64,000 bases of DNA, from NCBI GenBank assembly GCA_002269645.1, contig NIVC01000485.1, positions 1 through 64,000 of the forward strand. Direction: 5' to 3'. This DNA is from Macrostomum lignano (Eukaryota). Positions 1 to 64,000 of this stretch are shown here, piece after piece (position 1 is the first letter of the stretch; the number at the start of each line of letters is the position of its first letter). The notes under the pieces were generated by a model. It ran no database searches. It saw only the letters and a list, made by a program, of their open reading frames with translations, and was not told the origin of the DNA. The translations under genes and the position numbers were made by a program.

Positions 1-794
1 GCCAATCTCTTTAGTTGTTAGTCGTATCTCAGCTCAATAGTAGTATTGATGCTATTAATATAGCCGCTGACTATGAAGCTTTGGACAAAGTACAAGCCAA
101 TGACGGACACAAGGAATGGCAGGGGGCGGGCGAGCGGCTGCAGACAGGCAGGGTGGTAGCAGAACAGGCCGCATTGGGTGAGCTTCGGGTCCAGCTCTGG
201 CTCCGTCGATGTCGTCGTTGTCGTAGCCTCCGAAGCATCGTTGACAATTCCGACATCGTCTCCGTCCGAAGCCGAAGTTGTTGGCGTCTCTAGCTGGGTG
301 GCGCCGACTGCCAACTCGTAGTCTCGAGCTCGACTGTTGCCATGCTGATGCTGATCCTGTCGATTGTCAACGATTGACTCGGTGTTGAAGCCTCCAGGCA
401 GGATGGCCAGGCCTGGAAGAAACAGCTGGTGCGGAGTCGGCGGGCAGCTGTGCATTCGCCGATGGCCCAGAGCTGCTCCGTGTTGGTTCTGCTGCTGATG
501 GTGCTGATGATGACGAGGCACGACGCGAGGTCCAGGCGCAAACGAATGCGCTCGAGCCACCGCGGCTGACTTATCAGTAGACGATGCGTGGTTGTGATGA
601 CGATTATTGAGCGGCCCGGCGTCGCTTTTTAGTCGGCGATGACCGTTGGGGGCGGCGGTGCTGTGCTCATGGCCGCCGTTAGGGGCGGCGGTGCTGTGCT
701 CATGGCCGCCGTTAGGGGCGGCGGTGCTGTGCTCATGGCCGCCGTTAGGGGCGGCGGTGCTGTGCTCATGGCCGCCGTTTTGACCCGGCGGCAT
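1..794 (-). CDS. SLCO: SLCO/OATP organic anion transporter, copy 1, 5' part of exon 1 (runs off the window start)
   Basis: Peptide MPPGQNGGHEHSTAAPN...QSFIVSGYINSINTTIE matches copies 2 and 3 and the OATP TM1 / TTIExRY motif. There is a 1-nt deletion near position 22 relative to copy 2. Confidence 0.85.
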
Positions 795-974
795 GTTGCC
801 GCTGGTGTCAAGGATGCTGAATTGGACGCCACAACTGCTAATATTGCGCTGTAAAATTAGTTTTTTTATAGATACTTTTATTATATGATTATTAAAGATT
901 CAGAAACACTACAGATAGAACACAAATCTGTTTGTCTGTCTCTCTTCGAGTCTTAGTGTTTGCTTGTCCGTCCA

Positions 975-1730
975 TCTTCGTGTCTTAGTGCTTCTGTCTG
1001 TCTTCGTGTCTTAGCGCTTCTGTCTGTCTTCGTGTCTTAGTGCTTCTGTCTGTCTTCGTGGTTTAGTGCTTCTGTCTGTCTTCGTGTCTTAGCGCTTCTG
1101 TCTGTCTTCGTGTCTTAGCGCTTCTGTCTGTCTTCGTGTCTTAGCGCTTCTGTCTGTCTTCGTGTCTTAGTGCTTCTGTCTGTCTTCGTGTTTAGTGCTT
1201 CTGTCTGTCTTCGTGTCTTAGCTTCTGTCTGTCTTCGTGTCTTAGCGCTTCTGTCTGTCTTCGTGGTTTAGTGCTTCTGTCTGTCTTCGTGTCTTAGTGC
1301 TTCTGTCTGTCTTCGTGTTTAGTGCTTCTGTCTGTCTTCGTGGTTTAGTGCTTCTGTCTGTCTTCGTGGTTTAGTGCTTCTGTCTGTCTTCGTGTCTTAG
1401 CGCTTCTGTCTGTCTTCGTGGTTTAGTGCTTCTGTCTGTCTTCGTGTCTTAGCGCTTCTGTCTGTCTTCGTGTCTTAGCGCTTCTGTCTGTCTTCGTGGT
1501 TTAGTGCTTCTGTCTGTCTTCGTGTCTTAGCGCTTCTGTCTGTCTTCGTGGTTTAGTGCTTCTGTCTGTCTTCGTGGTTTAGTGCTTCTGTCTGTCTTCG
1601 TGTCTTAGCGCTTCTGTCTGTCTTCGTGTTTTAGTGCTTCTGTCTGTCTTCGTGCTTCTGTCTGTCTTCGTGTCTTAGCGCTTCTGTGCGTATTCGTGTC
1701 TAGCGCTTCTGTCTGTCTTAGTGTCCTGGT
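975..1730. repeat. 26-bp minisatellite upstream of SLCO copy 1
   Basis: Tandem GTCTTCGTG(TC/GT)TTAG(T/C)GCTTCTGTCT; homologous arrays at ~16934-17900 and, inverted, ~26200-26955. Confidence 0.95.
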
Positions 1731-3473
1731 GGTCTGTCTGTCTGTTTTAGTTTCGTGGTGTTTCTGTCTGTCTGTCTTTGTGTCCGTTTGTCTGCTTTTC
1801 AATCGGCCTTTTAGAACTTTACATGACAGTAACATGCTACATACTCGTACATATCATATCTGTCTACGATACATCTGAGAAGTGTTTTCAAAATATTTCA
1901 AGATACGAGAGCACATACTTTTCTTATGTTTTAGCGATAAATATAACTATTATGTTTTGAAGCGCAAAACGATTAGGTAACCTCAGACTGTCACTATCTA
2001 TTGCGTATGGTGAGTGTATAATATAATATTTTATATATAATATAATTAGACCAAGAAAACAGGCTTATAAAGATAAATAAGGCAACCTTATTTATGAGTA
2101 TTGGTAAAAGTCTTGAGAAAAATTAAAATTGCGAGCATAATCGAAGATAAACTAAATAAAACTGCATATTTAATTGTATGGAATATACAGACTGCAGTAA
2201 AAGCTCTAGTGCAGTGCTTCCACAGCCGGAACTAAGCCTATCAAAAAAGCCCTCTCCCCCCCCACCTGACAACGCCCTAGCAACGGCATGAATAAAGTCT
2301 AACAGGCAGACAATGTTAGCTCAGTGCTAGCAGAACATGAGTATAGGAGAGATATAAGGGGGTAAGAGAGAAAATAAGAGTAAACAGTGTGCTGGACTCG
2401 CACGGATTTACTGTGGGCACACCACACACACAATGAGCTTGAGCACAGGATTTTAGCAAAATGTGTAATGCGTAAAGCTAGGTTTTAGTGAAACATAAAA
2501 GTACACAGAGTGTTTTCCTCCCTTCTCTCACTCTGCCTGATTAGGTAAGCAGTTCAAATTTAAGGGCGGAAAATCACGTGAATCGGTCTAGGGATTCAGG
2601 TATATATTAAAACAAAAACAACTAGCTACCGGGCTACGGGCAATAAAAAAACAAAAAAAGTACTGAGAAGTGAGAAAGCAGTAACAGGTGCTTGGCTAGC
2701 AGTATATAGCAGTGATTTCTAAGCCAAAGATTGGGCCTACAAAAATTCACCCAGTCTTTGTGATAAGTCTCCCTTGAGGGTTCTCTCTTTCACAAAAACT
2801 CGCAAATTACTTTCTGCCAGCTTTACGCGCTCTGAAAAAAGTTTTGCACGTCCTTTCGTTTGGACTTTGGATTGACGCGTCGCTTTTTATGAGTATATGG
2901 TCGCGAAAATCGTGCCTGCACCCTTTCCTCTCGTTCTGTCCCTTCGTCCTACATAATCAGTGAACAACTGATGTTCTTGTAGGCCTAGGGGGTATTGAAA
3001 TTATCGATCCGTTTTCAACCCCCTTATCTTTCTTTTCTTGCCTCCCCCTCCCTCTGTGTTGGCCTCTTGTCACTTTAATTATTTTATTGCCCTTGTATTG
3101 ATCAACCACCCCTTCCTTTAAAAAACTAAATTAACTATCTAGGTCTTGCACTTCGCTTGGGTTCTCATTTGGGTTGGTGGGTCCATGAGAATTGCCCGCT
3201 GACGAATTGCAATTCACTCGCGAGCAAATCTCGGCGGGCAATTCTCATGCTCCCCGTTGGGGTCTTGTCGTGACTCGTGATGCTTTTCTATCTAACTGTA
3301 CTTTCTTACTTCCAATCATAACAAAAACTTTAAAGCGATCAAGCTCCGAAAATGCTGGCAACGCCTATCATGAAATCGAAATAATCACAAACCTGAAATA
3401 TCATAACACTGAACTGCTAACAACGCTAAACGCTGTATTGTTTTTGGAATTACGAGTTTCAGTTTTAAGATAA

Positions 3474-5804
3474 TGTAGTGTACGCCCACTCTATGCCTTT
3501 ACTCTTCTGTGATGACTAACCATAGCCCTCTCGACCAACGTGCACTGCCACTTGTCCCTCAACTATTGCGTAACATTGTAGCCGCACGTCGGCGGTGATA
3601 CTATATAGTAGCTCAAATATACGGTCCAAGAGACCATGATTTTCTCAGCACACAAGCGCACTACAATGGCGTCGCGAGCAAGCCTACCCACACCGCCCAC
3701 ATTGAACTTGCGCGAAGAGCCCCATGCGGCACATACGAAGTGGAGCAAGTGGCTGGCTCATTTCCAGCTGTTCGCCGCGGCTGCTGACATCTCTGACAAG
3801 AAGCGACTTCGCCAACTCCTATACACAGCGGGCGAGGACCTGCAGGCCATTGCAGCCGGACTCGCCGACACCGGTGATGACGTCGACAAGCTCATCAAGG
3901 CTCTCAATGAGCACTTCACCAGCCAGCTCAACCTGCCCTTCACCCGCTACCAGTTCCGGCTGTGCACCCAGCAGACCGGAGAGTCCCTGGACGACTGGCT
4001 GCGGCGGCTCAACAACACCGCGGACTGCTGCAAATTCGAAGGCCTCCGGGACTCGCTGATCCGCAACCAGCTGATCGCCGGCTGTAGCTCCGAGCAGCTC
4101 CGCAGGAAGCTGCTGGCCATGGACAACGTGGACCTGGGCAGGCGGTCCGGGTGGCCAGAGCCATGGAGGCAGCGGAGTCGCAGGCCAGCCTCATGGAGAC
4201 CAGCGCAGCGACCGTGCATCGGTTGCGGAAGCTCGAGTTCAGCCCGCCAGGGCAGCCGCAGAGATCAGCCACGCAGACAGCCGATCGCACGCAGCCAAAG
4301 TGCATCCGCTGCGGCAACTTCGGCCACCGCAGCTGCAGCGCAGCGGTAGGCAAGACCTGCAACCGATGCGGCAAGCCAAATCACCTCGCCAAGGCCTGCC
4401 TGTCCCGGCCGGAGGACGTGCGAGCTCTGCGGCTCGGCAGCGACAGTTCAGGCGAAGAGGACGACGTATTCTGCCTGACCGTGATGGCCTCAGACACGAA
4501 CGCAACAGCGGCTCTTGCCACGGTGCTGGTAGAAGCGACTCCAGTGCAGGTGCTGGTGGACAGCGGAGCCGACTGTAACATTCTCACTGAGGCAGCCTGG
4601 CGAGAGCTCCCGGGACCCCCAGGCCTTCAGCCGACGACAAAGAAGATTTTATCATTTCGATCAGCTAAACCTCTGCGCACTGTGGGAGCCTGCAGCCTGC
4701 AGGTTTCGGTTGGCTCAATGGTCCGACTTCATCATCGTCAGTCCAGGGACCGGCACCAGCGTGCTCGGCCGTGCAACCTCGACATCCCTGCAGCTGCTGA
4801 GTCTGGGGACGCAGGCCCGGGCACCGGCCAGAGAGGCAACAAGTCTGAGCGATTCTCCAAACGCGCAACCAGTCCAGGACAACGTACCGCTGCAGCAGCT
4901 CAACTCCGTCAAGTCCGCACCGGAAGGCCCGAACATCAAGAGCGTCCGCGATGCCACAGCTGGGGACCTGGCTCTGACCTTCGTCATGCAGGCGTTGGCA
5001 ACTGGCAACTGGCGCTCCGGCGCTACAGCCCAGGACGGCAGCTTCCACTCGCTCAAGGATGAGCTCCAGGTGCGTGATGGCGTGCTGCTCAGGGGCAACA
5101 GAATCGTTGTACCCGCAGCGCTTCAGCAGCAGACCATCAGTTGGGCCCACCAGGGTCAATTCGGCAGGAGGAAGGCCATCGACCAGCTGCGGGGGAGTCA
5201 AGGAGACGCCAGCGCCAGGACATCGGAGGCGTTGGCGCGAGCGAGACGCTCTCAGCCGGCCAACAGCGGCCGGCAGACACAGCAGACGTTCAGCAGCCGT
5301 CCGAGCCCGGCTGGAAGCTGGTGACCAGACGGCGCACGCCGCTAATTTCGATCGGCGCTCCGCCAGGTGACCGAAGGGTGCGACGGCATTTGGGAGGTCC
5401 ACTGGCCGCACGACAGCACGTCAGCAAACCACAAGGCCAGCAAAACAGAGCCTCATCCTACTAACTGCAGACTGCAGACTACTAATTATCACATGTACAT
5501 GCAAACGTAAATTTCACTCAACGGCTGACTAACACAACTGTTCCGAAATCTCGTTTCGTTAATCTCCGTTAATCGAATTACAGACTTTGTACTTTTTTGG
5601 TTAGGGGAGAGATGTAGTGTACGCCCACTCTATGCCTTTACTCTTCTGTGATGACTAACCATAGCCCTCTCGACCAACGTGCACTGCCACTTGACCCTCA
5701 ACTATTGCGTAACATTGTAGTCGCACGTCGGCAGTGATACTATATAGTAGCTCAAATATACGGTCCAAGAGATCATGATTTTCTCAGCACACAAGCGCAC
5801 TACA
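3474..5804 (+). mobile_element. Internally deleted (non-autonomous) Ty3/gypsy LTR retrotransposon, Mag-like
   Basis: 192-bp TG..CA LTRs at 3474-3665 and 5613-5804 (4 mismatches), 5-bp TSD GATAA (3469-3473, 5805-5809), PBS-like TGGCGTCGCGAGC after the 5' LTR, PPT AGGGGAGAGA at 5603-5612. Confidence 0.93.
3666..5170 (+). pseudogene. gag - aspartic protease - integrase Zn-domain remnant of the LTR element; RT, RNase H and integrase core absent
   Basis: Gag-like RYQFRLCTQQTGESLDDW, two CCHC knuckles (CIRCGNFGHRSC, CNRCGKPNHLAKAC), protease VLVDSGADCNIL, then LKDELQVRDGVLLRGNRIVVP...WAHQG. Frameshift near 4135 is present in both copies. Confidence 0.85.
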
Positions 5805-7213
5805 GATAATACAGATAATACTACAGATAATGGGCGTTGCTAGCACTTTCGGTGTTGTGATATTTTGGCTTTGTGATCGATTGTGATGCCCCCCCCACAA
5901 GTGAATATCAGTGTTTCTCCTACAATTATTATTTAATGTTCTCTGCTTTTGAAACTTCTTCCAAAAACAGCCAAAAGGCAAGAGAAGCGATAAGACTTGC
6001 TAATTGTCATAGAGATTAGATAGGGAGGGGCCTTATACATTTATCAGTGCAGTGCACTTAGCTATGAGATTTTCACAATATCTGAAGCACTTATTTAGCA
6101 CAGTGCCTCAGAAAGTAAATGAAATGCAATAAGTCTGAGCTTACTAGTACATGCTTCACTGTACTATAACTGTTTAAAGGCTGTAATTACCATGGAAACG
6201 AGGCAGACAGTTTTGCAAATAAAGACAGCTTTAATAATAGCAGTTCTAAAGAACAAGTGTTTAATACTTTGTGCGTGAATCAATGGCAATGGCAAAAATG
6301 GAAAACTATGAATTATACTATAATAACAATTTTTATTTTGAAGGAAATGGTCATATTTCTTAGTAGGGCCATATTAAGAGTGTCATATCAATTTCACAGA
6401 AAATTTGCACCCTGAGAAACCAGGGATTTTTTGGCTAAAACCCTAGGGTAAGGTCCCTAATAAAGAATGTATAGACATAAAAAATGTATCCATTCAAAGT
6501 TCAAAACCAAAAGATTAAAGAAAGCTACAGATGTGTAGTAGTTTGACTTTGTACATTAAAAGTTGTCAAACTCTAGCCTGTGGGTCCTTTGAAACTTCAC
6601 AATAGCAATCTAAACTTACTTAAGGTTGTGTCTTTTATCAGCTCCCTACTTTCCAATTTCTTCCTCTCTCTTTCATTCTTTTTTATCCTTTTTTATCTCT
6701 TTATTCCTCTTTCTAATTTTTTCCTTTTTTCCATTTCTATATTTGAATTCCTAAGTATGGCTATCTTTCTTCTCCTATATTCCCTAACTTATTTTCCTAT
6801 CTGTTTTCTTTCTCCTCTTTTCCCTTTTTCTAACCATTAGCAAATGTTTATTTGACTGCGTAACTGCTAGTATAGTAATAATATTATGTAAAGTATAAAA
6901 CTCACTAGAAGAAAAATAAATAGCTCCCTAGGGTTAGCATCCCTAGACCACATCATTATAGTAAAAGTCACAATAAGAAATCTATCCTAACAAAATCTAC
7001 AATTCTATCAACTTTGCCTATCTATGATAATTGGCATATTTATAATTGTTATCAATTGTCTGTTTGGCATAACTATAATTATAATACAATTATATTAATT
7101 AGAATATTATTGTATTCATAGTCTGGATCATGTTGTCTATATACCTAAACAAAAATTGAATAAATTTATAAATGCACACCAAAAATATTTGAGTGCATAC
7201 CTACACTCCCAAA

Positions 7214-7686
7214 TAGTGCTGCCACTCAACATAATTATTTTTTGCACAGGGTAAAAAAATTGCCTAGATAGAAACCAAAGCTGATTGTTAGTAAAATGAA
7301 GAAAAAAATTAAGAAATTCAGTCTAAGGACTCCAGCATCCTTTTTTCTTGTCATATTTTTTCTAAGTCAAAACTTTCAAATCCTTAAAAACTCTTTCCTA
7401 AATGAATCAAATGATAAATCAAATGCTTAATTTTTGAAAATGAACAAAGTAGTATGAAAATTGCGTGTTTTATTTTAAGTGCAAACAAAGAGTAGCCATA
7501 ACTGAAAAGTGAAATATCAATTTATCATCATTTGAAGTGGAATTGAACATTTTGCTACTGACAGATTTTTAACAATCCAAAGTCTGATTTGCATAGAAAT
7601 TTAAGGTCTTGCATATTATTTGCACATTTGTGCAGAAAATTAAATCTTGCACACTGCGAAAAATTTGCGCAGCTGTGGCAGCACTG
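7214..7686. mobile_element. Degenerate hAT-like MITE (second copy 23388-23860)
   Basis: Inverted termini (T/C)AGTGCTGCCAC; 8-bp flanks CTCCCAAA / CTTTTAAA match only partly. Confidence 0.5.
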
Positions 7687-8280
7687 CTTTTAAATCTAGG
7701 CTAGTGTTAGAACAATAAATGACCTTTTTTGTTTTGAATAAATGACCTTTTTGGCTAATAATTTAGTTGACTATTTTTATCTTTTTTGCTTATACTATTT
7801 TACTTGTAGCAGAAAATTGATACCCATAAACATTTGTTCAAATGCCTTATTACAAGCTTAAAAACTGGAAGAAAGCTTAAAATTTATGCAAAATTTGATT
7901 CTTTAAAATGCATACCAAGTGTATATATATATTATTTTCTTAGGAGGAGTAATACGCACAAACTATACATGTCTATTTTTTGGCATACAAGGACAATGTA
8001 CACCCAAATTTTTTGGGCATATATTATAAGACCCAAATGGCTAAAGTGTGGCCATTGCCCATTGGCTAAATAAAACAAATGCTAAATAAAACAAAAAATT
8101 AAGCATGTCTACAACTGTTTCAATTGATCAATAACTATTGAATAAGCCTAGTTTAATACTTGATCAACAAAATTTTTCTTTATTCTATCTGTTTTTCATG
8201 TGCCATTTGACATATGCTGATATGCCTAGCTTAGACTTAGACCCCGAACTATTTCCTAATATAGTAATAGTAATAGGGTT

Positions 8281-9511
8281 TAGTGCTCCGCCGTAGCCGT
8301 AGCTACGGCTACGGGATCCTACGGCAAATACGGTAAAATAGGTGCCTACGGCAGCTACGGATACGCCTACGGTAGCTAGCTGCTCTTACGGCTACGTCTA
8401 CGGAAATATGGTATTTGCTGTCACATTCCGTAGATTCCCGTAGCCATAGTTATTAATGTTAAAAATTGATAAAAATATTAGAAACAGGTAGAGTAAAACA
8501 AATATACATTTAGTAAACTGTATTATCAACCTAGAAACTTATAGAATATACCTGAAAAAGTACAATAAAACACTAGCAAACTCTAATTTTTATTAATGTA
8601 AAAAATTTTAGCGTTAGTACTTTCAGTAACAATTAAGTATTGTTGCTCTGAAAAAAGACGAAATATAATCTTACAAAGGCAATCGAGTGTTTCTTTTATT
8701 TTCTAATTTAATTTGCAGTTGTTTAAGCACTAGGTTATCGTCTTGATTCAAAATATTTTACTTTTTAGTCTTTTTGTTAAAACTACGGCTATGGGAACTA
8801 TGGGAATATGGTAATTTCGGGGTCCTTACGGCCAATGTGCGGATCATGTACCCGTGTACGCCGGAAAAAATTTGGGCGTCAAGGACTTTGTACGCCAGTG
8901 TACGCCAAAAACAAAAAGTTGCACTAAAATGTACACCAAAAGTTCCTAAAAAAGGGTCATTCGGTTTTCACGAGTAGAGTTTTCTAGGAAAGGCTTTCGT
9001 ATGAAAAGTGTCTTTAAAATATTACGAATATTGTCAGTTTAAACAAACTTAAATAACACCTACAAAAAATATCATGCAAAGTTAATACTTTCAGCAAAAT
9101 TTTACACTAATTTTATTTTTTTTTAGCTTAAAATAAGCAAAAAGTTTATCACTGACGATATAAATTTTCCTTTACTTTACGTAAAAACATTAATTTACAT
9201 TACAATTTTCATGCACGGCATGAATTGATTCACTAAAAAATTTGTACGCCAAAAAAGTATGCGTGGCTGTGTTACTTGTGTACGCCAATACGCAATAGTG
9301 TACGCCACCAAAGTGCGCCAAGGGTTGTGTATGCCGATTGTGTACGCCAAGGACTGAGGGTGGCCGTTTTGTATGCCAGAAAAGTTCTGGTGTATATGCA
9401 TACCATCCGCAACCTGGCCCTACGGCTACGGATACAGAGAATTGGAATAAGCCGTAGTTTTGCTTATGGCTACGGCTACGGTACATGGACCCTCTTTACA
9501 GCGGAACACTA
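8281..9511. mobile_element. Non-autonomous hAT DNA transposon (1231 bp)
   Basis: 11-bp TIRs TAGTGCTCCGC / GCGGAACACTA, perfect 8-bp TSD ATAGGGTT (8273-8280, 9512-9519), subterminal CTACGG/CCGTAG and TGTACGCC repeats. Partial copy at 24455-24771. Confidence 0.9.
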
Positions 9512-10256
9512 ATAGGGTTCATAAATAAAATGTAATTTTTAAAATTTGTTTTACAATATAAACTAATTCAAAGGCTTACTAATATTATAATTTAGATAAA
9601 CTAGCATAAATGTATAAAATGAGCAATTGATATAACATTTTACCACCTGAATAAAGTCTTGTTTAAAAGAAACAAGCAGAACTTCAATTCAAAAAGTTCT
9701 TTAAAAAATAGGAAAGACTTAGGAAAATGAGCCCAAACAAATTTGTTGGGGACAACACTTAACTATTACGCAAAATTTAGCTCTACCCTTTGCCTTTGCT
9801 ACTAGGCCTACATCACCTATGTGTATGTCAGATATTCACTTGAAACTGAAGCTGAAAACAGACACGAGACACCCCAAATCAAATGTTTGAATTAAAAGAA
9901 AATACGAGCTATTAGCTTTCCAAGCTACAAAAATAGCTTTCTTAACTTAATCCTTCATGGTTGACAGCTGTATGTCTCCGGTCTATCGGCCGGCGGTCTA
10001 CCTTACGGTCTAAATGAAGCTAACATTTCTAATTTAAGTTTAAAGCGTAATCTTGTAGAGTTCATAGAAATAAACACATTTGAAAAAGGACTAAGAAACA
10101 TGCAGTATATAAAAATATCTACGTAAGAAATAAAATAGTTATTTATACTATCAATGAGTTTATAAAAGTTTTATAAAAATAAAAGAATCAAATTTTGATA
10201 CAACTTTAACGCTAAAGCTTTAAACTATTTAAATTTTTAAAGTAGATTGCAGTGTC

Positions 10257-12502
10257 GGGTCGTTCTCAAAGCTAGGTCACAACTTTTTGTTATTGCAAAA
10301 AAAGTTTATACATCGACCAATAATCGTACAAAAAAAATTATTTCGACAATTTCTGTAAGAAGCTGCTACTAAAACCACAAGAAAACTTGAAATTGAGAAG
10401 AAATCAAGGCTATTTGTTATTCTTTGTTGCGGAAAATAAACGACAAAAATATTAAAGAGAAAATAAAATTTTCTTCTATTTTTATTTTAAATATGCAGTT
10501 AAATTTCTTTTGCAAAAATAAAAGAACAAGAAATTGACAAAGGAAATGTTTTTGAGCACAGCATTTTGTTACTCTGCTCTAAATCCCAGACATTTAAAAT
10601 TATCGTGTGCGAAAAAGTGCGAAATTATTATAGCATGCACTCGAAAGGACTTCGATCAGTTTAACTAATCACTGAATTAAGAAGTCTAAATAAGTCTTGA
10701 AAGGTTGAATTAAAAATCAAGTTTTCACTATGTATATTTTCAAAGTCAAGATGATTCGACAAATAAAGAATGTTCATTTTTACGGTGAATAGAATTGTTC
10801 ATTTTTACATTAAATATAATAAAATCTAACTAATAATAGAAAAAGTCAGGGAACTATCCTTGAACACCAAAAAGCACATTGTGGATTTAATATCAACTGC
10901 ATGTTCCTTAATAAAGGAATTCGGATTCTAGTATATATTTGATTATTTGTAGCATAATTTCTGAAAACTATAACTTGCTTGATTTTACTTTAAGTACTTA
11001 TTACATTAATACTTATACCAAAGCTACATGTACTTAAAATAAAAAATTATAGTTACTTATTAGACATTTTACTCCAATTAACTTGAAATAATTCAAATTT
11101 ATTTTAATTAATTCATTTTTTGAAACTTTTTGGAAAATAGACAAAATTGAATTATTTAATTACCAAAAACCTACTAGCTTAACTAAAATAGCAATTAGTC
11201 TTTAAGAAAAGAATTCACTTGTTAATTGAGAAAAATGAGGATGTGCGAGGTGTAAAAATGCGAAAGAGTATGCAGGAAACAGAGACAAACAAAAATGTAG
11301 GTAAAAGACACTGCACATGCACATAATATGATAACCAGACATAATGTCACGTTATTGGCGTAGCGGCCAGCTATGCGGTGACCCTTAAAAGGGCCGTTTT
11401 AGTCCCAAAATAAGTTGAAGTCAATTCTTGTAAAGCGGATTTTGTAGCGGAGCACTTGGCGATAAAGGCAGGAACTGCCGTAGTTGTCTTTATTGTTAAT
11501 ATCAGTATTAAGCTTGGTTGTTACTGGCAATAAACAGACTATAGCTTTCTGGGCACTGGCGGCTGCAACAATGGGTTGAATATAATTTGGATATGAAGTC
11601 AAGTGGCAGGCGAATGACACAATGGCGACGTGACGTGAGCAGTGGCTATGAGCACAGTGAAGGCAGTGAAACGTAGTGGCGAGTTGGCGTCGGTCGTGGC
11701 GTGAAACAGTCAAGTAAGTGTGTGAGCAGGCTGGCCCAGACAGAAGGGCCGTGGTGAGAAATAAGGAGGCTCGAGGCAGCCAGACAAACAGATAAGACAG
11801 CTAAGAGGCCGCAGGGAAGGAAACAAGGAACAAGCGGGGAGTGCCGCCGCCAGGCGGGGGGGGGTTTAATAAAAGAGCGCAGAGGGGGGTAGCGCGAGCA
11901 CGAGTGATTTCATTGGCTGGCGAGAGAACTTAAAATTATCGATCGTGCCAATTTTATACGGTTGCGAGAGAGGATAGCAAAATATACAATGAATTATAAA
12001 TTGCCACAAAATCGTTGGGCACTACTACAAGTAAACGTCGCAATAAACGAATGGAAAAGTTTAGTTGAAACGGTGAAACTGAAGGGTTGAATGACTATGG
12101 AGAACAGCAGTCCAACGGCCCTTTTCGGGACCACCTTAAACTGACAACGTCACAATAATGCGCACACTGAAACACCAGTAGCAATGACGCCCAAGCTTTT
12201 GATGATCACAAGCGAAAAGGCAAAACCCAGCCATCAATCAAAGAAGTAGACTTTAGCACGCATCTTGAGTGCATCACGCATTTTTTGCAGAGAAGCTCGA
12301 AAATTAACATTGTATTCTGTGCACAACCACCAACTGCGACAGGGTCTGCCGGGGGATTTGTGGGCACGCGGTCGCGGATACAAATCGGAGGAGTCGCTGA
12401 CCATTCTGAAATTACTAGCTAGTACATGTAATTTTGTGTATTAATATATTTAGCCCGCTTTATTTCTATGCTCTCGTCCGCCTCTCCTTAATGCATCCCC
12501 AG
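10257..12502. mobile_element. 2.24-kb non-coding interspersed repeat, copy A (copy B 42001-44244)
   Basis: Near-identical to copy B from GGGTCGTTCTCAAAGC to ATGCATCCCCAG, with unrelated flanks; class undetermined. Confidence 0.85.
11345..12154. mobile_element. Solo LTR (810 bp) nested in the 2.24-kb repeat (copy at 43089-43896)
   Basis: TGTCACGTT...AACGTCACA imperfect inverted ends, 4-bp TSD ATAA on both sides, internal AATAAA. Confidence 0.75.
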
Positions 12503-13533
12503 ACAGTGCTGGGCGTTAACTAGTTAATTGTTTAACTAGTTAATTAACTAGTTAAATTTTTTTTAAAAATCGTTAAATTTTCGTTAAATTTTTTATGTAT
12601 TAACTATTTAACAAAAATCGTAAATTTTTTTCTGTAAGTTAAAGTTAAATGACAAAAGTTAATAATTCCGGGAAATAGAGTTCGCCGGGTTCAAAATGCG
12701 CGGGTTTCAACAGCTTGTATGCCATTAAAAAGTAAAATTAATACATACATAAAATAACTTCGCCTTTCTAAGCATTATTTAACGCGTCACAAACTATTAC
12801 ATGTATATAATTTCAGTTACAAGTTATAATGTATAGAATATTCCGGAAGATTCTGGAATCTTCAACTATTATCTATTGATATTCTACTCAAGGACTACTA
12901 GAAGTTATCGTTGTACATAGGGATGTCGATTCCCCGGGGAATTTTCTTATCGGGGACCCGGGTAATTTACTGTCATTCCCCGGGGACCCCGGGGACTCCG
13001 GGGAAAAAATAAGTAAAAAACGGCGGATAACTTAGATCTTAAGTCACTAAGTGGCATTTCTTAAACTTTGATTAAAGCTTTGGATGGACTACATGTTCAA
13101 GGCGCAAGGGTAAAAACTTAAGGCAATGTTTGTTTAAAACTGTATTTGACAACGTGGCATCACCAAATCGTGCGCGCACCTTTATCAGAAAGGGTCCAGA
13201 CTCCGGAGGCGGAAAATGCATACTCAGCAGCTGCAGTCGAGGGAGGATAATTAATGAATGAGACTGTTTTTATAATCGGAATTTTAATTTCTTGCAGATA
13301 CATGTAAATCACCATTTTGTCCTGTCTAATAGGGAGTATTTTGTTATTGTATGACACCCCCCTATGCGTCAGTGACTGACGCAGGATATAGCGCTGTGCC
13401 TGCGTCAAATGCGTCAAGCCATCAACGCAGACCAACACAATAGTCAGTAAGGCTTCTTTTTCCTGACGGGTTTCTACGCTCGTACGTTCAATTTGCTTGA
13501 TTGAAAGACTCATAGTGAAAAAAACATTCAAAC

Positions 13534-13758
13534 GGGTCGCTTTCATAAGACCGAAATTTCACAACGCCGAAAAGCACTACCCTTCACAAGACCGAAACTT
13601 CAAAAGACCGAAACTTCACAACGCCGAAAATTCTGCATGCAATACAATCCTTATTGTAAGGTTTTCTACGATGTGAAATTTCGATCTTATGAAGTTTCGG
13701 TCTTGTGAAGTATGGTGTTTCGGCGTTGTGAAATTTCGGTCTTATGAACCCCCCCCCC
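13534..13758. mobile_element. Small foldback/MULE-like MITE
   Basis: 31-bp perfect inverted repeat TTCATAAGACCGAAATTTCACAACGCCGAAA (13542 / ending 13748); flanking direct repeat CATTCAAACG (13525-13534, 13759-13768). Confidence 0.7.
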
Positions 13759-13877
13759 CATTCAAACGTGTGTTGTGTTTGAAATAATACATTGAAATAA
13801 GCAGTTTTGCGGTAAAAAAGCATAGACAGAGTTTCAATCAGCTTTCTGTGAAACTGATATGAAACTGATGTGAAACT

Positions 13878-13878
<1 letters not shown>

Positions 13879-13911
<33 letters not shown>

Positions 13912-13912
13912 G

Positions 13913-13959
<47 letters not shown>

Positions 13960-13996
13960 GACTAACTAACTAACTGACTAACTAACTAACTAACTG

Positions 13997-14053
<57 letters not shown>

Positions 14054-14060
14054 TTAACTG
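13879..14060. repeat. (CTAA)n microsatellite at the truncation point of SLCO copy 2
   Basis: Direct reading; the homologous (TTAG)n tract lies in intron 2 of copy 3 at ~29825-30260. Confidence 0.95.
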
Positions 14061-14210
14061 ACGAACTGACCAATCACAGTTTTCAAGATCATCTTACACT
14101 CATAAATTAAACCTAGTAGTGAAAAGTAAGTGGAAATGATCCACAAGAAACCAGAAGCAACTGAAGATAGCTTGTATGTCACAAAAGCAGAAGAATGAAC
14201 AAAAACTCAC

Positions 14211-15248
14211 AGCATCGCAAGCCGGATCGTAGCTGAGACTGCCGCAATGGCAGGCGGCATTGCAGCTCACATTTAGCTGCAACTGAGCAGCAGCTGTTGA
14301 TGATGAAGCTGCCGCACCGCTAGTAGCCGGGATGCCATACTGAGCATTCAGTCCCGCCATGCTGACATTCGGACAGGTGCAAAATGCCAGGCCAATAGTG
14401 AGCAATGTGGTAGCGGCGCACAGGCCCATCATGAGTAGGCTCACCGATTTGTTGCTAGGCCTATAGCGGCGCATTATTAAAGCCCCGGCGCCGATGCCAA
14501 TCACGGCGCTAGGAATGACGAGAGCGCCTGGTAGTAGTTTTGGGGGGAGCAAGTTTGTTAAACCGAAGCTGGTGGTGTCAGAATGGGAGTTAAACCGAGG
14601 ATCTGTCGGGATGGACACTGAAGGATGTGTTGAGATGGACACTGAAGGATGTGTCATGATGGGACACTGAAGGATGTGTCATGATGGGACACTGAAGGAT
14701 GTGTCATGATGGGACACTGAAGGATGTGTCATGATGGGACACTGAAGGATGTGTCATGATGAACACTGAAGGATGTGTCATGATGGGACACTGAAGGATG
14801 TGTCATGATGGACACTGAAGGATCTGTCAAAATATACACTTAAGGACCTGCTAGTCAACGAAATATACGAAGTCACTGAATTGAATTTTAAAAATCAAGA
14901 CACAAACCTGTGATGATGCTGGATTGCGTCACTGGGATATTAAAAGACTTTTGCATGTACTTGTTGACGTAAGCAACGAAGGCTTGTACTACAGACTGCT
15001 CGGCCACAATTAGCAGACTGATAAACAGCCATAACGCGTTTTTGAACAGCCGCTTTAAACCGGCTGGGATGTCGCGAATGTGCGGCTTCTCAGCCGGACT
15101 TAAAGAAGCTGCCGACTGATCCAGAGACGAGTTAGGCTCTTCATCGTCATCATTTGTTGAAGACACAATCGCTGCGTCGCTATTTGTTGTTGAAGAATTT
15201 CGCGTCAACTCGTCGGCGTCTAGAGAGGACGTTGAACGTTGCGCTTTT

Positions 15249-15280
<32 letters not shown>

Positions 15281-16750
15281 TTGCTTCTGCAACCGTTTCG
15301 CTGCAGTGTGCGGCATTACAGTTGGAAATGCCAGCAGAGGAACAGCCACCAGCAGAGCGAGACCAGCGAAAATGACGAATCCTAGCCACCAGGCTCCCGT
15401 CCATAGAGGATGGCTGGTTGTTAAACCGTCGGGCGCTGAGCTTGGAAAGTTCACGTACAACGACAGGAACACAGCGCCGCCTAGGAAGCCGCAAGCCGGT
15501 CCAAGAGCGCTAGTGATGTGCAACGAAGCCGCGTACAGAGGATAGCTCTTCTGAGGTACATTGTCCCACAGGTAGGTTGGGGCGAGGATGTACACGGGGC
15601 TAGCGCCCAGGCCAATGAGACCAAAGCTCAGGCATAGGATCAGCAAGGCTGAGTCCTGCACTTGACAGTTCATATCTGAAGTGCCGCCACCGCCTCCCCC
15701 GCTGCACAGCTTGACTCCACTGCTACTAATCGTGGAGGCAGAAGAGCCAGTCGAAGAAGAGGAAGCATTACCAGACACTGGCACCGTGTTACTAATGGCA
15801 CTGCCAAGGAAGTGAGGAAAAGCAAAGAAAAAATATCCAATACCAATGATTGCGCAGCCAATGCCCAATAGACGGGATCTGTTGCCGCCGTGACCAAAAT
15901 ACGATATGAAGAATGTAGCCACAATGCAGAACACTTCATACGACGCGTATATGTAGCCAATCTCTTTAGTTGTTAGTCCGTATCTCAGCTCAATAGTAGT
16001 ATTGATGCTATTAATATAGCCGCTGACTATGAAGCTTTGGACAAAGTACAAGCCAATGACGGACACAAGGAATGGCAGGGGGCGGGCGAGCGGCTGCAGA
16101 CAGGCAGGGTGGTAGCAGAACAGGCCGCATTGGGTGAGCTTCGGGTCCAGCTCTGGCTCCGTCGATGTCGTCGTTGTCGTAGCCTCCGAAGCATCGTTGA
16201 CAATTCCGACATCGTCTCCGTCCGAAGCCGAAGTTGTTGGCGTCTCTAGCTGGGTGGCGCCGACTGCCAACTCGTAGTCTCGAGCTCGACTGTTGCCATG
16301 CTGATGCTGATCCTGTCGATTGTCAACGATTGACTCGGTGTTGAAGCCTCCAGGCAGGATGGCCAGGCCTGGAAGAAACAGCTGGTGCGGAGTCGGCGGG
16401 CAGCTGTGCATTCGTCGATGGCCCAGAGCTGCTCCGTGTTGGTTCTGCTGCTGATGGTGCTGATGATGACGAGGCACGACGCGAGGTCCAGGCGCAAACG
16501 AATGCGCTCGAGCCACCGCGGCTGACTTATCAGTAGACGATGCGTGGTTGTGATGACGATTATTGAGCGGCCCGGCGTCGCTTTTTAGTCGGCGATGACC
16601 GTTGGGGGCGGCGGTGCTGTGCTCATGGCCGCCGTTAGGGGCGGCGGTGCTGTGCTCATGGCCGCCGTTAGGGGCGGCGGTGCTGTGCTCATGGCCGCCG
16701 TTAGGGGCGGCGGTGCTGTGCTCATGGCCGCCGTTTTGACCCGGCGGCAT
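14211..16750 (-). CDS. SLCO: SLCO/OATP copy 2: exon 1 (16750-14908, intact frame) and exon 2 (14527-14211); exon 3 not present
   Basis: 633-aa ORF with OATP motifs (YISYFG..NRSRLLG, LGPACGFLGG, WxGAWWLGF); GT-AG junctions are phase-compatible; similarity to copy 3 stops at the (CTAA)n tract. Confidence 0.88.
14605..14825. repeat. 25-bp intronic minisatellite (SLCO intron 1; inverted copy ~29060-29280)
   Basis: Tandem CATGATGGGACACTGAAGGATGTGT. Confidence 0.92.
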
Positions 16751-19648
16751 GTTGCCGCTGGGCGTCAAGGATGCTGAATTGGACGCCACAACTGCTAATA
16801 TTGCGCATGAAAATTAGTTTTTTTATAGATACTTTTATTATATGATTATTAAAGATTCAGAAACACTACAGATAGAACACAAATCTGTTTGTCTGTCTCT
16901 CTTCGAGTCTTAGTGTTTGCTTGTCCGTCCATCTTCGTGTCTTAGTGCTTCTGTCTGTCTTCGTGTCTTAGCGCTTCTGTCTGTCTTCGTGTCTTAGTGC
17001 TTCTGTCTGTCTTCGTGGTTTAGTGCTTCTGTCTGTCTTCGTGTCTTAGCGCTTCTGTCTGTCTTCGTGTCTTAGCGCTTCTGTCTGTCTTCGTGTCTTA
17101 GCGCTTCTGTCTGTCTTCGTGTCTTAGTGCTTCTGTCTGTCTTCGTGGTTTAGTGCTTCTGTCTGTCTTCGTGTCTTAGCGCTTCTGTCTGTCTTCGTGG
17201 TTTAGTGCTTCTGTCTGGCTTCGTGTCTTAGTGCTTCTGTCTGTCTTCGTGGTTTAGTGCTTCTGTCTGTCTTCGTGGTTTAGTGCTTCTGTCTGTCTTC
17301 GTGGTTTAGTGCTTCTGTCTGTCTTCGTGTCTTAGCGCTTCTGTCTGTCTTCGTGTCTTAGTGCTTCTGTCTGTCTTCGTGTCTTAGCGCTTCTGTCTGT
17401 CTTCGTGGTTTAGTGCTTCTGTCTGTCTTCGTGGTTTAGTGCTTCTGTCTGTCTTCGTGTCTTAGTGCTTCTGTCTGTCTTCGTGGTTTAGTGCTTCTGT
17501 CTGTCTTCGTGGTTTAGTGCTTCTGTCTGTCTTCGTGGTTTAGTGCTTCTGTCTGTCTTCGTGTCTTAGCGCTTCTGTCTGTCTTCGTGGTTTAGTGCTT
17601 CTGTCTGTCTTAGTGTCTTAGCGCTTCTGTCTGTCTTCGTGTCTTAGCGCTTCTGTCTGTCTTCGTGGTTTAGTGCTTCTGTCTGTCTTCGTGTCTTAGC
17701 GCTTCTGTCTGTCTTCGTGGTTTAGTGCTTCTGTCTGTCTTCGTGGTTTAGTGCTTCTGTCTGTCTTCGTGTCTTAGCGCTTCTGTCTGTCTTCGTGTTT
17801 TAGTGCTTCTGTCTGTCTTCGTGCTTCTGTCTGTCTTCGTGTCTTAGCGCTTCTGTGCGTATTCGTGTCTAGCGCTTCTGTCTGTCTTAGTGTCCTGGTG
17901 GTCTGTCTGTCTGTTTTAGTTTCGTGGTGTTTCTGTCTATCTGTCTTTGTGTCCGTTTGTCTGCTTTTCAATCGGCCTTTTAGAACTTTACATGACAGTA
18001 ACATGCTACATACTCGTACATATCATATCTGTCTACGATACATCTGAGAAGTGTTTTCAAAATATTTCAAGATACGAGAGCACATACTTTTCTTATGTTT
18101 TAGCGATAAATATAACTATTATGTTTTGAAGCGCAAAACGATTAGGTAACCTCAGACTGTCACTATCTATTGCGTATGGTGAGTGTATAATATAATATTT
18201 TATATATAATATAATTAGACCAAGAAAACAGGCTTATAAAGATAAATAAGGCAACCTTATTTATGAGTATTGGTAAAAGTCTTGAGAAAAATTAAAATTG
18301 CGAGCATAATCGAAGATAAACTAAATAAAACTGCATATTTAATTGTATGGAATATACAGACTGCAGTAAAAGCTCTAGTGCAGTGCTTCCACAGCCGGAA
18401 CTAAGCCTATCAAAAAAGCCCTCTCCCCCCCCCCCCACCTGACAACGCCCTAGCAACGGCATGAATAAAGTCTAACAGGCAGACAATGTTAGCTCAGTGC
18501 TAGCAGAACATGAGTATAGGAGAGATATAAGGGGGTAAGAGAGAAAATAAGAGTAAACAGTGTGCTGGACTCGCACGGATTTACTGTGGGCACACCACAC
18601 ACACAATGAGCTTGAGCACAGGATTTTAGCAAAATGTGTAATGCGTAAAGCTAGGTTTTAGTGAAACACTAAAAGTACACAGAGTGTTTTCCTCCCTTCT
18701 CTCACTCTGCCTGATTAGGTAAGCAGTTCAAATTTAAGGGCGGAAAATCACGTGAATCGGTCTAGGGATTCAGGTATATATTAAAACAAAAACAACTAGC
18801 TACCGGGCTACGGGCAATAAAAAAACAAAAAAAGTACTGAGAAGTGAGAAAGCAGTAACAGGTGCTTGGCTAGCAGTATATAGCAGTGATTTCTAAGCCA
18901 AAGATTGGGCCTACAAAAATTCACCCAGTCTTTGTGATAAGTCTCCCTTGAGGGTTCTCTCTTTCACAAAAACTCGCAAATTACTTTCTGCCAGCTTTAC
19001 GCGCTCTGAAAAAAGTTTTGCACGTCCTTTCGTTTGGACTTTGGATTGACGCGTCGCTTTTTATGAGTATATGGTCGCGAAAATCGTGCCTGCACCCTTT
19101 CCCTCTCGTTCTGTCCCTTCGTCCTACATAATCAGTGAACAACTGATGTTCTTGTAGGCCTAGGGGGTATTGAAATTATCGATCCGTTTTCAACCCCCTT
19201 ATCTTTCTTTTCTTGCCTCCCCCTCCCTCTGTGTTGGCCTCTTGTCACTTTAATTATTTTATTGCCCTTGTATTGATCAACCACCCCTTCCTTTAAAAAA
19301 CTAAATTAACTATCTAGGTCTTGCACTTCGCTTGGGTTCTCATTTGGGTTGGTGGGTCCATGAGAATTGCCCGCTGACGAATTGCAATTCACTCGCGAGC
19401 AAATCTCGGCGGGCAATTCTCATGCTCCCCGTTGGGGTCTTGTCGTGACTCGTGATGCTTTTCTATCTAACTGTACTTTCTTACTTCCAATCATAACAAA
19501 AACTTTAAAGCGATCAAGCTCCGAAAATGCTGGCAACGCCTATCATGAAATCGAAATAATCACAAACCTGAAATATCATAACACTGAACTGCTAACAACG
19601 CTAAACGCTGTATTGTTTTTGGAATTACGAGTTTCAGTTTTAAGATAA

Positions 19649-21976
19649 TGTAGTGTACGCCCACTCTATGCCTTTACTCTTCTGTGATGACTAACCATAG
19701 CCCTCTCGACCAACGTGCACTGCCACTTGTCCCTCAACTATTGCGTAACATTGTAGCCGCACGTCGGCGGTGATACTATATAGTAGCTCAAATATACGGT
19801 CCAAGAGACCATGATTTTCTCAGCACACAAGCGCACTACAATGGCGTCGCGAGCAAGCCTACCCACACCGCCCACATTGAACTTGCGCGAAGAGCCCCAT
19901 GCGGCACATACGAAGTGGAGCAAGTGGCTGGCTCATTTCCAGCTGTTCGCCGCGGCTGCTGACATCTCTGACAAGAAGCGACTTCGCCAACTCCTATACA
20001 CAGCGGGCGAGGACCTGCAGGCCATTGCAGCCGGACTCGCCGACACCGGTGATGACGTCGACAAGCTCATCAAGGCTCTCAATGAGCACTTCACCAGCCA
20101 GCTCAACCTGCCCTTCACCCGCTACCAGTTCCGGCTGTGCACCCAGCAGACCGGAGAGTCCCTGGACGACTGGCTGCGGCGGCTCAACAACACCGCGGAC
20201 TGCTGCAAATTCGAAGGCCTCCGGGACTCGCTGATCCGCAACCAGCTGATCGCCGGCTGTAGCTCCGAGCAGCTCCGCAGGAAGCTGCTGGCCATGGACA
20301 ACGTGGACCTGGGCAGGCGGTCCGGGTGGCCAGAGCCATGGAGGCAGCGGAGTCGCAGGCCAGCCTCATGGAGACCAGCGCAGCGACCGTGCATCGGTTG
20401 CGGAAGCTCGAGTTCAGCCCGCCAGGGCAGCCGCAGAGATCAGCCACGCAGACAGCCGATCGCACGCAGCCAAAGTGCATCCGCTGCGGCAACTTCGGCC
20501 ACCGCAGCTGCAGCGCAGCGGTAGGCAAGACCTGCAACCGATGCGGCAAGCCAAATCACCTCGCCAAGGCCTGCCTGTCCCGGCCGGAGGACGTGCGAGC
20601 TCTGCGGCTCGGCAGCGACAGTTCAGGCGAAGAGGACGACGTATTCTGCCTGACCGTGATGGCCTCAGACACGAACGCAACAGCGGCTCTTGCCACGGTG
20701 CTGGTAGAAGCGACTCCAGTGCAGGTGCTGGTGGACAGCGGAGCCGACTGTAACATTCTCACTGAGGCAGCCTGGCGAGAGCTCCCGGGACCCCCAGGCC
20801 TTCAGCCGACGACAAAGAAGATTTTATCATTTCGATCAGCTAAACCTCTGCGCACTGTGGGAGCCTGCAGCCTGCAGGTTTCGGTTGGCTCAATGGTCCG
20901 ACTTCATCATCGTCCCAGGGACCGGCACCAGCGTGCTCGGCCGTGCAACCTCGACATCCCTGCAGCTGCTGAGTCTGGGGACGCAGGCCCGGGCACCGGC
21001 CAGAGAGGCAACAAGTCTGAGCGATTCTCCAAACGCGCAACCAGTCCAGGACAACGTACCGCTGCAGCAGCTCAACTCCGTCAAGTCCGCACCGGAAGGC
21101 CCGAACATCAAGAGCGTCCGCGATGCCACAGCTGGGGACCTGGCTCTGACCTTCGTCATGCAGGCGTTGGCAACTGGCAACTGGCGCTCCGGCGCTACAG
21201 CCCAGGACGGCAGCTTCCACTCGCTCAAGGATGAGCTCCAGGTGCGTGATGGCGTGCTGCTCAGGGGCAACAGAATCGTTGTACCCGCAGCGCTTCAGCA
21301 GCAGACCATCAGTTGGGCCCACCAGGGTCAATTCGGCAGGAGGAAGGCCATCGACCAGCTGCGGGGGAGTCAAGGAGACGCCAGCGCCAGGACATCGGAG
21401 GCGTTGGCGCGAGCGAGACGCTCTCAGCCGGCCAACAGCGGCCGGCAGACACAGCAGACGTTCAGCAGCCGTCCGAGCCCGGCTGGAAGCTGGTGACCAG
21501 ACGGCGCACGCCGCTAATTTCGATCGGCGCTCCGCCAGGTGACCGAAGGGTGCGACGGCATTTGGGAGGTCCACTGGCCGCACGACAGCACGTCAGCAAA
21601 CCACAAGGCCAGCAAAACAGAGCCTCATCCTACTAACTGCAGACTGCAGACTACTAATTATCACATGTACATGCAAACGTAAATTTCACTCAACGGCTGA
21701 CTAACACAACTGTTCCGAAATCTCGTTTCGTTAATCTCCGTTAATCGAATTACAGACTTTGTACTTTTTTGGTTAGGGGAGAGATGTAGTGTACGCCCAC
21801 TCTATGCCTTTACTCTTCTGTGATGACTAACCATAGCCCTCTCGACCAACGTGCACTGCCACTTGACCCTCAACTATTGCGTAACATTGTAGTCGCACGT
21901 CGGCAGTGATACTATATAGTAGCTCAAATATACGGTCCAAGAGATCATGATTTTCTCAGCACACAAGCGCACTACA
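19649..21976 (+). mobile_element. Second copy of the deleted Ty3/gypsy element (part of the segmental duplication)
   Basis: LTRs 19649-19840 and 21785-21976, TSD GATAA, same flanks as 3474-5804. Confidence 0.93.
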
Positions 21977-24771
21977 GATAATACAGATAATACTACAGAT
22001 AATGGGCGTTGCTAGCACTTTCGGTGTTGTGATATTTTGGCTTTGTGATCGATTGTGATGCCCCCCCCCCACAAGTGAATATCAGTGTTTCTCCTACAAT
22101 TATTATTTAATGTTCTCTGCTTTTGAAACTTCTTCCAAAAACAGCCAAAAGGCAAGAGAAGCGATAAGACTTGCTAATTGTCATAGAGATTAGATAGGGA
22201 GGGGCCTTATACATTTATCAGTGCAGTGCACTTAGCTATGAGATTTTCACAATATCTGAAGCACTTATTTAGCACAGTGCCTCAGAAAGTAAATGAAATG
22301 CAATAAGTCTGAGCTTACTAGTACATGCTTCACTGTACTATAACTGTTTAAAGGCTGTAATTACCATGGAAACGAGGCAGACAGTTTTGCAAATAAAGAC
22401 AGCTTTAATAATAGCAGTTCTAAAGAACAAGTGTTTAATACTTTGTGCGTGAATCAATGGCAATGGCAAAAATGGAAAACTATGAATTATACTATAATAA
22501 CAATTTTTATTTTGAAGGAAATGGTCATATTTCTTAGTAGGGCCATATTAAGAGTGTCATATCAATTTCACAGAAAATTTGCACCCTGAGAAACCAGGGA
22601 TTTTTTGGCTAAAACCCTAGGGTAAGGTCCCTAATAAAGAATGTATAGACATAAAAAATGTATCCATTCAAAGTTCAAAACCAAAAGATTAAAGAAAGCT
22701 ACAGATGTGTAGTAGTTTGACTTTGTACATTAAAAGTTGTCAAACTCTAGCCTGTGGGTCCTTTGAAACTTCACAATAGCAATCTAAACTTACTTAAGGT
22801 TGTGTCTTTTATCAGCTCCCTACTTTCCAATTTCTTCCTCTCTCTTTCATTCTTTTTTTTTTTTTTTTGTCTCTTTATTCCTCTTTCTAATTTTTTCCTT
22901 TTTTCCATTTCTATATTTGAATTCCTAAGTATGGCTATCTTTCTTCTCCTATATTCCCTAACTTATTTTCCTATCTGTTTTCTTTCTCCTCTTTTCCCTT
23001 TTTCTAACCATTAGCAAATGTTTATTTGACTGCGTAACTGCTAGTATAGTAATAATATTATGTAAAGTATAAAACTCACTAGAAGAAAAATAAATAGCTC
23101 CCTAGGGTTAGCATCCCTAGGCCACATCATTATAGTAAAAGTCACAATAAGAAATCTATCCTAACAAAATCTACAATTCTATCAACTTTGCCTATCTATG
23201 ATAATTGGCATATTTATAATTGTTATCAATTGTCTGTTTGGCATAACTATAATTATAATACAATTATATTAATTAGAATATTATTGTATTCATAGTCTGG
23301 ATCATGTTGTCTATATACCTAAACAAAAATTGAATAAATTTATAAATGCACACCAAAAATATTTGAGTGCATACCTACACTCCCAAATAGTGCTGCCACT
23401 CAACATAATTATTTTTTGCACAGGGTAAAAAAATTGCCTAGATAGAAACCAAAGCTGATTGTTAGTAAAATGAAGAAAAAAATTAAGAAATTCAGTCTAA
23501 GGACTCCAGCATCCTTTTTTCTTGTCATATTTTTTCTAAGTCAAAACTTTCAAATCCTTAAAAACTCTTTCCTAAATGAATCAAATGATAAATCAAATGC
23601 TTAATTTTTGAAAATGAACAAAGTAGTATGAAAATTGCGTGTTTTATTTTAAGTGCAAACAAAGAGTAGCCATAACTGAAAAGTGAAATATCAATTTATC
23701 ATCATTTGAAGTGGAATTGAACATTTTGCTACTGACAGATTTTTAACAATCCAAAGTCTGATTTGCATAGAAATTTAAGGTCTTGCATATTATTTGCACA
23801 TTTGTGCAGAAAATTAAATCTTGCACACTGCGAAAAATTTGCGCAGCTGTGGCAGCACTGCTTTTAAATCTAGGCTAGTGTTAGAACAATAAATGACCTT
23901 TTTTGTTTTGAATAAATGACCTTTTTGGCTAATAATTTAGTTGACTATTTTTATCTTTTTTGCTTATACTATTTTACTTGTAGCAGAAAATTGATACCCA
24001 TAAACATTTGTTCAAATGCCTTATTACAAGCTTAAAAACTGGAAGAAAGCTTAAAATTTATGCAAAATTTGATTCTTTAAAATGCATACCAAGTGTATAT
24101 ATATATTATTTTCTTAGGAGGAGTAATACGCACAAACTATACATGTCTATTTTTTGGCATACAAGGACAATGTACACCCAAATTTTTTGGGCATATATTA
24201 TAAGACCCAAATGGCTAAAGTGTGGCCATTGCCCATTGGCTAAATAAAACAAATGCTAAATAAAACAAAAAATTAAGCATGTCTACAACTGTTTCAATTG
24301 ATCAATAACTATTGAATAAGCCTAGTTTAATACTTGATCAACAAAATTTTTCTTTATTCTATCTGTTTTTCATGTGCCATTTGACATATGCTGATATGCC
24401 TAGCTTAGACTTAGACCCCGAACTATTTCCTAATATAGTAATAGTAATAGGGTTTAGTGCTCCGCCGTAGCCGTAGCTACGGCTACGGGATCCTACGGCA
24501 AATACGGTAAAATAGGTGCCTACGGCAGCTACGATACGCTACCGTAGTAGCTGCTCTTACGGCTACGTCTAATGGAAATATGGTATTTGCTGTCACATTC
24601 CGTAGATTCCCGTAGCCATAGTTATTAATGTTAAAAATTGATAAAAATATTAGAAACAGGTAGAGTAAAACAAATATACATTTAGTAAACTGTATTATCA
24701 ACCTAGAAACTTATAGAATATACCTGAAAAAGTAACAATAAAACACTAGCAAACTCTAATTTTTATTAATG

Positions 24772-24786
24772 NNNNNNNNNNNNNNN
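24772..24786. other. Assembly gap (15 N)
   Basis: Run of N. Confidence 1.
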
Positions 24787-27700
24787 CTAGATAGTTAATT
24801 TAGTTTTTTAAAGGAAGGGGTGGTTGATCAATACAAGGGCAATAAAATAATTAAAGTGACAAGAGGCCAACACAGAGGGAGGGGGAGGCAAGAAAAGAAA
24901 GATAAGGGGGTTGAAAACGGATCGATAATTTCAATACCCCCTAGGCCTACAAGAACATCAGTTGTTCACTGATTATGTAGGACGAAGGGACAGAACGAGA
25001 GGGAAAGGGTGCAGGCACGATTTTCGCGACCATATACTCATAAAAAGCGACGCGTCAATCCAAAGTCCAAACGAAAGGACGTGCAAAACTTTTTTCAGAG
25101 CGCGTAAAGCTGGCAGAAAGTAATTTGCGAGTTTTTGTGAAAGAGAGAACCCTCAAGGGAGACTTATCACAAAGACTGGGTGAATTTTTGTAGGCCCAAT
25201 CTTTGGCTTAGAAATCACTGCTATATACTGCTAGCCAAGCACCTGTTACTGCTTTCTCACTTCTCAGTACTTTTTTTGTTTTTTTATTGCCGTAGCCCGG
25301 TAGCTAGTTGTTTTTGTTTTAATATATACCTGAATCCCTAGACCGATTCACGTGATTTTCCGCCCTTAAATTTGAACTGCTTACCTAATCAGGCAGAGTG
25401 AGAGAAGGGAGGAAAACACTCTGTGTACTTTTATTGTTTCACTAAAACCTAGCTTTACGCATTACACATTTTGCTAAAATCCTGTGCTCAAGCTCATTGT
25501 GTGTGTGGTGTGCCCACAGTAAATCCGTGCGAGTCCAGCACACTGTTTACTCTTATTTTCTCTCTTACCCCCTTATATCTCTCCTATACTCATGTTCTGC
25601 TAGCACTGAGCTAACATTGTCTGCCTGTTAGACTTTATTCATGCCGTTGCTAGGGCGTTGTCAGGTGGGGGGGGAGAGGGCTTTTTTGATAGGCTTAGTT
25701 CCGGCTGTGGAAGCACTGCACTAGAGCTTTTACTGCAGTCTGTATATTCCATACAATTAAATATGCAGTTTTTATTTAGTTTATCTTCGATTATGCTCGC
25801 AATTTTAATTTTTCTCAAGACTTTTACCAATACTCATAAATAAGGTTGCCTTATTTATCTTTATAAGCCTGTTTTCTTGGTCTAATTATATTATATATAA
25901 AATATTATATTATACACTCACCATACGCAATAGATAGTGACAGTCTGAGGTTACCTAATCGTTTTGCGCTTCAAAACATAATAGTTATATTTATCGCTAA
26001 AACATAAGAAAAGTATGTGCTCTCGTATCTTGAAATATTTTGAAAACACTTCTCAGATGTATCGTAGACAGATATGATATGTACGAGTATGTAGCATGTT
26101 ACTGTCATGTAAAGTTCTAAAAGGCCGATTGAAAAGCAGACAAACGGACACAAAGACAGACAGACAGAAACACACGAAACTAAAACAGACAGACAGACCA
26201 CCAGGACACTAAGACAGACAGAAGCGCTAGACACGAATACGCACAGAAGCGCTAAGACACGAAGACAGACAGAAGCACGAAGACAGACAGAAGCACTAAA
26301 ACACGAAGACAGACAGAAGCGCTAAGACACGAAGACAGACAGAAGCACTAAACCACGAAGACAGACAGAAGCACTAAACACGAAGACAGACAGAAGCGCT
26401 AAGACACGAAGACAGACAGAAGCACTAAACCACGAAGACAGACAGAAGCGCTAAGACACGAAGACAGACAGAAGCTAAGACACGAAGACAGACAGAAGCA
26501 CTAAACCACGAAGACAGACAGAAGCACTAAGACACGAAGACAGACAGAAGCACTAAACCACGAAGACAGACAGAAGCACTAAACCACGAAGACAGACAGA
26601 AGCACTAAACCACGAAGACAGACAGAAGCACTAAGACACGAAGACAGACAGAAGCACTAAACACGAAGACAGACAGAAGCGCTAAGACACGAAGACAGAC
26701 AGAAGCACTAAGACACGAAGACAGACAGAAGCACTAAACACACGAAGACAGACAGAAGCACTAAGACACGAAGACAGACAGAAGCGCTAAGACACGAAGA
26801 CAGACAGAAGCGCTAAGACACGAAGACAGACAGAAGCGCTAAGACACGAAGACAGACAGAAGCACTAAACCACGAAGACAGACAGAAGCACTAAGACACG
26901 AAGACAGACAGAAGCGCTAAGACACGAAGACAGACAGAAGCACTAAGACACGAAGATGGACGGACAAGCAAACACTAAGACTCGAAGAGAGACAGACAAA
27001 CAGATTTGTGTTCTATCTGTAGTGTTTCTGAATCTTTAATAATCATATAATAAAAGTATCTATAAAAAAACTAATTTTACAGCGCAATATTAGCAGTTGT
27101 GGCGTCCAATTCAGCATCCTTGACACCCAGCGGCAACATGCCGCCGGGTCAAAACGGCGGCCATGAGCACAGCACCGCCGCCCCTAACGGCGGCCATGAG
27201 CACAGCACCGCCGCCCCTAACGGCGGCCATGAGCACAGCACCGCCGCCCCTAACGGCGGCCATGAGCACAGCACCGCCGCCCCAACGGTCATCGCCGACT
27301 AAAAAGCGACGCCGGGCCGCTCAATAATCGTCATCACAACCACGCATCGTCTACTGATAAGTCAGCCGCGGTGGCTCGAGCGCATTCGTTTGCGCCTGGA
27401 CCTCGCGTCGTGCCTCGTCATCATCAGCACCATCAGCAGCAGAACCAACACGGAGCAGCTCTGGGCCATCGGCGAATGCACAGCTGCCCGCCGACTCCGC
27501 ACCACAGCTGTTTCTTCCAGGCCTGGCCATCCTGCCTGGAGGCTTCAACACCGAGTCAATCGTTGACAATCGACAGGATCAGCATCAGCATGGCAACAGT
27601 CGAGCTCGAGACTACGAGTTGGCAGTCGGCGCCACCCAGCTAGAGACGCCAACAACTTCGGCTTCGGACGGAGACGATGTCGGAATTGTCAACGATGCTT

Positions 27701-29830
27701 CGGAGGCTACGACAACGACGACATCGACGGAGCCAGAGCTGGACCCGAAGCTCACCCAATGCGGCCTGTTCTGCTACCACCCTGCCTGTCTGCAGCCGCT
27801 CGCCCGCCCCCTGCCATTCCTTGTGTCCGTCATTGGCTTGTACTTTGTCCAAAGCTTCATAGTCAGCGGCTATATTAATAGCATCAATACTACTATTGAG
27901 CTGAGATACGGACTAACAACTAAAGAGATTGGCTACATATACGCGTCGTATGAAGTGTTCTGCATTGTGGCTACATTCTTCATATCGTATTTTGGTCACG
28001 GCGGCAACAGATCCCGTCTATTGGGCATTGGCTGCGCAATCATTGGTATTGGATATTTTTTCTTTGCTTTTCCTCACTTCCTTGGCAGTGCCATTAGTAA
28101 CACGGTGCCAGTGTCTGGTAATGCTTCCTCTTCTTCGACTGGCTCTTCTGCCTCCACGATTAGTAGCAGTGGAGTCAAGCTGTGCAGCGGGGGAGGCGGT
28201 GGCGGCACTTCAGATATGAACTGTCAAGTGCAGGACTCAGCCTTGCTGATCCTATGCCTGAGCTTTGGTCTCATTGGCCTGGGCGCTAGCCCCGTGTACA
28301 TCCTCGCCCCAACCTACCTGTGGGACAATGTACCTCAGAAGAGCTATCCTCTGTACGCGGCTTCGTTGCACATCACTAGCGCTCTTGGACCGGCTTGCGG
28401 CTTCCTAGGCGGCGCTGTGTTCCTGTCGTTGTACGTGAACTTTCCAAGCTCAGCGCCCGACGGTTTAACAACCAGCCATCCTCTATGGACGGGAGCCTGG
28501 TGGCTAGGATTCGTCATTTTCGCTGGTCTCGCTCTGCTGGTGGCTGTTCCTCTGCTGGCATTTCCAACTGTAATGCCGCACACTGCAGCGAAACGGTTGC
28601 AGAAGCAACAACAGCAGCAGCAGCAGCAGCAGCAGCAAAAAGCGCAACGTTCAACGTCCTCTCTAGACGCCGACGAGTTGACGCGAAATTCTTCAACAAC
28701 AAATAGCGACGCAGCGATTGTGTCTTCAACAAATGATGACGATGAAGAGCCTAACTCGTCTCTGGATCAGTCGGCAGCTTCTTTAAGTCCGGCTGAGAAG
28801 CCGCACATTCGCGACATCCCAGCCGGTTTAAAGCGGCTGTTCAAAAACGCGTTATGGCTGTTTATCAGTCTGCTAATTGTGGCCGAGCAGTCTGTAGTAC
28901 AAGCCTTCGTTGCTTACGTCAACAAGTACATGCAAAAGTCTTTTAATATCCCAGTGACGCAATCCAGCATCATCACAGGTTTGTGTCTTGATTTTTAAAA
29001 TTCAATTCAGTGACTTCGTATATTTCGTTGACTAGCAGGTCCTTAAGTGTATATTTTGACAGATCCTTCAGTGTCCATCATGACACATCCTTCAGTGTCC
29101 CATCATGACACATCCTTCAGTGTCCATCATGACACATCCTTCAGTGTCCCATCATGACACATCCTTCAGTGTCCCATCATGACACATCCTTCAGTGTCCC
29201 ATCATGACACATCCTTCAGTGTCCCATCATGACACATCCTTCAGTGTCCATCTCAACACATCCTTCAGTGTCCATCCCGACAGATCCTCGTTTAACTCCC
29301 ATTCTGACACCACCAGCTTCGGTTTAACAAACTTGCTCCCCCAAAACTACTACCAGGCGCTCTCGTCATTCCTAGCGCCGTGATTGGCATCGGCGCCGGG
29401 GCTTTAATAATGCGCCGCTATAGGCCTAGCAACAAATCGGTGAGCCTACTCATGATGGGCCTGTGCGCCGCTACCACATTGCTCACTATTGGCCTGGCAT
29501 TTTGCACCTGTCCGAATGTCAGCATGGCGGGACTGAATGCTCAGTATGGCATCCCGGCTACTAGCGGTGCGGCAGCTTCATCATCAACAGCTGCTGCTCA
29601 GTTGCAGCTAAATGTGAGCTGCAATGCCGCCTGCCATTGCGGCAGTCTCAGCTACGATCCGGCTTGCGATGCTGTGAGTTTTTGTTCATTCTTCTGCTTT
29701 TGTGACATACAAGCTATCTTCAGTTGCTTCTGGTTTCTTGTGGATCATTTCCACTTACTTTTCACTACTAGGTTTAATTTATGAGTGTAAGATGATCTTG
29801 AAAACTGTGATTGGTCAGTTCGTCAGTTAA

Positions 29831-29891
<61 letters not shown>

Positions 29892-29928
29892 CAGTTAGTT
29901 AGTTAGTTAGTCAGTTAGTTAGTTAGTC

Positions 29929-29983
<55 letters not shown>

Positions 29984-30048
29984 CAGTTAGTTAGTTAGTT
30001 AGTTAGTTAGTCAGTTAGTTAGTTAGTCAGTTAGTTAGTTAGTTAGTC

Positions 30049-30123
<75 letters not shown>

Positions 30124-30126
30124 CAA

Positions 30127-30150
<24 letters not shown>
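24787..30150. repeat. Inverted segmental copy of ~13880-19317
   Basis: 24787 CTAGATAG... is the reverse complement of 19317 (and 3142); the match continues through SLCO exons 1-2 to the (TTAG)n tract. Confidence 0.93.
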
Positions 30151-30158
<8 letters not shown>

Positions 30159-31146
30159 AAGTTAGTCACTTAGTTAATTAGTCAGTTAAATAGTTAGTTA
30201 ATTAGTCGGTTAGTCAGTTAGTTAGTTAGTTAGTTAATTATTCGGTTTGTTAGTCAGTCAGCCAGTTCGCAAGAGGTACTTCCACACTGTCACAAATCAA
30301 GGCCACGGCCGACCCGCAACCAGGTTAATCTTATTATTTTTGTTATTATCGCTTACTGACAAGTAGTGATTGAAGAGTGTAAAGCGATTGATTGTATGCT
30401 TATAGACCACAAATTTGACACGTTTTCGCAATGTAAAGTTCAACTCGCCCCACCCTACTCAGCTCACGGGAACAACCTACTTCACGCCGTGCCACGCCGG
30501 CTGTCAATCAAAGCAGTCCTCGACAGGGTCGAGCGATTCCTGGAATTACACCGACTGCTCATGCGTTCCCATAGCAACCAATGCCAGTCTGCCCGGTGGT
30601 TACGTCACTGGCGGTAAATGTACGGCTGCTTGCTACACGTTTGGCCCGTTCTGTGCACTGCTGTTCATCATTGTGCTGCTGACCGCCTGCGGCTACGAGC
30701 CCAGCCACATCCTCACTTTGTCCTGCGTCTCCGAGTCAGACAGCAGCTTCGCATTGGGCATTCAAAATATTCTGCAACGTTTATTAGCCTTCATACCGGC
30801 CCCGATCTACTTTGGCAGCCTGTTCGATTTCAACTGCCTGATGCGTTCGTCCGATTCGGCTTGCAGCAACGCCGACGCCTCGGCGTGCATGGAGTACGAC
30901 TTGACCAGACTGCCCTACATGTGGATTGGCGTCATTCTGGGATTGAAAGTTGTCGGCTTCCTGTTTGCCAGCGCGTGCTTTCTGGTTAGTCGGGCTAGTC
31001 GAGCTGTTGATCTGCTGGACGTTGCGGCCGATGCCACAGTTGCTATGGAGAAGGATGGTGGCGCCATGTCGGCTTCGACAAAGACTGCAGTTCAAATTGG
31101 TGCCTATAGTTCTAAGACTGATGTTGACGGAAATCACGTAGCCTGA
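27138..31146 (+). CDS. SLCO: SLCO/OATP copy 3, complete three-exon structure (27138-28978, 29357-29673, 30463-31146), ~946 aa once two 5' frameshifts are corrected
   Basis: All GT-AG junctions are phase-compatible; Kazal-like loop CNAACHC...DPACDA|LTGTTYFTPCHAGC; C-terminal FIPAPIYFGSLFD..CL. Indels near 27283 (-1, homopolymer) and 27505 (+2) relative to copy 2. Confidence 0.9.
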
Positions 31147-33938
31147 GTGATTGAGCGGGTGAAGCTACCGATTCTGAAGGGAGATATATACGGGGTGTCT
31201 CAATAAAATGTGACCACAGTTATTGTATACCAGGGACACTCCATCTTATCGGCTGCGTTCGAAACTCAACTAGAAGAGCTGACAATTGGAAATGGGTTTG
31301 CATTTTGACTGCCGCCTTGCATGTATTGCCTCAGACAACAACAGCCCTGCCATGGGGCTCCCATTTCATGGACGACAGCATCTAAATTGGGGTCCATTGT
31401 TATTGAGATACCCGTTATATTGCCTTTTTTATCATGCTAAAAGTGATAAAATAACGAAAAGCCTATTGGATAAAGGTAGGTTTGGCCATAGACAGCAGAC
31501 AGCAGCCATAGACATCCTCACCGGCTTTCGGCTCATTTCTAAGAAAAGCAGCACAGAATGTTCCGTGATAAAATAAAGTTTATCAGTCAGAAATTTGCAT
31601 GTTGTCTATGGCCCAACCTACTATTTTCATAGAGTTTTTTATGAAGCTCGACGATTTTAGCTGAAAACCTCTATTTAACTGTATCTCTTAGAGATTGAGA
31701 AATGGTTCTGTTTTGGTTTTTTGACACTATTTTAATCCTTAGATTAAGAGAGCTATTTTTACAAGTGTGATATGTCATCAGATGAGATTTTACCTATGCA
31801 AAATTTTATGCGTGCCTTGTTTCAGTGAATTGACTAATTGATGCCATCCATTCATCCTTGCCATGACGCCTATCTGTCACATGTACTTTGCTAGATAGTG
31901 CAAGCTATACACATTCTTAAAAAATTTCATTTCGGATTTTTTTTAATTCCAAGACTTTTAGATACTTTTCTTACTCTGATAACAGTCCCCCCCGTTTGAT
32001 ATAACATGTACATTATGCCATGTAATCTGTACAGTATTTCCCTATCCAAGCACCGCTTTATCCAGGTAAAATTTTTGTGTGTTCTACTTCACTAGTTTTG
32101 AGTTGTTATTCGCTTTGTTTTTTTTAAAATGACTCTTATTGAAAACTGATGTTTTAATCCGAGCTTTATCTTAGTAAATTGCTTAGCACTAGTATGTGTT
32201 GCTGTGCGTTTCAAATGGTTAAATGGGTTATTGTATTTTTTCAGTGATACATTAACTACTTCATCAAAGATAATGCTCATTAGTAACTTATCAACTTAGG
32301 GCATTTGTTTTTTTTGAGCAAAACTCCATGGCTATACAGACTTCAGTACTTATCAGATATTTATGAATTTCGTAGCTTAATGCGGTATTGTGAACCTTCT
32401 ATCTATACGCCTGTTGTTCAGACCAAACCAACATTCCAAGATTTTACAGAATTCTTGTCTTATTTTCTTATGTCTGTCACGAACGAGTTTTTCCTTGCAC
32501 AACTCTGAACTGTTTTCAGAATTTGTTTTACAATCCAAGCTGACCTTTAATGATAGATTCTGTTAATCATTCAATATTTAAAACTCTTATTGGTTAACTT
32601 TTCTGACATATATAAGGATGTAGCAAGTACCTAAAGTTGCACGTGGTACTGCCATACTTTTTAACACAATATTAAACTATTAAATATATTATTTATGACT
32701 CAGTGGCTTTGGATTTGTTTGTTTAAAAAGTTGTTTTTTGAAAAATCAATCATATGAGGATGGAATTTACAACGAAAACTTTATTTTTTCGCATCAATAT
32801 GGCACGCTTGGGTAAAATGCTACATACTACTTCTATGTATTGTACTTACACAAACAAGTTATATACACATAGCTCACTTAGCTAACTTTGTTCATCAGAC
32901 TTGTCCTAAGTACTGCAAAGTAACATGATTTCAATATTAATCAATAATATTTGATAAATCGAATATTACTACTAATAAGTAGCACGAGTTATATTTGTTA
33001 TTTTATACTCTAAAACTTAAAACATTCATTCGTTTAATTGAATTAAATTTGAATTCGTGCCAACAGTTTAACACAATCACTATTAACTAATGTAAGATGT
33101 AAGAAATGTGTTGCCATTGGACTTAACATCATTAAAAGATAAGGTAAGTTACTGGTAATATATTAGCTGGCGCTACAGATATCATCGATTTGTTGTGAGC
33201 TGTTGGTTACGGCGGAACTCCATTTGCTACTGAAAATAGTACATGTAGTTAAGCGCATTTTTGCCAAGTGACATCAAGTATTCTACTAGCTCTTATCTGT
33301 GGCAATGACCTTTTTAGTGCGAAATTATAGTAAATTGAAACTTTTAAACTCAATTCAAATTCAGTTCCGATCGTCACCTTTAGCCGAAAAACGAACTGCA
33401 TTCTGCTTAATTAGCCGCTTCTCGTCCGCAAAATTTACGAGCGAACATGTAAAATATATCCAAGCGGAAATTACGCTTTGACTATGCAGAATAATCTCAC
33501 TCATTCTTTTTCTCAGCCATCTAGCCTAGACTACCTTTATTCTCCAGCGGCCTAGCCAGTGATTTGAGCGCCGAGACATGTGCTAAAAATAGCACAGCCT
33601 TGAGCGGTCAACCCCCCCCCTCCCATGCCAGTGTGCCCCTTGGAATTTCCAAAGAAAAGCGAAGCTGGCAATTTCTCAGTTTCAGCTCCGGTTTTTCATC
33701 CGCCAATCAGAGACCAAAAGGAAGAGAAGACGCCTGTGATGTCAGCCTATTGAATGGAAACTATTTTAAGCTATTTTTGCAGTCTTTGCGGCAGAAACGT
33801 AAAGCGGACAGGTCTCGATTGGAATTTCCAACGCTCACGCCTGGCAGACCCCGGGAACCAACGGTTGCATAAAAAAGCGGCTCAATTCAATGAAATGCAG
33901 CCGTTCCCCAACTGAAAATCGTTATTCAAATAATTCAA

Positions 33939-35592
33939 ATGGAAACTGGAAAACTGCTTCCTGGCTGCCTGCTGCTGCTGCTGCTGCTTCTGCTGTCTTC
34001 AGCAGCTCACGGCTTGCCTGCTGCATCTTCTTCGGACAGCCAGAAGCTCCAGCAGGCACGGAGCTTCTGTGCAGCCTGGCGGCGCAGCGAGGCGCTGAAT
34101 CGTCGAACTTCCATCTACCAGACCGGCCTGGTTGAGAAGTACCTGCTGGACTCGCTGACTGACCTGCAGGACTTCGAGACCGAGCTGTTGGAGAGGCGGC
34201 TGCTGGGAAAGTCGGTGCAGCACCTGCGGCAGCGACATTCATCGAGACTGACGCGGCAATTCGGCTTCAAGACGGTGCAGCCGTTGAGAAGCCTCGCCGG
34301 CCTCGGCGCTGACGTCTTCCACAACGCGGCGACTGCGGCATTCCTGATGGAGCGGCTGCTGGCTGAGGAGTTGGCGTTGGAAGTCCGCGACAGGTGAGGC
34401 ATCCTTCTTTAACTGCGGTGATCTTTGCATCAGATTTTGCGTTTTCTCGGAGCCACCTACATGTAGTTGGTCAGAAGAAGTGAATGAAATTCTCCGTTAA
34501 GGTTGAATGAGCGCTTGAATCAGGCCCGCTGGGTCAGTCAGCAACTCAACAATCTGTATCAGAGTAGATCACACAACAAACTGCAACTCAACAACAATCT
34601 GTATCAAAGTAGATCACACAACAAACTGCAACCCAACAATTTGTATCAGAGTAGATCACACAACAAACTGCAACCCAACAATTTGTATCAGAGTAGATCA
34701 CACAACAAACTGCAACTCAACAATCTGTATCAGAGTAGATCACACAACAAACTGCAACTCAACAACAATCTGTATCAGAGTAGATCACACAACAAACTGC
34801 AACCCAACAATCTGTATCAGAGTAGATCACACAACAAACTGCAACTCAACAATCTGTATCAGAGTAGATCACACAACAAACTGCAACTCAACAACAATCT
34901 GTATCAGAGTAGATCACACAACAAACTGCAACCCAACAATCTGTATCAGAGTAGATCACACAACAAACTGCAACTCAACAATCTGTATCAGAGTAGATCA
35001 CACAAAAAACTGCAACTCAACAATCTGTATCAGAGTAGATCACACAACAAACTGCAACTCAACAACAATCTGTATCAGAGTAGATCACACAACAAACTGC
35101 AACTCAACAACAATCTGTATCAGAGTAGATCACACAACAAACTGCAACTCAACAACAATCTGTATCAGAGTAGATCACACAACAAACTGCAACTCAACAA
35201 CAATCTGTATCAGAGTAGATCACACAACAAACTGCAACTCAACAATCTGTATCAGATCTGCCTGGGCCTCCTAAATCCACAGAGCCATCCACAAACTCTG
35301 CTCTCGCAGACGGTCATCAGCTCGATTCGCGGACGACCTCTCCTACACCAGGGACAGCCTAGTGACCGCCATGCATCACCAGCACGAGTTCCTGTACCGG
35401 TTGGGCCACCGGTTCTCCTGGAGCGATCTGGGCCGGTACAGGGACCAGTTCAACAGGATCGAGAGGGTGCTGCACGGAGACCGCGAGGCTCGCTACCTGC
35501 GTGACTACTTTATTGCTGGCATAGTTGCTGAGGCTGTTAATGAGACCGCGAGGGCTGTGCAGGTCCTGCGGCTGTGTCTGGGAGAGCAGTGA
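33939..35592 (+). CDS. Secreted, probably alpha-helical protein of unknown family, 245 aa; exons 33939-34393 and 35310-35592
   Basis: Signal peptide METGKLLPGCLLLLLLLLLSSAAHG; donor AG|GTGAGG and acceptor CGCAG|A join in phase 2 into the 35362-35592 frame; GC-rich codon usage. Confidence 0.75.
34541..35255. repeat. 42/45-bp intronic minisatellite, 16 full units
   Basis: Unit AGTAGATCACACAACAAACTGCAAC(T/C)CAACAA(CAA)TCTGTATCAG. Confidence 0.95.
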
Positions 35593-35596
35593 GCTG

Positions 35597-35800
35597 GAGT
35601 GAGCAGTGTGATGGAGTGAGCAGTGTGATGGAGTGAGCAGTGTGATGGAGTGAGCAGTGTGATGGAGTGAGCAGTGTGATGGAGTGAGCAGTGTGATGGA
35701 GTGAGCAGTGTGATGGAGTGAGCAGTGTGATGGAGTGAGCAGTGTGATGGAGTGAGCAGTGTGATGGAGTGAGCAGTGTGATGGAGTGAGCAGTGACCTG
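35597..35800. repeat. 17-bp minisatellite immediately after the stop codon
   Basis: Tandem GAGTGAGCAGTGTGATG. Confidence 0.95.
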
Positions 35801-36588
35801 GAGGCAGCGGTGTAATGAAGTCAGCTAACTTATTAAAACTTACCCAAAAAGTAAATCCAGCTAAACCGATTGTTGGATTGTTAATTAATGCACTTCTTTC
35901 AAGGTATTTACAAAATTCTGTCATAATTTATTGATCACATCAAAAACGCACCTGCAATTCGTATAATTTATTGTTTTAACTACGAACTCATTCGGCTCAA
36001 CCAGTTAATATATTTATTATTCGTGTACTTACTGCAGCAGGCCTGACAATATCAGCCAAATTTTGCAATAAGCTTTCTTCCTTTTTTCACCTTGTTTAGC
36101 AGTTTAACAAAGTTTTTTTAACTCTCGTTTTGCTACACATTAGATTTTTAAATGCTAAATAGTTTGCATATTTGCATACAGATTTTATCTTCATGCTATT
36201 TCACCTATATGCTGATCCCATGTTCTCAAAGCTAGCTACTACTGATAGCGGTATATGTAACAAAATTGCAAAATTTGATTCGATATTTTCAATAAACCTT
36301 CTGAGCAGTTTTTTTGTCTATTAAAATCGCATGCAGTTCTGTGGTTGCTATGCAGCCCAGGTTTTAACGTTATAAGTTCGTTAAATTTTATCGAGCTTTA
36401 CTCTCTGAAATTCACCTAACCCTACTAATGAGTAGATCGAAAGGCAAAAAAGAAGACATTTAATAACATAACGGTAGCTGATTTTTCTAGCGCGATCTTT
36501 TTCATCCAAATTTGTCTATGGTGAAACCTCATTCAGTGCTGTGCGTTCTCAAGAGATTTTTTAAGAAAATTGAGTGCAGCGTCCTTCA

Positions 36589-36994
36589 TTATAATTCATT
36601 AGTTGTCCACGGGTGCACTAGGCTTCCAGATAAGTTTGCGCAGTCCAGAAACAGCGGCTGCACCTGCGGCTGCCGCTTCATCCTGAGCAGCACCGTGACG
36701 CCTGTGCCGAACCCGATGTCGCTCTTGTTCATGGCCAGAAACGAGCTGCTCCCATCGAACGCGGCGCCCTCCTCTGTCCACTGGACTCCGACCGGATAAA
36801 TTCGGTTGGTCTCTTCGTCAGCCTGGCACACGACATTCTCAAATGCAGACATGTCGTCTCCGAGCCACACGTTTGTGAGCTTCGGGTTGAGCTGAGCCGG
36901 ATATTTGATCGGAAATCGGATGAGCACTCGGCAGTCGCTGCTCGCACCGCCAGAGACAAGGTCGCGACACACGGACTGGTAGCGGAAGAGACTG
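36589..36994 (-). pseudogene. 5'-truncated coding exon, possibly a LamG/concanavalin-like domain
   Basis: GC-rich open frame ...VQWTEEGAAFDGSSSFLAM...TVLLRMK; the frame is cut exactly at the CACTAC terminal repeat. Confidence 0.4.
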
Positions 36995-37405
36995 CACTAC
37001 GTATCGCGCCATTAGAGCTGGGTTTTCAGAATTCTGACGCAAAAAACGCAAATTATACTACTATCTGAAAATGAAGTAAGTAGTATTCGAAAACGCTATC
37101 CTAAGCGTGATATATGGCAATATGTAGTCGTAATAATCCATGTGCTCATATATGTACATTAATCCCATGTACATTAATCCCTATCTATCTCAAATTGGAT
37201 ATGTACATTAATCCTATGTACATTAATCCCTATCTATCTCAAATGTCCATGTCTATACCCAATTCTATATGTACGCAGTATGTGCATTAATCCACATGTA
37301 TAGTGTCATCCCCAGACGGCCCGCGCACACCAAAATTACAACTCGAAACCCTACTACATGTACAATCTCATCCAAATGAGTCAACTAATTGTACAGCTCA
37401 CATCG
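36995..37405 (+). repeat. Left terminal inverted repeat
   Basis: CACTACGTATCGCGCC...GTCATCCCCAGACGGCCCGCGCACACCAAAATTACAACTCGA...CAAATGAGTCAACTAATTGT, inverted at 58256-58640. Confidence 0.92.
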
Positions 37406-37813
37406 TATATAAACTATTTACAAAGAAGATATATTTACATTAAATCAGTAGCATATTACAGTAAATAATTTATGTACAACATTACCAGCGAATAGAATAT
37501 ACAGAAAATTTTACATTGTTTTTCAATATTTTTCTCTTCATAAATGATTTTAAACAGGTCTGACACGCAAAATATGTACAATAGATTTTTACATTGGCAA
37601 TTTCGCCGCATACAATACAAAAATGCTTTATGTACATTGAATTATGTACAACAAATAGATTTACTCTAATAAATTTGGCAATACTACAATGCAAAAATGC
37701 TTTATATACGGCTCGTACATTGACATGCAAATTATGTACAACAAATAGATTTTTTCTGATAAATTTAACAATACAACAATGTACATTGAATCGTCAGTTA
37801 TAATTGGATTACA

Positions 37814-40800
37814 TTATTTATAACCATAAGGCCTGCTGCCGGCCCCGTACACACGTTTTGTCAGGACGCGCTGAAACGTCTTGTCCATACTAACAGCGTG
37901 AATGGTACAAGACGCCTTGTCGCGCCTGAACTGAAACTGCGGCAGCTGCAGAGAGCCACCGTGTAGCAGTGTGTTGCGCAGGTCGTCGCTACGCTCCCGT
38001 ATCTCCGGAGTCAGGCGAATGCCCTTGCATTTCAAGACCTGGCTCCGGACACCGGCCGCATCCTCGACAATGTAAGTGTAGAGCTTGGGCCCTCCACTTA
38101 CAAAGTCGGTCATCCGGCTGCCTGTGGGCACTTCGTCGGTCCACATTCCGAGGCTCGTGCCATGGGGCGGCTCCCATTGGCCCTCGGAATGCCGGTAAAC
38201 GACCCTGTGTGGGGGGGAGAGAGAAAAACGAGATAATTGCTAACTATTTACATGTAATCAATTCTAAAAGAGCAATACTTACGAGTCAGTGTCGCAGTAA
38301 ATGGCCCGTTCGCCGAGCCCCTCCAATGCCTCGTACAGGCGCAGCCGGGCCTGCGTGGTTGTAAAAACACCGATTGGCACGTTGGAGTAGCGGAACGGCC
38401 GCTGATTAAAGTAGCGGTGCCGGTACTCCAGCAGCATAAACTCGCTGCCAATCGGTTCGCAGGCCTTGACTTTGAGGTTGGGGTCGGTCAGCCGGGCGAG
38501 CCAGTCCTCGTAGCTGGATACAATTTCTGTCGATGTCAGGTCGTCACGCTGACAAAATTTACCCCAGAGCCTGCGTGTAAAGAAAAGCTACTGTTAGTAG
38601 AAGAAGAAATCGTTTAAAAATCAATTTATGAATACTTGCTAATTCAAAAAGATTTTCACTACAAAGCGAAGTCCTGGGTTGGGCTCGACCTTGTCCAGCG
38701 TGACGCCCTCCTTTGCGTAGAAATCGGCAATATAGGCGGCCTTGTCTTCATCTGACATGCCGGGGGAGCCGCTCGACTCAGCCTTCAATTTGAGGAAGGT
38801 GCTGACATAGTCACATAGTCCAGTAGGCCAGCGCGTGCACCACCTGCAGCCGGTAGCCCAACTGGAAGGCCTTTCGCAGCTCCGGCGTGGCCCAGGTGCC
38901 AGTCAGCGCTCGCTCCTCGTCTGAGTGGTCGCAGCAGCCGCTGCACTGCTGCTCCATACAGGTGCGGCAAAGCCCAAAAAGAGCTTCTTTTGCACCCTGT
39001 AGGGCAGCAGCGGAATATGCAAATCTGACGGCGGCAGCACTGTCACTTTGGCAATGCCAAAGTAGCTGGCCAGCGCGTCAGAATCGAGCACTTGCGGCGT
39101 CGGGTGGTTCACCGGGTGGCCAATCGGGTACGGGTCTTTCGACTGCACCGTCGGGTACAGAGAGACCTGCCAGTTGAAATAAAACATTATTTTTCATAAA
39201 CTGTATTTTTGCAAAATATTCTACTACATTAGTAGTATCACTACTCACCACATCCCGATATTTGAGAGTCTCAGTCTCGCTGGCCACAGCATGCGGGATA
39301 AAACACTCTACGCGGCCGCCGTAGAGCGCATCTTCCATCTTGAGCGGAGCGCGCAGATGTGCAGTTGCGGCAATGAAATCAGCCTGCGATGCCAATACAG
39401 TGTCGTATTCGTGCTCCCAAATGACTCGAACACTGTAATTGTGCCGCTCCAACTCGCGAGTGAACCACTCAGTCTCGTGGCGGATATGGCTCAGAGGCTG
39501 CCGTTTGAGCGGGTGGACAACATCCTGATCGGGCATGCACTGCTCGCAGCCATGGTAGAAACAGCCATGAAACTGCAAGACAGTGTTGGTGGCCTCATCA
39601 AAGCCGTCCACCTTGCGGCCGAGAATGACCGCCTCACCGCCAGTCGAGTCGCAGGTTCGCAGCCGCCCACCAAATTCGGTGGCATTCAAATAGGCCAGCC
39701 ACTTGCGCGCCTTGAATGACTGCTGGTCGGCCTGCCGGGCAATCACGCCGACCGAGTTGGGCTCCATAAATCGGGTGGTGAAAACGGCCATTGCCAAACT
39801 GGCAATCGTGTTGGCCTGTACAAATGGTTCCAGGCCGTCACAAATGTCTCCAATTATTGCCCTGTACTTGATGCAGCCCTCGCGAAGCAGCACCGTGTCG
39901 CTCAAACAATAATCGAGATATTCCCGATTAAAGTTGAACAACTCGCCCTGTCGCGAGGCCAGCCAAGCACAGATGGAGCCGTAATCCTTGTTTGTCTTGC
40001 CGCCATAATAATCAATAGTCGGGTAGGAGCCCACGTAGTTCCAATTAGCCGGCTTGTTGAACTCGTGGGGAAAGGTCCCCTTGGCCAGCTTTGTGTCGGC
40101 GAGCCCCAGAGCTTTGGGGAATTGCGCAAGCGGGATTGGTATAAAATTAAACGAATCTTTAAATACCAATTTATCAACCGTCATGCTCATTAGCCGGCTG
40201 CCCTGGAACAGTACTTGGGGCCGCTTCTTGGCCAGGCCGTTGAGTAGAGCGCCAAGCAGTAAAAACGAATCGTAGCCTGATGCATTATGCGCGACAACAA
40301 TGGCGCCGCCTCGGAATGTGGTGCTTAGCCAGGCGAAAAAAGCATTCAGCGAGGCCGGGCCCACAGCCACAAAATCGGCCATTTGGCAGGCGCAGTCTGA
40401 AGGGCTGACGCAATTGGAGAATTCCTTCCCCAGATCGCGGCCAGTCAGACAATTGGCAGTGCTATGCAGGCCATTGCAGAGGCGGCAAGTCTCGCGCGGA
40501 AATGCCCGGCCGGAACAGGTCTCGCAACACGTGACGGCAGTCACCAGATGCACGTGATGCTGCTTCTCCTCATCCGTGTATGTTTCCGTATCGTAGAACA
40601 CGTACGGCATAGTTGAAGCTTTCACTTTGGAAGCCTTGACGAAGCACAAATGCGAGCCGGCCTCGTCATACTGTTTACACAGTGGGCACTTGATGTGGCC
40701 GCACTTGTGTTCCGGCTCCTTCTGGCCGGGTTTTAGTTCTTCGCAATACCCGCAATTAGCGCAGACTCGGACAGAGTCGCAGCGCGACCGCCCAGCCCGG

Positions 40801-41988
40801 TTTTTCCGGCGGTGGTTGTCAAAACACTGCTGATTGTAACAATTCAATCCGCAGTCTGGGCAGCGCTTGTAGTCGCACCGCAGGCTCTTGCAATTGGCGC
40901 CGGGCGCTTTACACTGAGGGCAGGTGTTGGAGCACTTGTGTTCTCCAGACACGCAGTCGTACGGCTGCTGGCAGCGGTCGCAATAGCGACGGGCACCGAA
41001 AAATGGCGGCACCTTGCACACCGCGTTAGTGCTCGCCAATTAGGTGCAAATTCAGCACTGTGCTGCCTGGTAGGGCGTACACACATGTATTGCCCTCCTC
41101 GGCACTGTACACACGAACGCCGAAATCCCGGCCTGGTGACTGGGCGTTCAGGACAGCCAACAGTTGGGGGAGCATGTCAACCCCGAAAGGCCCGTCCTGT
41201 GCAATGGTTGATAAAGACTAAAACATTTGTATATTAATAAAAATGCAAATTAAAATGTGCAAGATTATTTTTTACTCACCGAATACAATTTAGCAGCAAT
41301 CTGAAGCTCCCCAGTCAGCTTCTTCTGCATTGTGGAGTCGGCCTTGACGGTTTGCCATGTAGTCCTAGTAATGGCCTTGGCCTGCAGATCGGCGAAAGCC
41401 TTGGCCACCACCAGCGCCCTGATGAGGCAACGTTTGTCGCTGTTGGCGATGACGACATAGCTGTTGCCCATAGCATGCCTGGCCTGAATATGCTTTTCCG
41501 CCGCATCTAGGCTGCCGCAGCCGCCCCGCGGAACCCAGGCCTTGAGCAAAAACAATTTAAAGTTGTTACCCAAGACGCTGGAGTCCGACTGCAGAACCTT
41601 GTTGATATGTTTAAATATCAGCTCTGCAGTGAAGCGGCTGCGGCGGACGGGCGGGACATTGATGGCGAGCATCATATTGTCCGCCGTCAGCTTAGATGCG
41701 ACGAAATCATCTGCCCGCAGGTCCTCACAAAGTGTAGAAATTACTTCTGTGAATGTGGCGCGAATATCAGTGGTATCGGTGAATGATACCACATACTCAT
41801 ACCCTGCGGCTCTAAATTTAGGCAGGGCTTTCGCCCCGCCAAGATGCGCAATGAAGCCTGAAAAAATGAAGGGTTTTGAAATTAGAATTGCGAGAGGCGG
41901 CGGGTGTATGACTCATGAAATAAAATCAACTCTTTACCATCGCCTTCGACAGTGTCGGGCTGGGGCGGGGGTTGAAATTGAGCCAAAT
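37814..41988 (-). pseudogene. Spliced protein-primed DNA polymerase B, ~1260 aa; exons 41988-41938, 41857-41280, 41196-39249, 39166-38640, 38570-38283, 38204-37814
   Basis: Exo motifs FYDTET, AHNASGYDS, YCLSDT; Pol motifs YRDV|VSLYP, KIFLN.LWGKF, YCDTDS, KCKG; C-terminus RPYGYK. Lesions: frameshifts ~41028, ~38978, ~38812 and a stop at the 38640 junction. Confidence 0.9.
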
Positions 41989-42000
41989 CTGCAATAAAAT

Positions 42001-44244
42001 GGGTCGTTCTCAAAGCTAGGTCACAACTTTTTGTTATTGCAAAAAAAGTTTATACATCGACCAAAAATCGTACAAAAAAAATTATTTCGACAATTTCTGT
42101 AAGAAGCTGCTACTAAAACCACAAGAAAACTTGAAATTGAGAAGAAATCAAGGCTATTTGTTATTCTTTGTTGCGGAAAATAAACGACAAAAATATTAAA
42201 GAGAAAATAAAATTTTCTTCTATTTTTATTTTAAATATGCAGTTAAATTTCTTTTGCAAAAATAAAAGAACAAGAAATTGACAAAGGAAATGTTTTTGAG
42301 CACAGCATTTTGTTACTCTGCTCTAAATCCCAGACATTTAAAATTATCGTGTGCGAAAAAGTGCGAAATTATTATAGCATGCACTCGAAAGGACTTCGAT
42401 CAGTTTAACTAATCACTGAATTAAGAAGTCTAAATAAGTCTTGAAAGGTTGAATTAAAAATCAAGTTTTCACTATGTATATTTTCAAAGTCAAGATGATT
42501 CGACAAATAAAGAATGTTCATTTTTACGGTGAATAGAATTGTTCATTTTTACATTAAATATAATAAAATCTAACTAATAATAGAAAAAGTCAGGGAACTA
42601 TCCTTGAACACCAAAAAGCACATTGTGGATTTAATATCAACTGCATGTTCCTTAATAAAGGAATTCGGATTCTAGTATATATTTGATTATTTGTAGCATA
42701 ATTTCTGAAAACTATAACTTGCTTGATTTTACTTTAAGTACTTATTACATTAATACTTATACCAAAGCTACATGTACTTAAAATAAAAAATTATAGTTAC
42801 TTATTAGACATTTTACTCCAATTAACTTGAAATAATTCAAATTTATTTTAATTAATTCATTTTTTGAAACTTTTTGGAAAATAGACAAAATTGAATTATT
42901 TAATTACCAAAAACCTACTAGCTTAACTAAAATAGCAATTAGTCTTTAAGAAAAGAATTCACTTGTTAATTGAGAAAAATGAGGATGTGCGAGGTGTAAA
43001 AATGCGAAAGAGCATGCAGGAAACAGAGACAAACAAAAATGTAGGTAAAAGACACTGCACATGCACATAATATGATAACCAGACATAATGTCACGTTATT
43101 GGCGTAGCGGCCAGCTATGCGGTGACCCTTAAAAGGGCCGTTTTAGTCCCAAAATAAGTTGAAGTCAATTCTTGTAAAGCGGATTTTGTAGCGGAGCACT
43201 TGGCGATAAAGGCAGGAACTGCCGTAGTTGTCTTTATTGTTAATATCAGTATTAAGCTTGGTTGTTACTGGCAATAAACAGACTATAGCTTTCTGGGCAC
43301 TGGCGGCTGCAACAATGGGTTGAATATAATTTGGATATGAAGTCAAGTGGCAGGCGAATGACACAATGGCGACGTGACGTGAGCAGTGGCTATGAGCACA
43401 GTGAAGGCAGTGAAACGTAGTGGCGAGTTGGCGTCGGTCGTGGCGTGAAACAGTCAAGTAAGTGTGTGAGCAGGCTGGCCCAGACAGAAGGGCCGTGGTG
43501 AGAAATAAGGAGGCTCGAGGCAGCCAGACAAACAGATAAGACAGCTAAGAGGCCGCAGGGAAGGAAACAAGGAACAAGCGGGGAGTGCCGCCGCCAGGCG
43601 GGGGGGGTTTAATAAAAGAGCGCAGAGGGGGTAGCGCGAGCACGAGTGATTTCATTGGCTGGCGAGAGAACTTAAAATTATCGATCGTGCCAATTTTATA
43701 CGGTTGCGAGAGAGGATAGCAAAATATACAATGAATTATAAATTGCCACAAAATCGTTGGGCACTACTACAAGTAAACGTCGCAATAAACGAATGGAAAA
43801 GTTTAGTTGAAACGGTGAAACTGAAGGGTTGAATGACTATGGAGAACAGCAGTCCAACGGCCCTTTTCGGGACCACCTTAAACTGACAACGTCACAATAA
43901 TGCGCACACTGAAACACCAGTAGCAATGACGCCCAAGCTTTTGATGATCACAAGCGAAAAGGCAAAACCCAGCCATCAATCAAAGAAGTAGACTTTAGCA
44001 CGCATCTTGAGTGCATCACGCATTTTTTGCAGAGAAGCTCGAAAATTAACATTGTATTCTGTGCACAACCACCAACTGCGACAGGGTCTGCCGGGGGATT
44101 TGTGGGCACGCGGTCGCGGATACAAATCGGAGGAGTCGCTGACCATTCTGAAATTACTAGCTAGTACATGTAATTTTGTGTATTAATATATTTAGCCCGC
44201 TTTATTTCTATGCTCTCGTCCGCCTCTCGTTAATGCATCCCCAG
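42001..44244. mobile_element. 2.24-kb interspersed repeat, copy B, inserted 10 bp upstream of a pPolB splice acceptor
   Basis: Near-identical to 10257-12502, including the solo LTR. Confidence 0.85.
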
Positions 44245-47200
44245 GACCCCAGACTCTTGCAATAATCAAACTTATGATCGAACTATGCATGGCTTCCGTC
44301 CCTCGCTTTGAATCTCTCACCTCCCCATAGTTCCATCAACCTTACCTTAGTGGCTTCCTATGCAAAAATCATCCCTCCGCATCTTACACAGGCTACTTCA
44401 GGCTGTAGACTGTACTACACTTTTACTTCAGTAATTAGTTGCGCTATAAGGAATCTACATGCATTTTGCTCGCAGCGCAGCGCGTTGCTCAAAGAAGTTT
44501 AGTTCTATCTAGATATTCTAGTAATTTCATGTTTTTCGATAGACTAGAGCTCATGAGATGAGAATTCCATTAACTAGTACATTTAATATGAATGAACTGC
44601 GTGTGTGTGTGCTGTGCATACATATGTATAATATACGAGTAGTTTATGGGCCAAACTATTGTGTGGCACAATTCTTGGCATCACTCAGCAGGCACAAGAT
44701 GCAGTTAAGCAGCGCACGAAAATTCTACAAAAGAAATTGAGCCTGGTTGAGGTGATGCGAGGAGGCAGATCCACACAATCTCAGTGAATACACCAGACTG
44801 CACCAGATACGAGTCCAGTCGAATGAGTGCACTGGTCTAAGCAGCACACGCATGTCCTTCTGACAATGACGGCACCTAGCTTCGTCCAAGCCTTTGCCAG
44901 CGTCACTGACAGCGTTAATACTACCATGCAGTGCCACCTGCAGCACCGACAACGGCAATTCCTCCAGTTAGCCCACAACAGTGGCTAAACTGAGGGACAG
45001 GGAACCTACCCACAGAAGACACACACATACACACACAGCACCGGCAGCAGCACTCTGACAGCATAACCTAAAGCTCCATGAGCTCAGTTTTCAAGCATTG
45101 AAGAAGCAGAAGCAGTCATCTTGGATCCAGGGATCAGGAAGAGTGTTGCATGTCCGACATGTGCTGTTTCCGTGGCAAAAGGTGATGGAGCAAATTAATC
45201 AACACTTACTATCTAGCTCGTATTAAGACTAAAAAACTGAGGCAAGCAGGGATTAAACCAAAGAAAATTTTTTACTATACTTTTTTACCATACTTTTACT
45301 ATACTTCTATAGTATAGTAGAGAGGTACTCTATTTAAATGCAGTAAGAAGTGAAACAAATTTATATATTTAATTATTAAATTAAATTAATTCAAGGTAAA
45401 TAACTAATTTAACCAATTTATTAGGAGTATTTATTATTATAATAAATTGATTTTTATACCTTACACGAAATAAGCTCTACATTCATTTCTTAGCTTGGGG
45501 CCCATCTGTATAAGGTCAGTTTCTTCAAAATGCTGATTAATTAATTAAGGCCTGTTGTCTTTACTTAAATTTATAAGGGCATCTTAGAAGTTAATATTAC
45601 TATATAATACATGTATAATAGTATTACTATATTATAATAATATAGTTGCAATTTTAATGACTATTAAATAAGTTTAAATGCTTCCCCTATTGACTCTAAA
45701 TATATGGTATCTTTCCCTTCAGAAAAAATTAGCATAGAATGACTTGATGAAAACAAAAAAATCATTTAGAGATACACATTTGCTGATCATTCAGGTCAAA
45801 TTTCAAGGTCCAGTTTTGCACATGTTTCTCTGTAGCTTGGTTACAAGGATTTTAATAAAAATATAATAAATATGTCCAATGAACTAACTGATACATAGCC
45901 AAATTGAAGTATTTTCAAAAACAAAAAAAATCTTTTGCTCAGTTTACTTTACTGGATATCTGTGTAAAATTTCAGCTCAAAAGGTGCTCCATGGAGAATG
46001 CTAGTGTGGTTACAGGATATTTATTTTGTGCTTCAAAGTAGGAGTTTATTGCGATGCATGGTTGCTTTTAATTATTTTTATCAACAATAGTGCTCTATTT
46101 CATAACAATTTTTTACAAAAAGATAATAAGACATGTTTTTCTAATTATCTGCATCAAAATGTATCATTTTAAGCACGCATTCTAGACGTCAGCCGAAAAA
46201 TACATTTTGTGAGACGCAAAGAGGCTATCCCACCGGAAATGCTAGGCGTACAGTTAAGCGTCTATAAAATCATTTGTAGTGCAGTTTATTGAGCTTTAAA
46301 AAATTCTTAAATTAAATTTATATAAGCTTTAATTTTAAATGTAATATAGCAAGGTTTCAACACAACAACAACTTTTTTTAGCTACAGACATCTTGTAGTA
46401 TCAAAAATTAACATCGGTGAAATGATTGAATTTGAATTTTTTCAACGCTAATTATCGCTTAATACCGCCAGATGATTAAAAACACTGTTGTATGATAAAG
46501 TTCAACCCAAAAATTATCTTTATTGACAGATAAAAGTGTCCTATTATTTTCAATATGGCAGTAATAATAGTAAATGTTTGGAAAATTGTTAAAATTTTTG
46601 CTCCTCCTAGAATTTGCGAACGACCCAAATGCGCATGGTGACTAAAATTCTGACCGCTTGGAATTTTACAACTGTCAAAAATTTTTTGATTGATTGCCTG
46701 CAGCAGCAGCAATTTTATCGCCCCACCCCAAGCAACAAAAATCGGCGAGTTGTAAAAACCCCAACTCGGCACGTTCCGACACGTAGCAACAAAAGAAATG
46801 TGGGGTTGATTGAACCCCGCTTCGAATTTTAGGCTGTCAAAAATGTTTGATTGATGACCCTGATAACACTGATCCTGCCGCAGCAGACATTGTAAAATTT
46901 AAGAAAACCCCCTATCAGCACGTGCCTCCATTGTGCCCCCTTGACACCTAGCAACAATACCGCGCGGTCGCTTTTGGATTTTTAAAGCTGTCATAAATGT
47001 CTGATTAATAACCCTCACTGTAGCAGCCAAGTTTTATTGCTTCCAAAACCCCTACAATTACCGGTACAGCGGTGATTACATCATCATGCCCAAAATCGGG
47101 GGTTGATTTTATCACTGCCGCCAGAATACCGGCCTGCCCACCCCGCTGAGTCACGTTCGCGCTGCAGGATTGCTGTTTTTGCTTCTCTCTAGTTCAAGGA

Positions 47201-47602
47201 TTAGTCACATAACCCCTGAAATTTTATGACTATCCTCTACAGGCATTATCCGGCTATACTGCTGCTGCTGCGGATATTCTCTAAAACTCTGTTATTTCAA
47301 CAGGCCTGAATTTGAGAAATCCAGTTCCTCCCTTTACTTCAACATCTATGTCAAGAGGAAATTCAGAAATTTTAAGTCAAAATGAATGTTAAAGATGAAA
47401 AGCAGCTGTGGTTTCAAAGAAAGCCCATATTTCAACTAGCGAAAAAATTTGCAAATCACACAAATGCTAAAGCAATTATACAGCCCTATTTTTCTGAATT
47501 CAGATTTTGCAAATGCTAAAAGCATAGTTTTACACACGCAGAGACTCACCCAGCGGGCGTCCCCTCTTTGCGGCCGGAGGCTGATGCTGTTGTTGCTGTT
47601 GC

Positions 47603-49469
47603 TTCTTCTTCTTCTTCTTCTTCGTCTTCAGCGCTCGCTTTACCGGCGCGGCGGCGCCGAGATTTGCGGGGGCCATCGCCCCATGCTCCGAAGGAGCGAG
47701 AGACATTTTCCCGGGTTCCGGAGGAGCTCCTCGTGATCGTTCCCGACCAGGGCCATCCGTCGAGCGTCTCCCCGGTGGCAGTGAAGTAGCGCATGGGCGC
47801 TGTCGTCGAGTTCTCCGCAGTCCGGGCACTGCGGATTATCGATCATACCGAATCGGTGCTGGGTCTCGGCGCAGAGCATCGTCATGCCTGCGCGAAGCTG
47901 GCACACCGCCGTTTGCTCCCGCCGGTCTCTCGCTTTGAAGTCCGGCCAGGGTTGCGGCAGGGTTTCTTTCTCCAGGGTCCGGCGATCGCGGCGAATGGCT
48001 GCTTTTGCGGCGTTGAAGGAGATGGGCACTTCCTCTTGGGGCAAGCCTCTTGCCATGCCGGCCGCGCGGTCCGCCGCTTCATTAAGGCTGATGCCGCAGT
48101 GGGCTGGCACCCAGATTAGTTCTATGTCGGCCGTTTCGTTGATGTCTAGCATGTGGCGCCAGCAGTCCGTACCGGTCTTAGTCGCCTGGGCTAGTGGTCC
48201 GGCCCCTAGTGCTGTCAGTGACGATAAAGAGTCGCTACATAGGCGAATCTTCTTTTCGCTCGGGCTGCGGTTGTTCTTAATAAAAACCAGTGCTTCGCGG
48301 ATGGCTATCATTTCTGCGTCAAATGAGCTACAGATGATTCCGGCCGGGGCCTTGCGCACATGGCTCGCCAAGTTCGTGCAGGTTATAGCGGCGCTGCCGC
48401 CGGGTCCGGTGCCGTCCGCCACCGATCCGTCTGTCCACACGCTGATGTCAGCCTCAGGCAGTGACTGCAGAAACTCCGTTGCCGCCGCGCTCCGGGACTC
48501 CTGGGGGTCCGTGCGGCGGCATCGGGCCGAGATGTCCAGGCGGATGTTAATGTCCCGTGTGTCGCACTCCCACGGCGGGATGCCGGGGCTTACCGGGTCG
48601 CCTCTTTTGTGGGAATCCAATATGGCAACCGACGGCAGCTCCAGTGCCGCCCTCCTCCAGCAGTTCCGGAAGGGGCGGGTGGCGTCCCGCGGGTCGATGA
48701 GGTTCAGCGAGTTCGGCTGTGCTTCGTCGTCGGCGCCGCCGTCTCCGTGGGTGCGGCCGTGATCGCGTGCCAAAGCTTCGTAGGTACGGTTTTTCAGTCT
48801 AGGCCTGGTGTTCCGCAAGGCTACTTGTCCCGCCGAGACACTCGGGTCGAGTCTGAGGACTCTTTCCCTTAGGCGTGCCGCCCTCTCGGACGCGATGAAT
48901 GAGAGCGGTGTGAGCCCGGCCAGTTGTAGGACTGAGCGGATGTTGGTCGGCATGATACATCCCGTAATCAGTCTCGCGCACGCGTTCTGCTGCTGTTCAA
49001 TAGCTCGTCTGGTGGAGGGGGCGGCGCCGCATAGCCAGGTACCTGCGGCGTACTCGGCCACAGCGCGGACGGTACTGATGTAGGCTGTTCGGATCGTTTG
49101 TAGATCAGCTCCGGTGCTCCTGCCGGCCATCGCTGCGAGCGGTCGGCGTCTGGCGCACATCTTGGCGCGGACTGTCGCGGCGTGCTGCGCGAAATTGAGT
49201 TGACCGTCTAGGCGAACACCGAGGTAGTTCGGGGCTGGGTCAAAGGCTATTGGCTTGTCATCGATGAGCAGGTTGAGTCTCTTTTTGCCGTTTGATTCCT
49301 TTGCGTCCAGCGTGAAAGTGCCGTACACGCTCTTTTCCACGCTGAGCTCCACTTTCCATTCCTTGCACCACTGTGAGACGGCGTTCAGCGCGGGTTGCAG
49401 CTTCTCTTCACATGTGTCCAGAGACCTGTTAGAGGTCAGGAGGGCGCTGTCATCGGCATAAAGACGATA
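47603..49469 (-). mobile_element. 5'-truncated non-LTR retrotransposon A (I/Ingi-like): RT C-terminus, RNase H, CCHC
   Basis: LYADD at ~49451-49465, YLGVRLD, RNase H WTDGS / SDSLS / WVPAHCGI..NE.AD, CPDCGELDDSAHALLHC; (GAA)n 3' tail; ORF 47640-49352 is uninterrupted. Confidence 0.9.
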
Positions 49470-49492
49470 TGCTGTTGCTGCTGCTGCTGCTG

Positions 49493-52400
49493 TTGTTGTT
49501 GTTGTTGTTTTGGTGGTACGCGCCCAGGCAGAGCTAAGGGCAGTGTCTGGCCAGCGCTATCAACCCGAGGGGGTCGGCGGAAATGCTGCTGATGTCTGTC
49601 GTGGGTCCTCCAAGAAGGCGGAGCCTGGTGCCAGCGAGAGCTGGGCAGTCAAGCCAGTGTTCCAGGTCATCGCAGGGATGGCCGCAGCGGTGACATGCCG
49701 GGTCGACGGCCGGGTCGACAATGCTGCGATACGCGTTGAAAAGAGTGCAGTGACCTGAGCGTAAGCGCGCAAGAAGCACCGCATCGGCACGGTTGGTGAT
49801 GGAGTCCTCTTCCAATTGACGGTTGAGAAGCCGGTACGCGTGCCGGGTGCGCTCGTGGCGTATCGGGGGATCGAGGACGGATCTTCTGATGACGTTTTTG
49901 GCGCTGTGGATGCTGATCTGACTAGCGGGAGACACGAGCGTGGTGGCCTCTTTGGCTGCTTGGTCGGCCAGCTCGTTGCCAGGAATATTCTGGTGGCCCG
50001 GAACCCACTGCCAGGTGATTTCGGCAGATGCAGTAGGTAGTGCAGATCTGATTCTGGGGTTGCCGCTGGCCAGAGCGCGGAGCATAGATTGGCTGTCGGA
50101 GCAGATGTTGGTAGCCGCGGTGAGAGCAGCTTGGTTGATCCAGCCGATGGCGAGAGAGGCGACGCGAAGCTCCTCTTCGAACGAGGATGTGGAGGGCGCG
50201 CCGCGCTGTTGAAGAGTCGCCAGGATGATAGGGTGGGCTGGGTCACCGGTCGTGACGATGGCTGAGGCGCCGCCATTGGTCGTGCCGCCTGATGCCGAGC
50301 CGTCGCAGTAGATGGTGATCAGGCCTGGGAGGTGGCGGATAGTGTCGATGGCCGTGGCTGTGCGCGCGGGACCGGGTTCCGGCAACGCCATGTCGACACG
50401 CACGTCGGTAGAGAAAGGGTCCCAAGGCGGCGGACGAGCAGTGCAGATCATGGCGCGCGGCGTGACCGAGCTAGCTATGAGTGGCAGCAGGTCGGTGACG
50501 TGGTTCCGCCAACTGTTCCTGCGTAGCCTGTGCGCTGTGTTACCAGTGGCGGCAATGCGGCACGGGTGAGAATCCGGGAGGCGCTGAGCTCTTTCGAAGG
50601 CCGTCAGGCATATAACATTGCTACCAGTGCGGACGGAGCAGATGCCAGCTTCCAGCCTAAGGGCCTCAACCGGTGTCGTGCGGTGTTGTCCTGTGACAAT
50701 ACGAAGAGCTGCGTTCTGCGCTCTCTCCAGCTGTTGAAACGCGGATTCAGAGAGCCAAGGGTGCCAGGCCGGCGCTGCTAAGTTAATGATGCTAAGTTGC
50801 ATGGCACGGTAAATGCGGATCAGGAGTTTTTTGGACCAACCCCATTCCTTGGAGGCCAGGCAGGCGAGGAGACGGCAACGGGAAGTGGTCCGATTGCACA
50901 CGTGCTCCAGATGGCTGCGGAAACTCAGAGTGCGGTCCAGTGTGAGGCCCAGCAGCCGAGGCGTTGGATTGTGCCGCAGGTTCCGGCCTTCGATAGAGAT
51001 AGCCGGGGACCAGGCGGCTTCGCTGGTGTCCGTGGAGAAAAAGGCGGCCTCGCTTTTGTCTGGGTTTAGGACCATTTTGTGCTCATTGCTCCAGCGGGCC
51101 ACGTTGTCGAGTGCTCTTTGCACAGCGCGTTGAGCCTCTAGCTTGTTGCGGTGGCGGGCGCGGAGGGCGATGTCGTCGGCATACATGGAGATCTCTGCCG
51201 GCGGGTTGACCACGTCATTGACCGTGTCAATGAAAATAAGGAAGAGAAACGGAGCGATGACCGATCCTTGCGGGAGGCCCTGGCGCATGATAACCGGTGA
51301 GCTGCGAGGACCGTGGAGTTGCACGCGGGCAATGCGATGGTGCAGAAAGGCCGCAGTCCATTTTATAAAGACAAGAGGGACGCGTTTGCGTGCCATAACG
51401 GTGATGAGGCGCTCACGCCACACTTGTCAAGGCTTTACAGAAATCAAGCAGAGCAATGATCGTGCGTTCAGATGGTTTGAGGTTCATCCCGTCGCTGATG
51501 TCTTGGGTGACTCTCAGGAGCTGATCCTCGCAGGAGTAGTTGGCCCGAAACCCCGCCTGGTTCGGGGAGATCCAGCCGTGGCGCTCAGCCAGGTGGTGCA
51601 ATCTAGTGACCAGGATGCGCTCGAGCAGCTTGACAATACAGGATGTGAGGCTGATGGGGCGAAAGGCCGCGATGTCCCGAGCTGACTTTCCAGCCTTGAG
51701 CAGGGGAATAATAATCGCGGTGCGCCAGGATTGAGCGACGGCCGCGTGCTGGAAGGACCAGTTGAAGAGACTAAGCAGCTCTGCGCGGGCGAGCGGGCCA
51801 AGGGCCTTAATGAACCGAGGCGTGACCTCGTCGGCGCCAGCAGCGCCGTTAGCACGCTGGTGTTGTATGGCGGAGTCCAGTTCCTGCTCGGTGATGGCGG
51901 CGTATCCGTCGTGGGTCGAACCTGGGAGCGGAAGGGGAAGCCGAAGGATGGCTTTGGCTTCTCGGATAGTAGCGCGATCCGAATGGGAAATGTGGTACCT
52001 GCTGACAGAGGCGTACTGCTTGGCAAAGGCGTTGGCTTTGTCTCTAGGGTCTGTTAACACTTTGTTGCCGACCTGGAGGGCCTCATTAGGGCAGTTGGAG
52101 TCCGGAGTGCCGTTAAGGCTGCGGATGAACTTCCACGCCTTGTTCGAGTTGGGCTCTTTCTCAAGATCGGTTATCGTGTCACGCCAAGCAGCCTCTTTCG
52201 TTGCCCTGGCAATTTTGTGAACGTTGGCGCAGGCGCTGAGCCAATCTTCTCTATTCTCGCCAACGGAGCGCCTGAGGCGGTTACGGAGCTTAATCGCCGC
52301 TTTGAGTTCAGGGGTGAGCCAGGGACGCGGTCTGTGCGAGGTACGGACTTTGCCGATGCAAAGGTTTGCCGCTTGCATGACTATATCATTAAAACGTTTG

Positions 52401-52789
52401 GCTCTGGCGTCAAAGGTAAGATGCTCTTTGTGAAGGGCTTTAAATTTGTCCTCGACGACCGTTTGGAAAGCATTCCAGTCGACCCCTTGTTTGCGCCATA
52501 TGAGACGGCTTTGGGCCTTAGGCAAGGTCCTAACCTTGAGGTCAAGGCGGATCACAATCGGCGTGTGATCACTGCCGAGGTCATCGGAGACTTGCCAGGT
52601 GCATTTGCTAGCCAGCTTTGAGGAGGCGAAGGACACATCCGTTGAGCTTTCGCCACCTGTGGCTTTATTGACTCTGGTGGGCGAGCCGTCGTTAAGGATT
52701 TCCAGTTGCGAGTCGATGGACCAGTCCAGGAGCGTGGAGCCTCGTTCGTCCTGGGGCTGTATAGGGTCCCAGGCCGGAGAGTGCTCTGT
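49493..52789 (-). mobile_element. 5'-truncated non-LTR retrotransposon B (I/Ingi-like): APE C-terminus, RT, RNase H, CCHC
   Basis: APE GSDH, FRPISLTSC, GLPQGSVIAP, MYADD, RNase H YCDGS / WVPGH..IPGNELAD, CHRCGHPCDDLEHWLDC; (AAC)n tail; frameshift near 51420. Confidence 0.92.
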
Positions 52790-53149
52790 GCTGCTGCTGC
52801 TGCTGCTGTTGTGAGGGGCCTGCTCGCCCCCACAAGGCTGAAATTGCTGCTTCAGCGGCCGAACGTTTTGATGCCATGCTTCTGCTGCTGCTGCTGTGCT
52901 ACTGCGATTGCGGCTGATGCTGCTGTGATTGCGACTGTGACTGCTGATGCTTGCGGTTTCTGATGCTGCTGCCGTTTGCTGATGTTGTGACTTCTGCTGT
53001 TGTTGCTTCTTCTGCTGCTAGCTGTGCTGATGCTGCTGCTGTGTTGCCGCTGTTGCAGGCTGATGCTGTTGAAGCAGTTGATGCTGCTGTTGTGGCTTCT
53101 GCTGCTGCTGGCTGCTTTTGCTGATGCTGCAGCAGCAGCTCTCACCCGC

Positions 53150-53157
53150 TTTATATA
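53150..53157 (-). promoter_or_regulatory. Candidate TATA box for the polyQ exon
   Basis: TATATAAA on the minus strand, followed by an ATG-free CAG-rich leader up to the first ATG (AGCATGG) at 52877. Confidence 0.45.
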
Positions 53158-53449
53158 CCCTGCGAGAGGGAGGATGGGGTAGGGGCACGAGAGGTGTGCG
53201 TGATTTTCTTTCCCGGGTCTATATTTTCTAGATTAGTGTACGATTGTACACTCGGTTCCGCATTTGGTATAGAAAAGTTGGGGGTCGAAAATACCCCACC
53301 AATTCTTTTCTCATGCGGTATTTTATTGGATCTGAGCGGAGCCACCCAACCAGCATTCTCGCAGGAGTGAAAACTGCTGCTCCGCCAGAGTACAGTCTCT
53401 TAATTAGGAAGACCGCTTCCTCTTGCAGCATGTCTTTTCGACTTGAATT

Positions 53450-53990
53450 GGATAGAAAACGGTGTTTATTCAAAAGACAATACCTTGGCGGACCAATAAT
53501 AGCTAAATACAGATGAAAAATATGAAAGATGACTTCTGTGGTTTTTAAGGCCCGCCGGTCTCTGCGAGAAAATGGTTGTTAAAAATCGCTGTATCAATTT
53601 AAGAACCTGGGAGAAATGGGGCTTGTGTGCAAAGCATCTGATTGACAGAGGCTCGGGGAAGAGAAATAGTCGATGAAAAGCTCTTGCCATCATCCAAAAT
53701 ATCCATCAAAGAGTAATAAAGGTGACAGCCCCTGTCGCAAGCCAAATCAGAGACAGAGTTTTCTACTTCTGTTTACGTAATGTTTAGGGATGGACCTGGG
53801 GTTATAGGGACAGAGAGTCAGTTATGGCATTTACGCGGTAGTAAAGAATTGCCTTGGTGAGGCTTGGGTAGGTGTTGTTCTCTCCATATTGGCGAACATT
53901 AATAGTCCTGGGTTGAATTTTGAATATGGCTAGAATGTATAGCGGCCGGAGAATCGTTGAATTGAAGGGTGAATCAACATGCAAAGTATG
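53450..53990 (-). pseudogene. Highly degenerate non-LTR retrotransposon remnant (related fragment ~57780-57900)
   Basis: GLRQG.LSPLLL at ~53711-53743 and SPFNS(DH)-like APE C-terminal peptides at ~53960 and ~57810. Confidence 0.4.
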
Positions 53991-54467
53991 CAACAAAACC
54001 GATTCAGTGCATCTAAAAGAGGCTGTTGTGAGCTTCAGAACTGAGAATAACGTTTAAAATAGCATCAATGGCATGATGTAGTAATCGAAATCAATTGAAT
54101 GCTGAAAACTTTAGGTTTAATAGGGTAATTGCAGACTGTGTTTTTAGCCCCAATTTTTACAGTGTCTATAGAATATTTCCCCAGCTTCTTGGACAATGTA
54201 CATGCCTATTTGAATGACAAAACAACATTTTTTGATGGTATATTAGCTAAAATTATGATTTCTATTGATAAAATGGCAGATTTTGATCCATAAAGTAAGC
54301 ATTTTAACGTTAAAAATCGAAAAATGAGGAAAACTCGTGTTTTTCATGAAAAAATTGCATTACTAGCAATTTAGCCTCCATTAACTATTTCTTGGGCTGG
54401 GCTGTAGACTTCCGTGTGGGATTCATTCCTGCTTCGAAGCCGTCTCAAGTAGTTGAAACGGGATAGC

Positions 54468-56063
54468 TACGTTTGCCTGCGGGACGTTTGCCAGCCGACG
54501 TTTGCCTGCGAGACGTTTGCCAGCCGACATTTGCCAGCCGACGTTTGCCAGCCGACGTTTGCCAGTGGGACGTTTGCCAGCCGAAGTTTGCCTGCCGGAC
54601 GTTTGCCAGCCGACGTTTGCCTGCGAGACGTTTGCCAGCCGACATTTGCCAGCCGACGTTTGCCAGCCGACGTTTGCCAGCGGGACGTTTGCCAGCCGAA
54701 GTTTGCCTGCCGGACGTTTGCCAGCCGACGTTTGCCTGCCGGAAGTTTGCCAGCCAAAATTTGCTAGCCAATATAAAGCCAGTCAGTGAAAAATTTGATA
54801 CTGAAACATTCGCAGTTTAGCGGTTTGACAAAAACCGTTTTTACTCCAACTTTTTGACGGTTATTCGCATGTATACAAGTTTGAAAGCAAAATATATAAA
54901 TTAATGCAGTTCATCAGTCTAACGTCTAATATCTAGTTTAACAACGATTTTGGCACAACATATCAAAAGATGAACATTGGGTTTGCCTCGTATGAAAGCA
55001 ATAACAATTGTTGTGCTGAAAAGATGAAAACTTCCTATCTCCCTATGGCCTTGAAAACATTTTTCATAGATTTCGAGTGCTGCGTACTTCTACTTTAGTA
55101 GTCCTTGGCATGACTAAGCTTTGCATACGTAGTGTCTAGCGCTTGCTATTCTACTAGCTTGCTACTGGCGGCTTGTCTGGCTATTCAGCTATATAGCTTA
55201 CTATAAAAACGTACCGCATTCGACTCGTCTACACATGTACGTTGAGATCGCGGTTTCCTTGCTTACTTGAGTAGTAATACAACAGAATTGGAATCAATTT
55301 GCTTACTTTTAGATCTCCCAATGAACTGAGAAATATATGAGCCAGAATTACCGCTCAGCAGCTCTTTTTGTTTGCCTCATAACTTAATCGCTGGAGATTC
55401 CCGTTGTAATCTGCGCGTCTTCTTTCGCACATCAAAAATCAAACATCTCAAACTGGGAAAAACGATACACAATTGTCAAAAGTAAACAATATTTTAACAT
55501 TCAAAGAAAATCGTTGTTAAACTGGATATTAGATGTAAATCTATATAAATTGCATAATATATAAATTGCATAATGCATAATTGCATAATTTATATAGATT
55601 TTGCATAAATTTCATAATTTATAGATTTTGCTTTCAAACTTGTATATATGCAAATAACCGTCAAAAAGTTGGAGTAAAAACGGTTTTTGTCAAACCGCTA
55701 AACTGCGAATGTTTCAGTATCAAATTTTTCACTAACTGGCTTTATATTGGCTAGCAAATTTTGGCTGGCAAACTTCCGGCAGGCAAACGTCGGCTGGCAA
55801 ACGTCGGCTGGCAAACGTCCGGCAGGCAAACGTCGGCTGGCAAATGTCGGCTGGCAAATGTCGGCTGGCAAATGTCGGCTGGCAAACGTCGGCTGGCAAA
55901 CGTCGGCTGGCAAACGTCCCGCAGGCAAACGTCCGGCAGGCAAACTTCGGCTGGCAAACGTCCCGCTGGCAAACGTCGGCTGGCAAACGTCGGCTGGCAA
56001 ATGTCGGCTGGCAAACGTCCCGCAGGCAAACGTCGGCTGGCAAACGTCCCGCAGGCAAACGTC
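54468..56063. mobile_element. Foldback-type element with ~0.5-kb inverted arms built from 14-15-bp tandem repeats
   Basis: Arrays of ACGTTTGCCAGCCG at ~54470-54750 and inverted at ~55765-56063; inner unique TIR portions at ~54750-54950 and ~55510-55765; no TSD. Confidence 0.85.
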
Positions 56064-56065
56064 GT

Positions 56066-56946
56066 AGACCCCTGTGACCCTTTGCATTTTGCGCCTTTTT
56101 GAGCCAGCCGATGCCCAGGTCTAGTATCCTATCTGCAACCATAGGCATTTCCGCTAGCTCATGTAAGAATTTAGTTTGCGTGTAACTGGGAGCACCATAG
56201 CATAATCTCAGGGCTAGATTTTGGGTTTGTTGGAGTTTGGTGATGCTGTCATTTCTGAGTACTTGGAGAATTGGTGCCCCATAGGTCATGGTGCTCTCAA
56301 CATATGCTCTGTAGAGCATTTTTAGTGTCTCACTGCTGAGTTTAGTAAGTTTGGAGATTCGATGGATTGACATAACAAGTGCCCTGCATTTGGTGATTAC
56401 AGCCTCACAGTGGGGTTTCAGGGTGAGTTTATAGTCAAGGTTGATGCCCAGAAATTTCACTTCTTTTTGGTAGATTAAGGACGCGTCACCTAGTTTCAGT
56501 TCTGGCCTAATGTCCCTTCTAGTCGGGTTCGCTGGGGCATAGGAAAAAACTATGGCTTGACTTTTGCTAGCGTTTATTTTGATACCTTGTTCTCCGCACC
56601 AGGCCCAAAGGCTGTTTAGGTAGGGTTGAACTACATTTCGGAGTTCTCCGAAGGACTTGGCAGATGCCCAGATGGCCATGTCATCTGCAAATTGACTTTT
56701 CCTAATGTTTGGATGACCCGTATGGGGCATTGTGCTAATGAAGAGCAGGTACAAGAAGGGGCTGAGTATACCTCCCTGGGGAACGCCTGCCATAATTTGA
56801 AACGAGTCACTGAGGATGTTGTTAACTTTGACCCGAAAACTCCTGTTCTCAAGGTAGTTGGAGCAGATCCTGGTGATGGCTGTTGGCAAGTCTATCTGGA
56901 ACATTCTATACCTAATATAGTTGTGGACCATCGTGTCAAAGGTTGT
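56066..56946 (-). mobile_element. Jockey-like LINE RT fragment
   Basis: FDTMVH, GVPQGGILSPFLY, QFADD, FLGINLD, GAPSYTQ; its 3' end is replaced by the foldback element. Confidence 0.85.
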
Positions 56947-58255
56947 GCGGGATTCATTCCTGCTTCGAAGCCGTCTAAGGTCAAGTTAAAAACGACATTT
57001 GGACACATTAGCTGTTGAAATTATGGTTTCCAGTGATGAAACTACTGATTTTGATCAACAAAGTCTGCATTTTAACGTAAAAATGCATAAAAAATGGTGA
57101 AAAATTGTATTTTCTTATGAAAAAATGCACATTTCTAGTCATTTAGCTTTCAAAATAACCAAATTTCTTGTTTGAAATTCCAACTTTACTTTGTATGGAG
57201 AGGTCAGTGCATGATTCATTCCTGCTTCTAACAGATTAAACCGACCGTCTCAAAGACCAAGTCTGAAAGCTTCAAGTGAGAAGGCATGGGGAGGCGGAGA
57301 GGTAGAATTGAATATTTAAATATGTGGACTTCACTACTTCTAGTATAACGCAAGGGTGACTTATACAATTTACAAAGTTTAGAATCAAGTAAATCAGAAT
57401 TGCATGCGGTGATTCATAGGCTGTGTACATTTACAAATGCAGCTGGGGTTTGTCAATGCAGGTAGAGGTAGAGGTTGGCGGACTCGGATTTGTTCAGATT
57501 CTTGGGGTTGATGTGTGCATTAAAAGTTGGTTTCTTGCTAACTGCTTCTATAGGGGTATGGATGACGTAATCGGAGAAGAGAGGGGTTTTGCTGAATGAA
57601 GTTTAATATAGGGTCTGTGCTGTGGAAAGATCTGTCTGTACACTGAAAATGGAGAGAGGGTCGAAATTCCTTGGCATTTAGAAGGGGAGAGAGAGAACAG
57701 GGGCGAGTGTTAAAATTTAGCTCGATTTGCTAGGGTCTGCGCTGTGAAGACGAGTCTGGTGAACATCGGAGGGGTGGCTGTTTTCGAACAGTCTTGGGTT
57801 GAATTTTGACTATGGTCCGAGTTAAAGGGTGATTCAAAATTTAGTATAGGAGCTTCGAGGGGTGAGGATATACCGTACAGCAGTAGCAGTTGATAATTAC
57901 CAATTAAAGGTCTTGTATCATCCGCACTGTCAATATAGAATTATAAAGCACTGCTTCAACACAGTCCTGCATTTGGGGTCTGACTTGGGGAGAGGCTTGG
58001 ATGACGCAACCCCCACCCCATCGCTTGGCGAGAGTTTGTACAGGCCCGCCTCTATATGATAGTATGTGTATTTTATAAGTGATTTTGAATAAATTATCAG
58101 CATATTCAAACCTACAGTCTCCGAGGGTGAAAATGTACATACCTAATTTTTGGGGTATGTGGCGGATATGAGTATAGAGGCTATCGATGTACATATAGAC
58201 TCCGACCAGTATTATTCAAATCTGTCTGAGAAATGTACATTGGAAATATACATTT

Positions 58256-58640
58256 ACGTTGTGAGGTACACAATTAGTTGACTCATTTGGTAGTAGTAGA
58301 TGAGATTGTACAACTGTACATGTAGTAGGGTATCGAGTTGTAATTTTGGTGTGCGCGCGGGCCGTCTGGGGATGACACTGTACATGTAGATTAATGCACA
58401 TACTGCGTACATATAGAATTGGGGATAGACATGGACAATTGAGATAGATAGGGATTAATGTACATGGGATTAATGTACATATATGAGTACATGGATTAAT
58501 ACGACTACATATTGCCATGTATATCACGCTTAGGATACCGTTTTCATATACTACTTACTTCATTTTCAGATAGTAGTATAATTTGCTTTTTTTGCGTCAA
58601 AACATCTGAAAATCAACCGTTAAAGGCGCGATACGTAGTG
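58256..58640 (-). repeat. Right terminal inverted repeat
   Basis: Ends GGCGCGATACGTAGTG; reverse complement of the left TIR with indels and substitutions. Confidence 0.92.
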
Positions 58641-58735
58641 TCACGGCCCCCCAGATACACATTTAGGTCACGGCCCCAGAGATACAAATTTAGGTCACGG
58701 CCCCCCAGATACAGATTTAGGTCATGGCCCTAGAT
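58641..58735. repeat. Short ~28-30-bp tandem repeat abutting the right TIR
   Basis: TCACGGCCCC(CC)AGATACA(C/A/G)ATTTAGG x3-4. Confidence 0.85.
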
Positions 58736-59819
58736 ACTTATAGCCCAGGTGTAATCAAGAGTTTTTTACATGTAGTCGATAAATTAAATATTCACTAACC
58801 AACTAATCTTGCTAGCTATCTTATTGCCTGGAAACTAATAAATTTCATTGTTTTTACTGTCACATTTCAATTGATAAAAATTTTACTAAGTTATCCTGCA
58901 ATTTCTGCGATGATGCTGTCTATATAGTCACAGCTTTGCTATTGTTATACTGTAATTATTTTTGTGGCACTATTAAAAAAACTACTTTTTTACTACAAGT
59001 ACGAGTAGCATAGATAAATGCATTAGCATAAATATAGTATCAAACAAAACTACACGTGTATTGTTATTAATTTCATACCTACAATATTTCGCTATTTCTA
59101 CTGTAAGTAAAGCATTAGGGAAATACTAAGGTATAGAAATTGTAGTTGCATCGCTTAATTTTTTAAAATAAAGTAAAATAAAGATAGGAGCACACAAGCG
59201 TTGCAAAGTGAAATATATATATATAGTGTAGGCAACACCTGAAGTAAAAATCAACAATGAGAAAACTATAAATAAATAAATTTATTTGGGTTAATTAATC
59301 AACTACTACAGGTTAAAACTCCTTAAATCAGCAAAATAATCACAACACAGCAACACTGTTGATTAATTCTATGCAAATTACTATATAATATTCTCTTTTA
59401 CCAATCGGCAAAATAAAATATTGGTAAAATACGTTTCATACTACTCAGTTTATAACTATGTGTAAAAGAACAAGTAAAATTGGGCGACATATAATAGATT
59501 TAGTAGTTCTAAAATAGAAAGGTGGTAAAAACGAAGACCAGAAAATAACTGTAAAATGTAGCAATGTTACACTACTTACTAATTACTGTATATACTACTT
59601 CCAAGCATCAGGAAAATGAGTAGTACAATGTCGGAGATTTAGGCGCGTAAAACTGCGACAGCAACAGCAAAACAGGCAAGTCAAAAAGTTTTTACACCTT
59701 TTTAAAACGGCATTCGATTTTAAAATGTAATAGAAATGAGATGACAACCAACTCTTAGAAAGTGGCAACTAGATGCAAGAAAACAGAATTTATTTTTTGA
59801 GAATATAGCGCATATTTCA

Positions 59820-61330
59820 AAGAAAATGGCACCTAATTCTAAGAAACTGGCGAACAATTCCAAGAAAATGGCACCTGATTCTAAGAAACTGGCGAACAAT
59901 TCCAAGACAATGGCACCTGATTCTAAGAAACTGGCGAGCAATTCCAAGAAAATGGCACCTGATTCTAAGAAACTGGCGAACAATTCCAAGAAAATGGCAC
60001 CTGATTCTAAGAAACTGGCGAACAATTCCAAGACAATGGCACCTGATTCTAAGAAACTGGCGAGCAATTCCAAGAAAATGGCACCTGATTCTAAGAAACT
60101 GGCGAACAATTCCAAGAAAATGGCACCTGATTCTAAGAAACTGGCGAGCAATTCCAAGAAAATGGCACCTGATTCTAAGAAACTGGCGAACAATTCCAAG
60201 AAAATGGCACCTGATTCTAAGAAACTGGCGAACAATTCCAAGACAATGGCTCCTGATTCTAAGAAGCTGGCGAACAATTCCAAGACAATGGCACCTGATT
60301 CTAAGAAACTGGCGAACATTTCCAAGAAAATGGCACCTGATTCTAAGAAACTGGCGAACAATTACAAGAAAATGGCACCTGATTCTAAGAAACTGGCGAA
60401 CAATTCCAAGAAAATGGCACATAATTCTAAGAAACTGGCGAACAGTTCCAAGAAAATGGCACCTAATTCTAAGAAACTGGCGAACAGTTCCAAGAAAATG
60501 GCACCTGATTCTAAGAAACTGGCGAACAGTTCCAAGAAAATTGCACCTAATTCTAAGAAACTGGCGAACAGTTCCAAGAAAATGGCACCTAATTCTAAGA
60601 AACTGGCGAACAGTTCCAAGAAAATGGCACCTAATTCTAAGAAACTGGCGAACAATGCCAAGAAAATGGCACCTGATTCTAAGAAACTGGCGAATAATTC
60701 TAGGAAAATGGCACCTGATTCTAAGAAACTGGCCAACAACTCCAAGACAATGGCACCTGATTCTAAGAAACTGGCGAACAATGCCAAGAAAATGGCACCT
60801 GATTCTAGGAAACTGGCAAACAATTCCAAGAAAATGGCACCTGATTCTAAGAAACTACTGACGAACAATTCCAAGAAAATGGCACCTGATTCTAAGAAAC
60901 TGGCGAACAATTCCAAGAAAATGGCACCTGATTCTAAGAAACTGGCGAACAATGCCAAGAAAATGGCACCTGATTTTAAGAAAGTGGCGAATAATTCTAG
61001 GAAAATGGCACCTGATTCTAAGAAACTGGCCAACAACTCCAAGAAAGTGGCACCTGATTCTAAGAAACTGGCGAACAATGCCAAGAAAATGGCACCTGAT
61101 TCTAAGAAACTGGCAAACAATTCCAAGAAAATGGCACCTGATTCTAAGAAACAGGCGAATAATTTCTAGAAAATGGCACCTGATTCTAAGAAACTACTGA
61201 CGAACAATTCCAAGAAAATGGCACCTGATTCTAAGAAACTGGCGAAAAATTCCAAGAAAATGGCACCTGATTCTTAGAAACTGGCGAACAATGCCAAGAA
61301 AATGGCACCTGGTTCTATAAGTGGCGAATA
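59820..61330. repeat. 42-bp minisatellite (two related 21-bp halves), about 35 units
   Basis: Unit AAGAAAATGGCACCTGATTCTAAGAAACTGGCGAACAATTCC, degenerating towards ~61520. Confidence 0.95.
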
Positions 61331-61776
61331 ATTCTAGGAAAATGGCATATATTTTTCTAGGATTAATAAGATATATTTTTCTAAGCGCATTTTTCTAAGA
61401 AAGTGTAACCTGAATCTAAGAAAATGGCACCTAATTTCAATAAAAAGACGCACAATTCTAAGAAAATGGCACCTGCTTCTAAGAAAATCCCGTATATTTC
61501 AAAGAAACTGGCACCTAATTACTAAAACAAAAGGCACCAAACTATAAGAATGTATGACACTTGATTCTGAGTAACTGAAGTCTCAATACATGATCACACA
61601 AGCTGCGAATTTAACAAATGGTTAGTCGGGAAGCGAGTTTGTTTAGTAAGAAAATAAAAACATGAGTATATATAGAGAGAGAGAGAGAGTTATTGAGAAC
61701 AGCACCTTTTGAAGTCGGGCATGCAAAAAGGTAACGGTTTGTGTTAAAAAGTTCAACAAGGCACCCAGGCAATCAG

Positions 61777-63917
61777 CTATCTGGTTAGCGAAGTGATCAC
61801 AGCTGATGCCATCTCGAAAAACTGCATTGTTGAGCTGCTGGCGGGCTGCAAAGGGTTCGGATAGTTACATTAGTTCAGGTGCTGACATTGCAAAGGGGTC
61901 GAGCGTACAGTAGAGGAGGGAGGAGGGGGCTACGGACAGGACAAAAAGGGGGCGGTTGGGGAGGAGCGGAGGTGGGCGGTTGGGGAGGAGCGGAGGTGGG
62001 CGGTTGGGGAGGAGCGGAGGTGGGCGGTTGGGGAGGAGCGGAGGTGGGCGGTTGGGGAGGAGCGGAGGTGGGTGGTTGGAGAAGAGCGGAGGTGGGCGGT
62101 TGGGGAGGAGCGGAGGTGGGTGGTTGGAGAGGAGCGGAGGTGGGCGGTTGGGGAGGAGCGGAGGTGGGTGGTTGGGGAGGAGCGGAGGTGGGCGGTTGGG
62201 GAGGAGCGGAGGTGGGCGGTTGGGGAGGAGCGGAGGTGGGCGGTTGGGGAGGAGCGGAGGTGGGTGGTTGCGGAGGAGCGGAGGTGGGCGGTTGGGGAGG
62301 AGCGGAGGTGGGTGGTTGGGGAGGAGCGGAGGTGGGCGGTTGGGGAGGAGCGGAGGTGGGCGGTTGGGGAGGAGCGGAGGTGGGCGGTTGGGGAGGAGCG
62401 GAGGTGGGTGGTTGCGGAGGAGCGGAGGTGGGCGGTTGGGAAGGAGCGGAGGTGGGTGGTTGGGGAGGAGCGGAGGTGGGCGGTTGGTGAGGACCCAGGT
62501 GGGCGGTTGGTGAGGACCCAGGTGGGCGGTTGGGGAGGACCCAGGTGGGCGGTTGGTGAGGACCCAGGTGGGCGGTTGGGGAGGACCCAGTTGGGCGGTT
62601 GGTGAGGACCCAGGTGGGCGGTTGGGGAGGACCCAGGTGGGCGGTTGGTGAGGACCCAGGTGGGCGGTTGGTGAGGACCCAGGTGGGCAGTTGGGGAGGA
62701 GCGAGGAGGTGAGAGGTGGGCGATTGGGGAGGTGAGAGGGGGGCTGCCTGGGAGGAGCGGTCAGAGTGGATGGTTTGGCGCGGGAAAGCTGACTCACAAT
62801 CTCTGGGCGAGACAGCCAGTCGACATCATCCAGTCCAACACCGGCCTGGGCCAGGGTGGCAGCCTCTGGCGCGGTGACAATCTGGCGAAAGTCCAGCAGG
62901 TAGCTGCGGTCCTTGTCAACCAGGAACAGCTGCAGGGTGAGCTTGCAGTAGGAGCCGGTGCTGGGGTCCCGCTTGCGCACGCGGACCATGAAGTCGTTGA
63001 CGGCCTTCCATTCGAATCCGTTCTTAGCCAGCGCTTTGAATACCTGATCGATATGGTTCAGCGGCGAGTGGAATATATCCAATAGGATATTATGCAAGTA
63101 GGTGGAGTTTGAATAGGTTGGGGGGCTCGAGTAGGTTGAAGGCTTTTAGTGGGTTGGGGTTTAAGTAGGTTGAAGAGTTTGAATAGGTTAGAGGGTTTGA
63201 GTGGGTTGGGGGGTTTGAGTATGTTGAGGGGTTTGAGTAAGTTTGGGGTTTGAGTAGGTTTGGTGTTGGAGTAGGTTTGGGGGTTTGAGTGGGTTGGGGG
63301 GTTTGAGTAGGTTTGGGGGTTTGAGTAGGTTTGGGGGTTTGAGTAGGTAGGTTGGGGGTTTTGAGTAGGTTGAAGGGGTTTGAGTAGGTTGAGGGGTTTG
63401 AGTAGGTTTGGGGGTTTGAGTAGGTTGAGGGGTTTTGAGTAGGTTTGGGGGTTTGAGTAGGTTTGGGGGTTTGAGTAGGTTTGGGGGTTTGAGTAGGTAG
63501 GTTGGGGGTTTTGAGTAGGTTGAGGGGCTTGAGTACGTTGGGGGGTTTGAGTAGGTTGGTGGGTTAGAGTAGATTGGGGGATTTGAGAAGTTTGGGGGGT
63601 TGAGATAAGGTTTAAAAAATGAGAAGGCACCAGTGTTTGAGAATGAGCCTAATAGCTATAAGCAACCTCCATAAGCCTCCCCACAACAAACCTCGTGCAT
63701 GATATCGTGCGGGTTGCTCTGGCTCCTCAGGCCCAGATGCCACTTTGCCCGAGCTCCCCCGCCTGCGCCGCCTCCTCCGCCGCCTGCGCCGCCTCCTCCG
63801 CCGCCTGCGCCGCCGCCTCCTCCGCCGCCTCCGCCGCCGCCACCTCGAGGCGCAGCGCCAGACGCTTGGAGACTCTTGTTGAAGGCCATGCTCTGCGACA
63901 ATCGCTCCGGATGTTGG
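61777..63917 (-). CDS. PRKAA: AMP-activated protein kinase catalytic alpha subunit, last three exons (63917-63692, 63043-62798, 61845-61777)
   Basis: HPER motif, AKWHLGLRSQSNPHDIMHE|VFKAL..NGFEWK...KLTLQLF...YLLDF, terminal TMQFFEMASAVITSLTR*; GT-AG junctions are phase-compatible. Confidence 0.93.
61950..62730. repeat. 24-bp G-rich intronic minisatellite (AMPK last intron)
   Basis: Tandem GGGGAGGAGCGGAGGTGGG(C/T)GGTT, changing to GGTGAGGACCCAGGTGGGCGGTT. Confidence 0.95.
63105..63610. repeat. 18-19-bp G-rich intronic minisatellite (AMPK penultimate intron)
   Basis: Tandem TTTGAGTAGGTTTGGGGG. Confidence 0.92.
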
Positions 63918-64000
63918 CTTCAACAAAAAATTAAAGTGAAAAGAATCCGAATAACAAGCAGAAAAAGTATTGATAGTTCAATGATAATAACAAGGGGTCG

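Follow-up and report, generated by a model that had tools for sequence, protein, structure and literature searches.

Polinton/Maverick elements (Eupolintoviridae; 'Alpha adintovirus' PolB class) combine an OTU domain with PF03175 in their polymerase (PMC8502044). Vertebrate Mavericks have terminal inverted repeats (TIRs) averaging 402 bp, 96% of their loci are degraded, and intact copies are intronless. Reduced relatives are on record: the non-autonomous or capsid-less Polintons 1N1_DR, 2N1_DR, 1_EI, 1_GI, 2/3_HM and 1_TV (PMC4028283, Table S1), and ten C. elegans loci with a protein-primed family B polymerase gene (pPolB) and a TIR but without integrase (10.1101/2024.01.15.575659). A transition from virus to pure transposon has been proposed for Polintons (PMC4028283). 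In full-text literature, subscription papers and Repbase aside, we found no description of a Macrostomum Polinton or of an element combining CACTA ends with pPolB.

The window analyzed here is a 64,000-nucleotide stretch of Macrostomum lignano (contig NIVC01000485.1). We propose, with a probability of roughly 0.6, that the element at 36,995-58,640 belongs to an intron-containing Polinton/Maverick family specific to Macrostomum and is a dead, non-autonomous copy with an internal deletion. The inverted repeats of about 400 bp, 21.6 kb apart, that the initial annotation had described were confirmed: the left TIR (36,995-37,423, plus strand) pairs with the right one (58,240-58,640, minus strand) in blastn (E 2e-110), and the span encloses the pPolB gene. 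The arms are identical in 343 of 367 aligned columns (93.5%) and also differ by indels, among them a 49-bp tandem unit that the left arm has in one additional copy. Both end on the identical base, starting with CACTACGTATCGCGCC, and their length of ~400-430 bp agrees with the vertebrate mean and falls within the 100-1500 bp range of Polinton/Maverick TIRs. The left arm contains TGTACA-rich tandem units, and the same hexamer recurs in the adjoining AT-rich subterminal region, which is also the pPolB 3′ UTR (37,424-37,813; GC 0.26). Together, 36,995-37,813 holds 12 TGTACA sites, a density of 14.7 per kb; the interior has 0.2 per kb. Neither a comparison of the TIR with phage records nor an Rfam search gave a match.

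The outermost 5 bp are CACTA on the left and TAGTG on the right, the latter followed by a 27-bp minisatellite. The 5′-CACTAC start differs from the vertebrate-set Polinton end motifs (AGT)2, (AG)3 and (AC)3A, invertebrate end motifs lying outside this comparison. No target site duplication (TSD) of 5-8 bp, which in Polintons is mostly 6 bp long, was seen at seven end offsets (-3 to +3), where the sole match was 2 bp at offset -2, and none of the 3-bp CACTA/EnSpm type was seen at the true ends; the flanks may be rearranged. In animals, CACTA duplications measure 2 bp, and CACTA TIRs are short. The initial annotation had overlooked these CACTA-like ends and the missing TSD, as well as the spliced and broken state of pPolB across 37.8-52.9 kb.

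Such ends raise the question of whether Polinton replication genes lie here within CACTA/EnSpm ends and were moved by an EnSpm-type DDE transposase, encoded in longer copies or acting in trans, much as in Teratorn (piggyBac plus herpesvirus) or casposons, or whether a Pack-CACTA captured a Polinton pPolB. The termini are exactly the CACTA...TAGTG motif that defines the CACTA/EnSpm superfamily (PMC4158355), repeated 6-bp motifs are concentrated at both ends, no integrase was seen, and a TIR-end peptide in another gene model, P0007, points to a second insertion with an identical terminus. However, no DDD/E transposase or ORF2 occurs in the window copy or in the 47 gene models of the family, the true ends have no 2-3-bp TSD, and TIRs of ~400 bp are Polinton-like. 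The terminal C/G may also belong to the flanks; the AC-T-AC repeat of the remaining 5′-ACTAC would then be well fitted to protein priming by a jump-back mechanism. We regard this origin as quite unlikely, and we are equally doubtful of its general form, in which Macrostomum self-synthesizing transposons would have kept a spliced pPolB and a PC4-like protein, shed integrase and capsid, and come to integrate through an EnSpm transposase acting on CACTA-type ends.

It is improbable that the two TIRs derive from separate insertions, or that one end was rearranged, so that a 21.6-kb unit never existed. Apart from the lack of a TSD, this would agree with a coding-like frame in the left flank (98 bits in the codon-usage scan) that is cut at the TIR and has no continuation beyond the right end, with arm differences that are greatest at positions 17-40, with large segmental rearrangements in the window and with the nested copies implied by P0007. 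On the other hand, the arms have diverged by 6.5%, in keeping with the 5-10% by which the gene differs at the protein level from its closest copies, a single gene is coherent over 15 kb, the window has only these two arms, and a flank deletion after insertion explains the missing TSD equally well. A pre-insertion site was looked for and not found. The left-flank frame has no Pfam, PHROG or meaningful PDB match; in the Atlas it leads to unnamed viral and LamG-like clusters.

The pPolB gene is a seven-exon pseudogene on the minus strand with six spliceosomal introns, three of which interrupt catalytic motifs. Its largest frame matches PF03175 (Pfam, E 1.7e-15), and motifs Exo I-III and Pol A-C of a protein-primed family B polymerase are present across the exon pieces. 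The stop codon at 37,814-37,816 lies ~390 bp inward from the inner edge of the left TIR and outside the repeat. Exon 7 (37,814-38,204) carries the KxY motif, the C-terminus and the stop, and exon 6 (38,283-38,570; PHROG 1907, E 7e-10) runs from the end of motif B to motif C (YxDTD), which intron 6 splits. Exon 5 (38,642-39,166) extends from the second half of motif A to motif B, with frame breaks near 38,990 and 38,815 and a stop plus a damaged splice donor near 38,640. Exon 4 (39,249-41,196), 95% identical to model P0001 and with a frame break near 41,030, encodes the end of a vOTU-like domain, a Cys/His-rich region, Exo I-III, a VSR-like insert and the first half of motif A. Exon 3 (41,280-41,857) holds a terminal-protein-like domain and the vOTU Cys, and the 51-bp exon 2 (41,938-41,988), with AG/GT borders and phase recognizable, is a 100% match to P0001-P0003 and P0007.

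Exon 1 appears to be split by LINEs. Its probable 3′ piece (47,550-47,597, minus strand) encodes polyQ and a basic NLS-like motif and ends in a GT donor in the phase of exon 2; the same motif is spliced to pPolB in model P0009 (weak alignment, E 7). The stretch at 52,790-53,157 (minus strand), with a TATA-like box at 53,157-53,151, a CAG-rich leader and an ATG at 52,877, is the putative 5′ piece. The native part of intron 1 (46,631-47,549, minus strand) is non-coding, internally repeated and common to four other copies. With three frame breaks, one stop and the split exon, the gene has at least five lesions.

Most of the remaining DNA had been ascribed to recognizable secondary insertions or AT-rich sequence, and the insertions can now be delimited: one 4.6-kb TIR element, three LINEs and one foldback make up ~12.4 of the 21.6 kb. 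A 4.63-kb non-coding element in intron 1 (42,001-46,626) has short GGGTCGTTC TIRs and an AAAT target duplication. Its left-hand 2.24 kb recurs at 10,257-12,502 with 99.8% identity, and models P0001-3 and P0038 are continuous across its empty site. Two nested, 5′-truncated RT-RNase H LINEs (47,598-52,789, minus strand; Pfam RVT_1, RNase_H and Exo_endo_phos_2) lie within the exon 1 CAG/CAA tract and have GAA and CAA tails. A third 5′-truncated LINE with RT (54,446-56,987, minus strand) has a target duplication of ~28 bp and contains the 1.6-kb foldback (54,469-56,064).

Removal of these insertions leaves ~9.3 kb, consisting of the ends, the pPolB pseudogene and ~3.9 kb without coding signal, which is too small to accommodate genes for an integrase, an ATPase, a protease and a capsid. 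The native upstream DNA (53,158-54,445; GC 0.40) is non-coding, its longest frame within shuffle range. The right subterminal DNA (56,988-58,239), TGTACA-rich from ~58,030, is likewise non-coding. No meaningful Pfam match of any kind, integrase, ATPase, protease or capsid included, was obtained from 99 of 99 stop-free frames of at least 45 aa in the non-polymerase pieces, a scan that is weak on short pieces (two of seven true pPolB frames detected). PHROG gave nothing in ten tested non-polymerase frames and nothing beyond pPolB across 20 frames, and tblastn of 228 non-Macrostomum pPolB matches found nothing in these pieces; 23 long or partial matches, scanned for fused Polinton genes, had none. 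In the codon-usage scan, held-out true exons of at least 150 bp score 40-99 bits, whereas the four native non-polymerase pieces peak at 6.7-21.4 bits and outside non-coding tiles reach 18.7 (20 tiles), exons below ~100 bp marking the limit of exclusion. A retroviral-type integrase is thus absent from this copy by the Pfam and codon-usage scans, and the ~3.9 kb shows no coding signal for packaging ATPase, protease or major or minor capsid protein, a result obtained with no dedicated capsid profile. The module noted as not visible is indeed missing from this copy; an integrase/capsid set hidden in short exons was rejected, there being neither space nor coding signal (save for exons below ~100 bp).

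The nearest relatives of the polymerase outside Macrostomum are animal Maverick/adintovirus pPolBs (fish, amphibians, insects, oyster, lancelet), 28-40% identical; identity to anything outside the species stays at or below ~40%, as in a long-branch lineage. The best viral fold match is adintovirus PolB (E 2.4e-26) and the best PDB match phi29 polymerase. In a tree of 88 sequences, made of search matches only, without plasmid, adenovirus or pPolB2 outgroup, the Macrostomum clade and its sister P0060 each have support of 1.00, while deeper nodes have 0.00. Across 90 sequences Cys232 never varies and His315 is kept in at least 90%, in agreement with the vOTU dyad described in PMC11161782; residues 84-195 of P0001 form a confident beta-sheet/two-helix domain that also agrees with that work, without a domain-level fold match to OTU. 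TIRs and pPolB without integrase are likewise the outline of a linear plasmid (mitochondrial or cytoplasmic invertron), as had been suggested. We rejected an integrated plasmid as very improbable: the nearest matches are polymerases of animal Polintons (the tree had no plasmid sequences), the introns are nuclear and spliceosomal, no RNA polymerase gene was found, and the vOTU-like domain seen here is missing from mitochondrial plasmid polymerases.

The family to which this polymerase belongs is multicopy, with 47 gene-model clusters (copy numbers per cluster are search-result counts) in two subfamilies ~60-67% identical. The introns appear common to both: 18 of 35 subfamily-2 models depart from frame exactly after the motif-A donor, at motif B an intron-like stretch is retained in P0011, and at motif C P0012 comes back into frame. 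In the terminal-protein domain, a variable stretch of 45 residues is 69% identical, against 95-97% in adjacent sequence, which suggests several recently active lineages. Model P0007 contains a PC4 domain adjoining antisense pPolB (PF02229, E 2e-4). An antisense-compatible PC4 stretch is present in 11 of 35 subfamily-2 models, with 22-23 of 30 positions in three of four tested models (shuffle maxima 14-16); P0012, where the stretch is incomplete, tested negative. In both subfamilies, other copies have the PC4-like gene head-to-head with pPolB, whereas the window shows no trace of it. This gene is presumably the Polinton 'PW' gene; the term 'PC4' is absent from the papers searched for it, and the gene is not used as membership evidence. 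No homologue of the P0007 PC4 region occurs among 2,253 shorter candidate proteins; in the Atlas, PC4 clusters appear at 0.88, as a lead only. At another locus, P0007 has PC4, pPolB and a TIR-end peptide within one gene model, the peptide (E 0.11-0.72 alone) stopping at the same terminal base and passing immediately into pPolB interior sequence, which weakly counters the possibility that these TIRs are independent of pPolB.

Since other copies have a PC4-like gene that is missing here, the present one most probably arose by deletion, and the gene content of the models does not support a polymerase-only family, the alternative first put forward. It is conceivable, if unlikely, that the family is a naturally reduced Polinton that lost the capsid module long ago and retains replication genes (pPolB, PC4-like protein, perhaps integrase), a purely nuclear transposon life having let introns accumulate and integration relying on its own or another Polinton's integrase. 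None of the 47 models has integrase, ATPase, protease or capsid domains in Pfam (protein models, not genomic copies; 44 rescanned, three by precomputed domains), including P0010 and P0042, where a host gene model spans the element from end to end in the pPolB orientation, and P0007, which runs from PC4 to a TIR end on the other strand. The seemingly shared introns, the high copy number and the nine of 72 Repbase Polintons without MCP, protease and ATPase together are also consistent with reduction. However, pPolB-seeded protein searches miss separate genes, especially on the opposite strand, divergent capsid proteins may escape Pfam, and the flatworm Schmidtea carries full Polintons.

A decayed Polinton, as the initial annotation had offered, is supported by the Polinton-type domain order, the gene lesions, the nested insertions and the lost PC4-like gene. 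Facing it are the CACTAC ends, the absent 5-8-bp TSD, the 47 integrase-free models and the intronless state of vertebrate Mavericks. In active members, the spliced pPolB polyprotein would comprise terminal protein, vOTU-like protease, Cys/His region, exonuclease, VSR-like insert and palm. By analogy with the literature, the protease would free the terminal-protein domain, which would prime synthesis on the element ends, and the TIRs would rebuild the terminal duplex during replication, while the divergently transcribed PC4-like protein may coat displaced single strands. A putative DDE integrase, most likely the usual retroviral type encoded in longer copies, would insert the product. The present copy would have lost the PC4-like gene and whatever adjoined it on the far side; insertion of three LINEs and one TIR element, together with point lesions, would have silenced it, and any movement would have required proteins supplied in trans.

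One Polinton remnant by itself would be unremarkable. The family is more unusual: a laboratory model animal hosts a high-copy Polinton lineage with non-canonical ends and with conserved spliceosomal introns in its polymerase. Should its intact members prove to have no capsid genes, they would offer a tractable case of the virus-to-pure-transposon transition. If a CACTA transposase integrates the family, it would be a new architecture of self-synthesizing element, a eukaryotic one that pairs a polymerase with a foreign transposase in parallel to casposons and Teratorn (PMC10175614). Only under that chimeric origin would it share with those systems the pairing of a replication module and an integration enzyme from elsewhere, and no such enzyme was found here. 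CACTA/EnSpm elements resemble this one in their terminal CACTA...TAGTG and the repeated motifs near both ends, but here there is no transposase, ORF2 or 3-bp TSD, the TIRs are long and a polymerase is carried. Polinton/Maverick elements share the pPolB family, domain order, ~400-bp TIRs, a pPolB end near one TIR and multicopy state; they differ from this long-branch lineage with its six pPolB introns, 5′-CACTAC ends and no TSD, and from this copy in having integrase, ATPase, protease and capsid. Capsid-less Polintons and the C. elegans remnants are likewise TIR-bounded, 9-15 kb long and devoid of the morphogenesis module, the remnants also of integrase (its status is unlisted in Table S1 for the former), and none of these Polintons is reported there with introns or CACTA-like ends. 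Introns within Polinton-like elements are also known from dinoflagellate eupolintoviruses (PMC12166617); those are recent introner insertions, whereas the introns found here are ordinary, short and AT-rich, and apparently common to two old subfamilies.

The roughly 400-bp inverted repeats that the initial annotation described around the pPolB gene are real. Self-blastn of the window pairs 36,995-37,423 with 58,640-58,240 (E 2e-110; 343 of 367 aligned columns identical), both arms start with CACTACGTATCGCGCC and share the terminal base, and TGTACA reaches 14.7 per kb at both ends versus 0.2-0.3 per kb elsewhere. The motif also fills the 390 bp from the left TIR to the polymerase stop codon, which indeed lies close to the repeat, as first described. 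That these are two unrelated ends is very improbable, and a linear plasmid is hardly credible. No target-site duplication (TSD) of 2-12 bp was found at the true element ends, where a search over seven offsets gave a single 2-bp match. On the left, a coding-like frame is interrupted at the TIR; on the right, the element is followed by a 27-bp minisatellite. The left frame (36,592-36,994, minus strand, 135 aa) is strongly coding-like, ends exactly at the TIR, has unnamed viral and LamG-like clusters as Atlas neighbours and may be either a host exon or part of another element, as an accessory gene; the frame's upstream part is absent from the right flank.

The end motif can be read in two ways that differ by one base, CACTAC or ACTAC. 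CACTAC is the CACTA signature in the available portion of PMC4158355, and the terminal C/G is seen at either end of this element and probably also at a junction in P0007, the gene model of another family copy. With ACTAC, however, the ends would contain the repeat AC-T-AC, which fits jump-back priming. We consider a polymerase element integrated by a CACTA transposase unlikely.

Seven exons on the minus strand make up the pPolB gene. Each of the six splice acceptors ends in CAG, GT donors are present at exons 1, 2, 3, 4 and 6, the exon 5 donor is damaged, and five introns are short (70-83 bp) and AT-rich (GC 0.22-0.38 versus 0.53-0.59 in exons); intron 4 falls within polymerase motif A, intron 5 within motif B and intron 6 within motif C. 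Putative exon 1 comprises a TATA-like box, an ATG at 52,877, polyQ and a basic motif, and its phase matches that of exon 2; this basic motif is also spliced to pPolB in family model P0009. The frame breaks near 41,030, 38,990 and 38,815, an in-frame stop lies near 38,640, the exon 1 repeat tract holds two 5′-truncated RT-RNase H LINEs, and the gene is dead in the window copy. Within exon 3 (41,700-41,830), the terminal-protein-like domain has a hypervariable stretch of 45 residues, whose mean identity among eight subfamily-1 copies (window, P0001-4, P0007, P0038 and P0059) is 0.69, beside adjoining stretches at 0.95, 0.87 and 0.97; 71% of the differences are conservative, and the pattern points to the existence of several active lineages or to diversifying selection.

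Secondary insertions largely fill the remainder of the element, as first proposed: removing 4,630, 5,192 and 2,542 bp leaves 9,282 bp. Intron 1 contains a non-coding 4.63-kb TIR element (42,001-46,626) with short GGGTCGTTC TIRs and an AAAT duplication; four other copies lack this insertion and read straight through the site. Its left 2.24 kb has a 99.8% identical second copy at 10,257-12,502, and its GC-rich patches (43.3-43.6 and 44.7-45.0 kb) reach coding scores of 36-38 bits with no Pfam match. The exon 1 LINEs (47,598-52,789) are different elements inserted successively into one CAG/CAA tract, which suggests microsatellite targeting. A third LINE (54.4-57.0 kb), with a ~28-bp duplication, is split in its 3′ end by a foldback element (54,469-56,064); the ~450-bp arms of the foldback (93%) consist of a 14-bp unit repeated in arrays. 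This LINE insertion is flanked by two tandem units of the native upstream DNA (54,200-54,445 and 56,990-57,230), which are diverged (~76%) and terminate in an identical 16-bp motif.

Elsewhere in the window, positions 1-30,016 contain two large duplications around an OATP transporter gene. One is direct (935-8,598 and 17,106-24,771; 99.2%), and in each of its copies lies a 2.3-kb LTR element that still has traces of gag and protease; the other is inverted (13,874-17,740 and 30,016-26,158; 97.9%). A two-exon gene at 33,900-35,592 (plus strand) encodes a small secreted-looking protein with no Pfam match and carries a 42-45-bp minisatellite in its intron.

Four pieces of native non-polymerase DNA, ~3.9 kb in total, lie inside the TIRs. 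A set of integrase, ATPase, protease and capsid genes needs roughly that much coding DNA, so the set is not hidden there: room is too small and coding signal is absent. The longest stop-free frames fall within shuffle range (three pieces tested); the best codon-usage scores of the four pieces are 6.7-21.4 bits, on a scale where held-out true exons of ≥150 bp score 40-99 and 20 outside tiles up to 18.7, and where single exons below ~100 bp could escape. Pfam gave nothing credible in 99 of 99 stop-free frames, at a sensitivity that also missed five of seven true pPolB frames. These scans uphold the earlier impression that this copy has no integrase or capsid module.

Among the homologues retrieved, 41 clusters are named Macrostomum lignano and six unnamed ones fall in the same identity range; together they form two subfamilies (12 and 35 models). 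Window exon 4 is 90-95% identical to its closest three models and 58% to subfamily 2; beyond the species, identity drops to 28-40%. A FastTree tree built from 88 sequences (nine Macrostomum models representing the window and 79 others; 707 columns; rooted at the midpoint, without an outgroup) places both subfamilies in one long-branch clade (support 1.00) with P0060 as sister (1.00), deeper placement being without support. A 90-sequence profile matches phi29 polymerase and VSR endonuclease, and the predicted structure of P0001 (pLDDT 79.7) resembles phi29 polymerase in the PDB and, as best viral-model match, adintovirus PolB. Cys232 is invariant and His315 nearly so in the 90 sequences, as expected for the vOTU dyad described in the accessible part of PMC11161782. 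Intron positions seem common to the window gene and subfamily 2, judging from gene models rather than DNA: in 18 of its 35 models the frame is lost immediately past the motif-A donor, sequence resembling an intron is kept at motif B in P0011, and P0012 comes back into frame at motif C. In the public models P0005, P0010, P0014 and P0042, family pPolB is joined to ADAM protease, synapsin and zinc-finger genes of the host; these are host-intron insertions mis-annotated as single proteins.

Model P0007 reads, in order, sense pPolB, pPolB in antisense from its 3′ to its 5′ end, a PC4 domain that scores below the curated threshold (E 2e-4; Atlas 0.88), ~340 further residues and a TIR peptide, whose 16 residues match the TIR read outward, stop at the terminal base (E 0.11-0.72) and directly precede pPolB motif-A sequence. 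The simplest reading, which gene models cannot prove, is a copy with head-to-head pPolB and PC4 inserted in another copy. In an independent line of evidence, a stretch just upstream of exon 2, found in 11 of 35 subfamily-2 models, fits the P0007 PC4 domain in antisense at 22-23 of 30 positions in three of four models tested (maxima of 60 shuffles, 14-16). Since the PC4-like gene accompanies pPolB in other copies and leaves no trace in the window, the window copy has lost at least one family gene. Speaking against a full gene set, integrase, ATPase and protease domains are absent from all 47 models (for P0042, among the five of six families listed), including two with a host gene model spanning the whole element, although gene models cannot see separate or opposite-strand genes.

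The anatomy and decay of the window copy were observed directly. Of the two origins first proposed, decay most simply accounts for the missing module, whereas a polymerase-only element sits poorly with the PC4-like neighbour. We favour, at a probability of about 60%, a copy derived by deletion from a Polinton with introns. A family that is naturally reduced and has no capsid is possible but doubtful. The introns, the ends and the 0 of 47 models with integrase leave room for a more novel reading and justify surveying the whole genome copy by copy. The element works like a Polinton: following the available portions of PMC11161782 and PMC8097293, replication would be primed from the TIR ends by a terminal protein released by protease, and displaced strands would be bound by the PC4-like protein. 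Integration might rely on a DDE integrase, itself inferred, supplied from longer copies.

Definitions of Polinton/Maverick-related elements and of the Alpha class of PolB come from section 8 of 10.1101/2023.08.22.554363 and section 7 of PMC8502044; further comparison drew on parts of PMC12166617, PMC10175614, PMC5753468, PMC11131425 and PMC8969392. Within the accessible text of each source, 96% of vertebrate Maverick loci are degraded (PMC8097293), 9 of 72 Polintons are without capsid, protease and ATPase (PMC4028283, Table S1), Schmidtea Polintons are complete (PMC4028283), and pPolB with TIRs occurs without integrase at 10 loci (10.1101/2024.01.15.575659). Because it lacks integrase, capsid, a TSD and the known end motifs, this copy is classified as a defective, Polinton-derived element from a variant lineage and not as a canonical member. 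It has introns, CACTAC ends and no TSD, whereas vertebrate Mavericks, as described in the same portion of PMC8097293, have intronless genes, a 6-bp TSD and AGT/AG/AC ends.
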